Positions 1 through 64,000 of a DNA stretch of 64,000 nucleotides are shown here, piece by piece. Numbering within the stretch: position 1 is the stretch's first letter; the number at the start of each line of letters is the position of its first letter. The stretch is from Amoebophrya sp. A120. Taxonomy: Eukaryota; Protista; Dinoflagellata. The notes below the pieces were generated by a model. It saw only the letters and a program-made list of their open reading frames with translations. It ran no database searches and was not told the DNA's origin. The stretch is taken from NCBI GenBank assembly GCA_905178155.1, contig CAJINV010000018.1, forward strand, positions 1,034,609 through 1,098,608, in the 5' to 3' direction. Both the position numbers and the translations under genes were made by a program.

Positions 1-659
1 AAAACAAACTTGGCAATACTGGCAAAAGAAAATTCTTCCGTTTGGGCGGCTCTTTTGGCCCCTCAGAGGGTAAGTACTAGACAAATCCAACGCTCCTTCA
101 AATTGACAGTCACACATCTTCGAAGCAGTCATTTTTGCGCAGCGAGCAAGCTCCAAACGAGCTCTGTAGTGTCGGAAACTACTACTCTGTAGCTTCTTCA
201 TCAAAGCTTCAGGCAGATGATCGAAGAGCATAGCCGTCATCATGCTCTCGTTTTCTACTCTTGGTTATCTTCAAAATTTCATTTTTAGAGTTGTGAAACC
301 GTGCCATGTATTCATCAAAACAGGAATACATTTACATCTGTCATTACGAACGTCACGTAGCTCGTCGGCGGGAAGTAAAAAACATACAAAAAAATTCTTT
401 TGGCTACACCTAGTCGTACATTGTAGTTGATTGTGAATCAGTGTGATTTGTAGTTTTGCGTCCAATTGTTCCATTTGCCTTTGCTCAGCTTGTTCAATAG
501 CCGGTTGTGAGTACTAGTACTTAGCTATCGGTCCAAAACAACTTAAATTTGACGTTGACTTGCTTCACTTCTACCAGAAAAGACATAGATTTTCGTTTTT
601 TCCTTTTCGTTTTCGACAAAAAAATATTTGAAATACGCTTTCTCGCAAAAGAATCCCTC

Positions 660-3600
660 CTAGCGTTTCTTCGTTTTGATCTGCATGCCGCCCACTTTCC
701 CGGGTTGCCCCTATCCTGAGCAAAAACGGTCCCACCCCGTATTGATTTATATCAACTTGGGAAATTAAAAAGACAAATCAAAATTTAATTTTTTCTTTTT
801 TTTGCCTGCGGGAGGGGCTCAGCCTCTATTCGGCTACCCGCATGCAAAAAAAAAGAAAAAGAAGAAAAGGAAAAGGGGCAGGGCGCCCGTACACACAAAG
901 AGGTTGACACCCTTCCTCGAGTATGTCGCTCTGCTGAAGCAGCGGAGGCAGGGACAAGTATTATTCTTGCCGCTAGTATAATACTTTCGATTTTTGCGCT
1001 ATTGTCGTGCCATACATACAAAGGACATACAGACATCACGATCCGTAGAGGCTCAACAGGCCTCCAGAGTCGCGACTTCATACATATACTTACAAAACCT
1101 ACATAGACTTTAGCGTAAAAATCTATCTCGGCCTCCCACTGATCAGCAGCGCATGCTTGCCTTACCTCTGCATGCAAAACTGTTGGTGTGTCTTAGAGGT
1201 AATTCAAGCACACAGATACTACAATCATGCATAGTTCGACATACTTCCCTCCTCTTTTGAAAATTTAGAACCCACACCCAGCAGAATATGTTGCCGTCGG
1301 TCTGGTCGGCACTAACCACCCCGGGGCGGCGATAATCGAAATGGTGGCAGTGCCCTTAGCTCATTCTGCTGGACTCGATGAGAACTAAATGCGCAAAAGT
1401 GCGTCGTCCCTAGTTGTGTGTCTTTCCCTTTTCTTGATCAGTCCTTATTGATAAATTCTCCCGGTTGTGCGATGCGACTGCATGTTGGTCCCAGATAGCA
1501 ACATCGGCGCTGTGTGTGAATCGTATCGCCCGTTTGATCTCTGTTGCTATGTGTGACGTGGTCAGGCGCAGTGCGCTTCCACGTCAGTACCTGTCCCGTC
1601 CTGCCCTTGATTCGTATGCACTCTGCCGCACTGCATTTGTAACTCCCGCCATGGATAAACAGATAGCTCCCCGAGCCTGACTGTTACTTTGCTATGATGC
1701 GGCAACACTATAGCAAGGAGATTGCAGACCCGTTCGTATCTGGCGCCTCTTTTTTTTCTTTCCTGCGCCTCTTTCTCTTCTCCTCTTTGCTTCACTTACC
1801 ATTAAATGTGAGTAACAAGAACTATCTATTGTTAAAAATATCTAAAAACAGACGGAATAATGTGTACCTCTCCTACCACGTACCATTCCGCCTCCGTGGA
1901 TGTCAGCACACTGCATCTATCGTTTTTATTCCGTACATCAAAATTTTCTCACTTTATTTCCCTAGGACTTCGCTTTCCTCATGACATGTCTTATTTTTGC
2001 ATGACAATTTCGCATTCAATAGACTAGAGATTATATCAACATTTAGAAAAGACGAGAATCAAAATCATATTTTTACATCAATTGATAGATGCATCTATGT
2101 CCCATATGAGAAAGATCTAAGATTACAAACCACCATTATTAAAATTCATCCCAGCATAAATAGTATCACAGATTGACTCCCGAGAAGAAAATCAAAATTT
2201 AATTTTTGATGCGCATGACAAGTTTCGGCTCGCAATGAAGTCCTGTTTAGCTAGTGCAGCAGCATCACGGTTCCGGCATAGATATCATCCTGATTCGAGC
2301 ATCACAAATCTCATAACGCCACTGGAAAAGGCTCCTCATGGGTTTCCACATGAGAAACATTTTTAAGCATGCAGATTTGCATGACAACTCTGGGATGAAG
2401 ACGTTTTGGCACAGCATAGCCCCATCGGGTTGTTCAGGTTCTTCAACGAAATCTTCGCCTTGCTCTTGTTCGCCTGGTTTTCCTTTTGCTTTTGCTATGA
2501 CAGTGCACAACTCCCCCTCCCGCTCACTTGTCATGCAAAATACCCAAAGTGCCTCTTCACTTTTGCCACTGTTTGCATGACAAGCTCTGGTGGCCCAAAG
2601 AAATAGCATGTCATTTCAGTGCCAATCTGTCATGCAAAACCGGCACTCTTGCTGATGCTTGTGTTGCCGTTCATGCTATACATTCGGGGGAGGGTGAGCT
2701 GTGCACTCTGATATTTCCCCGAGAAAGAGCACCGCCCCGCCCATCAAGAGGAACAGAATGGCGATGATGCAAAACAGGTAGATCACGCCACCGTAGGTCC
2801 CCAGCCCATACATCCAGTTGTTCTGCTCCATCCGCTTCTTCGCCCTCGCACGCTTGCGCTCCTTCGCCTTGGCCTTGGCCTCGGATTGGGTTGATTTTGC
2901 TTGCAGCAGCTGCTGCTCGTCGTGTACGGTCTTCTGCACCAGATTGAAGTCCTGCATGGAAATCTTGGGCAACGGACCGAAGGGCATGATGACGATGTCG
3001 GTTAAGTCCTCCGGCACGTTCTTCTGGAGCCATTCCTGGATGTAGGGCATCAGCCCTAAACTATCCACGAGTAAAAACAGCTACCTAGCAGGGCATGTAA
3101 TTATTTGGAATGCAAAAATAAATAGGAAGCAAAATCTGCGATGGAGGGCATGCCCATTTGTATAGCAGGTTGCAGCTTAGGAGCGGTCCATGTAACATCA
3201 CAGATGAACGAAGCCCTGTAGTTCAGTCTCAGTGTATCTGTATTCATTTCTCCATTACAAATCAATATGCAACCTGGTACTAGTTGTGGCTGTTTTCTGT
3301 GTGATATGGGTTCTCCGGGTTTACCAGACCGCCCTCAACAAACTCCTCCACATCTCCGCTATTCCCTGAAAATTAACCAGCCCCATCCAGTTCTTTGTCA
3401 TGCAAAACATGTATATAAATTCTGTGTCTGTGATGCAAAAAGTGGATCATGGGGATGGTTAATTTTTAAGGAATATCCGTTGTCCATTTCTACCAGGCAC
3501 TTTATCAAGTGTAAAAATGTCTGGGTCTGGAAGAGTCGGGGCTTGTCATGCACATTTTGCATGACGCGTGAGGTCTGTGATGCTGGTGCTAGCATCACAG

Positions 3601-5430
3601 ATTTTTTGAGAGCTTCTTGATGCTAATTACGCATGAGAAATGCAGCCCTCTCCGCGTACCAGGAACTGACTCCTCTTGCTGCTTATGCAACACAGACATT
3701 TTTAGAATCCGCAGACAGCATTACAAGCTCCACGCTCCCAGACCCAGACATATTTGCAATCCATACACTTCGACCACTGCCCAACGATCAGAGAGTCCTG
3801 CACAAAACGCGGCTCAATCTTCTGTTGCTGATAGTTGTTGTAGGTAGTTTTTCATTTCACGTCATGACTTTAGCATCAACATGCAGCATATTACACCATT
3901 TCGATTTATTTTCATATGTCATTGAAGATTCGGCATCACAAATCCAAGCGATGGAGGTCGAGTTGGTTCCACGCTGGTCAAAAAGGTCCACTTCTAGTGC
4001 TAAACTATGTAAATTAATACGTCTATCGTGAAGACGTCTAGCAATTTCGTGAGCTTGGTCTGCATCTCTGGCCCGCCCATCTGCAGCGTCATGCGCGCCA
4101 GGTACATGCACAGCATGGTATCAAATGCAAAAGTGTCTGGGTCTGGAAGAATGCAACTTGTGATGCTGCATTTGGATTCCAAAAAAATCTGTATTGCATG
4201 AGTAGCAAAGGGAATGCAATTTTTGCTCCGCTGAGAAGGCATTTGTCATGCGGAATACGCATCAAGAAGCCCTCAAAAAATCTGTATTGCTAGGGTATGC
4301 ATCACGGACCTCATGGCTCATGCAAAACGTGCATGACAAGTGTCAGAAGCTTCCAGACCCAGACATTTTTACAGTTGATACATGGACTTGTCTTGCATCT
4401 CCGAAGCAGTGTCTGTTGTGTCCGCGAAGATCGGCTTCGCACCGAGGTCCACGTAGTGCGGCAGCGGGGGTAGTGGTTTCCCGTTCGGCATCATCTGCGG
4501 TATGCTGTGCAAAAGTATCGCTACTCTCGTACTAATTGCAAATATGCATGACAAATCTTCTTCCTAAGGTAAAAAATAAAGCATTACAAATTGCATTTGT
4601 CATGCTGAGCAAATTTGCAATGCAGTTTACACTAGTACGATGCTTTTGTATTGCATATGCGGGTTGGGAGGTGGATTTGGATTCCCGGCCTCCATGTTTG
4701 ATTTGGAGGATTCTAGCTTCTCGTATCCTGAGTAAAAACGTACCCACACCAGAGATGTAATGCAGATTTGCAACGACAGGAAGACTTGTAATGCGCATCC
4801 CCATGAGAGCCATTTCCAATCCTGTTTTGGAATTTTTGATGCTGTGAACAGGATGAGCACATGAGTCTGTGATGCGGCTGCACTTGCGAACCTGCACTAC
4901 ACTGCATAGTGCAACTTGTCATGCGTGACTCACAAAACTCCTAGGTTTGTGTTGCAAAATCCCCATCCTGACTCTGGTGTGGGTACGTTTTTACTCAGGA
5001 TATCTCGGGGTCCACGTCCGCATCCAGATCCGAGTCGTCATCCAACGCAGCCTCGTCGTCCTATCAACAAAAGGAAAAACCCCTCCTCCCCATACTCAAG
5101 CTGGAAATTTGTAATGCTGATTTGTGACCGCAAGCCATGTTGTCATGCTAGAAGGCAAAAGATGCGGACTGTAGTGCTGGCTCACGGGGGAAGGCCTTGC
5201 ATCTTCAGCATGACAGAAGGCAAATGGAAGCGCGAAGCAGCATGACGAACTACCTGCAAATAAGGCCACAATTGCGTCTCTTGCCTTTCTAGCAATACAA
5301 ACCGATAATTGCGTACGCAAATACAGCATCACAAATTTCCAGTCCGATATGGGGAGAGGTGAAGATTTTTCCTCACAATACGTCCGGACTTGTAGTTCCT
5401 GCGGGTTCGTCGTCGTCCTCTTGCTCTGCA
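660..5430 (-). CDS. Multi-exon gene for an unknown protein with a C-terminal transmembrane helix; 5' end approximate
   Basis: Exon 2714-3068 (..YGGVIYLFCIIAILFLLMGGAVLFLGE) joins in frame to 2419-2495 (KQKENQANKSKAKISLKNLNNPMG) and 660-706 (QPGKVGGMQIKTKKR*) when the introners plus one 5-bp repeat are removed. Upstream exons lie between introners at 3360-5380 and were not fully reconstructed. Confidence 0.55.
712..2418. mobile_element. Family B introner enlarged to 1.7 kb by an internal insertion
   Basis: Left end tatcctgagcaaaaacgg, right end gacgttttggcacagcata, flanking repeat gcccc/gcccc; a 19-bp direct repeat at 775-793 and 2189-2207 brackets the extra DNA. Confidence 0.75.
2496..2713. 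mobile_element. Introner family D
   Basis: TIR tatgacagtgcacaactcccc...gagctgtgcactctgata; flanks tttgc/tttcc. Confidence 0.8.
3360..3475. mobile_element. Introner family K (116 bp)
   Basis: TIR tattccctgaaaattaacca...tggttaatttttaaggaata; flanks tccgc/tccgt. Confidence 0.7.
3503..3765. mobile_element. Introner family A
   Basis: TIR tatcaagtgtaaaaatgtctgggtctgg...ccagacccagacatatttgcaatccata; direct repeat cactt. Confidence 0.85.
4119..4380. mobile_element. Introner family A
   Basis: Family A TIRs; direct repeat catgg. Confidence 0.85.
4501..4657. mobile_element. Introner family I
   Basis: TIR tatgctgtgcaaaagtatcg...cgatgcttttgtattgcata; direct repeat tgcgg. Confidence 0.8.
4724..5002. 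mobile_element. Introner family B
   Basis: Perfect TIR tatcctgagtaaaaacgtacccacaccagag; direct repeat tctcg. Confidence 0.9.
5062..5380. mobile_element. Introner family E
   Basis: TIR tat..aggaaaaacccctcctccccata...tatggggagaggtgaagatttttcctcacaata; direct repeat cgtcc. Confidence 0.8.
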
Positions 5431-8124
5431 GCGGTTTTCGCTGCGTCCTCGGTTGCAGCTGGAAATAGATGAAGATTTTTGGGCTCGAAAAGGTAAATGA
5501 AATGTTGCACTATAAAAATGCTGATAGCGCGAATCACATGTCCTTACGTTCATATGCACGAACAATTTGAAGACCCACCAGCGTCGGAAAAAAGATCAAT
5601 TATACCGGAATCATCGCTATCCTCCTTTGCTCTTGCTTGCAATGCGCCGAGAGATGACAGCAGCAGAACACGCGTCAGCGAGCGTTTTGATGGAAGTAAC
5701 ATCTTTCGTGGTCTGGCTCTGGAGGTGTTGACGAGTCGATTCTACAACGACCTCAGAAAAAGTCTTTTCGCCGAGCCAGGTGCCACCAGCCAAAATGGTG
5801 ACGACCTACTGCAGTGCTTGCGGTGTGCCAGGTAGGTTGTCTCGCCTAGTGCAAAACACCCCTAGCGCTGACTAGTGGCGGGAACGAGGCGCGGTGCTTT
5901 TCTAACACACTTGACATAGTCAGTAGGCACTTTGCTCTCCAAGTCGCTGCTGCAATTTAGCGCACTACGCAAAAGATCAAAACATCATCCACAACGGAGC
6001 TAACGGGCTCCACCGCAGGCGCCTGCAGACACAAATGAACAATGCCACTACGAACAGGGGGGGATGGTAACTACCAACGCCTGTCCCCACTACATCGAAC
6101 TCCACGCACTGCTCTGCAGCAGATGTAATTGGAAATAAATCGCGACAACACCCCTGCAGGGCCCAGCACCGAAACAAACAAACCACCGCAGAGGCCGTTG
6201 GCGCCAGCTGCCAAAGACCCAACTCTGAGGAGCACCCATGCCATCTCCACAGTGCGCTGCGTAGCAGCGGGCGAGGCAATACAACCAGACAGCGGCGAGC
6301 CCGAGCAGCCTTGCACGGTCGCGCCGGCCACTGAAGGCAACACCCCAGAGTGAGAAAGGGGATTTGATGAAAAGGTGAAGGCGCCGGAGCCTGGCCGACA
6401 ACATACTTCGCGCCACCCTCCCTCCGAAGCGCCCCCCTGGCTCTTCACGGGAGGGGCGCAGGCCGGGCGCGCGGGGCGGCTTCCTTGGCTTGCCGGGAGG
6501 GGGCGGCCAAGGGGGGGCGGGGGGCCCGAAGCAGGCCGCCGGCCCGTCCCGCGCACAAAAGAACTGCGCCCAACCGCGGGAGGGCCCTCGGGCCCGCCCC
6601 ACCCGCTGGACCGGCAAGGGCTGCAAAAGGGCTCGCCCCGGGCCGCGCGCACACCGCGGGGCCGTCTATGCGCGGGGGGGCGGGGGGCGCGCGCGGCGGG
6701 CGGGCAGCCAGCAAGCGAGAGGGCGGCGCGGCTTCTTTGACGCTGCCCGGTTTTGGGCCCATCCATCAGGGTGGCGATGTTCTCCCTCGGGCCGCCGGCC
6801 CGGCGCAGTCGATTCATGCCGAAAGTCTTTGGCTAACAGGCGAGGCCGCGGCTAGCGGCGGCGCATACCGCGCCACCGGGTGCGGTCGAAGGAAGACGAA
6901 GCGCCAAGGCCCACCGGCACGCAGGCAGCACCCCCGGCCGGCGAGCCGCTACACCCAAGCCGGCGCCAAGGCCAGGCGCGGCAATGGTGGGCGCTCCGTG
7001 CCAGTCGAGTGCCCACGGACAGATAACGCGCGCCGCTTGCTGCAATAATCTCCGCCGGCGAAAGTCCTACCTTCAGCAAGGCGGTCGGCATCCGTAAGAT
7101 AGAATACAGGCGCCAGGCGAATCGTCTCGCGTGCGCCGTAGCGCTGACCCATAGGGCGCAACACTGCACAAGGGCAACCCGATTTCGCGCGCTGGGGCTG
7201 CATGCCAATGCCCAGGCAAGGCGGGCCACAACCCCGCCCGAAAGAAGGGGCCAAGCGCGCGCCCCCTGCGTCGGCTTGAAATAAATCCCAAGGGGGAGGG
7301 GCGCCGCTCGGCCGCCCCTCTCAAGCTACAGCGGCAGGCCGACAAAGGCGCGCCCGCCTATTTATAAGCACCCACGAAGGCATTGCCCTGCGGCGTCTGT
7401 CCGAAATAACAGCACGGACACACTTCCCACAAACAAGGGGCCGGCGTGCCGGGCCCTCGGCTGATTGCGCTGGCGGCCCGAATGAGAAAGGGCCGCCGCG
7501 TTCGCGGCCGGCCCAGCGAGAAGGATGGAGCCGGGGGCAGGGCGGCTGGCGCCACGCGCCGCGTAATGTTTGATCGGGTGGCCTCTGGCGATTGCTTCCC
7601 CCCCTATCTCGCTCGCCTTGCTTGGGGCGCGGGGGGCGCCTGGCTGCCCGGCCTTTGTTTTCACCCGGACGCCGGCCCCTCTAGTCTGCCGCGTGCAAAG
7701 CAGGCGCCACTGTACGCGAGCGCCACGGGGGGCCCGCCGAAAGAGAAGGAGGAGCCCCAGCGCTGGGGGCGCTCTCTCTTTGCGCCGGCGCGGTAGCTGT
7801 GGCGAGCGAAGATTCTGCCGTGAATGCATTCCGGAAAAACACGAAGAGACGCTTACGGAACATGGCAAACTGGGAACACCTGTATGCCGGAGGACCATTA
7901 CTCCTCAGCCACGCGACGAGATGCATTCGCGTTTAACATCGACGTGAAGACTGTCGTGTTTATTCATAAATATATTGGGTTTTATCTTTCCGATCTTCGA
8001 GTAGAGCCAGGCCAAGGCAAATAAGGCGGATTTCCCAGAAATCAAGTAACAACAGCACACATCCTTCTTCGTCTTCATCATCAAAAATGAATTAATATGA
8101 AAATGATATCTATCAAGTCAGTCC

Positions 8125-11100
8125 TCAATCCAGGCACTGCTGCGTGCCGAGCGGATCCACTTCCAGACACCTCATCGGGTATTGTATGGTGTTGTTCGAG
8201 TACTCAAGAATCCACGCACTGCTACTCGAGTGAACAAACTGTGGCACAGCGACCTCATCCGCACCAACAGGGCGGCCACTTCCACCTGGCGTCTGCACGT
8301 CAAACTCCACCTCTCCGTTCTTTTCCACACTACTTTCCCCCCTATTTCCACCGAAAAGCGTTACGTCCCGTGAAAAAGAGTACCGACCGTGCGTGTCCAC
8401 GCACCGGGCGCCCCGCACCAACGCGCGCTGCACCAGCTGCGTCGCCGACTCGGACTCCCAGCCCGGAAGTTGGGGAAGAGGCTGGAGTGAAATCGTTCCA
8501 GTGGACGCCGCGACCTGTTCTACGTGATTTTTCCCCCCTGGTCGTTCGGGCGGTGTTAAATCGTCCCAAGTAGAAGTTGTACTTATTATACTATCGTCCG
8601 CATTAGTTTTAGTACCACCCATCCACCTCCCGCAAACCGCATTAGATTTGGAGTTGGCACCTCCGCTTTGTTGAAGTTGATCGTGCTCGTGCTCGACCAC
8701 CGGCACCACCTGACGTAGCGAGCACTGGTAAAGTGCCCGGTACTCCGCGGTTCGAAACTTCGGCGCCTTCAGTAGTTCCCCCGCGGTCGAGTAGGACACG
8801 ACCAGTGCGTCGCGTTCCAGCTCCTGTTTGTCCACCAAACACAAGCCCCGGTACCGCCACCGGTGCACGCGGAAGATTTCCCGCGCGGTCAGGCTGTGCG
8901 TGACAAACCGGCACTTCTTCGCGGGCTGCTCCTTCGAGCGAAATGATGTGTGTCTTCGCGTGTCAGTAGAGAACTCGCTGTCCAAGCCGTACTGCGCCAC
9001 GTCCACGCCGCCCCACTTTCGCAGACAGCCCGCGAGCATCACGTCCTCCATGCCCGCGCCCCCGACGCCCCGGATGGCTTCCAGGAGGCAGAAGGACGAC
9101 CAGATGCCCGCTTTCGCGATCAAGCCCCGCGAAAGAAAGTACCCGCCGCCGCCGGACGCGAAGAACGAATTTTTTCCGTACCGCCCCTCCGCGACCTGCG
9201 GCATATGGATGTGTCAGGATCGAAGTCGTCAAAGTTGAAATAATTTGTAATGCATAAAATGCATGACGCGCGGTACGTTTGTTGCAGAGCAGGCAAGTGA
9301 GGCCTATTGTAAGCCTGTTTGGGGTTAGAGCTCGAGCTGCTACAGTAGCATGAGAAAGTCAGTCTTGTTTGCCTAAACAGCATGACAAACTGGATTTAGG
9401 AACCACCAAAATTTGTCATGCGCCACTTGGAAACTGGGTTCCAACTGGCATCCATTTTATGCATGACAAATCATTTCAACTTTGTCGATTTCAAAGCTGA
9501 CGCGTCCATACGGCACCCCTAAGTAGTACATCTTCCGCGAGTCCGTGAAGCAGGAAAGCCGCTCGAGCAGAGCGGACGTGTGCACGTGGGAATCCGCGTC
9601 CGCTTTCATGTACCAGTGACACAAGTCCCGGTAGACGGGATTTCGTCCCAGTACCTCGAACATGCGGAAGGTGCGAAGGGGAAGGTGTGCGTAGTCCGTC
9701 TCCAAGTCCTCTTCGAACGTGACGGTTGGCACGCGCCTGTCCTCGCGGAACGACTCCTGCGTCGCGATGGTCCCGGGGGGCTCGAGGAAAAAAACCGCAA
9801 TGTCAGAGCTGTTCCTCGCCCATGTGTCTCTTGCCGCCCGAGCGGTGTCGATGTAGGACTTTTTCCGGAAGGAAACCGGGATGAAAATGCACAGGAAAAA
9901 CTTCGGGTCGGGCTTTGGTTTCTTCTGCAGCTGCAGGTTTTCCAGAATCTCGTCCGAAACCGGTAATCTGACCGGGGAAATCTTCGGGCCGGAGGACACA
10001 GTTGCGGTGGTCGCGATCAGTTGGCTTGTCGCATTTTTCTCGTGCTCGTCCTCAGAGTTGAACCAATTGCTGAGGTTTTTTGCGAACGTTTCGCCAATTT
10101 TGGCTCGCATAGTCTCGATTTCTTCCATGTGGCGCCTCATCTTCGGGTCAGCATCTTCATCTTGTTCCGGGAAGATTCTGTTTGAAGCGGCTTTATTCTT
10201 GTTGATCTTGATCTTGTTCCAATGTTTCTTTCCCTGCGGCGGCTTTACCACCGCGGGTTCGTCCAACCAGGGAACGATGGGGTTCGTGTTTATTATTTCA
10301 TCCCTAGCAGTTTCTACTAGAGGGCTGACCTCGAGCTCGTCGTTCGTCGATGAAGATACTGTACCAGTTATTGCTTCAATAACATCATCCACAGTTGCGG
10401 TAGGCTCTGCTGCGTCCGCATTCTTCTCTGACAGGTGCGACATGTGATAGTACTCTGTGTCATTTGTCATAGTAGAAACTTCTGACGTCTCTGCCGCGGG
10501 CGGTATGATTTTCTCTACATTGAGGTAACCAAAAGGCTCTACGTCTTCACTTTCTTCCTTCGCTGCGGTTTCCGGAGCTGCAGCACTGGCGGGGTCATTT
10601 GCGATATCCTCTTCCAAAGTTGTATCTGTACTCTCTGTTGGCTGCTTAAAAAAGTCCGAGAAAATCGGCACATCCACGGAATGCGACGCAAGGAGCTGGG
10701 CTCCGTAGACCAGTTTCGACAAAGACCGCGTCTCCTCTTCGCGCGCACGAAGCAATAGTTCCGAGGCAGTTGTAGGAGTGGTTCCACTTGCGGGAGAAGA
10801 TGATGGATAACTTTTGGCAACTTCCTCCACCTCGTCGTCCTCTCCGCTTCCATCCTCTGCACCCGAACTTCCTCCCCACCAGGAGCTAAAGAACGACGAG
10901 GACGATCCTGTGCCACCACCGGAGGAAGTGCTCATCCCCGCAGCTTTACGTCGTCGCTTTTTCACCACAATCTGGTCGAAGAACGGCAGCGCCACACTCC
11001 CCTCGCCGTCTATCCTGAGTCAAAACGTCCTCACCCCAGAGTTGTCACGCAGATCTGCATGCTAAAAAAGTTTCTCACGCGGAGCCCCATGAGAAGCATT

Positions 11101-14100
11101 TTCTAGCTGTGTTTGAGAATTTGTGATGCTCAGACCAGCATGATCTGCTAGATCTGTGAAGCTGCTGAACTAGCTAAAGAGGACTGTATCACTACGAAGA
11201 CAGACTTGTCATGCGAAACAACCAAAGGTAGTAGATTTGTATAGCAGATGCCGCATCGTGACACCGGTGTGGGAACGTGGTTCCTCACGATACCGTCCCG
11301 CGGGGATTTGCCCGCACAGTATCCGTTCACCTCTTCTTCGTCCAACTTCTGGTACCGTTCCTGCCCACACTTCCAAATGGCCAGCGTCATATCCAAGGAA
11401 AAAACTGTGTTACGTTAGTGTAACTTTCTTGTGAGGAATATTAGCATCACAAGATCGCTCTGCATGACAGAGAGAGCCTGTCATGCGCGGCTAGTACGTG
11501 AAAACACGTACGTAAACAGCCTCTGATGCATGTTGTCCAGCCTGACAAGTGTAACTGTTTTGCATTTTCTGCATCACAGACTTACACTTACACAGTTTTT
11601 TTCTTGCATACTTCACGCTCTCCCGGTAGTAGCTCCGGACCACCCCACCCGTGTCGCGAAACGTGTAGTGCCCCATATCCGTCTCCCCCTTGCAGTCTAC
11701 CCCCTGGTGCCAGGAGGCCCAGGAGAGGTTGGTTTTGATGTCGTAGTACTGCTCTGCGGAGTCCACCGGCCCGATCGCAAACAAACACTTCCGCATGATC
11801 GGGTTGGTTTCGTGGAAAAAAATGTCCATCGCCCGGCCCTCATCCCCGTGCACGAAATTCCGCTGCTCGTCCGCGAAATTCTCGACCGTGATTTTCCCCA
11901 AATCCGCCAAGCAGGTCGCGAACACGTACCCGATATGCTAGAGTAAAAACGTCCCCACCCCGTAGTTGTCATGCAGGTTTGCATCCACAGAAACATTTGT
12001 AATGCGGGTTCCCATGCGAAGCATTTCTAGTCGTGTTTTGGGATTTGTAATACTGAAAACAGGATGAGCAGATGGATTTGCGATGCGGCTGTCCTTACGC
12101 ACCTGTACTACACTACGGACTGCAACTTGTTATGCGTGGCGTCCAAAACTTCTAGATTTGTGTTGCTAAGTTCCCAACCTGAGTATGGGGTGGGGACGTT
12201 TCTACTTATGATACCCGATCCCCTGGTAGGTGTAGGGCTGCGGCGGGATCAGGTTCAAACAGATCTTCGTCCAGTAGGAGGCGAGGGAAGCCAGTTCCCG
12301 GGAAAGCAAAAACCCCACGTATGAGAGTGCACAACTCCCCCTCGTTCTCATTTCTCATGCAGAATACCAAATCCACGCTTTCCCTCCTGTCACTATTATG
12401 CATGACAAGTTCTGGTGGCCCAAATAGCACTACACTCCAGTGGAAATTTGTCATGCAAAACCGGCATTCGGGCTGATGCTTGTGTTGCCGTTCATGCTAT
12501 ACAAATGAGGGGGAGGGGGAGTTGTGCACTGCCACTGTCATACCACGTCGCGGTTGTGCATGAGGAAGTTCTCGTTGTCCTCGTAATTGATCTATCAAAT
12601 GCAAAAATGTCTGGGTCTGGAAGATTAGAACTTGTCATGCTAAATCTGAATGATGCAAAAATCTGTGTTGCGTGAGTGCCAAAAGCTGTCCGCTTTTGAC
12701 CAAGTTGAGGGGGAGTTTCTCACGCAGGAAAGGCATGGTAGAGACCTCAAAGAATCTGTCATGCTGGGTCTCGCATTCCAGACCTCATGTGTCCCGGAAA
12801 ACCTGCATCACAAATCTTGCACTCTTCCAGACCCAGACATTTTTACATTTGATATGATCATCCCGGCCAACAACCCGAAGTAGTGCGGCTGCGTCTCGTC
12901 CAAGCAATTTCTGCATTACAAAAGTATCGCACTACGTATTAATTGCATCACAAATTTTTTCAAGAAGAAAATTGGTATTTGTAATGCTGACTTAGGTAGA
13001 AAAACTAGATTTGTCTTGCATAGCTGCAATTACTTTATCATCATACGAGTGCGATACTTGTTCTGCAGAGGATACAATTCACCCGCTCCGTAATCGCCGG
13101 GATGTTCACGTACACTTCCGGGTCTATGTGGTAGAACCACTTGCAGAGGGGAAGCAGGTACGCGAATTTCTCGAAAAGCTGCGACCAGAAGTACAGCAAA
13201 TCCCGGCTGTCGTGGTTGTTTGGCAGATACAACACTTCCGGGTTCCCAAAACCAGAAGGCAGGCGGGGTAGGGTCGCAATCGCGGGGAGCTGGGTCCTGC
13301 TCTCGTGGTGGTCTTCCCCCGTGCTAGAAGGTCGCGCGTCGTCGTTGTGCGGGCCTGGGGTGAGGTTGAACATGAAGATTTGAAGAAGACGTAGAGGTTC
13401 TTGCCCGCATAGAAAGAAGGACGAGTGGTATGCGTATGCCTGTATGAGTGTTATCGATAAATAAGTAAATGTAAAAACCGATCGTAAGTCTAAGTACTAC
13501 AATACAGCGAGAATTATAATTCCCGACCTGCAACTATATATCAAACTTAATCATAGTCGCGGACTACTTGATGGATGCGAAGATGATCATGTGAATAAAG
13601 CAGGTAAATGGTAAAAAGAGCTACGAGCGGATGTTACTAATTTTTTTAATAGAGGAATTGATGAAATACATCTTGATGCAGAAATCCACCAAAACCTGTC
13701 CGTACCATCCTCCTGCGGCGCTGCGCTGCCCTCCTCGTCAACATCCACGTCGTGGTTTCCGGTTCTGTAGAGCCAAAGCGAGTCCGTCAGAGCGCCCCAG
13801 GTGTCGCGAATCGCCAGTAATCTTTTCATCGACAGCCGGTCCGCCTGCATGAAGATGCACAGGGTCCGCTCCTCCGTGTTATGCATTGCAAATATGTCTG
13901 GGTCTGGAAACATGTGATGCAAGGAAGCGAATAGTGAGCACACTGTAATGCGCTCCCCAGCATGACAACTTTTTCCGTGGTTCAGAGTTGCGTACTCCGC
14001 ATGAGAAACTGCGTTTTTGCATGACAGACAGGAGGAGCTCTTCGCGGACACGCAATACAGAGTTCCGAGTCATGCCAGACTAACATGACAAATCTCGCAA

Positions 14101-17100
14101 TCTCCCAGACCCAGACATATAATTTGCAGTTCCTACGTGTATTTCCCGTGCAAAATCTCGTATTCCACGCGGGACTTCGGAATTTATCAAATGCAAAAGT
14201 GTCTGGGTCTGGAAAGGTTGAACTTGTATTGCGTGTCCAGGACTCCAGAAATTATATTTGTATTGCATAAAAGCAACAAAAGCGCCACAGTTTCGCCATG
14301 AAAAAGCGCAGTTTGTAATGCGCACTGAGTATGAGAAAGCGTTTCAAAAATTTGTCATGCAAAACTGCACTCAAAGGCGCGCTCTCTCACTCATGACCAT
14401 TCCGCATTACAGATTTCCAGACCGAGACATATTTGCAGTTGATAGAATTAGGGGCGTCACGATCAATGCCGACAAGGGCGCGGCGGTTTTGTATCCTGAG
14501 TAAAAACATCCCCAACCCAGAGTTGTCACGCAAATCTGCATGCCAAAAAAGTTTCTCATGCGAAGCCACATGAAAAGCTTTTTCTAGTCGTGTTTTGGAA
14601 TTTGTGATGCTACAATCAGCATGAGATGCTAGACCTGTGATACCGCTAAACTAGCTAAACAGGATCACACTACGAGGATAAACCTGTCATGCGAAACGAC
14701 CAAAGTTGGCTGGTTTGTCTAGCAGATTTCCCATCTTGACTCTGGTCTCGGTCTGGGGATGTTTTTACAAATGATATTTTGTCGTGTTGGTTCACGGCGA
14801 GAAGGTCCGGAGAACCAGGGGTGGGATGGAGTTTCCCTTGAGAAGTGAACGAACCATCGCACGACCCGTCGGAAAGATCATCACTGCCACTACGCTTGCT
14901 CGCACTACTACTGCTAGCGCCACCACCTCCGTTCGGGCTTCGACTTGAGCTGGTTGTTCCACTGGTCGTGCCGTTCGCAGTAGTTGCACCTCTATCATAA
15001 TCCCGGGTGGGCGAAACTCCACTCAGCTTATTCAGCGAGGAAGAGGAGCTACTGGCGGAACTGCCAACATTATGACCGGCTCCATTTGCCGCACGCAATT
15101 CGTCTTTGTCGTGCTCCTCTTGCAGTTCCTCCCCCTCCAACAAGTTCGCAACTTTGAATTCGTGCTTGAATTTCGGTTTTGAGCTAGACCCCTGCTGCGT
15201 GTCGCGTGCGGAAGAGGCAACGGGAAGGTCGCGGAGCCTGAAAATTTGGTTTTACTATTGCTCATCGATTCGAGAGAGAAAGAGAGACAGAGAGAGAGGG
15301 CGTGTGTGTAATGTGTGAGTGTGTGATGCTACAATTGAACAGGATTCTGTAGTTTTATTTTACAAACACAGAAATGAGCAACACAAGAAATTCGTCGATC
15401 TCGAGTACCACATAGAATCCCCGATGAGCCGATCTTTGTCGAGCGCGTTTATCCTGTGTAAAAACGTCCCCACACCATAGTTGTCATGCAAATCTGCATG
15501 CGAAGCCCCATGAGAAGCATTTTCTAATGGTGTTTTGAAATTTGTCATGCTCCAATCAGCATGAGAGACTAGATCTGTAATGCTGCTGAACTAGCTCAAA
15601 CAGCACTACACTACGCGTCCAAAAAATTTGTCATGCGAAACAAGCAAAGTTGGCCGATTTGTCTAGCAGATTTTCCATCTTGACTCTGGTGTGGGTACGT
15701 TTTTACTCAGGATAGCGTTCTGGGCATCCTCTTGCTGCTTGTTGAGCTGGTCCAACTTTGTCAGTGTTATGGAATAGGGAAAATCAGCTGTAGACTGGCA
15801 GCTGGAAGTCGAACTACTAGTACTACTACTCCGTATGCATGACAAAAGACGCTTGTTGTGCTCGACGTTCGACACATACATTTTTTTTACATTCATTCCT
15901 CATCTAGAACCTTTCCTGTTTCCTCTATCGAGACATTGCGCGAACGCCGACAGCTGCCCAGACACAATATTCACTTTTCCCCATTCCATAGTCAGCTGCT
16001 CTCTTTCATGCTGTATCCTCGCTATGGTCGACGCTTGCGGTGAGTTTAAGCTTTGTGCTTGGTCGTCACCCGCGAGGTGCTCCGACGAGGTGGAGATGTC
16101 TGGAAAAAGATGGGTTTTCGGTTCCTTCGAATACCGCGATAAAATCAACGGCAGCCCATGAGAAGTGAACGAACCATCGTACGACCCGTCGGAAAGCTGT
16201 CGCGAATCCACCTCACGGGGGGGAGTAGAAGTACTTCTTCTATGTGCGGGAAGATGGAACAAATTCGTACTACCCAATGCACCACACTCTGCGAAGTTTT
16301 CTGACAAAATTTCCACCATTTTTGCATGCGCCAAAAGGTCCTGGTCTGCCGTCTCGGTGTAGGGTCCTAGCGGAACGACCGCGCCGGGCGCGTCGCCTAC
16401 ACTTGAAAATACAGCGGAGGCTGGAAGTAATGCTTCTAGATCAGCATGTACTGGATTTGCATCACTACTTCCGCCTCCGCCAACGATCAGCAACTTTCGC
16501 CAAGAATTTCCGTCCCCGTCAGTAGCAGCGGTACTAGAATCCTCTTCCGGTGCTGTTCCACTCGTTGTGTTTTTACCACAAACCCGCCTCGCCAGCTCCC
16601 GGATGTCCACAACGCGGGCGAGAATAGTTGGTCGGCCACTTCTGCTGGTGTCCTGCTGGTGTTCCTGCGCTGCTGTTGATTGTGATGACTCTGTAGTGGT
16701 CTTCATGATGCTCCTCGCTGTGGACGACGAGGATGTGATTTTTCTTGTGGTGCCGAACTCCACGCGGCGCACAAACTTCGACACGATGTCGACATTCATC
16801 GATGTGCTTGTAGTCGTTGTAATGCTGGTACTTGTCTTCGACGTCTCACTACCGCTTATCATTTCTCCTGCTTGTCCTAGCTGTTCATCCGCTTCTTTTA
16901 CAGCAGGACCAGAAGCGGCGTGAAGATCTTCCCGTTGAAGATGTTCTGGCATGTTGATGTTGTATCAAATGCAAAAATGTCTGGGTCTGATAGGATGCGA
17001 ACTTGTCATGCAGATTTTACATGGCCCGTGACGTCTGTGATGTATTCCCTGGCATCACATATTTTCTGAGTGCTTCGTTCTTGATGCCTATTCCTCATGA

Positions 17101-17498
17101 CAAATGGCCTCCCCTCGTAGAAGAAACTGGACTCCTCTTGCTGGTCACGCAATACAGATTTTTCTAGAGTCCAAAGCTAGCATCACAAGTTCCAACTTTC
17201 CAGACCCCGACATTTTTGCAGTTGATATGTTGAGAAACCGGATCTCCCGCACGTCCTCGTTCTGTTTGTCCGCGAAAAATCGCTTCAGGCCCCGGTAATT
17301 CACAAACGCGGGCGTGTGCACCTGCACGACGTGGGTGCATGATTGTTTATCCACCTGGAGTTCCGGAGCAATATGATTGCTCTTGTCAGGCCGGGCGGGC
17401 TTATCCAAGAAAACCACATCTGGATGAAAACGATCGGCATCCTCGGGCACCCAGGAAGGCCCAAGTGCCACACAGAAACTCAACAGCGGATTGCGCAT
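8125..17498 (-). CDS. Multi-exon GT31 (Fringe/core-1 beta-1,3-galactosyltransferase-like) glycosyltransferase with two, possibly three, tandem GT31 domains
   Basis: C-terminal domain motifs: AARDTWAR, WYMKADADSHV, YYLGVP|QVAEG..FASGGGGYFLSR, EDVMLAGCL. Upstream domain: AIRDTWG, WFYHIDPEVYVN, GFLLSRELA. Frames join across introners 9204-9510, 11011-11292, 11390-11610, 11934-12213, 13880-14135, 14185-14444, 14492-14776 and 16963-17227. Start codon tentative. Confidence 0.8.
9204..9510. mobile_element. Introner family C
   Basis: TIR tatggatgtgtcaggatcgaa...tttcaaagctgacgcgtccata; direct repeat cggca; removal joins YYLGVP to QVAEG. Confidence 0.9.
11011..11292. mobile_element. Introner family B
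   Basis: Family B TIRs; direct repeat ccgtc; frame restored on removal. Confidence 0.85.
11390..11610. mobile_element. Introner family H
   Basis: TIR tatccaaggaaaaaactgtgt...acacagtttttttcttgcata; flanks cgtca/cttca; frame restored on removal. Confidence 0.8.
11934..12213. mobile_element. Introner family B
   Basis: Family B TIRs; direct repeat cccga. Confidence 0.85.
12320..12542. mobile_element. Introner family D
   Basis: Family D TIRs; direct repeat ccacg. Confidence 0.85.
12593..12854. mobile_element. Introner family A (intact reference copy)
   Basis: TIR tatcaaatgcaaaaatgtctgggtctggaaga; direct repeat tgatc. Confidence 0.9.
12910..13074. mobile_element. Introner family I
   Basis: aaaagtatcgcact...agtgcgatactt inverted ends; direct repeat caatt. 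Confidence 0.75.
13880..14135. mobile_element. Introner family A
   Basis: Family A TIRs; direct repeat cgtgt. Confidence 0.85.
14185..14444. mobile_element. Introner family A
   Basis: Family A TIRs; direct repeat gaatt. Confidence 0.85.
14492..14776. mobile_element. Introner family B
   Basis: Family B TIRs; direct repeat ttttg. Confidence 0.85.
14883..16160. repeat. Duplicated segment, copy 1 (paralog at 28210-30098), flanked by 42-bp direct repeats at 14835-14876 and 16155-16196
   Basis: Colinear high identity with 28210-30098, including the EGEELQEEHDKDELRAANGAGHNVGSS coding stretch and a shared family B introner. Confidence 0.9.
15450..15714. mobile_element. Introner family B (shared with the paralog at 28767-29046)
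   Basis: Family B TIRs; direct repeat gcgtt. Confidence 0.85.
16963..17227. mobile_element. Introner family A
   Basis: Family A TIRs; direct repeat tgttg; frame restored on removal. Confidence 0.85.
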
Positions 17499-18379
17499 TC
17501 TTTTTCGAGTACAAGTTCTTATTTTTCGCGTGATAGTGATAGAAGCTGAAGAAGTATCCCTCGAGGACAAATAATACGTAATTTATCTCTATACTGGTGC
17601 TAGACTCCCGCTTTGAGTCGTGGCAACTGGATGAACGCGGCTCGTAGTGGAATCTTACCGAGATGAAAGGGCCATCTACTAGCACAACACTTTTGGAGAA
17701 AAGGACACACGACAGAAGTTGTTTAGGGGCCTCTTCTACATTCAAGATCTAATACGCTGCGACGTGAAGACAAAAAGAACTTTTTAGAACCACTAGACCA
17801 TTTTTTACAGCTCCCACGACAAGCAACTACCAGCAAGAAGGCAAACAGCGTGCGGATCGGGTTGGAGGCTGGTTGTCTTGATGTCAGACGAAAGGTACAC
17901 AAGCAGATTATCCGGCTTGAGAAAAAAACAGTCATCCCCAGGGGGTTTTCGTGGTTGTACCGACGGCCGCATAGTAGACCTTGCAGCATAAGCATAACAC
18001 AAGAACTTCGTCCTTCTCCTTTCATGGTAGAGAGGCGTGGTATGGTCACATCAAAGGCAAAACTGAGTGCGCCAAAAACATCAAATGCAAATATGTTCCA
18101 AACTTCAAAAGAAATGTCTCATTAAGACCCAGCCGATTTTCATGGTCGTAAGAGTAAAAAAAAGGCGAGTAAAAAATAAGGAGCATAGTGATTCTGCTTG
18201 AAAACACAAGATCAACACTCAGAGGCAAATCATTCATTGAGATACGATAGATTTAACTCTGGAGTATTCAGTACGCTTATTCCTATGCGGTTTCCTCTTT
18301 CTTCTTTGCCTGGCGGCGCAAAGTGGAAGTGCATCCCTTGCCCAGTCTCGGCTCCGCCAGGTGCGCGTGGAACCTGGTT

Positions 18380-19528
18380 TCAGGAAAAGTCGGGCGAGTT
18401 GTTGGAGGCCACACTCATGGGACTGCGAGGTGGAGTTCCCAACTCGTGGTCGACAGGAGACCACGACCTGGGTGAGTTGTCGTTGTCGTCGTTGTCGACG
18501 TTGTCGACGCGGGAATGGGACGTGACGTCACGAAACCACGCACGAAAACGCGGGTGCCAAGCGCGTGGGACTCCAAGCCGTTGCCAACCAGTCACACGGG
18601 TCGGAGGGTACGTCGACGTCCCGCCACGATAGTCCTTCCAGTGGGAAAATGGTATCGTCTCAGTTTCCGGAACCGGAAAGAGTTCCTCCGGATTTCGATC
18701 CGCGGCACCACGGAAGGGCTGTTTTCCTTCAGGTTGTTTTGTGTTTAACACCTGCCCTCCGAGGTTGTCGCCAAACTCGTCGATATGCATTACAAACAAG
18801 CCCGGGTCTGAAAACTTGTGATGCTGATGCCGAGTCGCGGCTATTAAAGAAGACGCTTTCGATTCGAATGCAATGCACCCAAGCATGACAAGTTTCTTCA
18901 ACGTTTTCCCATACATCACCCAGCATCATGCAGTGAACACCCGCACTCAGTGCCACAGCCTAAGGGTCCCCTCCCTGGGGGTGGGAGTGACAGAGGGAGA
19001 CACTTTTCTTGGTCTCATAATATCTACGTAGTCGAGCGCCCCTACCCCGGACAGCCGCACGCACAGTCACAACCGGTCGGGATCTCCCCGCAACCAGCCA
19101 ATCGCACCCAGCCAGCAAGCAGGGCGCGGCGCCCCATACAGAACTACGATCCAGAATAGTATTAGGACGTAACGCGCATTCCAACAAGAACAAACTGCGG
19201 CTTTGCATGACAAAGTCAGGGCGCTTGTGTCGGTCATACACTGCAGATTCTACCGGAAAATAAATGCGAGATAGGCTATAGAACTTCAACTTTAATCTTC
19301 CAGACCCGCACAACTTTGCAGTTGATACTCGGTAATTTTGTACCATTCCTCCCGCCAGTTTTCCTTGTTAAAATATTTCTCCACCAACTTCTTCTCAATT
19401 TCATCAAGAAGTAATCCCAGGGGAGTTCTTTCCACCAAAGTAGCTTCGCCGTCATCATCAACATTTATGGGCGCGGAAAAACACACTGACCATGGCCAAG
19501 AGAGGACGAGCAGGCTGCTGAAACCCAA
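18380..19528 (-). CDS. Two-exon putative secreted protein of unknown function
   Basis: Signal-peptide-like N-terminus MGFSSLLVLSWPWSVCFSAP; ORFs 19292-19528 and 18380-18919 join in frame when 549 nt (element 18784-19327 plus 5) is removed. Confidence 0.55.
18784..19327. mobile_element. Degenerate family A introner enlarged by an internal GC-rich segment
   Basis: Degenerate family A ends tatgcattacaaac..gggtctg and ccagacccgcacaactttgcagttgata; flanks only 3/5 identical, but frame is restored. Confidence 0.6.
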
Positions 19529-19737
19529 TCTTAAAAATATATAGAGATAAACAGAAGAACTTCCATCGCTTTTGCATGATCAGCCGACATTTTCATCATG
19601 TGCTCAACCACAATGGCCCCCCTGATACATAGTACAGAAGTCATCGTGGTGCACCAAGGTCGACCTATGGACTCCATTTTCTAGTGGTAGCTGGTCACGA
19701 CCAAAATGTCGTGGATCGATTTGACTCGTCCTCCTGA

Positions 19738-22700
19738 TCAGCGCAGGGCATAATTTACTGTATGCATATAGCAAGAAAACGTCTCCGAACGTATAGTATC
19801 GATCTCCCAAGTGTCATCTTCGTTCAAGAGACCAGCCGGAGGTACGTCGTATTGGTCACGGATCTCCCAAGGTCTCCGAGCACCCTCCTCGTAATAGGGT
19901 ATCGACAAGCCGTGGGAGGTTACAACGGGAGGACCAAACCCGCACCTAAGAGGTTCTCTCGGTACGAGGTAAGGAGCTGCGTTATTTTTCTGATCCAACG
20001 TCGCTCGTTCGTGATCGTGTGGTCCCAAGCTCTGTTGAACGCTGGCGCTGTGATGTAGGGTAAAATCAACCGTAACATTTGCGTAACTCAAGACATGATC
20101 ACTGCAAGGTTGTAAGCCACTGGGATAGTGAGGGACCTGGTGTTCGTGCATTCGTGTTTCGGTATAGTTCTTGGTGTTGAACGTCATCGCTTTACTTCAT
20201 TCGTGCTCGCTCATCAACAACATCACGACGAATTGCTAACTCTATACCAAAGGGAGTGAAGCTCGCCGACCTTTTTACCCCATTTTTCGCGGAAAACGTC
20301 GCTAAACAAGCGCTGCATTTCCCACTGAATCCCGTATTCTCCCCAAATCGTCTTTGCTCTAAAGGGTCGCGCTTTTGTTTGTTCTGCTTTTTCCAGGTCG
20401 CCGTTCAAGCGAGAAAAGTCGATAGAGGAGAAGTCGGACCCGAAATGCCGAAACTGCTTCACTCTTTGCATTTTCTTTTTCTGGTCATCAACTACATCTT
20501 CACGGGGCGAGGACGTCGGCAGCTCGTCCACAGATCCGGCTCTCGAGGTCGTGCTGCCGCTTGTGGAGGAGATCGGAAGAGTGGCCTCCGTGCCAGAGAA
20601 CAAGAAAGCTCCTTCTGGCCCCTCAAACAGCACCGCACGTCCTTGCGCGTTCCGCGGCAGGTCGTACACGCTGAGCTTCAACAGGTCGATGAGTAGAGGG
20701 CGGACGAGTTGGTAGAACTTTCCGGCAACCAAATCTAAAGCGTCCTCGTTACGGAAAACGATTTCTGTGATGCTCCTGGAGTCATCGCCGCGAGTGGTCG
20801 GCGCGAGAAAACCAGCGGCCGCTGCAGGAGCTACTAGTTCGCGGCCGTCTTCGTAGCGTCGTCGCGTCGTCGGCCGTCGTAGTACCGGCGAACTAGTAGT
20901 CCCTACAGCTCTAGTTCGACGACCGCCTTGGACTGTCCCGGCGGTCGTCGTAGTCGTCGTCGTCGTGCCCTCTGTATGTTCATACCCGAAGATATTATAG
21001 TGAAAAACGCCCCCGCGACCCCAGAACTTGGAAGCATTTGTGTTGCGAAACACCTCCCAACATCCTGCATGAGCATGTATCTTCAGCATCACAAATTTAT
21101 GACGCTAAACTGCGTTGCAAAGGCCCCCAGCAATCGCCGGCGCGGGAAAAGTTTGGTTTCTATATTGCATGGAAAACTTTGCATCAGAAAAATTTCCAAC
21201 TTTATTCGGCGGCGGTGGGGGGTGCGATTTTCATTTCAATAGAAGACCCGTAAAATCAACTCTGGGTTCAGCAGATCGGTTGTTCCAGAAAGGGGAGCGA
21301 GAAGCTCCCTTTCCCCACCTCCGCGTCCGGGTCCGCCCGCCTGCAGGAGCACGTCATCCTTTGCAAGAAACGCAACAACGGCCGGCTCCAGGGCAGTGAA
21401 GGCGGCGGAGAAGTACACACCCTCACGGTGCAGCTCGTCCTCAATCAGGCCTTCACAATCCAGAATGACCATGTTGAACCTCCTTTCCAAGTTCTCAAAG
21501 GTAGGCGTGATGTAGCCCGGCATGAAAAACTGAAGCTCCACTACCTGCTTTGCTGCAATGCCGGTCTCGAAATCCATAGGACGGAACCTGAACTTCAAGG
21601 GTTCAGGACGCCCTTTCCGCACGCTCCTGACATACACTTTCCGGGCACGCGGTAACTCTACAGCGTAGCTCTACCCTGAGTAAAAATGTCTCGACCCCAC
21701 CAGAGCTGTCATGCAAACCTGCAGGTCCAAAATGTCTCTGATGCGCAACCCCGTGAAGTAGTGCTGTTTTGGAATTTGCATTACTCCTCGAGTCATAACC
21801 AGTCTGTTGAAGATGATCGATTTTTCATGTTGCAACTTACTGTAATAGCCGAAGACGATTACCTGTAAAAAAATATTGCCGGCACAAACTTGTCATGCGC
21901 AATAGGAAACTTGTCAAACGCAGCTTCCATCACGATCTTGACTATGAACATGGGGTGGGGACGTTTTTGCGCAGGATAAGTTCGGGTCGTGGTTTACCAA
22001 GTCAACATTATTGTCAGCAGAAAAAAAGTTCCACGGCGAAGCGAAAATTCCCAATTTCTGAAGCAATTTCGCGTTTGCAATCTCGACGTCCACGCAGTAC
22101 GACCAGTCTTCGGAATGTTTGAAATAGTCATCGTGATCCCGCCGAGTAGGATCCGAGGAGCACGAGAACAAGTCATCGTCGTCGAGCACGTACTTGCGCG
22201 GGTTAAAGTGCACATCGAGCATATGGCACATGGCTTGCTCCACAATATGCACCAAAAAAAACCGAAATGCTGCGCCCTACTTCGAATGTTCAGCCCTTTC
22301 CGAGAACGACACTAAACACCCCCCAAAAAAAAAAGGGTTCTGAAGCTGCCCGCGCCAAATCCGCGCGGACGCCCGCATAGGGGCCGCGCCTGTCCCCCAG
22401 GCTGAAAAGCCTCCGGCTGTCAGCTCCACATGCCCGCTAGTGCGCCATACGGCGCGGCGACTCTTCACTTTGGGCGCGGCCGGGAGTACATTCGCGCACA
22501 CGGATCGCAAGGCGCCAAATGCTGGCGTGGAAAAATCGTGCACCCGAAACGAGAAGCGCGCCCCAGAAGCTGGCCTGTACCTGGAGCGCAATATATTTTT
22601 TCGTGGCGCAAGCTGGCATCGCAAAAACAGCAAGATAATTTTTTGCCACGAAGCGAAAAATGTTGCTGGCCTGGAATCCAGCCCAAAACTTGTCCGAGTC

Positions 22701-24370
22701 GCCTCCGAAGTTTTCGGCTGATAAAAAAAAAAACGGCCTCAAAAAAATTCTCCCCCTCTATTTCGCGAACCATTTTTATGTGGGGTTTTGGTTCTGCATT
22801 TTCCGCTGAGCCGCGGGCGAATTTTGGAACCGTTTCTGGGGGCAGCTTTGGCTCTGTTTCCGGGCGAGCCCAAAAATTATTCAATTTCTCGTCCGGCTTT
22901 CTTTTCCAGACAATCAAAATTCTGGTCATAAAGTGAAGCCCCGACAAAGTGCTTTTCCGTGGATTGCCTTCCGACCGAAGCCCCATTGCTGCCTCACGGT
23001 GGCAACTAGACACCCTCCTCGGAAGTTGCTTGTTCAAATCTATCCCTTACCCTCGGCACCAGACCACAGGCGGACGGTTGTGTCGTATGCCGCAACTTCC
23101 AACCCAAGCCGCCCCACACTCGGGGTCGTGGCTCGAATGGTGCCGGGCTTGAAGCATGATCGAGGTAAAGAACCACAATTTCGGTTGCGATTTTGGGAGC
23201 GATATAGCGTAGAACCATCCGACTGGTTCAGCGGGTTAGTAGACCACGACTTCTGGATACGAAAGTTGTAAGCGGCCTCTCTCATCGCGAGATTGCGGTC
23301 GGTCCACAGGACTGTGGCGTAATCGCCGCCGGTCCCTAACGAGGTTTCGCAGGCCATTTTTTGTGATCCCGTCCACACCATCTTTCCAGCTTTCCCCACT
23401 AGCTCTATTTGCGGGATCCATTTTCCCACACTGCGGACACGTCTCAAGTCAGCGCCAAATGTCACGCGGCGACCCTCGTCCTCGTTCGGACCGGAAAGGG
23501 TGTCAAAGAGCATTTGCACCTCGTAGCTGGTGGCCGTGTGGGATGTGACGGGGACGAACACTTTATTCATGCGGGCGATGATCCAGTCTTGGTCTGCTTC
23601 CGCCATCGTGTCATGATGTACTCTGAACCACTCGCCTACGTCAATCCTCTTGAGCACGGGCGTTGCATCCGATGCAGCTGTTGTCTCGGTAACTATGCAG
23701 TGCAAATAAGTATCTCTGGGTCTGGAAGAATGCAAACTTGTGACGCGGCAGATTTTGTCTACACAGCCGCGCTTGGTTTTGGCTAAGTACTCATTGATTC
23801 CTAGTTTTCATTTTGACCCTAGTAGCGCAGCAGTGCGCACGTCGACCGATATGCAGACAGGTGCCGAGGCCTGTTTACTAAATGCCAGCTTGTGATGCAG
23901 ATTCTGGAAGAGATCAAAACCTGTGTAAAACTAAAATCTAATGCGTTTACATAAGTACTTAATCAGCAAAAGTTGTCCGATTTTTGGTCCCAGAAGACGA
24001 CACTTCTCATGCAGGAGACTACGCATAGAAATAAATCCTTCACAGAATTTGTAAGGCTTTGTGTCCATTTTTTCCTGCAGATCGATGCAACAACGGCATG
24101 AAGAAAAATGCCTGGATTCTTCTAGACCCAGACATATTTGCATTTGATAGGACGATGCGCTACCGTGCTATCAGCCGGCGTCTCTCCGACGGAGGAAGTC
24201 GACTGCACCCGCTTAGCTACTGCATCAAGAATACGGAGAAAACCACTGCTGTGAAGGAATAAAAATGAGAAGATCAAGTGCACGTAGCGAAGGCGTGCTC
24301 CTGCTCGGCGATGCACATCGCTCTTTAGCCAGCCAGGGCGAGACACCATTTTGGTACTTCCAGTCTGCAT
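19738..24370 (-). CDS. Multi-exon gene or genes of unknown function, possibly with an FkbM-like methyltransferase segment; may be disrupted
   Basis: Long minus-strand ORF pieces at 19738-20187, 20223-20992, 21242-21637, 21979-22255, 23040-23693 and 24150-24370 are separated by introners or unresolved gaps. The VILDCEG motif weakly resembles the FkbM KIDxEG motif. Not all joins are resolved. Confidence 0.4.
20993..21241. mobile_element. Introner family F
   Basis: TIR tattatagtgaaaaacgcccc...gggggtgcgattttcatttcaata; direct repeat gaaga. Confidence 0.8.
21672..21978. mobile_element. Introner family B (diverged)
   Basis: Family B TIRs; flanks agctc/agttc. Confidence 0.75.
23694..24149. mobile_element. 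Degenerate, enlarged family A introner
   Basis: ctgggtctggaag near the left end and tctagacccagacatatttgcatttgata at the right end; removing element plus 5 nt joins ORF 24122-24370 to 23040-23735 in frame. Confidence 0.6.
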
Positions 24371-25238
24371 TTGGATTTTCCCTTTGCACTAAAAATGCCT
24401 GTACTTACTTCTGTTTGAACTGCAACTGGAGTCGCTGAACTCACGCCTACTCTTTCTTGCACCTCGCAAACGATGAGACCCAGAGAAGATGAAAAGTCGA
24501 ATGAAAACCTACGGCACTTCTACGTAACACAAAAATGCAACTACAACTGCAATTTTTCCAAACTATAGTTCGACATCAATGCTGAATACAAGCTCCTGAA
24601 GAGAAGAAAAAGAAACAAGATACAACTGATGATGTGATTCCTTGTTCCTCGGGTTAACGTCTGGTTGTTCCATTGATGACGAGATAGCGATCCGGATCTG
24701 CAGTTCCACATCCACTTCGATCTATTTTCAGAAAGAGGAGCAAGAGCTCCTTACGGAGCTACATCGAAAAACAAAAATCCCTATGCTCGTATAAGTACCA
24801 CGCCGTCAATTCGTTTCTGGTTTAACGTGGCCAAGCAGGCTAGAAAAGAGGCCTGCTGTAGTACCTACTTGCGCTCGTTCAAATTATCTAGTACCTGGCT
24901 TTCAAGTGGTATTAAGTACTGTCCGGGCCAACGATTTCCCACATGTAGTGTCAAAAACAGATCTACTTCGCCGCTGTGCCTTGATCAAAAAGCAAGTGCC
25001 TACAGAGCTGCCATAATATCGTTTTCCACAAGCAATTCCATCAAAGAAGGCGAAAAACAAACAGATCTGATGAGACGACGAAGAACAAGCTGGCTCTTTT
25101 ATTCATCAGGTCTCAATAAAGCACTGACACACGCGGATCAACATGCGGGTTCAGCAAAAAATCTTCATCTTCATCCGCAAGAGATATTCACCTCCACGGT
25201 CTCTACTTTCTTTTCCTTTCGTGGACCATGCTAGAAAC

Positions 25239-25696
25239 TTGTGCTACCACCTCGTGTAAGTGAAAAACCAAGAATCTGTTGATGTTTTTTCACGAGTTTT
25301 TTCCACATTGTTTTTTCTTCTGCGAGAAAGAAATGCGAGGATATCATGAAGAAACATGATGATGAACAACTTGTGAATCTCAAAACCAACAGTCTTTTGT
25401 GGGAATCTCAAGCAAATGAACGAACGAAAGAATCTGAATGCCCAGGTTCTCCACCAATGTTGACCGAAGAATGTAGAACACGTAGATAGCCGCGCATTCA
25501 GATTCTTTCGTTCGTTCATTTGCTTGAGATTCCCACAAAAGACTGTTGGTTTTGAGATTCACAAGTTGTTCATCATCATGTTTCTTCATGATATCCTCGC
25601 ATTTCTTTCTCGCAGAAGAAAAAACAATGTGGAAAAAACTCGTGAAAAAACATCAACAGATTCTTGGTTTTTCACTTACACGAGGTGGTAGCACAA
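25239..25696. repeat. Perfect long inverted repeat: 203-bp arms (25239-25441 and 25494-25696) with a 52-bp loop
   Basis: The arms read as exact reverse complements by eye (ttgtgctaccacctcgtgtaag...gaatctgaatgc / gcattcagattc...cttacacgaggtggtagcacaa). Confidence 0.9.
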
Positions 25697-26338
25697 AACT
25701 CGCCTCTGCAGCCGGGAATTCGAATTCTTCAGCACCGATATGAACCGACGATCGACATTCGTCACGGTATGCCGGTTTGTTACCACCAAGAGCAAAGAAC
25801 AAGAGCTGCGCAAGACCATGCATACAGTGCTGTTATTCAATATTCATGATCGTTTTGTTCCACAAGCTATCCCGCATTTTTTGAAGGCGAACAACAAAAA
25901 GATACAGATCCTCGAGAGGTGGGGGTCCAATTTCTCGGCTCTAGTTGTCGTAAGTAGTTGTGTTCTCACGTCGAGCATGAAAAAGCACACATTGGAGTGA
26001 CATTTTCTTTCTCACCAATTCAAATTTTTGTCCAATTATTCTTCTTGGTTTACATGAAATTTATGTTCCAACTTCGAAGATAGCCTAGTACTACCCGTAG
26101 TCGGGTAAGTAAAAACTAATGCGGTTGTCTACGGCTTGAAAACTTCCGCATCCGCCTTAAATTTAGTTTCTCTGCTTACAACTTTCTATTGTCAATTTTG
26201 AAGATTTTTTGTCGTCGACATAAACTACAGGAGCCGAAGTAGGTCGGCGATGTCAATTTTCTGCTGAATTTATTAAGCGCACGCAAAAGAAAAGTTTTAT
26301 ATCGTCATCAAGTTCTTCTACTACTTATTCTTGTTCTC

Positions 26339-28600
26339 TCACAGCTGATCCAGTTCCCAGCTGTTATTGAGCATCAGTCTGCACCGCACGGCGGGTATGT
26401 ACTCGTCTTTCGTCTTGTTGCTCCAGTACTGCACCCAAATGAGCGAATCCTTCGGGTCCCCCGTCTCACTCGGCATCACGCCCTTGACTATTGTGAGGAA
26501 AAATCCACCCCCATATCGAAAGCGAAATTTGTGTTGCTGTATTTGACTACACAAATCACGTTGGTCTTGCTGGAGAGGACTGCAGACCCATATCAAGCTT
26601 GAGTAGAGAGGATTTGACTTAGGCGCTTAGCATGAAAAGCGTCCGTGATGTTGGCTCAACAGCATGACAAACCGCCTCCATAACGGGACGGAAGCTGCTG
26701 CCCTTGTCTTCTTGCAACACAAACGCGATTTGTGACCTCAAATCAGCAACACAAATGTTCGAAAACCTACCTCTTCAATATGGGGAGGGGGGATTTTTCC
26801 TTTTCATATTGACGGTGGCCTGTTCGGGCTGTGGGTCACCCAACTCCCGGAGCACTATCATTTGTAAAAACGTCCCCGCCCCATAGTTGTGGTGCAATTC
26901 TGCATGCTGAAGATGCTTCTCATTCGGAGCCCCAGCACTCCGGAATTTGTCATGCTCCCATCAGCATGCTGCTCTGGATTTGTGACGCTGGTGAGCTAGC
27001 TGGTGAACAGTACCACACTACGAGACCAAACCTGTCATGCGCAACAACCAAGCCCTGTGGATTTGTCTAGCAGATTTCCCCACTTGACTATGGGTATGGG
27101 GTGGGGACGTTTTTTCACAGGATAAACACCCACACGTTGTCCTTCTCCTGCAGCTGTCGCTCGTTGGAATATCAAGTGCAAATATGTCTGGGTCTGGGAG
27201 ATTGTGAGATTTGTAATGCTCTGCTGATAGGAGAGAAAGATCTGTCATGCGTCTTGCGCTACCAAGCTATCTTTTTGTGATGCAAAAACGCAGGTTGTCA
27301 TGCAGTCGACGCAAGACCAAGTCGCTCAGAAACTTGTCATGCGCGTCCCCATATCATAGGCTGCTTATGATTCGCAAACTAGCGTCACAAATTCCCAGAC
27401 CCAGACATTTTTGCAATGCATATGGAAACCAGCTCCGCGACGCCCATGGATTTCCGCAGCAGGTGGAGCGTTTTGTCCCGTTTCCGCACGTCCTATCGTA
27501 CGGAAAAAGTGTTTCACTGTAAGGATTTTGCAAGTTTTGCATCACAAGTTTGTTTTACACGACAGCGGAAATTTGCCATGCGGGGTTCCTAAGGGAAAAC
27601 GCAGCTAGAAACTCATGGTCCTGCATGTGTAGCATGACACACACTTCTGCGATCCATTTTCTGCATCACAACTTTACAGTGAAACAGTTTTTTCTTGCGA
27701 TACGTCCGCCATCTTCAGTAATGTGTCCCCACCCCCGTTCACCCAGGCCAGCCAGATTTTGCAGTCGCCGACCTGCTTCAAGATCTGTTTCAGCGTCTGC
27801 TCATCGTCTTGGCCGACGGCCCGAAAAGCCTGCTTTTTCAGTTGCTTGATCTCTTCCGTTTCGGGCTCCGTCGTGGTCGGATGATCTATGGATGTGTCAG
27901 AATCGAAATTGACAAAATCGAGAAATTTGTGATGCACAAAACCGATGCCAGTTGGAGACTCAGTTTCCAAGTGGCGCATGACAAATTTCGCGAGCACCCA
28001 AATCCAGTCTGTCATGCTGTTTGGGCAAAGAAGACTGCTCCTGTCATGGTACTCTGGCAGCACATTGCGTAGCCCAAAACAGGCTTACAATCGGCCTCAT
28101 TTGCCTGCTCCCCAATACAGACTTTCAGTGCCCTACATTTTACGCATCACAAGTTTTTCGATTTTGTCGATTTCGATCCTGACACATCCATATGATCCGC
28201 TGTGGTAGTACTGCCACTACGCTTGCTCGCACTACTACTACTAGCACCACCACCTCCATTCGGACTTCGACTTGAGCTGGTGTGGCCAGCTGTTCCACTG
28301 GTCGTGCCGTTCGCAGTAGTTGCACCTCCTGCATAATTCCTTGTGGGCGAAATTCCACTCAGTTTATTCAGCGAGGAAGAGGAGCTACTGGCGGAACTGC
28401 CAACATTATGACCGGCTCCATTTGCCGCACGCAATTCGTCTTTGTCGTGCTCCTCTTGCAATTCCTCCCCCTCCAATAAGTTCGCAACTTTGAACTCGTG
28501 CTTGAATTTCGGTTTTGAACTGGACCCCTGCTGCGTGTCGCGGGCGGAGGAGGCAACGGGAAGGTCGCGGAGCCTGATAATTTGGTTTTATTGCTCATCG
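26339..28600 (-). CDS. 3' exons of a gene with an ankyrin-like segment; may be continuous with the coiled-coil gene upstream
   Basis: After introner removal the frame reads AFRAVGQDDEQTLKQIL..NGGGDTLLKMADVRKRDKTLHLLRKSMG..NVWVLRELGDPQPEQATVKGVMP..WVQYWSNKTKDEYIPAVRCRL..*. Upstream boundary approximate. Confidence 0.55.
26489..26808. mobile_element. Introner family E
   Basis: Family E TIRs; direct repeat ttgac. Confidence 0.85.
26856..27124. mobile_element. Introner family B
   Basis: Family B TIRs; flanks agcac/aacac. Confidence 0.8.
27170..27422. mobile_element. Introner family A
   Basis: Family A TIRs; direct repeat tggaa. Confidence 0.85.
27494..27702. mobile_element. Introner family G
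   Basis: TIR tatcgtacggaaaaagtgtttcactgt...acagtgaaacagttttttcttgcgata; direct repeat cgtcc. Confidence 0.85.
27887..28192. mobile_element. Introner family C
   Basis: Family C TIRs; direct repeat tgatc. Confidence 0.9.
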
Positions 28601-28766
28601 ATTCGAGAGAGAGAGGGTTGTGTGTGATGTGTGAGTGTGTGATGCTAAAATTGCAAAGGATTCTTGTAGTTTTATTTTAAAAACACAGAAATGAGCAACA
28701 CAAGAAATTTGTCGATCTCGAGTACCACATAGAATCCCCGATGAGCCGATCTTTGTCGAGCGCGTT

Positions 28767-29046
28767 TATCCTGTGTAAAAACGTCCCCACACCATAGTTG
28801 TCATGCAAATCTGCATGCTTAAAATGTTTGCCATGCGGAGCCCCATGAGAAGCATTTTCTAATGGTGTTTTGAAATTTGTCATGCTCCAATCAGCATGAG
28901 AGACTAGATCTGTAATGCTGCTGAACTAGCTCAAACAGCACTACACTACGCGTCCAGATTTGTCATGCGAAACAAGCAAAGTTGGCCGAGTTGTCTAGCA
29001 GATTTTCCATCTTGACTCTGGTGTGGGTACGTTTTTACTCAGGATA
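28767..29046. mobile_element. Introner family B
   Basis: Family B TIRs; direct repeat gcgtt. Confidence 0.85.
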
Positions 29047-29074
29047 GCGTTCTGGGCGTCCTCTTGCTGCTTGT

Positions 29075-29682
29075 TATGCATTGCAAATATCCCTGGATGT
29101 CTGGGAGGATGGAACTTGTGATGCGTCCTGTGGGTCACACAAAACTCTGTGTTGCGTGATCACCAGAAGTTGTCCTTTTTTGACTAACGTCGTATCGTAT
29201 CGCTTTGACATTTGACTCCTGTCAGGGTGGCGTTAGAACAGACTTAGCCTCTGCCAATACCGTGGCGCTAGAACAGATTTAGCCTCTGCCAATACCGTGG
29301 CGTTAGAACAGATTTAGCCTCTGCCAATACCCCTAGGTGGACACCCGTTCCACGTCCTACAGGTACCACCCGACCGCATCCGCCGAACCGCTTGCGATTG
29401 CTTACGCGTGAGTACGGCCAGTGGGCGCTAGATGTGGCTGACCTGATTTACCATCCAAGCCCGCGAGCAAGGTGGAGCTCCAGTGTTGCCTTGTTGGGTT
29501 ATTCTTACAAACTTTGCACGTCTTACAAACTAACATGAGCGGGAGTTTCTCATGCAGGATAGGCATGATAGAGATTTTGCAGAATCTGTCATGCTAGGTC
29601 TTGCATGCCAGCCTCACGGGGCATGGGAAATATGCATGACAAGTCTGCAATCTTCCAGACCCAGACATTTTTGCATTTGATA
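29075..29682. mobile_element. Family A introner containing a 5'-truncated non-LTR retroelement
   Basis: Family A ends; direct repeat cttgt; empty site in the paralog at 15738-15742. Confidence 0.85.
29189..29530 (-). mobile_element. 5'-truncated (or SINE-like) copy of the introner-nested LINE, 3' end only
   Basis: Homologous to 52130-52400; three 35-bp tandem repeats at 29227-29331; candidate TSD actaac at 29183-29188 and 29529-29534. Confidence 0.85.
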
Positions 29683-30099
29683 CTTGTTGAGCTGGTCCAA
29701 CTTTGTCAGTGTTATGGAATAGGGAAAATGAGCTGTAGACTGGCAGCTGGAAGTGGAACTACTACTACTTCTCCGTATGCATGACAAAAGACGCTTGTCG
29801 TGCTCAACGACACACACATAATTTTTTTACATGCATTCCTCCCCGACAACCTTTTCTACTTCAATTGTCAAGAGATCGCGAACGCCGACAGCTGCCCAGA
29901 CACAATTCCAAATTTTCCCCGTTCCATAGTCAGCTGCTCTCTTTCATGCTGTATCCTGGCTATGGTCGACGCTTGCGGTGAGTTCAAGCTTTGTGCTTGA
30001 TCGTCACCCGCGAGGTGCTCCGACGAAGTGGAGATGTCTGGAAAAAGATGGGTTTTTGGTTCCTTCCAATACCGCGATAAAACCCACGGCAGCCCATGC

Positions 30100-33000
30100 T
30101 CATGGTGCCATAGCTAATGGATGCCCAATGACCTCCACTCAGGAAGAACAATAAACACATGGAAGCCGGAAAATCAATCACTGAAAAAAAACCAAACAGC
30201 TCTGTTTTTCTGTACTGCTCGCCTTGCTTCTTTTTTTCCCCGCTGCTCCCACCTCCTCGTATTGAGAGAAAAAATCCCCCCTCCCCATATTGAAAAGGTA
30301 TGTCTCCGGAAATTTGTGTTGCTGATTTGAGGTCACAAATCACATCTGTCTTGCAAGAAGACAAGGGCAGAAGCTTCCGCCATATTATGGAGGCGATTTG
30401 TCATGCCGTTGGGCCTAAAGGGAGGCCGTTTGCCATGCTGAGCAACTAGACCCATACGCCCCCAGCTAGCCTGGGGATCTGGCCGCCATGCCTTTTTGCA
30501 ACACAAATCTGATTTGTGTATCCAAATGCAGCATCAGAAATTTCGTTTTGATATGGGGAGGGGGGATTTTTCCTTTTGATACCTCGCTCGCCTTTGTTTT
30601 CCAATATTCCACCTCCCCGTGCAGACTCTCCAGCGACTTATTACAATGAAAAATGCCCCCACCCCCGAACTTGAAAGCATTTGTATTGCAAACCTTTCCA
30701 AATGAAACATTCGCCCTCTTGCACCTAGCAGCATCACAGGTTTCCAATCGTGAATAGCGAAAATTTGTATTGCAAAAGACCCCAGCAAGAGCGGCGCTTG
30801 TCATGCAAGCGATGCGATACACGCCTAGACTCTGCATCAGAAAGATTCATACTCCTCCCATGCATGACAAAAAGTTTTCATTTGGAAACTTCGCATCACA
30901 AATTTTTGCAATTTGAGGGGTGGGGGGCACTTTTCACTGTAATACGACTTCTCCATGGTTTTCAGCTGCGCCAACGCCTCGTTCCGCGCAAACTGGGACT
31001 GCTGCAGCTCCTGCTTAAGCGTTTTTTTCTCCTTTTCCATTTCCTCCCACTTCGCCTCGGCCTTGGCGCACCGCCGCCGCAGTATCCTGAGTAAAAACGT
31101 ACCCACACCAGAGTTGTAATGCAGATTTGCAAAGACAGGAAGACTTGTAATGCGCATCCCCATGAGAGCCATTTCCAATTGTGTTTTGGAATTTGTGTTC
31201 CTGTGAACAGGATGAGCAGATGAATCTGTGACGCGGCTGCACGTGCTAACCTGCACTACACTGCATAGCGCAACTTGTCATGCGTGACTCACAAAACTCC
31301 TAGGTTTGTGTTGCAAAATCCCCATCCTGACTCTGGTGTGGGTACGTTTTTACTCAGGATACGCAGTTCCTCGTTTTCCTCTTCCAGGGGCAAGACCGAC
31401 ATTTGGGAGGCGTTCATTTTCGACCGGGCGAGCTTCACTTCGGAAAGCAGCTTCTCATTTTGCTTTCGAATCTCGTCGATCTCCTCATTCTGCATATCCT
31501 GTGCAAAAGTATCGCACTCGTATTGACGCAGTCATGCATGCCAAATCGCGTTTTTAAGCCAAGTCCGCATTACAAATTTTCTTTCTCATGCTGAGGAAAT
31601 AATTTGTGATGCATTTATACGAGTACGATAGTTTTGCAATGCATATTGCACTTGGATCACCGATATCTGCCCGTGCGCGTTCTCCAGCTCGAGGGTCAGG
31701 TTGCTTACCTTGGGTGAAGATTTTAGTACAACTCAAGTGGAGTTTATAAAAATTGTAAGTACGCTTCTCCCTAGTTCGTCGGTTGTTCTCTTGTGGCCTT
31801 TATTTTTAGACACAGGACGAGTCAATTTGTGCATACCATTCGAGGCGGCAAGTTGATCGGATGAGCTTATCCTTATTGTGGTCATGGTCATCAACGTCAA
31901 CATTCATAGACAGGACGATGAATCCGTTTTCTTCAGAGTACCGTCCTTTTCTGCTTTGTCACCTCCTCCGTCTTTCGGTGGACTTCTGCCTGCAGGTCGG
32001 ACACCAGCTTCGCATTTTCATCTACCGTAGACAGCCGGCTCTTCGGGCTGAACCGGCTCGTTTTGTGATTCCTTTTCTCGGGTGACAGGGAACTGGTCCC
32101 GCCGAACAGGCCGGTACTTGCTCCGCTGCCGGCCCGGTTTCGCGACGTGGAAGTGGAGGACGACGAACCGCCAAAACTGAACAAGCCACCCAGAATCGAC
32201 GTCGCAGAGGAGCCGGACTTCCGGCCCTCCTGTTCCGACGATTGTTGCGACTCCGTGGTCTGGCTTATCCTGATTAAAAACGTCCCCACACCAGAGTCAA
32301 GATGGGAAATCTGCTAGACAAATCAGCCAGCTTTGGTGGTTTCGCATGACAACTTTGTCCTCGTAGTGTAGTCCTGTTTAGCGGCTCAGCAGCATCACAG
32401 ATCTAGCCTTGCCATGCTGATTCTAGCATCACAACTTTCAAAACACGAATAGAGCATGCTGCTCATAGGGCTCCGCATGAGAAACTTTTTTGGCATGCAA
32501 AATTGCATGACAACTCTGGGGTGGGGACGTTTTTACAAACAATATGGCTATTCAGGTTCTCTTCATCCGTGCGGTCCTGACTTTCGACCTCCGAGCTACT
32601 GGCGCTCGAGGAGGACGAGGTCCGCAGCTCCTCATCTTCGTCATCCTGCACGGTCTCCCGGCCTCGCCTGACCGTGGTTTCGTCACCACTTGCTCGTGAG
32701 GGTCCCAAAGGGGGGGAACCTCCACGGTGATCCATGTGCTGGTGCTCTGGCGAAGCCCGATTGTAGTTGCTGCCAGTACTACTACTACTACTCTTTTGTT
32801 GCTGCGACCTCTCCCGGGTCTTCATGTGGTTCACTTGGGCGACTAACGCGTCGCGCTCCCGCGTCACGGTCTCCTTGCCCGCAGCCATCTCTTCAATTTG
32901 CCGCTCGTGGTTTTTTGCCGACAGTGCGTACTCCTTGTTCTCTTGGACGACGTTGTACAACTGTTGCTCGTACTGAGTTTCGATTTTTCGCAAGGACTTG

Positions 33001-36000
33001 ACCTCAGCTTGCAGGGCGTTCAAGTGCTGCCGCAGCTGCTCGGCACTCTCGGTTTCCGCGACTTGTCTCTCGGAAAGCGTATACACATCGGCGGCACGCT
33101 GGTTTTTTTTTCGAAACTCAACATTATGTCACGAGGACACTGAAAGATTTCTATCTCATGCGAAAGCTGCATAGCGAAGGCCGTTTCTCATGTTGACATT
33201 CGCAACAGTCACAAACTAGTACATCAACCTGTTTTATCTCTAGAAAGATAGTACCTGCTTATTCTCCTTTTTTAGTTTCTGCACCTCCTGGTCCTTTATT
33301 TCCAGCCGTCGCCGCAGCTCCGCGCGGGTATGAAGAGGACGAAATAATTTATGGAACTTGTATTGCATACACTGCATGCATGGCATCGCTCTAGACAGTC
33401 ATGAGTATCATCGATCGCGTATATGCAATACAAATACATCAACTGTGGCACTTTCGTAAAGTTCTCCCGCATACGCGCCCCCGGCGGGATCTTCTTCGCT
33501 GCTGGTCGTAGCGGGGTTGTAGTTCACATTGTTGCTGTTTCGCATCATGATGCCAGCTGGATTGGAAGCGTCGTCCGGCGAGGTTATTTTTGACGAAGAC
33601 GCCGAAGATCTGTTGTTGCCTGTAGTTCCAGCAGCTGCTGCTGTCCCGGTTCCAAAATTGTGCAACTGTATGGAAGCGTCAGGATCGAAATCAACAAAAT
33701 CGAAATAATTTGTGATGCATAAACTCGATACCAGTCGGAGCCGCAGTTTCCAAGTGGGGCATGACAAATTTCGGGAGCAACAAAATCCAGCCTGTCATGC
33801 TGTTTGGGCAAGGAAGACTGCTCCTGTCATGCTACTCTGGCAGCGCATCGCCTTCCCCTAAACAGGCTCGCAATCGGTCTCATTTGCCTGCTCCCCAACA
33901 CAGGCCATACGTGCCCTACATTTTATGCATTACAAATTTTTCGATTTTGCGAATTTCGATTTTGACACATCCATAAACTGACTGCGCATGCTAGTGTTCT
34001 TCGACGTCACACCTGCTCCAGGGGAGTGGGACGACGTTGTCACTTCTACCTGGTTCTGCTGCGCAGTAGAGAGGACGAGACCAGCTGTTGTACTAGTGGG
34101 CTCCGACGAATACACTTGACGAGACGAGGACTCGTCGTCGTGGAGTACTAGTTTATCTCTGGACGAGCTACTTGAAACTCCTTGTTCTGCAAAGGGGTTT
34201 TTCGACGCACTATTCCTGCCCTTGTGTGATATTCTCGCTGTGCCGCTATTGGCCGCCGGAGAAGATGACGCCAATGAAGAGGAAAACAGGAAGGGCTGCG
34301 GCTGCTGCTCTTGTTGTTGCGATGGAGATAGTTGTACTTGCGACGTTACAGCACTAGCTGCCTGCAGATGTTGCTGCGCGCCTAATCCTAAAGAGCCCAA
34401 AGCCGCACCTGCTATAGCACCGCTGGTCGTAGCAGTAGTTATCGGCGAAGACAGCGGGCTGGCGAAGTTGCTGGACGTCGAAGACGAGTTATTCGGTGTG
34501 TGATGTAGCTGTGCGTTTTTACTCCTGTAATTCGCGTAGGAGTTACTCAGTTTCCACTGGGCGAGCGCCTGGTCCTTCTCCGCAAGAATTTTCGACAGCT
34601 CGGCAACCCTGTCCGCAAACTGGCTCTGTTCAACCTTGATTCTGGCCGCGTGCTGCTGGCTATGAACTGCAAATATGTCTGGGTCTGGAAGAGTCGGGGC
34701 TTGTCATGCACATTTTGCATGACCCATCAAGTCTGTGACGCTGGTGCTAGCATCACAGATTTTTTGAGAGCTTCTTGATGCTTATTACCCATGACAAATG
34801 CCCTCTCCGCGTGCCAAGAACTGACTCCTCTTACTGCTCACGACGCAACACAGATATTTTTAGAATCCACAGACAGCATTACCAGTTCGACTCTTCCAGA
34901 CCCAGACACTTTTGCATTTGATACTGCCGCTCCTCGGCCAATTTCTTCTCGAGGTCCGCAAACCGGTCCCGCTCTTGCAGTAGTTGCAACGCGTGCTTGC
35001 GCTCCTGTTATTATGATGCTGCGTAGTTGATAATATTATCTCATGTCTACCTCATGTAGTTTATTTTTTACTTGGTCGTCCTATCATCATGTATCAATCA
35101 AAGGTAGGAAGTCCTAGAGTAGTAATAGTATCTTGTTCCATTATATCTTCCCCCACGCAAAAGAACAAATTCGAAGTCGAAACTTGTTCAGAATACCAGA
35201 TCCGCCAAGCGCTTTTCGAGGGCGCTACTTCCAGAATCCGTGCCGGCAGATGAAAACAAACTACGGTTTCCGTCGAGCGGACTGCTTGTTTTCACGAGCT
35301 GCTGCTGTGGATGTTGGGTCAGATCAGCAAAACCGTTTCCTAGGCCTGGTGAGCAATTGCTTTCCCGTTCTGAATCAAATTGATGTCCCTGCCGGTGGTC
35401 TGCGACTCCAGCATGCGCACTACCATGGTACTCCCGAAGATGTTGATCAACGCCCCTTGTGTTCCCGAAGTTGCCGTATCGGCTTAATTGATGAAGCGCG
35501 CTCGCTGCCTGGCTGTGTGCAGCGGGACCACCTCCACCACTCAACGGGTGGTGAACGCCAAAAGTAGTCGGAAAGCAGTGCGAATCGGTGCCACTCCGGG
35601 TACGGAAACTCCCGAGTCGGCCGAGGTCGACCGACTTCCGGCTGGCGGGAATGCCGGAATAATTTTTCGCGTTGGCGATTTGCGAACGCGAATTCCGCTC
35701 GAAGCGCTCGATCAAGGAATTAACACGGGAAGAGGACGAGGAAGTTGCGCCGCTTTTCGTCGAAGAAGATCCCTGTTGGTTCAGGTTGTAAGAAGTAGTT
35801 GCACCCCCAGCTGTTTTCGTAGATGTTGAAGTACCGCTGTGCGTTGTCGTAGCACTACTTCCCGGGTTGAAATTAGATGGCGGCCTGGTCGCGGTTGCAG
35901 TTGTCATGATGTACAAAAGCGGCGGGTAGTTGTTCGCTGTGAATTTCAAAATTTTTCTGTCCTTGCTCTTTCTTCACGTCGGAAATAAACGAAGAAGTAC

Positions 36001-36289
36001 TAGATTCTCCGATACTACAAGCCGCTCGACGAAAATCGCGAATCAACGGAGACGATAACCCGGCACTCGCCTTCTTAAAAACATTTCTCGCGCCATTTGA
36101 GGGTAGCAGGGTTGTTCTTGAAAATTCAGCGCCGGTTGTGGAAAGATGGTCGTCGAGCTGCTCCTGCTGTACATCTTGGGGACGATAAAGGGGACCAAAT
36201 TGATGGCTTGTTCTCACTGAAACAGTCGTTAGGTTTACTTCATGTCTTGTTGCGCAAGACAACATCGTTTCTTCAATCACACAGGTCAT
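30100..36289 (-). CDS. Multi-exon coiled-coil and low-complexity protein of unknown function; boundaries approximate
   Basis: E/K/Q-rich exons between introners (e.g. AKWEEMEKEKKTLKQELQQ, MQNEEIDEIRKQNEKLLSEVK, ORF 32463-33086) and S/T/G-rich exons at 33976-34660 and 35188-35949. Confidence 0.55.
30260..30581. mobile_element. Introner family E
   Basis: Family E TIRs; direct repeat cctcg. Confidence 0.85.
30639..30944. mobile_element. Introner family F
   Basis: TIR tattacaatgaaaaatgccccc...gggggcacttttcactgtaata; direct repeat cgact. Confidence 0.9.
31083..31361. mobile_element. Introner family B (near-identical to 4724-5002)
   Basis: Perfect TIRs; direct repeat cgcag. Confidence 0.9.
31495..31645. 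mobile_element. Introner family I
   Basis: Family I TIRs; flanks ctgca/ttgca. Confidence 0.8.
32266..32544. mobile_element. Introner family B
   Basis: Family B TIRs; direct repeat tggct. Confidence 0.85.
33669..33975. mobile_element. Introner family C
   Basis: Family C TIRs; direct repeat aactg. Confidence 0.9.
34661..34923. mobile_element. Introner family A
   Basis: Family A TIRs; flanks ctggc/ctgcc. Confidence 0.85.
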
Positions 36290-37297
36290 CGTCGTACAGT
36301 TATCAAAGTATTCAGCCTCATGCTACTTCATATGCAGTACGGAGTGGTAGTTCTCAGGATAAAATAAATTTGGAGTTCTCTGATTTTTTTCAGATGTAGT
36401 TGTCCTTGCAACTACTTGCTTGTGCGGCTATAATGCGATGATCACGTTTGTCCTGCTGGATTTTTCCATCTCTTACACACGACCACTACTTACTTCCTGA
36501 CCACGGTCAGAGACAAACACGCACCCCGGCAACTGCTTCCTGCAGTAAGTACCAACAATCTTCGTTTTGTCTTGTCAGCTCAGAGTCAAGAACCAGCACG
36601 AGATTGCCTGGAAATACATCCTTCACTCTGATATCACGCAAGAACTAAAGCATATCAGTGCCTACACCTTCGCTGCACAACCTTCAGAGACCGGCATTGT
36701 GAGATTCTGATCGTACTATTTCTGTTTGAGATATCATGTACGTGTCGTACCTATACCATGCATAGTACTCGCAACAGATGACAACGGTGAGACAACGCGG
36801 CAACGAAAAAACGACAAGGGCATCGTGGCACGACGCTGGCTGATTCTCCCACTTCCGAGTAGGAGAAAGGCTAGAGAATGGTACGGAAACACAATTAACG
36901 AGGGGGCAAGAAACGAGGCGGTAGCGGTACGTCCAGAGTGCATCACTGCTAGCTCAAAATGAATCAAACTGAAACTGCATCTGCACATAACTAATTGCAG
37001 ATGCAAAAAACGAAAACCACCCATCAACCTTGGGCCACCGCGGTACAACTAGCAGCTAGTACCAATAGCCGATGCGAAAAAAACTCGCGGAGAGACGATT
37101 GAACGGGGGACGTGGGCATCCTTCTAGCAGAGGCATGGCAAGAAGCTCTGAACACCCGCGCTGCTGTGCGTCACTTCACTTCGCTTCTTGTGAAGGTCTC
37201 AGGACTGAGCTAATTTCATTGTGAGTGTAATCACTGGGGGAGTCTCATGTTCGTCGTGGTGCCACTTCAAGACAAATCTCGCCTGTGTCGTGTGAAT

Positions 37298-37665
37298 TGT
37301 GAAGATGCGAACAAACTAACCAACGACGAGGTAGAACCCACTACGAGTAAAAACAACACCTAGTTGAGGTGGTACAAATATGCATGAGAGATTATTTGTG
37401 TGTGTGCCTTGACTGGCATCAAGGGCCCTGGGGTTCATTGGAAGAGTAAAGGTCGATGGTACTGCGTGCCCAGGCAAAACTGGGGCACTCGGGAACCTTC
37501 ACTATTCTTGCCGTGACGTTCGTGCCCGTCTTAGCCTGTTTCAGGTTCAGTAGTCATCTTACTCTAGTAGAATTGAATTAGTGACGATCGTGCCCGTTTA
37601 GGTGTGCTTTGGATCTTTGGAGTGGATCAAGGTTCTTATCGTTGGTTGATGATTTATGTGTCATA
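37298..37665 (-). repeat. 3' LTR (368 bp)
   Basis: Direct repeat of 43987-44350; by eye it differs by one 4-bp indel and one substitution. Confidence 0.92.
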
Positions 37666-37924
37666 GTCCCCCTCACTCCAAATCCAAAGTCAAAAAATAA
37701 AATCTGTATTGCAGGTTCTTTGTTTATAGTCTTTGCGAGACTTGCGAAAAATAAATGCAGGCGTAAATGGAAGCGAATAAATTTGGTGCATAATAAAACT
37801 CTCTTCGATAGTCATCAGCAGTCCCCCTTGCGCCGAATTTCTTCGCGTTCGTTCGTTCGTTCGTTGGTGTCCAGTTAGGGTTGCTGGCGGTCTGTGGTGT
37901 TTTTCATACTCGGAACGTTTTCGG

Positions 37925-40900
37925 TTAATCCAACTCGATTATGTCGTTTAGTTCGAGAAATGCACGAAACTCGATAGGAGGACAAGTCTTAGTCAAACCG
38001 TTTGACTTGTTAATCTTGGTCGAGTGATAAACGCACTTGATAAGTTGTTTCTCTTGCAAATCGCGCATCTGCATGCCACGGATGTCGATATGTTTCAAAG
38101 CGCTTTTGGTGCCGTTTTGGTTTTCAGTATACGAAATTGCGCTGGAGTTGTCACATCCAAGTTGAATAGGCAGTAAAAGGCTGTGTGATGCAAAGAACTT
38201 TTTCCAAAACGGGCGCAAAGATTCAAGACAATAGTGAAAACGTAAAACCATTTTCGCGGCTTCGCTCATGCCATAGAGCTCAGCTTCAGAAACGCTAGAA
38301 CTAACGCTGTTTTGACTTGCGCAACGCCATGCGATGGCATTTCCGTTCAGACAGATCACTACGCCGGAATTAGACTTTCTATCTCCGAAACTAGCCCAGT
38401 CGGAGTCGCTCCACGCGGTGAGGATAAGACGATCTCCAAACTTTTCACTTCGGTTTTTGTATCGGAGACCTCGGCGGGTCCGTAAGTAGCGCACGATGCG
38501 CTTGAGTGCCAAAATGCACTCGGGAGTAGCTTTCACGCGGGCGCACATCTTTAAAGCTACGACTATGTCCATCCTGGTTTGACACAAATACTGTAAGGAG
38601 CCAGTTAGTTCTTGCTTGGTTTTGACTAATTCAGGCACTTCAGGCGCAGAGACATCAGGAGGCGCATCCATTGGCGTGGAAGTGTTGCGACCTGTGTCAC
38701 CGCCAAAGCGATCAAGAATTTTCTGCACGTATTTGTCTTGGTTCAAGACCATGTCGCCGGTCTTTTTGTTTTCGCGGGCTTCGATGCCAAGGACATCGTA
38801 GACGAGGTGCGTACCTTCGTCGCGAACCTCTTCGGGTTGTAACTTTAGCGCGGGCCTAAGTTCTTCGTGGTACTTCAAAACTTCTTCCTTGTCACCGAAA
38901 AACCAAAAATTATCTACAAATACTAACAACAAAACACCGGCACGAGTCCAGAGAGTGGCCTCGATGGGGTTGCGCTTCCATTCTTGTTTGACAAGAACGG
39001 CATCGCGGTGGTCTTCCCAGGCGCGGGAACTAAGGCGCAGGCCATTCATGGCGTATTCTACCACACCAAGGCGGTAGCCTAGCTCGTTTTGCAATCGCTG
39101 ATCGAGATCGATCACGACCGGAACTGGGTACTTTGCTTGCAAAAAGGCTGAAGTAGCGTCGGAAGGGAATGCAAACATCCTAGGTGACTGAACTTTCATA
39201 CAAAGCAACATACGCAAAATACTTAAATCAGGCACAGTAGCATACTTCTGGTTCCCAGACATTTTGTCCAGAAAGCCTAAGCATACGATCCGGGCCTTAC
39301 GTTTGCCGCAGCGCTTTACACTAAGCAACATTTTGCAGGGTACTGCTCTGCTGCCGCTGCGTTTGAACCGTTCGACTTCTTCAGGTGTAGCAGGCCTGAA
39401 TACGTGAGAATGTGCTTTGACTTCTTTAGAAATGGCTTCTTTCCAAGCGGGCTCTGTAGTGTCAAAACCAGACTTGTGATCAGGGACAGCGATAGCTTTG
39501 TAGCAAACTTCACCAGGCTCCCAGTCAGCACAAATGAGGGGCGCAAGCATGGCTGCAAGCGTATTGTCGTTAATGTCGTTGATGTTGAGCTGTCGGCATC
39601 GTTCTGCGATGTCAGAAGCGACTTTGTGCTTTTGTGCTTCTTTCAAATGCGAATACTCGGGCTGAGCATCGATTAACGCGCGCACTGTGAGTAGCGTTTT
39701 CTCACGTTGTTCGTTGCGTTTTATCCAAGCGCCACGCACCGGCGCTGTTTCAGTTGTCGCGATCAACTGGCGTACGCGCTGCACCTCTTCAGATTTGAGT
39801 TTGTCGAAAACGCCCTGATAGTAGTCCTTGGTAAGACGGAACTTTTTCTCTAGTTCGATGGGTGCAACATCAAGTGAGACAGCCGGGCCACCGTTGCCAG
39901 GCGGCGGGAGCGTGTCAGGTTCACGAGATGACGAGCTTGCGCTGCTACTTGATGCGGCGGGGGCATCGGTGCTCGATTTTGGGTCGGCTTTGATGCTGTC
40001 AGCTGCATCGAGGGTTTTTGGTGCGACCTTCGCATTACCATCCGGAACTATTTTGATGGTTGTCTCTTCGTCGAGAAATTCGCCCTGGGGCGTGTCCGGA
40101 TGGCTATCAGGGACGTTGTGCGTTTTGTAGAGGCTTTTGAGTAACATGGGTGGAAAAGTCATAGCAGTGGCCGTCAGGTGCCTACGTACGTGAGACGCAT
40201 GCGAACGGCGATACCTGCCATCATGATCCACAACGAAAGTGACTGAGTTGTTGTTCACTTGGCGATGGATTAAGGTGCAGGGACCTAACCATGCTTCTTT
40301 GTCCTTGTCGAAAATTTCTACCAATTCACCAACTTTGCACTCGTCGGATTCATGATAAAAATTGCGCTGAAGTTCCCTCAGCTTCCGCGTCTCATCTACA
40401 AGCTGTCTGTCGTGCTTCAGCTCTTCGACCAGAGCACGGGCCCTACAACGGATTTTGTAATCGGACTCAGGACTTTGCTCGTTGACTAAAACTGCTTGCT
40501 GCTCTGTCAAATCTTCTACAAAATTAGGCTCGAGCTTAAACGGATTTATGACCCACTGCACCTGCGCAGGCGCAAGCCCGTCAAGCGCAGCGGTGGGCGT
40601 CATGTTAACCGCGTTTGTTGCTTGTTGTACCAGGCGCGGGATGATAGAACTCTTTTGGCCATAAACGTAATAAAGACGATGCAAAACAGCACGCAAAAGA
40701 CGATGGCGGCGCTCGCAAGTTCCATTCACCCAAGAAGCCTTAGGCGTCAGGAAAAGCTGAATGCCATACAGCTGGCACCATTCGCGCACTTTTATGTTGT
40801 CAAACTCCTTGCCTTGGTCGCAAAGAATGTTCTTGCCCATCATGCCAACAGTTTTCAAGTACTCTAAAAAATCAGCAGTGTCCTGCATCTTGACTGCTCG

Positions 40901-43867
40901 TTTGAAAGTTGTGGTGGTGCTGGCGCGGGAATGGATGTTGATCCCATGTAGCACGCTAAACTCCTTACCTAACGGAAAAAACGTATCTAAGGCGCACCAG
41001 TCGGACAAAGAATTGGCTTCAACTCCTCCGACTTTATGGTGGGGAAAGGCATGGGTCTTAAGGCGCGTCAAGTTGTGCTTGCAGAAGTGAATAACCATAC
41101 TTCTGGAGCGCTGGGAGTTGTCAAGCGTTCGGACAATTTCCCACAACTTTTGGAAAGTAGGCATAAAAAGGCAAGCGCCAAGCTGGCATATCTTTTCATA
41201 ACTAATTTGCTCGAAAGCCGGGGCCTCGGTCGAATCTGTTCGCCTGAACTTCTTCGCCGGGCGCGTTCGCTTTGGTTGGTCCTGGTCCTGGTCGGCCTTT
41301 TTGCGCTTTTTGTTCTTGGCCTTTTTCTTCTTTTTGGCCTTGGGCTGCTCAGAGCCAAGATGATCCGAAGTAGGTAGCTCAGAGCGGTCGGCATTTTCAG
41401 AATCGCTTGAGGCGCTGCGGGTTGCATCCTGGCCACGATCTTCCTGTTGCGCGCTTGAAGATGTGGGGTCCGAAGATACAGCAGGCTCAGGCTCATGCGA
41501 TTGGTCCTCTGGTGGAACCTCTGGCGCGGGGAAAGAATAGGCACAAGATGCAAGCCACCTGACATCGTCGTCTTTGATTTCAAATGTCCGATGCTGGTGG
41601 TGACTCGGGCCATCAAGCACTACTACTCTTTCATCGAGATACGCTGACAAAATGCGAAGTTTTTCTTTGATCTCGTCATTGATGATGGGCGCCAGTAGTG
41701 CAAGTCGTTTTTGACGGTTGTGAACGACTTCTGCGATTATCTCGTTTGTGCTGAGATTTTTGCAATCGATTTCGAAAAACTGAAGACGCAAAGAGCTATC
41801 GAAACCAATCAAAGAATTAAAGTAATCATGGGTGGCGCACCACAAGTCCTGCATGAGTTCCTCGCTGCAGGTTACAAACGCCGTCTGGATCGGTTCCTTG
41901 TGGTTGATACGCACCGGGAGCTTGATCTGGGTGCATCCTTCCACGAGCTGGATCGCGTAGGATAAGAACTGCATCTTGTCCAAGGACATCGGGATACCGG
42001 CTCTGCGCAAAAGCGGATAACTCAGCAACACCCTGTTGCCGAGGCTAGGGACGTGGGCAACGTTCTGGAGCTTGATCGGCGGTGAGGTTTCCAACCAGAT
42101 AGAACCCGTGGTAGTACTGGTGGTCGGTCCGTTTGCCGTGCTAAACGACATTGCCGGCGCTTTCACGAGTTCATGCAGAACCCGCACCGGTCCCGCCATG
42201 TGCTTGCTCGCACAAGAATCCAGCATCAAGAACATCTCCACCGTGTTTGCTGTCGCGGGAGTCGCAAACGCACTGTGGGGGTGGTCGGGGCAGGAGATTT
42301 CGACAGCCACGGCACAGAAAAATCCGCCCTGCTGGTTGTAGTTCGGGTTCGCCGGTTGGTGGACCATCTGTTGTTGCAGTTGCTGCGGGGGGTACGGATT
42401 TTGTTGTTGTTGGTGCTGGGCACCGTACTGGTTGTAGTTCCCCTGCTGCTGCTGCTGCTGGTGGTATCCACCATGCTGCTGGTGGTGTCCACCGCTGTTG
42501 TGGTCGCCGGATGCTGCATACGAGTTGTACTGCTTCCCCGGTGCCCCAGTTTTGCCGCCGTCGGTATTCTGCTTGGTACGGCACTCCGATTCCCAGTGGC
42601 CGGCGCGGCTGCAGTAATCGCACCAGGCGTCCGGGTTGTACGGCTTCCGGGGTTTACCACCCTTGCCGCCCTTCTTACCGCCCTTGCCACTACCCTTCTT
42701 GCCATGACGACCGCCCTTGTGCTTGCGGCCGCCCTTCGGGTCGTGGAAGGCAGGGAAGGCGACATCAGGTTTCTTCTTCTTCCCGAAAAGCTTCTCCGCT
42801 TTGCCAATCGCAGCCGCCAGCTGCGTCGCGTTTCTCGGTTTGTCCTGGACGATGATGCCCCTGACGTTCTTTTGCGCGTTCCGTTCGGCGTAGCGGACGA
42901 CTTCCGAGAACGGCAGTTTGTCCTCAGGCAATTCAGCAAGAGCTTCGCAGAACTTCTTATACCACTCCTGTGGGTTTTGGTTCTGGTCCTGCTTGCAATC
43001 TTCCAGTTTCTCCATACCTGCATCGGGGTCTTGCAGTTCGTTCCGGAAGATCTTGATGATGCGCCGGAGGCGCTTCGAACTGTTATGCGCCTTGCGGACT
43101 GTCCTCCGCTTCTTCGCCGCTAAGTACTGTCGCAGGGTAGTAGTATGCTGGATTTTTGATTCAATCCCTTTCAGGATACGGCTCGGCTTGTACTTCTCCT
43201 GCGCGAGCGACAAGTACTCGGTGAACGGTAACGAGTCATCTTGATAGAGCGGGAGTTGCGACAAGACCATCTTCTTCTCGTCTTTTTCGTTCGACGATTT
43301 CTTTCGCTTTTTCGGTTTCTCGTCCTCCTCGGAACTCGCAGAACCGCTTGAGGAATCGGAAGAAGAGTTTTCGTCGCAGCTGCCACCACTGGAATCCGAA
43401 GAAGACAGAATGTCGGAATCGGAATCCTTCCGCTTCGGTTTCTTCTGTTTCTTCTTTTTCGTACTGGTCTTCGTGGCTGGTTTCTGCAACTGCTTCTTCG
43501 CATCCGCGTCGCGCTGTTGTTCTTCCTTCGCGACGTCCTCGAGCTGCTTCCGGAGGTCAGCAACGACAGTGCCGCCCTTGTCGTCTTTCAAGTCGCCCAG
43601 CAGTTTTCCCATCTGCGACAACTTCGCCACAACGCTAGGCGCAGTTTGCAGCGTCAGAGTGGTGTCGGCGGTAGAAGAAGTGTTTTGCTTTTTCTTCTTT
43701 TTCTTCTTGTCTGGGTTCGGCGTGATGGTTCCGTCATCACCGGCTGTTTGCTGTTCGCCCTCAGGCTCGCCAGAAGTTGCTGTTGCTGCTGCTTTCTCCT
43801 TCGCAGCCTTTTCCTTCGCAGTCTTCTCTTTCTTGTTTTGCTTCTGCGCTGCAGTCAGCTCGCCCAT
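37925..43867 (-). CDS. Copia Gag-Pol polyprotein (zinc knuckle, protease, integrase, RT, RNase H)
   Basis: CDYCSRAGHWESEC (CCHC); LMLDSCASKHM (protease); CALDTF..ILCDQGKEF..NGTCERRH (DDE integrase upstream of RT, the copia order); DATSAFLQA and LLVFVDN (RT); WSDSDWA, SVSEAELYG, CDNSSAI, KHIDIR (RNase H). Confidence 0.95.
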   Translation of the reverse strand: MGELTAAQKQNKKEKTAKEKAAKEKAAATATSGEPEGEQQTAGDDGTITPNPDKKKKKKKQNTSSTADTTLTLQTAPSVVAKLSQMGKLLGDLKDDKGGTVVADLRKQLEDVAKEEQQRDADAKKQLQKPATKTSTKKKKQKKPKRKDSDSDILSSSDSSGGSCDENSSSDSSSGSASSEEDEKPKKRKKSSNEKDEKKMVLSQLPLYQDDSLPFTEYLSLAQEKYKPSRILKGIESKIQHTTTLRQYLAAKKRRTVRKAHNSSKRLRRIIKIFRNELQDPDAGMEKLEDCKQDQNQNPQEWYKKFCEALAELPEDKLPFSEVVRYAERNAQKNVRGIIVQDKPRNATQLAAAIGKAEKLFGKKKKPDVAFPAFHDPKGGRKHKGGRHGKKGSGKGGKKGGKGGKPRKPYNPDAWCDYCSRAGHWESECRTKQNTDGGKTGAPGKQYNSYAASGDHNSGGHHQQHGGYHQQQQQQGNYNQYGAQHQQQQNPYPPQQLQQQMVHQPANPNYNQQGGFFCAVAVEISCPDHPHSAFATPATANTVEMFLMLDSCASKHMAGPVRVLHELVKAPAMSFSTANGPTTSTTTGSIWLETSPPIKLQNVAHVPSLGNRVLLSYPLLRRAGIPMSLDKMQFLSYAIQLVEGCTQIKLPVRINHKEPIQTAFVTCSEELMQDLWCATHDYFNSLIGFDSSLRLQFFEIDCKNLSTNEIIAEVVHNRQKRLALLAPIINDEIKEKLRILSAYLDERVVVLDGPSHHQHRTFEIKDDDVRWLASCAYSFPAPEVPPEDQSHEPEPAVSSDPTSSSAQQEDRGQDATRSASSDSENADRSELPTSDHLGSEQPKAKKKKKAKNKKRKKADQDQDQPKRTRPAKKFRRTDSTEAPAFEQISYEKICQLGACLFMPTFQKLWEIVRTLDNSQRSRSMVIHFCKHNLTRLKTHAFPHHKVGGVEANSLSDWCALDTFFPLGKEFSVLHGINIHSRASTTTTFKRAVKMQDTADFLEYLKTVGMMGKNILCDQGKEFDNIKVREWCQLYGIQLFLTPKASWVNGTCERRHRLLRAVLHRLYYVYGQKSSIIPRLVQQATNAVNMTPTAALDGLAPAQVQWVINPFKLEPNFVEDLTEQQAVLVNEQSPESDYKIRCRARALVEELKHDRQLVDETRKLRELQRNFYHESDECKVGELVEIFDKDKEAWLGPCTLIHRQVNNNSVTFVVDHDGRYRRSHASHVRRHLTATAMTFPPMLLKSLYKTHNVPDSHPDTPQGEFLDEETTIKIVPDGNAKVAPKTLDAADSIKADPKSSTDAPAASSSSASSSSREPDTLPPPGNGGPAVSLDVAPIELEKKFRLTKDYYQGVFDKLKSEEVQRVRQLIATTETAPVRGAWIKRNEQREKTLLTVRALIDAQPEYSHLKEAQKHKVASDIAERCRQLNINDINDNTLAAMLAPLICADWEPGEVCYKAIAVPDHKSGFDTTEPAWKEAISKEVKAHSHVFRPATPEEVERFKRSGSRAVPCKMLLSVKRCGKRKARIVCLGFLDKMSGNQKYATVPDLSILRMLLCMKVQSPRMFAFPSDATSAFLQAKYPVPVVIDLDQRLQNELGYRLGVVEYAMNGLRLSSRAWEDHRDAVLVKQEWKRNPIEATLWTRAGVLLLVFVDNFWFFGDKEEVLKYHEELRPALKLQPEEVRDEGTHLVYDVLGIEARENKKTGDMVLNQDKYVQKILDRFGGDTGRNTSTPMDAPPDVSAPEVPELVKTKQELTGSLQYLCQTRMDIVVALKMCARVKATPECILALKRIVRYLRTRRGLRYKNRSEKFGDRLILTAWSDSDWASFGDRKSNSGVVICLNGNAIAWRCASQNSVSSSVSEAELYGMSEAAKMVLRFHYCLESLRPFWKKFFASHSLLLPIQLGCDNSSAISYTENQNGTKSALKHIDIRGMQMRDLQEKQLIKCVYHSTKINKSNGLTKTCPPIEFRAFLELNDIIELD

Positions 43868-43971
43868 GGTTTGTCGTTGGGGTATTTATGATTCTAAATT
43901 TGTAATGCTGATAATTAGGCGCAAAGTGTAATTTTAAATGTTCGCAATCAGAAGTAAATCTTAGTGGTAAT

Positions 43972-43986
43972 TTGGGCTCATAACTC
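43972..43986 (-). other. Putative primer-binding site of the half-tRNA (initiator Met anticodon region) type
   Basis: gagttatgagcccaa lies immediately after the 5' LTR and resembles the GGTTATGGGCCCAG PBS of Drosophila copia. Confidence 0.6.
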
Positions 43987-44350
43987 TGTGAAGATGCGAA
44001 CTAACCAACGACGAGGTCGAACCCACTACGAGTAAAAACAACACCTAGTTGAGGTGGTACAAATATGCATGAGAGATTATTTGTGTGTGTGCCTTGACTG
44101 GCATCAAGGGCCCTGGGGTTCATTGGAAGAGTAAAGGTCGATGGTACTGCGTGCCCAGGCAAAACTGGGGCACTCGGGAACCTTCACTATTCTTGCCGTG
44201 ACGTTCGTGCCCGTCTTAGCCTGTTTCAGGTTCAGTAGTCATCTTACTCTAGTAGAATTGAATTAGTGACGATCGTGCCCGTTTAGGTGTGCTTTGGATC
44301 TTTGGAGTGGATCAAGGTTCTTATCGTTGGTTGATGATTTATGTGTCATA
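43987..44350 (-). repeat. 5' LTR (364 bp)
   Basis: Direct repeat of 37298-37665. Confidence 0.92.
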
Positions 44351-45016
44351 TGAATAGATGGTTGAATTGAGCTCAAACAGGACCCGAGTGGTGCCCTCAT
44401 TGGAACTCCTATCTCCGGCGAAGATAGTGCTGCACCTGCTCTTTTTAGCAATTATACTTGTGCTGCTCCTGCAGCTTTCTGGCACGATCATCACATTGAA
44501 ATTTCCTACCTTGAAGAAAGAGATACATTATACTACTGAACAATGCACACTCAGTGTGCTTTACCTTCATCTTACACGGAAAAAAAATGTTGCAGCTACA
44601 TCAGGGGAGGGGTCGAGCGAACGAAAGTGTTCCAAAACTGCGGAATGAGGCAGAATGGCAGGGGAGTTCCACCTAGCCTTTCACTACCTCTTTGTCGGTC
44701 CTTCTAGGCGAAGTAAAATCGCCATGGTTGCAATATTTAATTCTAGTATATAAAGCCATCAACTACTGGGAAACGCGAATAGTGAGCTTACTAAACCTAC
44801 TACACGACTTATGCGGTGGTTTCGTTTCCATCATACATGCTTATGTTGACCAATACTGAAGGCCCGCATTGTCAACGGTCTACCTGCCGCGGACAAGGAC
44901 CATAGTACTGCCCTACGTTTAATTCAAGCAAGAATTTGCTTCACCGTGTAGTTCTTCATGCACGTCGATCGACATTTGCCATGAGTACTTGCTTCAGGAT
45001 CGAAGCCGATTGCACT

Positions 45017-45490
45017 CTATTTCGTCAAATCCATTGGCCCTAGCATATGAGGCGGCGGGTACCGTATCCGCCGCGCCCCATCATCTTTCGGAACCAGTTC
45101 CCAAGAATTGGCGTCATCTGCCTTCACCGGGGGCGTCTTATCGTCCCCATCTGCGGGCTCGCGACCGCCAAAGCGCGGGGTGAGAGGGCTTCCCTCTGTT
45201 GCCCACTCTTGCGGTCCCCAGTTTTCTGGCAAGTTTTCTGGCATCGACAATTCATCAAACGTATTCAGCGACAATTCATCAACCGATGGTGCATGTGTCA
45301 GCGACAATTCATCAACGTATTTGTATTGGTCCCGAGGCCGGGGTCCGGTTCGCGTAATTGGCTTCTTCTCCATCTTCTTCCCCTGCGACGCCGCAAGCGA
45401 AACGGCCCCGACCAACACGAGGGACTCAAGTTCGCTACTGATGGCGAGCAAAGCGAAGAGAACCTTACTGAATAGCGAGACAAAATTCAT
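45017..45490 (-). CDS. Small intronless putative secreted protein with three (V/F)DELS repeats
   Basis: Hydrophobic N-terminus MNFVSLFSKVLFALLAISS; AT-rich upstream DNA; internal repeats VDELSL, VDELSL, FDELSM. Confidence 0.55.
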   Translation of the reverse strand: MNFVSLFSKVLFALLAISSELESLVLVGAVSLAASQGKKMEKKPITRTGPRPRDQYKYVDELSLTHAPSVDELSLNTFDELSMPENLPENWGPQEWATEGSPLTPRFGGREPADGDDKTPPVKADDANSWELVPKDDGARRIRYPPPHMLGPMDLTK

Positions 45491-46898
45491 CTTCGTTGTC
45501 TACAGCTAAGGCACGATTCAGAGTTTTTAACGTGAAAAATTATAATCACTTATTCCACTTTTGCAAAAAAATCCTCCTGCGAAAATAGATGCTCCATAAC
45601 TAATTCAATGATCAATCAAAAAAAATTGAAGTACTGTGTACTCTGGAGAAACTACTGCCCAAAGATGAAAGGAGAACTTGAACTTCCCAAAATCGTGACT
45701 GTTTTAAAAATACTATAGTGATGATGAAAGCAAAAGACATTCAGTGCGCAGCTTCCAGCCGCTCGTCCCGACTTGCGATTCATTTCTTGTGCACATCACA
45801 ATTATACCGACAATTCGAATTCCGCGGATCATCTGTACGTACGTATTTTCATTTCCCTTTTCGGAACCGTTCGTGTCAGACTGCATCAGCAAAATGACAC
45901 ACGAAGCAAACCGGACCACTAGACCCATCACGACCGATTGCGTTAGGTGCTCGGAGAGGATGCCTCGTCACAAGAGCAACTCCAAAACTTCGTTGGCCAT
46001 TTCTCGGAATGCCGAGGCGTCTCAAAGATCATCCCGTCCTGTTCGAACTTCGTGCATCTTCGGAAGCCGAAGCTCGAACAACTGCAATATTATCTGCACA
46101 CAACTACTAAATTGCAATCTATGTAGCGATAACAACTTTCTTCTAGCGTTTTCCTTATCATGTCGGAATCTTCATGCTTGTGAAATCTGATGTTGATGAT
46201 GCGCCGTCAACACGCTCTGCAAATTACTTATTGCTCACCTCCTCGATTTTTGAGACTCCTTCATTGACAAATCTGGTATGTTGCTTGTGGATTCATTTTC
46301 ATTTTGATGACGGCGCCATAAAAATATGAACGTTTTTCTAGAAGAAGATGGACATATTTTTGTGCATCGTGGAATATGGTAGTCCAAATGTCTCTGTTGC
46401 TGAAAAAGCATTTTCAAAAATTTCTCGAATTCCGATTGAAACCACTCGGCAGCATCCATGTAGGGACGCTGTAATACTACAGTGCGGCACGAGGTCAGTA
46501 ACACAATAAGTACGGATGGAAAAGGCAACAATTATATGCGCAGACCGGAATGATGTACTTATCGGCATCGCTATTGAAAAAATGTTGATTTGAAAAGCTC
46601 CAACTGGGATTGGAAAAGCGTACTTAAGCTCTGTGCGATGGGCAAGCATTCTCGTTCTCCTGCGGTCTTAAGCGTAAAAATAATTTCGGGCTTGTAGCGC
46701 TTTCTAAGGGCGGACGTGGGGTTTTTGATGCACGGGTAGGTAAAGTAGTGCTTTCACGCCTTTGACGCATTGCAGGTGGTCGACGGTGGCGAAGACAAAC
46801 ATCCAATCATACATTGACAATTTTGCTTAATACGGATTATACTACGAAAAAGATTGTGGCTACACAAAACAAAGTCCACGATCTTCCGACAAAAAATT

Positions 46899-49800
46899 TT
46901 ACACAGCCACCACGACATTCTCTCTTTCCAGCAAACTTTTTTTCAACAACGCCCCCTGTGGCCCGACTTCTCCCACGGCCGGGGAGTTGACCGAATAGGA
47001 GCAAGACCCAGAGTTTGGCGAGATCAAGAGGTTCATCGTAGCCGCGGGGCTAGTGAACTCTTCTTCTCCACAGTCCGGGTTCCCGAACGACCCGATAACC
47101 CCATCCTCGTAGGAAAACAGGCTCGGGAACCGCAGCAACCCGCCGTAAATCAGCTGTCCGAGGATGAGCGAGCCGAACCCGGCCAGCTTATGGCATTTTT
47201 CCCAAGCGTTTCTTGCAAGTGTCGCTTTTCTGACATGATTTGTCATGCGGAATTATCATCATCCTTCATATCATCAAGCTACTTCGCATGACAAGTTCTT
47301 CACCGGCTGCATAGCATCAGAATCCGAACCAAATCTGTAAGTAATGCAAGACGCGTAAGTTCTTCCTCCCACTTCCTTTCGCTTTTGCATTTCCTTGCAG
47401 TTGCATCGATGAACAAAGGCCATGTGCTATATAGCAATCATTGTAAAAACGTTTGAGAACGCCATAGAGCTGCAGGTAGGAGTAGGGCGTCCAGGGTTCG
47501 CCAAAATCACTTGTCGGGTCGACGCAGTAGAAGTAGAAGATCCCGGTCAGCCACACCACCATCGTGCGCCAGGCGTCCAGCATGGTCCGGTGGACGGCGG
47601 ACAGGTAGCGGGTGATGCTCATGCCGCAGAAGTTGTAGAACGAGCAAGTGAGCAGGTAGGTCACGGTGAGGACGAAGGTATGGAAGGTGAGAAAAGTGAT
47701 GTTGATGATCGTTGTTGCGAAATCAAGTTAATAAATCGTCGCGATGACATGAAGCATAAATTCAGTCTAGTACGACGCTGGGATTTTTATATGAGCTACA
47801 TACAGATGCACGATGGGGAATTGCGTTTTCTTCGTTCGTGCTTCACATTCACTTCACTCACGAATAAAATTATAAAAGTTTCAATTGGATAAATCAACGT
47901 CGTGCTATTCCGGATCATCGCCTGGGGTAAGTCGTGTTTTCGTACCGCGATAGAGCAGGACAAGGACCACAACTTCTGATGCGAGAACCACGATCACTGA
48001 CTGGTTTTCTCATGCGAGGAATCAATGTGATTCATTCAGACCACAAACTACTGGTAAAAAAAAAATGCAAAACCAAAAACTCTCTACAATACGAAAGTGT
48101 CCAGTAGGTTTTCTTGGGAGTTCCCAAAATCCGCTCCGGGTAGGTTGTACAGGATTGGGAAGCCGATGAAAGTCAAAATTCCGAACCCCCAGAGCCCTTC
48201 GATTCCCACCACGATTGCGGGCGGCAGCTGATATCCAAGAAAAAAACTGTGTCACTGTAACTTTCTTTGGCGGACAGCATTACAGATTTGCTCTAAATGA
48301 CAGAGAAAACCTGTCATGCGTGGCTTCTAAGCGAAAGCACACACGAAAAGAGGACTTCATGGGTGTCTGGCATGACAGGTGTAACTCTGTTGCATCTTCT
48401 GCATCACAGATTTACACTTACACAGTTTTTTCCTTGCATAGCTGGTTGCAGTCCTTCAAAATAAACTCCTCCGTGACCACCTGGCAGGCCGAGATGAACT
48501 GGCCGAAAAGCACCAACGCCATGCCGAAAAGCCGTATCAAATATAAAAATGTCTGGGTCTGGAAGATTGCAACTTGTCATGCTAAATCTGCACCATGCAA
48601 AAATCTGTGTTGCATGATTACCAAAAGTCGCCCAATTTTGACCAAGTCGGGAGGTAGTTTCTCATGCAGGATAGGCATTAGAAAGCTCTCGCAGAATCTG
48701 TCATGCTAGCTCCGTCCGGCATTCCAGACCTCATGGGTCATGGAAAAGCAGCATGACAAGTCGCGCATTCTTCCAGACCCCGACATTTTTACATTTGATA
48801 AGCCGCGAATTGTTCTGGTTTGTTTCCTCTTCCACAGTGGACTGGGAGCTGCTGCCCGAAGGGGTGGCGGTTGCCGCCCACATGTTTGTGTCAAAAGTAA
48901 AAATGTCTGGGTCTGGGAACTTGTGATGCTGGGTGGCGTCTCATGATGAGGCTAAAAATGCTGGCTCAGCATGACAAGTTTCTGAGCTCCTAGGTGTTGC
49001 CTATTCTGCATGACAAACTGTGCTCCTGCATCACAGAAAAGCGGAGCTCTTGGGCAACGTGCATGACAGATTTAAGAGTCATGCCAGACAAGCATGACAA
49101 ACATGAATTCTTCCAGACCCAGACATTTTTACAGTTGATAGTTTGCCGTCCCGACCATGAGAATCCCGCACACGCAAAGTCCTATCAAATGCAAACATGT
49201 CTGGGTCTGGAAGAATGCAAACTTCTCATGCATATTTTCCATGCCCCACGAGGTGTGGAATGCAGGACCCAGCATAACAGGTTCTGCGACGTCCCTATCA
49301 TGCCTATCCTGCATGACAAACTGCCCCTAAACTTGTTCAAAAGTGGACAGCGTTTGGTACTCATGCAACACAAATTTTTGTACGATCCAGACTTAGCATG
49401 ACAAGTTCGCGTCCTCCCAGACACAGACCTATTTGCAATGCATAAGTCCGATACCCGCCCAATTGTAGGCAAACAGGTGGCGTTTCAGGCAAAGGACGGA
49501 AAGGATACCGGAAAAGACGACCATACCTGAAGATGGGATCATTATTTTCGACGTTCTGCATGTGGATGGATTAGAGGAAAGGAACAATGAAGCAGGAGGT
49601 GCCTAATTATGTCAAAGAAAGAGCTCCTTTTGTGAAAATGCATCGAATTCGAATGTGCAGTCGTGGGGTAAAGTAAAATACTGCATTTTTCTCTGTCAAA
49701 GAAAAACATCGAACTACTTCCTCGCAGCATCTGCCACACGCTCGCCGAGATGTGCAGCAGCCCGATGAAGCTTAGTGTGGATGAGGTCAAGTCACAGCAG

Positions 49801-50628
49801 GCCGGTACCGCAATCAGAAGTGCGAGTTTCCTGTTCACGCCTTCCGCCTCGAAAAAGTTGGGGAGGGAGAAGAAACTTCTGGTGGTACTGATTTTATACA
49901 TTGCAAAAATGTCGGGGTCTGGAAGAAGACAAACTTGTGATGCGCATTTCAAAACACAGAAAAATCTCTCATGCATAGGTAGCAAAAGCTGCCCACTTTC
50001 TGTCACCAAAATCGGGGATCTGTCATGCGGATTAGGCATTGCGGAAGCTTCGCGAAACCTGTGATGCTAGAGCTTCCATGCCAGACCTTGTGTGTCATGC
50101 AAAAACAGCATGATTCTTCCAGACCCAGACATTTTTACATTTGATAGATTTCTTCAGTCAACATTTTGCTCTTTCCGGCGAGTGGTCGTGTCGTGTTGAA
50201 AACCTTGTAGCCCATGTACCCAAACAGCACCAAGCTCATGGCGAGAAACATGCGGTAGGACCCGAAAAACGGCTTCTTGAACTCGTGCAGTTGGCCGTCC
50301 AGCCCGATGGAACTGACGGAAAATATGAAAGCGCACAACTCCCCCTCGCCCTCATTCGTCATGCAAAACCCCAAATCTGGTTGGTGGCTTGTTGTGACAT
50401 GCTTTGCATGACAAACTCCGAAGCCCAAGCAGTACTTCTACGCTCGGTGCGTAATGAACTTGTCATGCGCAGGCTCTACTTGTGTTCGCGGTTGCATTAC
50501 TGTTCCCGCTATACAAATAAAGGGGAGGGGGAGTTGTGCACCCTCATAGAAAACTGGAGTTTTGTCGACAGGGTGTTCAGAGACCCGAAGACCATGAACC
50601 CCGTCACGAGTAGAACCGCGCGCATCAT
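46899..50628 (-). CDS. SLC35F6-like drug/metabolite (nucleotide-sugar) transporter, multi-exon
   Basis: Exons give MMRAVLLVTGFMVFGSLNTLSTKLQ..HEFKKPFF..MFLAM, IAVPACCDLTSSTLSFIGLLHISASVWQMLRGS, GQFISACQVVTEE, SFYNFCGMSITRYLSAVHRTMLDAWRTMVVW, GFGSLILGQLIYGG, all typical of SLC35F6. Confidence 0.85.
48232..48440. mobile_element. Introner family H
   Basis: Family H TIRs; flanks gctga/gctgg. Confidence 0.8.
48535..48800. mobile_element. Introner family A
   Basis: Family A TIRs; direct repeat agccg. Confidence 0.85.
48889..49140. mobile_element. Introner family A
   Basis: Family A TIRs; direct repeat gtttg. Confidence 0.8.
49183..49444. mobile_element. Introner family A (inverted relative to 12593-12854)
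   Basis: Family A TIRs; direct repeat agtcc. Confidence 0.85.
49895..50146. mobile_element. Introner family A
   Basis: Family A TIRs; direct repeat gattt. Confidence 0.85.
50324..50548. mobile_element. Introner family D
   Basis: Family D TIRs; direct repeat gaaaa. Confidence 0.85.
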
Positions 50629-51289
50629 TTTCTTGACTGATAATTTTCAAATCGAATTCGCAGTTTTAATATATTGCCTTACCTGTCAGCTCTTTTCCCT
50701 ACTGACGTATCTCAAAAATACAAAAATCACGTAGATGCTGTGTCTTCACTTCGCAAGAATAGTTCCTGCTTAGTACTAGAACCTCGATTGGTACTAAACG
50801 TGAGTACCACAGCCTCTCTCGTACTACTACGCTCCACCTCGGCTCAGTACACTTGCGGCATGTACTTGAAAAAGGACATTGAACAGACTGCGCTGAAAAC
50901 TTGCGGTAGTTGTGCTGACATCGTCGACATCAAGCCACAAAAGTTTCTCCAGCTTCATGAGTTGATGTGCAAAGAACCAACGATTCCCCCGACCTCAGGC
51001 TCAGGGATATAATTTGCATGTGTTTCGTATTGCGTCCGAGATGAGCGCTATTGTATCCAGAAGATGTTCCAACAAGCAATGGTCCATGCATGATCTTCTC
51101 GGTGTTTATTGTTCCTCCATCCCGCGTGGTCGGAGTAGCAAGTCGTGTAAGACCGATGTTCGTGAATACGGGAAAGAAGTACAACAACCAAATAAAAGCA
51201 CGATCCACCTATCCGGCGCGGGAGAGATGAACTGGCACTACGAAGCAAGGTCGCTAGTACGATATCACGCATGCCAAACTGCCATCCCC

Positions 51290-54200
51290 TCACGCGTTCT
51301 CCAAGGCAGAAATCAAGTATTTTATTTCCACCAAACTCAACCCCGTACCGTGCATGCCCGCGCGTGGCTGGTAAACCGTCACTGTGTTCTCCGCAAGTTC
51401 CAGGTTGCCTTTGTTGTCGTCCAAAAACAGAACTCGCTCGGCGTCTGGAAACGCCGTGGTCGTCGTGCCAAGAGCACCCAGCACTTGCTGCGGAGGTGCT
51501 GGGTGCTGTTGCGAATCATTTTCCAGATTAGCACCGCTGCTTTCCATCGCTACATGCTCTGCCCCTGCTGCGCTCATGCTGTCGAATAGGTTCACGATCT
51601 GCTCCGCCTTGTAGAATCCTTTTGGCCTGTTATTACAGTGAAAAATGCCCCCACCCCCGAACTACTTGGGAGCATTTGTATTGCAAACCTTTCCAAATGA
51701 CACATTCGCCCTCCTGCATCTATCAGCATCACAGGTTTCCAATCGTGAAGAGAGAAAATTTGTATTGCAAAAGACCCCAGCAAGAGCGGCACTTGTCATG
51801 CAAGCGACGCGATACACGCCTAGACTCTGCATAGCATCAGAAAGATTCATACTCCTTTCATGCATGACAAAAAGCTTTCATTTGGAGACTTCGCATCACA
51901 AATTTTTGCAATTTGAGGGGTGGGGGGCACTTTTCTCTGCAATACCTGTGCAACGTGTCCGAGGCGAGAATCCTGGCCTTGCTGTCGTACTGTTTCAGGT
52001 CATATGCATTGCAACTATGTCTGGCCCTGGAAGACAGTAACTTGTGATGCTAAATCTGCATCATGCTGAAATCTGTGTTGCATAAGTGCCAAAAGCTTTC
52101 CACTTTCGACCAAGATAGTAGTAGTAGTAGTACCATTTAACTCCTGGCGGGTGGGCGTTAGAACAGATTTAGCCTCTGCCAATACCTGGGCGTTAGAACA
52201 GATTTAGCCTCTGCCGATGCCCCTAGGTGGAGACGCGGTCCACTTCCTAACTACCACCCGGCTGCACCTGCAAAACCGCTATCGATTGCTTACGCATGGC
52301 TACAGCCAGTGGGCGCTATGTGTGGCTGACCTGCCTTACCATCCAAGCCCGCGAGCAAGGTGGAGTTCCAGTATTGCCTTGATGGGTTAGTCTTACAAAC
52401 TTGCTCGAAGAACTACGCGCGTGGCCGGTTGCGCGCTAAAAAGTATACAGGGGGTCTAATGATCAGACACGGTGATCCTATCACGATGGCGGGCGACCCA
52501 ACGGCGTGTCCCTTTCAGACACGTTTTGCCGATCTTCTTCCCGCACCCTTTTATATGCGTTTCCATAGAAACGGCCCGCGGAGCTCCGCATTCGCAGAGC
52601 CGCCATCGCGCCCGCCCCGGGGGGACCCCTTGGGGAAGGGGGGCGCTGCATTAGCGCAGTCTTTTAAATTAGCAACCCTGGCACCACTTCTTTTATATAG
52701 TTTCTCTTTCTTCTCTTTCTTTTTCTTTTTGCTTCCTAGCGCGTCAGTGCATACGGTTCGCCGGTGCAAGGAGAGGAAAAGCAGCGCCGTGCCTTTACGG
52801 CTGGCGGGAACGAAATGATTAGCATCGCCGCACCCCTCCGGGCTGGCGGGAACGTGTCGAAACGAGGTCCATACGCAGTCTCATCATTTTTTATCGCTCT
52901 TTTCTGTTCCGTTTTGTGTCTACGCTCTTCCCTCTGCACCCGCCAGAACACCCCGCATTTGCCTTTTTCGCCTTGAGCCCCGGTCTGTGTCTTCTTTGCT
53001 CCTTTATTTCATTCACGTATGAGGCCTCTTATTGCCTCTACTTTGCTATCCATTCGTGAATCTCATCCAAAAAAGAATAAACGCACTGCAGTCACTATTT
53101 TCTCTCTCTTCCTTCATTTTCCATCGCTGTTTTCTTTTTCTAGGACTCTATACATTTGGGCTAGTTCTCGCTGCATAGGAGTTTCATACTGCATCCGCCT
53201 CCTCCTCCTCTTCTCCTCCTGCATCCTCTTCTCCTTCTCCCGCTGTTCTTTCTCTTTCTGCATCAATGTCGTGGGGTCATCTGCCATTAATTTCTCGACT
53301 GTGGGGAAGTTAGAGGCCTCCGTCGTTTGCTTCTTTTTTTCGTCTTCGTTTCCACCGTTTTGGTTCGCTTTCTCGTCTTTTTTCTCCACTTTTCTCCGTT
53401 TTTGCTGCTCTTGGTCCGCCTCTTTTTCATCTTGACCTTCCTCCGCCCGCTCCTTATTAATCGCGTCCCTTTTCTCATCCTCCCCCCACGCCACCAGATT
53501 CCGAAAAAATGCTCGCGCTGCCTCTTCTGGACCCTGATCTATGTAGTATCCCTGTCCCATCGCCCCTCTTTTGAACACATATCCTCTCCGAGTGCCTTCA
53601 TATTCTTGCGCCCCGTAGAAGCTTTTTTTTTCTTCCTCTTCTCCGTCTTCGCTGATCCCTTCCCCTTGGTCTCCTTCCCTCCTTCCCCTTTCTTTTTCGT
53701 TTGACTTTCTACCATCGTCTTCTTTATTCGCCTCCTCTACCTCCTGCAACAGTTTCGTCGCTTTTTGGATTATTCTGAATGCCCCCTGCGCCATCTCGTC
53801 ACCAGTTTCCTCTGCTTTCTTCTTCTCTTTCTCGATTAGTCGCAGTATAGTTTCAGAAAGTGTCTCTCCTTCCCTTCTTTCTTCCCCTTTTTCTTCTTGC
53901 TTTCTTTCTACATTTGCCCGGCTACTTTTACTTTGACTGCTTGCAGCGCCACTCTCCTTTCCTGTCCTCTCTGTGTTGGTGCTCTTTTTCGTTTCTTTCT
54001 TCTTTTGAGATTTCGCGCTGTCTTTCTCTCCTAAGCCTCGCTTCATTTCATCACCGTCCCCAGCTTCTACGTTTTCTTTCTTTTTGTCCCCTTCTGTCTC
54101 CTTTTCTTTCATTTTCCTATGTATGTATACCTGCCTTTCTATTTTTGACATTTCCGGCCATTCCCACACCGGTTTCAGTGGAATCCGCTTCGTTCCGAAG

Positions 54201-57200
54201 TCGAACCGCACCCAGTCCGTATACTCATTGTCGTGATTTAGCACGTTCGCCACCCTGAGCGGTATCTCTTCTTTGGTCCCTCCGTCTATATTTCTTGTCG
54301 CTTCCGCTCTGCTTGCAGTTCCTTTTCCCCATCTCGTTACTATAGTTAGGCCCGGGTCCTCACTTTCGGCTTTTTCTATTGTCTCCTGTAGCTCCAAGCC
54401 TATTCCATGCCCTTTTCGTAGTATCCCCCGCGTCTTCTCCCTTAACTCGTGGTAGTCTAGCAGTATAATCTGCACCGCTCCGCCTTCTTTCTTTCTCCTC
54501 TCTGTGACTATTTCTATGGCCCTCATTGCGTTGTTGCAGTATGCCGCGAAAGTCTTTTCCTCTGTTCTTATTTCAGTCTTTAAGTGCTCCACTTTTGTCT
54601 CTATCGTCCTCAGGTGTGTCTCCGTCCTTTCACTTGCCTCTTGTACTGTGACTGTTGTACTTCTTTCCTGTCCGGCATGCTTCACCCATATTTTTTGCAT
54701 CCTATCGCTCTGCCCTTTCTTCCCGAGGCCTCCTTTTCTGTTCCTGCTGACTACCAAACCCGCGCTCCCCCTGTGTGTATACTGATCCTCTACCCTTGGG
54801 GGACCCCGCGCGCTTCTCTCCTTCACGATCCCCACTGCACGCAGGTCGCTTCCCGGCGATAGCCTAACTGTCGCGCCATCCTTCAGCGCCCGCAGCAGTG
54901 CTATGTCGGCTTCTTTTCTTTTCAGCATTTTTCGTTCTTCTGTTTTCGGGATGCCCGCCTTTGCTTCGCCTACTACCTTTACTGGCGTCGTTGCTAATGG
55001 TGCGAACAAGGCCGGGTCTGTTAGGTAGTTTGCCTGCGCCGTTGCGCGTAGCGTTTTCAGTCCCATCGTGTACGGGTCAGCTAGTCCGAGTAAATTCATC
55101 CCGAACACTACCCTATAGAATGTCTCCGCCGTTGTTTCTGTTCTGGCCATCAGCTCTTCCACTGCCTCCGTTGTCATTCCCAGTGTTTCAGCTATTGTCA
55201 GCGCCATTTCGCCCATCAATTCCGCCCAGTCTCCTAGGTCGAAATATAAACGCATCACTGGCAGGAAGTATATCATTGCCGACACAAAGAAAACCCGCAC
55301 TACCCACGTGAGTTCCTCGCCGTTAAGCCTTCCCCTTTTCGCCATTACTTGGCACGCCAAGTGTTGCCCTATCCCTATACTTTGTCTGACCTGCCCCCTC
55401 AGGGCCTTGGCTTGTTCCGTTTTGTCTTTCGGCACTATTTTGATCCCCAGAATCTTCAGAAATGTCTTTTCCTCGAACAGAATCCCGAAAGGCTGGAAAG
55501 CCTGTCGGATCACGTTTACCTTCAGCGGGTCTTCTATCGACGTTGCAACTTCGCACTTCTGTGGTGCCAAAAATTGTCCTTCAGTTGCGTAGATTTCCTC
55601 ATATGCCCAGCTTGCTGCTTTGAGCGCGCGCGCTACTATTTTTATATCTTCGATAAAGAACTTTATTACAACTGTGCCGTCGTCCACGTATTGCACGCAT
55701 AGGGTCCATCTTCTTTTCCCGTCTCCGGGGAGTGTTCCGGAGTAGTATCGAGTCTCCGCCCTTTTTCCTTTCTCATTCACCTTTCTTTTTCCCTGCTCTG
55801 TCGTTACCTTCTCTCCCTTTCTGTATCCCGTGACTACTGGCGGGGCTTCTTTAAGGTAGATCTCGTCGACTTCTTCTCACTCTTACATTGTAATCGGGGA
55901 AAGTTGTATCGATATCGCCCCCCTTGTAAAGCCTTTTAATCCTCGTTCTCATCTTGGCTTCTGCTGCTTTTAGCCTTTCCTCTTCCGCCCTACCGTCTTC
56001 ATTGAAGATTTCTTCGAGGAACTCCGCGATTATTTCTACTCCTGGGAGGAAAATCAGGGTCCCCGCTAACATCGTTTCTACTGCGCCCTGAATGAGTTCG
56101 CGATGTCTTAGCACGTGTCCGTAACAATCCCCGTCTCTGATCCATAAGTCCTTCGTCCACGCTGTTACTATTATCAACTTTATGAAACACGGGTGCAGTT
56201 TTGCAGCTCTGTATGCTGCTACTGCCCTCGGTAGCCCTATATTGTTGAAATAGTTTGACGCATCTAGCCCAAAGACTACCGCTTCCTTTCTTCTTTTCTC
56301 TTGCCCATTGCCTCCCTCCTTTCTTTCGTCCGGTGTTTCCGCTTCGCCCCTCTCTTCCCCCTCGTGACATGTCTCCAGGACCTGCAGCGCTGTGGCTTGG
56401 CAGCTTGCTCCTGGTTTTGATGCTGATCCGCATCGGGTAAATGCGTCATTTTTGTCGGCTACCCGCGCCATTTCATATACCACTACGCTCAGCAACACCC
56501 TCACTATCGCTGTCCCCTGTATCACGGTCCGGATTTTTTCTATTGCCGTTGTTGCTGCTGTTTGTTTTTTCAACAGCTCCACCTGCACCGCATTGAGGTG
56601 CTCCTCCAGGAGCTTCGGCCCCTTTCCCTCGTTTCGTTTCATCTCATACTCCTCCACTTCTTTTAAAAACCTATTAAACGCCTCTGCTAACACTTGGTAT
56701 TGTTCTGGTGTGAGGGCGCGGTATATTCCTTGTCTGAGTCCATCCATGCCTGCTGCTTCACTGTTTAACTTTGAGACGTGTGCTTGTAATTGTGGCCCCG
56801 TAAATCGTATGCTCTTTACTTCTTTACATGCTTGCGTGAGCTGTCGTAGCGCTTTTTCGAGCTCTTTTCCGTCATATGTGTGCTTTTTGTCATTTTGCTT
56901 TCTCACGAATTCACACTTGAGGAGGTGGCTACTCGCTATCCTTTCTGTCGCTGCTTCCACCCCTTGCACTAGTGTGCCGCCTACTGTTACTTCCTTCGCC
57001 TCCCCCATCGGCATTCCTCTGCCTACCCCGCACACAGCTTCTTTTACCTTTCTAGCCGTCTCATAAACCGCTTTCTCGTTTTTCTCTTCCTTTTTTGGCT
57101 TTTCTGCGAATGACGCCAGCCAGGCCTTTTCCATTTCGTCCTGTTTCAACTTCTGCTCCTGTCGTCGTGCGGTTTCCTCGTCCTTCTCCTCTTTCTCTTG

Positions 57201-60200
57201 CGTTTTTCGCTCATCTTTTTTCTTCTTCTGCCAATATTCGTAATTCGCGTCCTGTTTCGGTACTTCTTTGAGTTTCAGCACGCCTGCCTCGCCTAGCTTC
57301 TCCATCAGCCATTTTTGCATCCCTAGCATGCTCCTGCGATTTTCTGGCACCGTCCCTGCTTTTTCCATCACCTGCTGTAGTCTTTCTAACGTCACCGACT
57401 TTCTCGGCCATTTCACCAGCTGCGTGACAGGGTTTTTCTTCTGAAGTCTTTCTTTCCCTTTTATGATCTCAATTCGCTGCCTTGAGCTTTCAACTGTCGG
57501 CACCATCAGCGTATAGCGCGCATTAAGTTTCCACCTCTTTTGCTCTTTTTCTTTCTTCTGTTTTTGTTCTTCTGTGGGCTTCTCGGGCTCTGGGATCCAC
57601 ACTATGTCTGCTAGCAGAGCTACGTGGTCCGACTCCTCTTCTTTATTCTCCCCCTCTACCTCCTTATCTTCTCCGTTTTCCTCTTTTACTGTCCGCGGTA
57701 TTTGAATTCTTTCACAGGTCTTCGCCACAACTTTTGCCCTTTTTTCCGCTATCGCTACTATATCGATCGTTGTCGGATTTTCCGGGTTTCGGAAGCATGT
57801 CGGGCCTCCTGTTGTAAGTGTTTCAGCGTGTTTGTTGAAAATCTTCTGTATCGGTTCTATTATTTCGCTGAAGTAAACTTTTTGCACTCCTGTCCGCTCC
57901 CTCTCAAATTTCACCTTTCCCCTTTCATCAATTTGATACTGACAGTTTAGGTCTCCCGCCAGTATGGCTATTCCTGCTTCTTCTATCATCTTTTCGAGTT
58001 CTGAAGTCATTTCTTGCATTTGTTTCCTTATGTGTGCTACCTCCTCGCTGTCCTTCGGTGTGTCCTTTGCCGGTCTCCGATAGAACGCGACCACTAGCAT
58101 TCCTCTTTCGTCCTCTGCTGCGATCATCCATAAAAGTATATCCTCCTTGTCTGTCACATCTCTCTGGAAGAATGCGCCCCCCCTTTCCCTTCGAAAAATC
58201 TCCTTTCTCATTGTCTTTTTTGGTAGCTTCTTCGTTTCGTCTGTGTATACGATTCCTACCGCTCCCGAGTTCATCTCTGACGCCACGCCTTTCATGTCTG
58301 TGGCGGCTGCGAAGTATATTCCTGGCCTCCCCTCTAGTCCTAATCTCTTCATCTCCTCTTCTACATGTTTGAACGCTGCCTGATCTTGTGTCAGCGCGGC
58401 GGTCTTCAACTCGGCGCAGCTCGCCCCTGTAATTTTTGGCGCTATGTCTCTGTAAGCTTTCACTAGACTAATCGCATTCAGACGCTTAACCCCGTTAATA
58501 TTCCAGAACATATGTCGCTCTCTTCTTAAATCATCTTGCCCGTCATTTCTTTCTTTTTTCTCTTCTTCCCCCATTTCTTCTTGCATTTCTCCCCTCCATA
58601 TCCCGTCTGGCTCCTCTTCATTATCATTGCGCTCTTCTTTTTCCTCCTCCATCTCACCTTCCCTCTGTTCTGTGTCCGTCCTCCTTGTGCTGTCTTCTCT
58701 TCCTTCCGGGGTTTCCCGCGGTAGCAGGCTTTCCTGCCGTTTTCTATCATCATCTCCCTCGTTCTCGTCCATCTTGTCTTTGTTTTCTTACTGTTTTTGA
58801 CTATCGGGACCGACTGCTCATTCTATTGCTACGCTAGCTGTACACTATCCAAACTTGAGCCAAAATGGCTACGGATTTCTCATGCAGGACAGGCATGACA
58901 GAGGCCTCGCAGAGTTTGTCATGCTAGGCCCCGCATTTCAGACCTCATGGGTCATGGAAAATCTGCATGACAAGTTGCATTCTTCCAGACCCAGACATAG
59001 TTGCATTTGATAGGTCAAAGTGCGTGTTCAACGGGGTCAGAAAAGGAGAGTTGGAGTGGGTGGACGCGCTGAAGGCAGATTCGTAATCCGACTGCGTTTT
59101 GGACAGCAGCTGCACGGGATAGTTGTGCTTGCTCCGGGGGCCATTGGTAACATTACTACCTCCATGCGTCATCGCGTTGTTCGGCGAGCTGCCGGACGCG
59201 CCGCTTTTGACGCTGCCGAGGGGGGAGGGCGGAGGCCGCTTATTTTTGTTCCCCGCTGTATGCGCAGCTCCCGGCGTTGTCGCGTGTTCGTCTGGAAGCA
59301 GGAGATCCATCGGGTTGTTGGTGTAGTGCTTTCCGCCAGATGAACCATTTCCCGTTGTAGTAACCACCGCTCCTGCCATCGGCGTGTATATCACACAGAA
59401 AAAAGCTGGCAGGGCATATCTGTAATGCCAAAATAAATACACAGAAAAACCTGCATTGCGTATCCGAAACAGCATTCTATGGGGCCACCTATGACAATTT
59501 TTTTTGTGTATTTATTTTTGCATTACAAATATGCCCTGCCAGCTTTTTTCTCTGGGATAGTGTAAAACGGCCGCGCATCGGCCTGTTCCGGTTGCTTTTC
59601 TGTGCAAAAGTGTCGTACTCGTAGTAATCGTAGTACTGCATTACAAATTTGCTTCTTAAGTCAAATCTGCATTACAAATTTGATTTCTCATGCTGAGAAA
59701 ATTTGTCATGCGATTTATACTAGTACGATAGTTTTGCAAAGCATAGTTGCATCAGATCGGGTGCCGCTGGCGCTGCTGCTGTGTCTATCAGGAGCATCTG
59801 GGGCTGGATGGCCAGCGGGGCAGACACGCTCATGTTCAGTAGGTTATTGTTGTTCGCCGTCGTGCTCATGCTTTGAAACAGCATGTCCTGATCGTCATCC
59901 GCATAATTGGTTGGTGGTGCAGCAATGTTGTGATCCAGCACCGGCGCAGGTCCTCCAGGTGGAGGACGATCCGCAGTTACCATACCACTACCCGTGGTGG
60001 ACATCGTTGCATCCCCGTCAGCATCAAACAGCGGGTGGTTGCTGGGTGTGCGGACTTCTTCCCTGTGATTCTCGCGCTGCTGCACGGGAGTTGCAACAAG
60101 CCTGGTGCTTGGAGGAACGGCAGCCGATGTTGCAAACGAACCTGTACTTGATGTTGCTGCTGCCCCACCAGATGAAGTGGATCCGTTCTCGAAAAACTTC

Positions 60201-63200
60201 AACAAGCCGACGTTTTTCAGCGCGATTTTTATCCGGGCTTCCCTCCCCCGGGAAAGAATCCAAAACTGCTTCCTCTTCTGCTGTAGCTTCGTAAACAGTT
60301 CGTGCAGCAGCATCACCCGCTCCTGCCCCCCGAACTCTTTCGCAGTGACTTCCTCGATGCTGTCAAGGGTAAACTTGTTCGGGTTCGCGTGCTCGGGGAC
60401 CGGCGAGCTCTGCAGCTCGGGCAGGTCGTTGTCCAGCTGCAAGGGCTGCATGTTTTCGCGCCGCCGGGACTTCCGGTCGGAGGAGGCGGAGAGCATGTAG
60501 TTGCCCATCCCTGTGTTAGGAGTAGCGCTATTATAATCCCCGGCCGGTCCCAACATGGAGGACGATGTGGCATTGTTCCAACCTCCGGGCTGCTGGTCCA
60601 GCTGCGCGGCCGCATTGAAGTTCTCATAGTGCAGATCGGTCGCGGTTTGCCGCTGGCCCAGCTATGCATTGCAAATATACATGTTCTTTGGGACTGACCG
60701 TTCTTCAGGCACATTTTGCATGACACTCATCATGTCTGTGATGCATGTTGACCTCGCATCTTCACAGAAAGTTCTGCGAGAATTTTCCTGATCATGCCTA
60801 TACCGCATCAGAAGTTTTTAGGCCCTCATCTCCACGAAGCAAAAACTAGAGTTTCCTTGCTGCTCATGCATCAATACAAACTTTTGTAGAATTTAAATGC
60901 AGCATCACAAGTAGTTGCACACTTCCCGACGACGTCGACGTCCTCTAGGGTGGATATTTGCAATGCATACCAGCATTACCGAGCTGATCAGATTGTCAAA
61001 ATCGAAGATGTAGTAGTCGTAGGTTTGTTGCTATCGTACGAAAGAAGTGTTTCACTGTAAGGATTTTGCAAGTTTTGCATTACAAGTTCGTTACACATGA
61101 CCAAGAAAACTTGCCATGCGTGCTTCCTAAGGGAAAACACGTTGAAAAACCCAGTGTCTTGCATGTGTAGCAAGACAAATAGTTGTGTGCTCCATTCTGT
61201 GCATCACAAGTTCACAGTGAAACAGCTTTTTCGTGCGATAGTTGCTGCAGCGTGTGGAAATCGGAGTAGTTACAGGACATCCCACCTAAGGACATGGACA
61301 TCTATGGAACTGTCAGGATCGAAATTGACAAAGTCGAAAAATTTGTGATGCACAAAATCGATGTCAGTTAGAGCCTCAGTTTCCAAGTGGCGCATGACAA
61401 ATTTCGGGAGCAGCCACATCCAGTCTGTCATGCTGTTTGGGCAAAGGAGACTGCTCCTGTCATGCTACTCTGGCAGCGCGTTGCATACCCCTAAACAGGC
61501 TTACAGTCGGTCCTCTTTGCCTGCTCCCCAATACAGGCCTCCAGTGCCCTACATTTTACGCATCACAAATTTTCGACTTTGTCGATTTCGATCCTGACGC
61601 ATCCATAACATCGACATCCTGAGTAAACACGTCCCCACCCCAGAGTTCTATGTAAAAATGCAGCGTTGCACTACTTACGCGAAGATTTGTCCTGTGGATC
61701 TCTATGAGACTCATTTGCAGCCGTGTTTTCGAATTTGTAATGCTGTATAACAGCAGGACATGGAGGTGGCTGCACTTGCTCAACCGCACTGCAATAAAGA
61801 CAGTAACTTGTCATGCGCAGCAGCCCAGACTTCTCGACTTGCGTTGCAAAGTTCCCAACATGATGAGCATGGGGTGGAGACGCTTTTACATATGATAATC
61901 GACGAAAGACTGACCTTTGAGTGGTGTGTCGTGCTGAAAGCGCCGAAGGTCTGTCCACCGATATTCTGCGAAGTTGTAGACTGCTTGCTGTTCAGATTGT
62001 GCCCCCCAACGCCACCGCTGACCGGGGTATCCTGAGTAAAAACGTACCCACACCAGAGTCAGGATGGGGATTTTGCAACACAAACCTAGGAGTTTTGTGA
62101 GTCACGCATGACAAGTTGCACTATGCAGTGTAGTGCAGGTTAGCAAGTGCAGCCGCATCACAGATTCATCTGCTCATCGTGTTCATAGAGTCACAAATTC
62201 CAAAACACGACTGGAAATGGCCCTCATGGGGATGCGCATTACAAGTCTTCCTGTCTTTGCAAATCTGCATCACAGCTCTGGCGTGGGTACGTTTTTACTC
62301 AGGATACGGGGAGAGGGAAACTTCCGAAGTGCTGTTGGCGGTGTCGCCGTATGAAAGTGCACAACTTCTCCACGTTCTGATTTCTCATGCAAAATACCAA
62401 CTCCACGCTCATGCAAAATACCAACTCCACGCTTCCCCTCCTATCACTATTATGCATGACAAGTTCATCTGGCAGCCCAAATAGAAGTACAATCTGTCAT
62501 GCAAAACCTGCATATTAATTCCTGCTAACGATTGCATTGCTGCTCCTGCAATACAAATGAGGGGGGACGAGGTTGTGCACTGTGATACGTCGCTCGGATT
62601 GTTTACTAGCCGGTTCGATGTCGAGGTACCTCCGCCCCGCGAACTTGGCGACGAGGGAACATGGATGTCCAGCGAAAGCCGTTTCCGCCCGTTGCTCGTC
62701 GTGGCGGGCGCAGAGAGGTTGAGGTTCGATTTTTTCCTTGGGCTCGAGCTACTGGCCGCGGCGGCGGAGTTGCCCGTCAAAGTCGTAGCATTGTTGTACG
62801 CGGACGCAGCTCCTTGTGCTGGTCCACCGTCATCGTGGACCACCTGCAGCGGATCTACCCGCCCGTTTATCGCAGTTCCTCCTGGTCCTCCTGCACTCAT
62901 GTCTTCGTCGGACGAATTGGAGGAAGACATGCCAGGAATGAACGCGTCACTCTGTTGTTGTAGCTTCTGGCGCGGTATCCTGTGCAAAGGTATCGCACTC
63001 GTAGTAATCGCAGTCATGCATTACAAATCTCCTTCCCAAGGCAAATCAGCATGACAAATTCCATTTGTAATGCTGAGCGAATTTGTATTGCAATTACTAC
63101 TAGTACGATACTTTTGCAGTGCATATGCGGTTGTTCCGCTTCATCCGGACGACCCTCTTGGTCCTGCTGCTGCAACATGATTTTCGCGGCAGGAACAAAT

Positions 63201-63786
63201 CGAGAATTTTTATCTCCACCTGCTCGGTCCGTTGTTTTATTGAGATTGGCGAAATTATTTCTCGTCGTCGTTGTGCTACCACAATTTGACGCAGGAGCAG
63301 GAGCGCACGTAGTTGTTCTTGTTCTATTCCCTCGTCCCTCGCCCTCTAAGATTTTTAACGGCTGGTCTACTTCTAGCGAGGACGTCGAAGTGGGCGACAC
63401 TACAGTATCCTTTTGATAACGTATCAAGAGGAAAAATCCCCCCTCCCCATATCGGAAACGGAAGATGCGCGAATTTGTGATGCTGTATTTGAGTACACAA
63501 ATCGACTTGTATTGCTAGAAGGCCAAGAGACGAAGCTGCGGCCTAAATTGCAGGTAATCTGTCATGCTGTTTCCCACTTCCAGTTGCCTCCTGTCATCCT
63601 GGAACTGCAAGGCTTTCCCACACTGGACAGCACTACAGTCCGCATCTTTTGCCTTCTAGCATCACAAAGCTGATTTGTGACCACAAATCTGCATCACAGA
63701 TTTCCGTTTTGATATGGGGAGGGGGCATTTTTCATTGTAATATAACGCTGGCTCCGGGGCGAAGTCAGCAAGCAGCACGCGCACAT
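51290..63786 (-). CDS. HAD-superfamily phosphatase-like protein with long low-complexity inserts, multi-exon; the 5' end may extend past the window
   Basis: Motif I YIFDFDNLI (exon 60970-61031), motif II FWILSRG, motif III KAEQI, motif IV LFLDDNKGN. Frames join across introners, including the 7-kb composite 52003-59012 (NTHFDL|KQYDSKARIL). Confidence 0.75.
51631..51944. mobile_element. Introner family F
   Basis: Family F TIRs; direct repeat cctgt; near-identical to 30639-30944. Confidence 0.9.
53114..55876 (-). CDS. LINE polyprotein C-terminal part (RT YVDD motif, thumb, possible degenerate RNase H, charged tail)
   Basis: CVQYVDDGTV and FLKILGIKI motifs; the frame is open upstream of the annotated 55780 start back to 55876 (EEVDEIYLKEAPP). 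Confidence 0.8.
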   Translation of the reverse strand, partial: EEVDEIYLKEAPPVVTGYRKGEKVTTEQGKRKVNEKGKRAETRYYSGTLPGDGKRRWTLCVQYVDDGTVVIKFFIEDIKIVARALKAASWAYEEIYATEGQFLAPQKCEVATSIEDPLKVNVIRQAFQPFGILFEEKTFLKILGIKIVPKDKTEQAKALRGQVRQSIGIGQHLACQVMAKRGRLNGEELTWVVRVFFVSAMIYFLPVMRLYFDLGDWAELMGEMALTIAETLGMTTEAVEELMARTETTAETFYRVVFGMNLLGLADPYTMGLKTLRATAQANYLTDPALFAPLATTPVKVVGEAKAGIPKTEERKMLKRKEADIALLRALKDGATVRLSPGSDLRAVGIVKERSARGPPRVEDQYTHRGSAGLVVSRNRKGGLGKKGQSDRMQKIWVKHAGQERSTTVTVQEASERTETHLRTIETKVEHLKTEIRTEEKTFAAYCNNAMRAIEIVTERRKKEGGAVQIILLDYHELREKTRGILRKGHGIGLELQETIEKAESEDPGLTIVTRWGKGTASRAEATRNIDGGTKEEIPLRVANVLNHDNEYTDWVRFDFGTKRIPLKPVWEWPEMSKIERQVYIHRKMKEKETEGDKKKENVEAGDGDEMKRGLGEKDSAKSQKKKETKKSTNTERTGKESGAASSQSKSSRANVERKQEEKGEERREGETLSETILRLIEKEKKKAEETGDEMAQGAFRIIQKATKLLQEVEEANKEDDGRKSNEKERGRREGDQGEGISEDGEEEEKKSFYGAQEYEGTRRGYVFKRGAMGQGYYIDQGPEEAARAFFRNLVAWGEDEKRDAINKERAEEGQDEKEADQEQQKRRKVEKKDEKANQNGGNEDEKKKQTTEASNFPTVEKLMADDPTTLMQKEKEQREKEKRMQEEKRRRRRMQYETPMQRELAQMYRVLEKENSDGK
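55851..58772 (-). CDS. LINE polyprotein N-terminal part (APE endonuclease and RT domains 0-4); +1 frameshift to the next part
   Basis: APE motifs MFWNINGV, CAELK, AFYRRP, AGDLNC, TTIDIV, SDHVALL; RT motifs AAGMDGL, KIRTVI, GLDASNYFNNI, LIQGAV. Confidence 0.85.
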   Translation of the reverse strand: MDENEGDDDRKRQESLLPRETPEGREDSTRRTDTEQREGEMEEEKEERNDNEEEPDGIWRGEMQEEMGEEEKKERNDGQDDLRRERHMFWNINGVKRLNAISLVKAYRDIAPKITGASCAELKTAALTQDQAAFKHVEEEMKRLGLEGRPGIYFAAATDMKGVASEMNSGAVGIVYTDETKKLPKKTMRKEIFRRERGGAFFQRDVTDKEDILLWMIAAEDERGMLVVAFYRRPAKDTPKDSEEVAHIRKQMQEMTSELEKMIEEAGIAILAGDLNCQYQIDERGKVKFERERTGVQKVYFSEIIEPIQKIFNKHAETLTTGGPTCFRNPENPTTIDIVAIAEKRAKVVAKTCERIQIPRTVKEENGEDKEVEGENKEEESDHVALLADIVWIPEPEKPTEEQKQKKEKEQKRWKLNARYTLMVPTVESSRQRIEIIKGKERLQKKNPVTQLVKWPRKSVTLERLQQVMEKAGTVPENRRSMLGMQKWLMEKLGEAGVLKLKEVPKQDANYEYWQKKKKDERKTQEKEEKDEETARRQEQKLKQDEMEKAWLASFAEKPKKEEKNEKAVYETARKVKEAVCGVGRGMPMGEAKEVTVGGTLVQGVEAATERIASSHLLKCEFVRKQNDKKHTYDGKELEKALRQLTQACKEVKSIRFTGPQLQAHVSKLNSEAAGMDGLRQGIYRALTPEQYQVLAEAFNRFLKEVEEYEMKRNEGKGPKLLEEHLNAVQVELLKKQTAATTAIEKIRTVIQGTAIVRVLLSVVVYEMARVADKNDAFTRCGSASKPGASCQATALQVLETCHEGEERGEAETPDERKEGGNGQEKRRKEAVVFGLDASNYFNNIGLPRAVAAYRAAKLHPCFIKLIIVTAWTKDLWIRDGDCYGHVLRHRELIQGAVETMLAGTLIFLPGVEIIAEFLEEIFNEDGRAEEERLKAAEAKMRTRIKRLYKGGDIDTTFPDYNVRVRRSRRDLP
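58854..58875 (-). other. Genomic copy of the dinoflagellate spliced leader at the LINE 5' end
   Basis: The minus strand reads TCCGTAGCCATTTTGGCTCAAG, an exact match to DCCGTAGCCATTTTGGCTCAAG; it is followed by TTTGG rather than a GT donor. Confidence 0.95.
59389..59559. mobile_element. Introner family J
   Basis: Long TIR tatcacacagaaaaaagctggcagggcatat...atatgccctgccagcttttttctctgggata; direct repeat gtgta. Confidence 0.85.
59596..59745. mobile_element. Introner family I
   Basis: Family I ends; direct repeat gttgc. Confidence 0.8.
60663..60969. mobile_element. Degenerate family A introner
   Basis: tatgcattgcaaatat...atatttgcaatgcata; direct repeat ccagc; frame restored on removal. Confidence 0.8.
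61032..61240. mobile_element. Introner family G
   Basis: Family G TIRs; direct repeat gttgc. Confidence 0.85.
61303..61607. mobile_element. Introner family C
   Basis: Family C TIRs; direct repeat acatc. Confidence 0.85.
61615..61897. mobile_element. Introner family B (diverged)
   Basis: Family B ends; direct repeat atcga. Confidence 0.8.
62028..62306. mobile_element. Introner family B (inverted near-copy of 4724-5002)
   Basis: Near-perfect TIRs; direct repeat cgggg. Confidence 0.9.
62350..62587. mobile_element. Introner family D
   Basis: Family D TIRs; flanks cgccg/cgtcg; small internal tandem duplication of ctcatgcaaaataccaactccacg. Confidence 0.8.
62976..63125. mobile_element. Introner family I
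   Basis: Family I TIRs; flanks cgcgg/tgcgg. Confidence 0.8.
63422..63742. mobile_element. Introner family E (right tip resembles family F)
   Basis: tatcaagaggaaaaatccccctccccatat...atatggggagggggcatttttcattgtaata; direct repeat taacg. Confidence 0.85.
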
Positions 63787-63789
63787 TGA

Positions 63790-63904
63790 TATCAAATGCA
63801 AAAATGTCTGGGTCTGGAAGATTCTAAACTTGTCATGCTGTCTTTGGATTCCAAAAACATCTGTATTGCGTGACCAACAACAGGAGTCCAGTTTGTGTTA
63901 CGCG
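63790..63904. mobile_element. Left arm of a family A introner interrupted by a LINE
   Basis: tatcaaatgcaaaaatgtctgggtctggaag TIR; the introner sequence stops abruptly at a (tag)n run. Confidence 0.85.
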
Positions 63905-64000
63905 TAGTAGTAGTAGTAGTAGTAGTAACCATTTAACTCCTGGCGGGTTGGCGTTAGAACAGATTTAGCCTCTGCCAATACCTGGGCGTTAGAACAGATT
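63905..64000 (-). mobile_element. 3' end of a third copy of the introner-nested LINE (runs off the window)
   Basis: (tag)n tail followed by accatttaactcctggcggg and the 35-bp repeat, nearly identical to 52116-52204. Confidence 0.9.

Follow-up and report, generated by a model that had tools for sequence, protein, structure and literature searches.

A single-ORF LINE of Amoebophrya found at one site within family A introners

A LINE of Amoebophrya is likely aimed at a homologous spot in family A introners, where 13 of the 14 visible 3′ junctions from the window and a second assembly lie. The window is the whole 64,000-nt stretch of DNA analysed here, from Amoebophrya sp. A120, a parasitic marine dinoflagellate relative; it holds three copies of the LINE (52115-58875, 29189 to about 29530, and 63905 to the end). 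We hold with considerable confidence that this APE-LINE uses one family A site, likely through an endonuclease nick followed by priming and likely guided by a local cue over distance from the TIR.

Results

A family A introner filled to 7 kb

The longest LINE copy lies in a filled introner of 7,010 nt (52003-59012), whose empty length is about 260 nt and whose TIRs are kept at both ends (Table 1). The original prediction had described this composite with the same coordinates, both TIRs and a ggtca repeat, all of which we recovered, reading the repeat as AGGTCA. The second filled introner carries a duplication of up to 6 nt (29183-29188 and 29529-29534). The LINE falls into two subfamilies whose 3′ ends are about 82-87% alike, and both use the same site. 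By the introner definition of PMC7789003, the family A hosts form a repeated family with TIRs, a short direct repeat and a TAT start followed by As. They match the A120-type introner signature given in excerpts of that paper, which comprises a TAT start then As, inverted repeats with a short direct repeat, and non-canonical borders.

A strict scan of the window counted 30 introners of other families, none of which carries the LINE family; extra motif clusters suggest that there are more. The absence of the LINE from other families was thus as predicted, while the predicted count of about 39 was not reached. Two long family A-like elements at 18784 and 23698 contain no piece of the 52115-58875 LINE.

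Table 1 Features of the filled introners and of the LINE in the window
Feature	Position	Strand
Host exon, 52 nt, downstream of the composite; length fits the gap in two RNA contigs	51945..51996	-
Direct repeat AGGTCA of the host introner	51997..52002, other copy 59012-59017	
Left arm of family A introner (subfamily A1), with TIR; stops at the inferred first-strand nick	52003..52114	
LINE 3′ tail, (TAC)n on the element strand	52115..52132	-
LINE 3′ UTR, about 980 nt; two 35-nt tandem repeats at about 52155-52224	52133..53113	-
LINE ORF, C-terminal part: YVDD motif, thumb-like region, long charged tail	53114..55876	-
LINE ORF, N-terminal part: ATG at 58772; APE endonuclease and RT motifs up to QG	55851..58772	-
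5′ UTR, 81 nt, with 6-codon upstream ORF; no space for ORF1	58773..58853	-
Dinoflagellate spliced leader, complete 22 nt; 22/22 against the published consensus; sole match in the window	58854..58875	-
Right arm of host introner, with TIR; ~11 nt absent at the junction relative to empty copies	58876..59012	
Second filled family A introner; 5′-truncated copy of the second LINE subfamily inside (29189 to about 29530)	29075..29682	
Third filled family A introner (subfamily A2); LINE tail from ~63905, runs into the window end	63790..64000	

Anatomy and relatives of the LINE

The element is a single-ORF APE-endonuclease/RT LINE of Amoebophrya. It lacks an ORF1, so that the leader and 81-nt UTR are followed directly by the APE-RT ORF. 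The frame of the long copy shifts near 55876, a point at which run X1 contains other copies shorter by 4 nt. An alignment of relatives conserves the APE motifs WN, E, GDxN, D and DH and the RT motifs D..NYFN, QG and YVDD. In a low-confidence model (mean pLDDT 50), the APE domain gave Foldseek matches to human L1 ORF2p (E 6e-9) and then to AP endonucleases, and the RT domain downstream of it matched L1 ORF2p over 816 columns. Pfam and PDB sequence searches with the window LINE protein returned no match; Pfam PF03372 scored above cut-off in one relative (P0007) and below it in another (P0001). Eight protein matches were found among 1.84 billion representatives, seven of them named Amoebophrya, and two word-index searches yielded nothing new, one coming back empty and the other with P0001 only.

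A model of the C-terminal 600 aa (pLDDT 52), in which we sought RNase H, had no significant fold match. The C-terminal part of the ORF (53114..55876) contains no CCHC finger pattern, and no Rfam family, ribozymes included, was detected in 51900-59100. LINE-type hallmarks are present: the 3′ tail is a simple repeat, copies vary in their 5′ truncation and in target duplication or deletion, and the element has no terminal repeats of its own.

Insertions converge on one site

The left arms of the three window hosts measure 112, 114 and 115 nt and end in alignment columns 122, 122 and 124. Coordinates and alignment columns thus agree that all three window copies sit in family A introners at one site, as predicted. 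For a second test set, we retrieved 12 loci (L001-L012) from one other assembly with one exact 26-nt pattern, a search that restricts them to young copies. Family A hosts eleven of these loci, and of the 11 3′ junctions that are visible 10 fall at the site, supporting the predicted targeting. Against a window-derived background, P is 1e-4 for family A, 4e-19 for the site within family A, and 2e-8 for the site within a 45-nt motif-free gap, of which the junctions take up about 4 nt. The prediction that family A alone is used stood for 11 of the 12 second-assembly loci and failed for L008, an off-target copy in another introner family. L008 lies 30 nt from a TIR end, next to that family's TIR and with the flanking repeat intact; its nick is ~12 nt before a degenerate copy of the internal motif.

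The host left arms of on-target copies are 44-90% alike and represent three subfamilies. The two most similar LINE ends in the window (about 98%) sit in host arms that are 57% alike. AU tests rejected a single clade of all three filled window hosts (p 3e-49) and a clade of 52003 and 63790 (p 5e-8); monophyly of 29075 and 52003 was not rejected (p 0.11). Target duplications measure 17, 19, 16, 5, 6 and 7 nt, deletions occur at 52003 and L006, and L012 has no clear duplication. Together with 5′ truncation points and tails that differ between copies, these 5-19 nt duplications or small deletions indicate separate TPRT insertions. The original prediction had likewise held that the insertions are independent, and the AU test and the three host subfamilies agree. 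We give almost no credence to the alternative that one or a few insertions were amplified by transposition or gene conversion of filled introners. Several A2-type hosts (L003, L004, L007, L011) do have the last 8 nt before the tail in common, and the arms of L004 and L011 are 90% alike, but amplification is at odds with the rejected single clade, the three host subfamilies and the variation in truncation points, tails and duplication lengths. As a sole explanation it is largely refuted.

Possible cues to the site

The site had been predicted to be defined by position from the TIR rather than by sequence. This claim is unsupported in that form: the alignment column is constant although the arm ranges over 100-115 nt, and the site has a loose local consensus, with several columns before the junction conserved across the three window sites. 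We weighed a ruler model, a variant of targeting that differs in the cue alone, in which a LINE complex tethered to a left-TIR factor inserts ~113 nt away regardless of sequence. The arm measures 112-115 nt in 11 of 13 on-target copies, including L009, whose deletion and insertion compensate, and the junction-proximal sequences differ among the three host subfamilies. However, L011 (100 nt) and L012 (107 nt) preserve the column and not the distance, L008 lies far closer to its TIR end, and the local columns are conserved, so we consider the ruler somewhat unlikely. Because those columns are equally conserved in empty copies, they cannot tell sequence reading from tethering. Measured from the junction, the upstream motif lies 33-36 nt away in all but one of 13 copies, the exception being L009 (47 nt). 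Neither ruler is perfect; the arm indels are undated, and the deletions in L011 and L012 could postdate insertion. A hairpin apex or loop at the target was rejected as a cue, the junction having no common fold state in 12 empty copies.

Callable on-target copies lie sense to their host genes

Orientation could be called for 10 on-target copies, and every one runs sense to its host gene, compared with 6:6 among empty introners (Fisher p 0.015). At the second-assembly loci, host strands were called from open frames across or abutting the introner, leaving L001, L006, L007 and L010 (4 of 11 in family A) uncalled. Open frames were used because a codon-model strand caller proved too weak, with 14 of 19 correct on its own training region. 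Neither the sense-only orientation nor the spliced leader described below had featured in the original prediction.

This bias could be explained by a selection filter, whereby insertion is wide but only sense inserts in the motif-free gap spare splicing and so persist. The genome is gene-dense, and one off-target copy exists. Splicing may also need the motif array, whose density is 16.8 motifs per kb within introners and 2.3 elsewhere. Even so, a filter is very unlikely to account for the pattern: junctions are confined to about 4 nt of the ~45-nt gap (P 2e-8), and gaps are present in other families too. Moreover, an intact 7-kb Copia element persists in non-introner DNA of the same window, and L008 interrupts another family beside its TIR without loss of the flanking repeat.

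The composite appears to be removed from host RNA

The 7-kb composite appears to be removed from host RNA. Two contigs (X3 record 9 and X4 record 16) join 59012 to 51625 over a 52-nt gap with 0 differences; X3 and X4 represent one sample, flagged as probable RNA only, and the length of the gap is the basis for placing the 52-nt exon. The predicted removal of the composite is supported by these two probable-RNA contigs of one sample, which join the flanking exons without the insert. At this join the splice point falls somewhere within the direct repeat. The leader/introner junction is spanned with 0 differences by X4 record 22, a contig of depth 2. Raw RNA run X8 matched the TIR only, at under 95%, with nothing on the 52003-59012 locus.

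Removing the composite opens a minus-strand frame of 286 codons once two neighbouring introners are removed as well, in keeping with the predicted frame restoration. Of the predicted HAD-phosphatase identity, what stands is a string resembling HAD motif IV; the exon pieces tried had no Pfam, NCBIfam or PDB match. Since the enlarged introner is apparently still spliced out, the site is likely a harmless hiding place inside active genes. That a non-canonical Amoebophrya intron is apparently spliced after growing from ~260 to 7,010 nt argues for end-defined splicing.

A spliced leader at the 5′ end

Judged by its sequence, the leader at the 5′ end of the full-length copy is direct evidence that a LINE RT copied an SL-capped RNA all the way to the 5′ end. 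No second full-length copy was seen, which makes the leader a single observation. The nucleotides after it are TTT and not a GT donor. In X1, a further copy (record 7) still matches as far as 58805, which is 33 nt upstream of the ATG, and the element therefore owns at least part of this UTR. Alternatively, and for the leader alone, trans-splicing may have played no part: the RT could have jumped templates to the 5′ end of SL RNA or a cellular mRNA. Other 5′ junctions (29075, L003, L012) do show template jumps, and the full-length copy is the single one seen; yet the leader is complete and exact, it runs into TTT rather than a GT donor, and part of the adjoining UTR is element-owned, which makes a jump unlikely.

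A model of insertion

Under the targeting model that we prefer, the first nick would fall on the host gene's template strand, just after a T-run and ~8-11 nt before an internal TTT(G/C)TCATGC-type motif. Pairing of 1-3 nt between tail and target would prime TPRT, and a variable second nick would leave 5-19 nt duplications or deletions of up to ~11 nt. The endonuclease may recognise a loose sequence or a shape as its cue, perhaps aided by a protein on the motif array common to most introner families. The introner would be spliced by its ends, and the host gene would survive. The element, presumably without a promoter or ORF1 of its own, would be transcribed by host read-through. SL trans-splicing would then excise and cap its RNA, accounting for the leader that the full-length copy carries.

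Discussion

We tentatively raise a broader possibility, that introners have acquired a parasite in the form of a promoterless LINE lineage. Such a lineage might find its site via transcription-time introner machinery or the motif array, insert in sense only, be co-spliced, and be released by SL trans-splicing, possibly at its own leader AG, with a 5′ end that renews itself. If this is true, SL-tagged retrocopies would have the LINE RT as one source, and the LINE endonuclease would footprint a factor of Amoebophrya's U1-less, non-canonical splicing. Excerpts of PMC7789003 describe Amoebophrya as lacking U1 and its splicing mechanism as unknown, a question for which filled introners are natural length mutants. 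A mobile intron that removes its insert from mRNA and supplies transcription would form a new safe-haven class for site-specific retrotransposons. The divergent APE domain, in turn, is a candidate new target specificity.

Among single-ORF APE clades are RTE and ingi, the latter with a C-terminal RNase H; the LINE here also has one ORF and no ORF1. The Tx1 clade has two ORFs and a C-terminal CCHC finger, a structure that our element does not share. Unlike Tx1L, it has a single ORF, no detected CCHC finger and a spliced leader at its 5′ end, and no sequence link of its protein to Tx1 was found among the 8 matches in 1.84 billion representatives. Fixed-site preference in a non-autonomous DNA transposon is nevertheless common to some Tx1 members and the LINE here (13/14 junctions). 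SLACS, CRE and NeSL insert in SL RNA genes and, as does R2, use a restriction-like endonuclease. The LINE resembles these elements and R1 in its transcribed multicopy target and its proposed reliance on host transcription. It differs from them in that the target is not an SL RNA or rRNA gene (introner-arm flanks, no Rfam match), and from SLACS, CRE, NeSL and R2 in that the endonuclease is an N-terminal APE.

Some Amoebophrya families are classed as non-LTR-derived introners, and the consulted parts of PMC7789003 and PMC12130899 contain no description of site-specific nesting. Entries from Dataset S2 of PMC12130899 include A120 TIR families 16 and 6, with LINE protein hits and coordinates to about 7.1 kb, and family 2, with coordinates to 8.3 kb; these numbers are the survey's own and are not equated with family A. 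Both lengths are as filled introners would give. Caution is warranted, as introner families automatically labelled non-LTR-derived or bearing LINE hits may be TIR introners with nested LINEs. For SL-tagged dinoflagellate retrogenes, excerpts of PMC12014239 and PMC3942190 take a leader-initial genomic copy as reverse-transcribed, trans-spliced RNA. Here, by contrast, the retrotransposon bears the tag; its leader is full, no relic is present, and the RT of such a LINE becomes a candidate source for these retrogenes. A LINE copy of SL-capped RNA is the step assumed for them.

The original prediction knew of no introner-targeting LINE. A spliced-intron target does set this element apart, but its kind has precedent. 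R1 and R2 are site-specific non-LTR elements (PMC1950540, PMC6719617). According to passages of PMC1950540, PMC6719617 and PMC4494074, Tx1L of Xenopus laevis, also an APE-type non-LTR element, occupies a specific site in the non-autonomous DNA transposon Tx1D, a low-harm niche. Passages of PMC4494074 further describe crocodilian Tx1-Mar and SINEU, which prefer one position and one direction in Mariner-N4_AMi, a non-autonomous TIR transposon, with target duplications and truncations and with transcription proposed to come from the flank. The LINE here likewise shows one position, one direction, duplications and truncations. The Mariner target, however, is an old ordinary transposon, not described in those passages as a spliced intron, trans-splicing does not feature there, and the elements belong to the animal Tx1 clade. 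Compared with Tx1L in Tx1D, the element described here resides in an alveolate, its target arms are only 44-90% alike, and its target is an intron-forming element inside genes that is removed from RNA.

Fixed-site insertion in family A introners

Three copies of the LINE family occur in the window, inside the family A introners (intron-forming TIR transposons) at 29075, 52003 and 63790. We aligned these with 12 typical empty copies among the ~17 family A members. The left arms run for 114, 112 and 115 nt before the 3' junctions, which fall at columns 122, 122 and 124, so the shared position proposed in the original prediction held. All 30 introners of other families detected by a strict scan of the window lack the LINE, in line with that prediction, although it had counted ~39. 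The window introners carry a TAT...AAA signature that fits the A120-type introner elements of Amoebophrya described in PMC7789003, and are dense in this eukaryotic DNA among genes sharing minus-strand orientation.

An exact 26-nt pattern from the LINE 3' UTR, which favours young copies, was searched in a metagenome collection and returned 12 loci (L001-L012), all in one other assembly and with immediate flanks unlike those of the window copies. Ten of 11 visible 3' junctions lie within ~4 nt of the same column of the family A left arm (the part before the junction). At L006, cut on its 3' side, the LINE continues into the family A right arm. With a background borrowed from the window rather than the second assembly, P = 1e-4 for 11 of 12 loci in family A, provided any introner could be hit; for 10 of 11 junctions at the site, P = 4e-19 when the whole of family A is open to insertion and 2e-8 when only a 45-nt gap between motifs is. 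The fixed-site pattern is genuine, departs from chance and recurs in the second assembly; the predicted restriction to family A is broken by L008, in another introner family 30 nt from a TIR end.

Placement by targeted target-primed reverse transcription (TPRT) very probably explains this pattern. That selection alone filtered the insertions is very improbable, given how precisely the junctions are placed and the survival of an intact Copia-type element away from introners. This LTR retrotransposon (37299-44350) lies outside any detected introner. Its LTRs agree perfectly for 300 nt or more, and its 1,986-codon frame has matches to integrase and RVT_2 and a protease-like one.

Independence of insertions

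Host left arms span three subfamilies, with 44-90% similarity among them; two window LINE ends ~98% alike sit in arms only 57% alike. A single clade of the three filled window hosts was rejected (AU p 3e-49), as was 52003 with 63790 (p 5e-8), but not 29075 with 52003 (p 0.11). Multiplication of one filled introner is disfavoured by host tree and junctions and hardly credible.

Two LINE subfamilies, with 3' ends ~82-87% alike and different tails, use the same site, and truncation points and tails vary between copies. The 5' junction is visible in nine copies. Six have duplications, of 17 nt (L003), 19 (L005), 16 (L009), 5 (L011), 6 (29075) and 7 (L008); 52003 and L006 have lost ~10-11 nt, and L012 shows no clear target duplication. 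Read by the established LINE mechanism, this is the mark of separate TPRT insertions, in which the first nick would stay in place and the second would vary. Some 5' junctions (L003 1180-1280, L012 350-420, window 29505-29535) contain short stretches that were re-primed or duplicated, as jumps between LINE template and introner right arm.

Site definition and orientation

The distance from TIR to junction is 112-115 nt in 11 of 13 on-target copies, consistent with the proposal that distance rather than sequence sets the site. However, it is 100 and 107 nt in the other two, and local columns are shared. The upstream internal motif lies 33-36 nt from the junction in 12 of 13 copies and 47 nt in one. 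The downstream motif (TTT(G/C)TCATGC-type) lies 8-9 nt beyond the end of the duplication in four second-assembly loci and 11 nt beyond it at 29075. At all 13 sites the junction is preceded by AAnAG, a T-run and AnG, which empty copies have too; no common hairpin state was found at the site. At L008, the off-target nick is likewise followed ~12 nt on by a degenerate copy of the motif (one event, noticed post hoc). On balance a local cue is preferred to measurement from the TIR, with the caveat that the indels are undatable. Measurement from the TIR, a variant of targeted TPRT with a different cue, is unlikely in view of the two shorter distances, though less so than the other alternatives.

Empty family A copies lie six one way and six the other, with both orientations inside the single minus-strand gene 48087-49602. 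By contrast, the LINE is sense to the gene in 3 of 3 filled window hosts (strand at 29075 taken from neighbouring exons and the co-oriented block) and in all seven callable second-assembly loci, four family A loci without a strand call standing outside the count (Fisher p 0.015). Two explanations are possible: a first nick that depends on transcription of the introner and falls on its template strand, or purging of antisense copies.

Further introner features of the window

Arrays of TGT.ATGC-like motifs occur in nearly all introner families although their TIRs differ (16.8 per kb in introners versus 2.3 outside). Copies are often ~31 nt apart and directed inward from introner ends; a factor for splicing or transposition may bind the motif. 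Two long elements, 18784-19327 (544 nt) and ~23698-24149 (~450 nt), have family A-like TIRs with unrelated or degenerate interiors, and neither holds a LINE piece. A perfect 203-nt inverted repeat at 25239-25696 (52-nt spacer, 5-nt direct repeat, TGT...ACA ends) differs from other introners and is single-copy in the window. Introners 15450-15714 and 28767-29046 share identical ends and flanks and adjoin near-identical coding stretches (14410-15251 and 27118-28587), which suggests a recent local segmental duplication.

The full-length copy and its leader

Features of the full-length LINE in the introner at 52003-59012
Feature	Position	Strand	Remark
Leader, 22 nt	58875-58854	minus	match to published DinoSL consensus
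UTR, 81 nt	between leader and ATG	minus	
Start codon ATG	58772	minus	
Reading frame	58772 to 53114	minus	shift near 55876
3' UTR, ~980 nt		minus	followed by (TAC)n tail

In the DNA-like run X1, depth is 120 of 164 for a contig that lacks 4 nt at the frameshift, against 45-52 for unique flanks. These summed contig depths, a rough guide only, imply that the shift is real in the window copy and that ~2-3 other long copies have one ~1,884-aa frame. From the rise in depth to ~1,950 across 52348-52634, 5'-truncated copies should number in the tens.

A Pfam search gave no match for the window LINE protein. The fold predicted for its first 978 aa (pLDDT 50) best matched human L1 ORF2p (E 6e-9), with AP endonucleases second. 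Its eight protein relatives, seven of them named as Amoebophrya, share conserved APE and RT motifs. Four of these (P0003, P0005, P0008, P0002) represent further divergent single-ORF APE-RT families in Amoebophrya, at 18-41% identity.

The leader agrees at 22 of 22 nt with the dinoflagellate spliced leader consensus given in PMC12014239; its sequence occurs once in the window and in 0 of 100 shuffles. An SL RNA gene at 58854-58875 was ruled out, since TTT rather than a GT donor directly follows. Trans-splicing of LINE RNA is the most likely origin. The LINE would be transcribed by read-through, and re-splicing could use the AG of the leader itself. Addition by a template jump is improbable but keeps some weight because a single full-length copy was seen.

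Probable splicing of the composite

Both TIRs and a 6-nt direct repeat are retained in the 7-kb composite, and taking it out reopens the host frame, as predicted, over 286 codons. The exon pieces searched gave no Pfam, NCBIfam or PDB match in support of the HAD-phosphatase label. Single contigs in X3 and X4, probable RNA runs of one sample, match 59012-59383 plus 51200-51625 with 0 differences, their halves separated by exactly 52 nt, the length of the intervening exon; X1 contigs continue into introners. A 121-nt X4 contig (0 differences, depth 2) spans the leader/introner junction, so the sample carries the filled allele. These contigs support the predicted splicing out of the composite, unless the culture mixes filled with empty alleles. 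X3 also has LINE-body contigs, but at depth 3-4 they are indistinguishable from DNA carry-over.

Comparison with known systems

A120 TIR introner families with LINE matches and 7.1-8.3 kb coordinates appear in Dataset S2 of PMC12130899, which fits filled introners; the paper itself draws no such reading, and these families may or may not correspond to family A. Neither an introner-targeting nor a DinoSL-capped LINE was found in the literature covered, including parts of PMC7789003, PMC12130899, PMC11282704, PMC12014239 and PMC3942190, with subscription papers and Repbase reports mostly outside that coverage.

No CCHC finger was found in the LINE protein, and a model of its C-terminal 600 aa (pLDDT 52), where RNase H was sought, had no significant fold match. 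Tx1 elements have two ORFs and a C-terminal CCHC finger. This LINE is better kept apart from Tx1, as it has one ORF, no CCHC, no sequence link found and a spliced intron as target. Its working mode is like that of Tx1L in Tx1D and of Tx1-Mar/SINEU in Mariner-N4, as described in PMC1950540, PMC6719617 and PMC4494074.

Follow-up and report, generated by a model that had tools for sequence, protein, structure and literature searches.

The 6.76-kb element on the minus strand of the analysed Amoebophrya DNA is an APE-type non-LTR retrotransposon (LINE), and this copy is headed by a complete dinoflagellate spliced leader (SL). It sits at a defined mid-introner position, and the template for its reverse transcription was probably the SL-trans-spliced mRNA of a source copy that keeps its own acceptor. 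Amoebophrya is described as an early-branching dinoflagellate with a parasitic lifestyle, whose mRNAs undergo SL trans-splicing and whose genome has genes in co-oriented blocks as well as introners with inverted repeats (PMC7789003). All positions refer to the window, i.e. the whole stretch of 64 kb that was analysed. The element is composed of the following features:

52115..58875, minus strand: whole non-LTR retrotransposon copy (6.76 kb), without LTRs and without target duplication, about 11 nt of the target being replaced
58854..58875, minus strand: complete 22-nt SL with AG at nt 6-7 and 21-22 (exact match; junction in X1, X2 and X8 contigs)
58773..58853, minus strand: 81-nt 5′ UTR, common to a sister copy that has a T-rich tract and AG instead of the SL
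55851..58772, minus strand: first frame of the ORF (P0001) with acidic N-terminus, predicted APE-type endonuclease (approx. residues 83-398) and first half of the RT (Foldseek, fold alignment)
55876..55879, minus strand: four frame-breaking bases, missing from other copies (X1 and X3 contigs)
53114..55876, minus strand: second frame of the ORF (P0002) with YVDD motif, remaining RT and long charged C-terminus (similarity to P0004)
52133..53113, minus strand: 3′ UTR of approx. 1 kb with 35-nt repeats near its end, the final part being present in many more copies
52116..52132, minus strand: (TAC)n tail (repeat sequence)

The 21-mer core of the SL has a single exact match in the 64-kb window (58854-58874, minus strand), and none of 100 shuffled windows matched it at ≤3 mismatches. 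T at 58875 brings the leader of the element to 22 nt; this base could be target-derived, T being present at that place in some empty introners. The junction between SL and introner was recovered without mismatch in contigs of the DNA runs X1 and X2, which share a sample, and in an X8 contig from a different sample. Its recurrence in three runs from two samples rules out an assembly chimera. The ATG is located at 58772, and one upstream ORF of six codons starts from UTR base 33. The 81 nt from SL to ATG leave no space for an ORF1. A relic SL was sought in the 300 nt after the SL by comparison with SL nt 8-22. The best score was 7/15, which equals the lowest value among 1000 shuffles, i.e. shuffle level, so that the tandem relic taken as a sign of more than one round in SL-tagged retrocopies is absent here. 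The original prediction had described a complete leader, no ORF1 and no tandem relic, and all three descriptions were confirmed. Two further statements held in part. The 81-nt UTR (58853-58773) is indeed followed by the ORF, but the ORF of the window copy is split into two frames with four extra bases near 55876. Likewise, the flank of the SL is introner sequence as predicted, but the arrangement is more than an abutment, since the element splits one introner in two (58876-59012 and 52003-52114).

The origin of the leader was addressed by comparing 5′ ends in the sequencing runs. Contigs matching 58560-58896 at 80% likeness numbered four in X1, five in X2, none in X3 and one in X8; X1 and X2 represent one sample, possibly the source of the window, and the zero count of X3 at the 5′ end is no proof of absence. 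The window junction is present at single-copy depth (X1 record 2 and X2 record 6; 51.8 in X1). A sister copy of 520 nt (X1 record 3/X2 record 7) has a depth of 46, compared with approx. 45 for single-copy DNA. It matches 58776-58855 with three differences in the UTR and retains the AG (58854-58855). Divergence sets in at the SL/UTR border, beyond which at least 255 (up to 440) nt of other upstream sequence are present without an SL. Seventeen of its first 30 diverged letters are T on the element strand, and a C directly precedes the shared AG. This upstream region reads as the expected unspliced form with a putative native trans-splice acceptor exactly at the SL border, although the region, of which 30 letters were read, may be host flank instead of element. 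Since the sister copy shares only the AG and then runs into the T-rich tract, trans-splicing is very likely the source of the SL, with retrotransposition following. The prediction that the template RNA was trans-spliced and copied through to its 5′ end is thereby strengthened. We infer that the direction led from the source copy to the SL-headed daughter. A genomic SL at the 5′ end of a coding sequence, located at the acceptor of the parent form, is also the hallmark of an SL-tagged retrocopy.

LINE RTs can jump templates, and such known jumps provide another conceivable route to the leader. The RT would have finished a 5′-truncated LINE RNA and then copied SL RNA or another SL-capped mRNA, without any trans-splicing of the LINE. 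The copy at 29 kb in the window has a rearranged 5′ junction, which would be compatible with this route. However, the border of the window element lies exactly at the AG of the T-rich acceptor of the sister copy, and neither an SL-RNA intron nor a foreign UTR is attached, making a template jump very improbable.

At least two additional introner-SL loci were present in the DNA runs. At the first one (X1 record 4 = X2 record 9; 10452 and 6833 nt), the 30 letters past the SL share a 7-mer and a 10-mer with the window UTR in conserved order, and 6.8 kb separate the SL from the distal end of the X2 contig; both features suggest a related subfamily. The other one (X2 record 8) comprises 67 nt at approximately double depth and is too short to classify. 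The SL-headed loci seen (three, one of them at about double depth) outnumber the SL-less loci (X1 record 3 and the L120 locus described below). The extra SL loci were matchable only via SL and flank, so that they demonstrate recurrence but give neither a ratio nor support for targeting. Copies of the 5′ end of the window element itself number two in the DNA runs, one of them SL-less, and constitute a small and biased sample.

Removal of the four bases at 55876 results in a continuous ORF of 1884 aa according to frame arithmetic. The contig lacking these bases accounts for a depth of 119.7 of 163.8 in X1 and 4.2 of 4.2 in X3. The continuous frame indicates an APE-RT LINE family with a single ORF, of which the window copy is a member frameshifted inside the RT. 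Searches of P0001 and P0002 in Pfam and NCBIfam gave no real match, PDB sequence searches with P0001 and alignment A2 returned only rows with E > 0.2, and a word-based homolog search of P0001 accepted 0 of 7990 candidates (candidate lengths 537-1712). HMMER over 1.84 billion representatives retrieved eight relatives, seven of which are labelled Amoebophrya and six of which are 1387-1738 aa long. A structure model calculated on the alignment of the relatives was of low confidence (pLDDT 52.6). Its top three Foldseek matches were human LINE-1 ORF2p (E 1e-8 to 3e-7; 912-963 columns), and an APE1/TDP2-type fold was predicted at residues 83-398 (Z 13-14; rmsd 3.5-4.5 over approx. 210-235 residues). 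Exo_endo_phos families match three of the eight relatives, one of them above the curated cut-off; P0001 itself has no Pfam match. For the RT, no Pfam match was obtained in P0001, P0002 or the eight relatives. P0002 contains a YVDD motif, whose DD is invariant in all seven aligned sequences, and is 27% identical to the C-terminal half of the single-ORF relative P0004 over 313 aa (E 4e-19). No family match to a restriction-like endonuclease was obtained for the C-terminus of P0002 in Pfam and NCBIfam, and the P0002 model was poor (pLDDT 47.6). The element thus combines a predicted N-terminal APE endonuclease (APE1/TDP2 fold, Exo_endo_phos in relatives), a predicted non-LTR-type RT behind it (ORF2p fold matches, YVDD), a simple-repeat 3′ tail and 5′-truncated copies with a lack of LTRs, all of which are characteristic of LINEs. 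As its proteins are missed by Pfam and NCBIfam and its relatives are stored in databases as unnamed host proteins, annotation of the family is likely incomplete. In the predicted relative P0009, a V-SNARE_C domain replaces most of the APE region; this fusion is likely a gene model merging a host exon with an inserted element.

The target introner and the other copies of the element in the window are listed below:

58876..59012, minus strand: target introner, upstream half, terminating in CATGAGAAA (flank comparison)
52003..52114, minus strand: target introner, downstream half (flank comparison)
approx. 29190..29535, minus strand: second copy, 5′-truncated to approx. 340 nt, at the equivalent position of another member of this introner family (29075-29684), with 6-7 nt target duplication
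63904..64000, minus strand: third copy, 3′ end with (TAC)8 tail, continuing past the window edge and followed by an introner downstream half (63789-63903)

The two flanks of the 6.76-kb element are halves of one 270-nt introner. In empty introners from DNA run X1, 11 letters lie between the positions matching 52114 and 58876, demonstrating that the insertion replaced approx. 11 nt without duplication. Compared with eight empty members, the 3′ junctions of the three window copies are located at +11, +10/11 and +10 after CATGA(G/C)AAA, the value of +10/11 for the 29-kb copy having been read by eye from its junction. The rough chance of the second and third copy both falling in the 15-nt zone, given 11 members, is 1e-5. 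Sequence-specific insertion into a repeated target was found for all three window copies, a small sample, which suggests that the LINE family inserts at a defined mid-introner position within a single introner family. Introner-site targeting was absent from the original prediction. It may hold for one subfamily only, because the L120 relative is not located mid-introner. The window also contains two paralogous segments (14883-16160 and 28210-30098) that are approx. 90% alike. Introner 29075-29684, which is bounded by an ACAAG direct repeat, is missing at 15.74 kb, providing a clean empty site for introner gain.

The same flanks bear on the possibility that the SL marks the insertion target, namely an SL RNA gene as in CRE, SLACS and NeSL, or that it results from an assembly error. 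Some site-specific non-LTR elements are known to insert into SL exons (PMC4640811). The window element, however, is flanked by the halves of one introner, the empty sites hold 11 other bases and no SL, neither a donor GT nor an SL intron follows the SL or the tail, and the endonuclease is predicted to be of the APE type. As contigs of three runs and two samples contain the junction, an assembly error fares no better, and we regard this explanation as extremely improbable.

Transcription of the locus was deduced from presumed RNA data with respect to the following host exons:

59012..59383, minus strand: host exon upstream of the element-bearing introner (X3 record 9; open frame on the minus strand only)
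51121..51625, minus strand: last host exon, joined by X3 record 9 to the upstream exon across the element

X3 was taken as an RNA run since its contigs skip introns, and X8, from the same sample, was treated likewise; among the runs found to contain the sequence, none is catalogued as RNA. X3 record 9 (depth 37.7, no mismatches) joins 59746-59988, 59012-59383 and 51121-51625, and the reading frame of 59746-59988, like that of 59012-59383, is open on the minus strand only. In this RNA-run contig, the host splices out the introner together with its 6.8-kb passenger, and the element lies in sense orientation in a transcribed intron. An unspliced X8 contig (depth 2) crosses the introner-SL junction, indicating that the X3/X8 sample carries the insertion. 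X3 contigs over the ORF (depth 2.8-4.2) are 1-4 bases off the window copy and lack the frameshift, pointing to another copy, or DNA in the run, as their source. The raw RNA runs X5 and X6 yielded 36 and 2 reads, respectively, all partial and in the introner-half bin, and are uninformative on the element. The window element thus has the position expected from the proposal that copies are sense to host genes and could be transcribed by read-through. With regard to a general orientation bias, all three window copies share the minus strand with the host genes, but the bias is not significant (empty introners in the window, four plus and four minus; filled ones, three minus; p = 1/8).

The original prediction had gone further and proposed a promoterless cycle. 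SL-headed copies contained in host pre-mRNA would acquire a new SL through the terminal AG of their integrated SL, thereby renewing their 5′ end each round; the SL-less copy would represent an ancestral state or a side product. The common strand of the three copies and the host genes, the transcription of the locus as an intron and the depth-2 X8 RNA contig crossing introner and SL are consistent with such a cycle. So are the at least three introner-SL junction loci, one apparently belonging to a different subfamily, and the fact that Rfam, searched over 51900-59100, gave no match at E ≤ 1 and hence no ribozyme. Moreover, the SL holds two AG acceptors and relics are described as excisable (PMC3229502). 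Several results argue against the cycle. The sister copy is SL-less and has a putative native acceptor with at least 255 (up to 440) nt of upstream sequence, and the L120 relative is SL-less as well. The window copy is frameshifted in the RT, and the ORF contigs of the RNA run derive from a differing, unshifted copy. Introner sequence instead of a T-rich tract precedes the integrated SL, and the orientation value of p = 1/8 adds no weight. Furthermore, re-splicing is reported to leave mostly a relic after nt 7 (PMC3229502), and none was seen here; a first-generation copy explains the missing relic no worse than terminal-AG reuse does. A copy retaining upstream sequence of its own is available as the probable source, and a promoterless cycle is not needed. 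We consider it unlikely, and neither a promoterless family nor self-renewal from the integrated SL was upheld.

The absence of a tandem relic would likewise be predicted if the integrated SL served as an internal promoter through its TTTG motif, with SL-headed copies expressing themselves on either host strand, as proposed for dinoflagellate retrogenes (PMC6050394). Such RNA would start within or after the SL, however, and an acceptor would still be required. Moreover, the 5′ end is covered by no X3 contig and by one unspliced X8 contig of depth 2, contigs showing presence only. This explanation is therefore improbable.

The preferred reading, retrotransposition of an SL-trans-spliced mRNA, can be described as a series of steps. 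A source copy with the same UTR, no SL and a T-rich tract plus AG, as seen in DNA contigs, would give rise to a transcript that is trans-spliced at that AG, as suggested by the exact border match. As expected from LINE biology, the APE domain would nick the introner 10-11 nt past CATGA(G/C)AAA, and the RT would be primed to copy the mRNA from its (TAC)n end, consistent with the 3′ junction common to the three copies. Most cDNAs would end early and some would reach the cap, bringing the SL into DNA; both forms were seen. The host would then remove the whole introner with its passenger, as in the RNA-run contig of the window locus, so that the insertion would cost the host little. The SL-headed daughters, having lost the outron, would be mostly end products that host read-through could occasionally re-express.

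The 3′ end of the element attracts a high contig depth. The summed depth over the last 500 nt (52116-52670) is approx. 50 times the single-copy level; by this rough measure, contig depth sums up to 2110 at 52336-52669 compared with approx. 45 in single-copy flanks. The excess at 52116-52670 may stem from numerous truncated copies or from a short derivative that is non-autonomous. Copies differ in how many 35-nt repeats they carry, with two in the 6.76-kb element and three at 29227-29331. Folding of the last 305 nt of the element was no better than that of shuffles (z 0.70). A different, copia-type LTR retrotransposon of intact appearance occupies 37298-44350 on the minus strand of the window. 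Its LTRs are 98.6% identical over 368 nt, its 1986-aa ORF has RVT_2, rve and Pol_BBD matches, and it is accompanied by an apparent 5-bp duplication (TGAAT); the LTR end on the plus strand is TA, not CA.

A metagenome scan with alignment A4 (274 pattern matches) yielded one locus, L120; the scan with P0001 (338 pattern matches) yielded no relatives. L120 encodes a distant relative, P0006, and carries the same introner families as the window. No SL was found at ≤3 mismatches in the 12.8 kb of L120. The ATG of P0006 is preceded by approx. 1.3 kb of unique, increasingly T-rich sequence, in which the search for a separate ORF1 on the same strand gave only a 153-aa stop-to-stop frame. The introner upstream of P0006 is whole, not split. 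Downstream of the ORF of this relative, a purine-rich stretch (L120:11926-12730) contains a 166-aa minus-strand frame; no 3′ end of the element was recognised there, and the downstream region has no similarity to the 3′ UTR of the window element. In addition, the exact SL 21-mer is present in 119 IMG/VR viral stretches (L001-L119), most of the 80 listed coming from giant-virus MAGs. Among the 45 viral contexts seen, the 21-mer is almost always preceded by an A and an AT-rich tract; L024 harbors three SLs 50 nt apart (7001-7121). No relatives of the element were detected in the 119 SL-bearing viral stretches by hmmsearch with alignments A2 or A3.

Together, the SL-headed and SL-less copies offer a rare paired view, in one genome, of a retrotransposon before and after SL trans-splicing and of an RT copying an SL-headed mRNA to its first base. 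The significance rests on these paired spliced and unspliced forms and on introner targeting, more than on a promoterless cycle. For Syndiniales at least, the element family is a testable candidate source of the RT that makes SL-tagged retrogenes, of which dinoflagellates have thousands. A LINE aiming at introners would be a parasite of a parasite, hidden in sequence that the host must splice out. If SL-headed daughters are active, trans-splicing joins internal promoters and ribozymes as a keeper of LINE 5′ ends. A broader proposal is an introner-resident LINE lineage that aims at a single site of this spliced-out mobile intron, rides on host transcription, replaces promoter and ribozyme by trans-splicing (at a native acceptor and later at the AG of its own SL) and supplies the RT for SL-tagged retrogenes. 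Taken as a whole, this proposal is tentative and rather doubtful.

Among known systems, R2 is the model for the promoterless cycle, since it combines expression from a host transcript with release by RNA processing. Its RNA is released by an HDV-like ribozyme. R2 is described as having no internal promoter and depending on the rDNA promoter (PMC13188248). It differs from the window element in its restriction-like endonuclease and 28S rDNA target, whereas the window element has no detected ribozyme and is accompanied by an SL-less copy with upstream sequence. A parallel in behaviour is provided by Tx1/R1-type elements, which share the APE endonuclease and likewise find a safe haven at a fixed site of a multicopy element. 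Xenopus Tx1L inserts into the Tx1D transposon, and the Tx1 and R1 clades have a separate ORF1 upstream, which the window element lacks with its 81 nt from SL to ATG. Site-specific non-LTR elements are reported to target SL exons and transposons, and those of the APE type belong to the Tx1 and R1 clades (PMC4640811). Unlike these, the window element has a single ORF, no Pfam RT match and relatives only in Amoebophrya, and its target is a spliced-out introner within protein-coding genes.

SL-bearing retroelements have been reported from six loci of Schistosoma mansoni (PMC5832876), and partial leaders beside mainly LTR and LINE elements from 597 loci of flatworms (PMC12582326). Like the window element, these copies carry the SL exon, which the authors attribute to integrated trans-spliced transcripts. 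They are mentioned in passing, the leaders are often partial, assembly chimeras are possible, and the passages concerned give no target specificity or life cycle. DinoSL-tagged retrogenes and mRNA recycling were introduced by Slamovits and Keeling 2008, according to PMC3229502, PMC6050394 and PMC12014239. They share with the window element a genomic SL before the coding sequence, derived from reverse-transcribed trans-spliced mRNA, and SL AGs that later act as acceptors. Reuse of the SL AG as acceptor has already been published for these retrogenes: re-splicing cuts after SL nt 7 and leaves a tandem relic, and relics occur in approx. one quarter of full-length ESTs (PMC3229502). The RT behind them is stated to be unknown (PMC6050394). 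In the window element, unlike in DinoSL retrogenes, the tagged mRNA is the retrotransposon's own, the SL is complete without a relic, and the parent form with its putative acceptor is visible in the same DNA runs.

Within the literature covered, with most subscription journals and Repbase reports outside its scope, no paper was found to describe a dinoflagellate LINE that targets introners or is headed by an SL. SL-bearing retroelements and transposon-targeting LINEs are known separately, and no report of their combination was found. Membership in the CRE/SLACS/CZAR/NeSL group was considered and rejected, as the flanks are not parts of an SL RNA gene and the empty sites are without SL. These elements resemble the window element in the SL sequence at the 5′ junction, but there the SL gene is the target. 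In the window element the SL is cargo carried into an introner target, and the endonuclease is predicted to be APE-type. In its mode of action the element resembles both target-specific LINEs and SL-tagged retrocopies, and it is not of the CRE/NeSL type.
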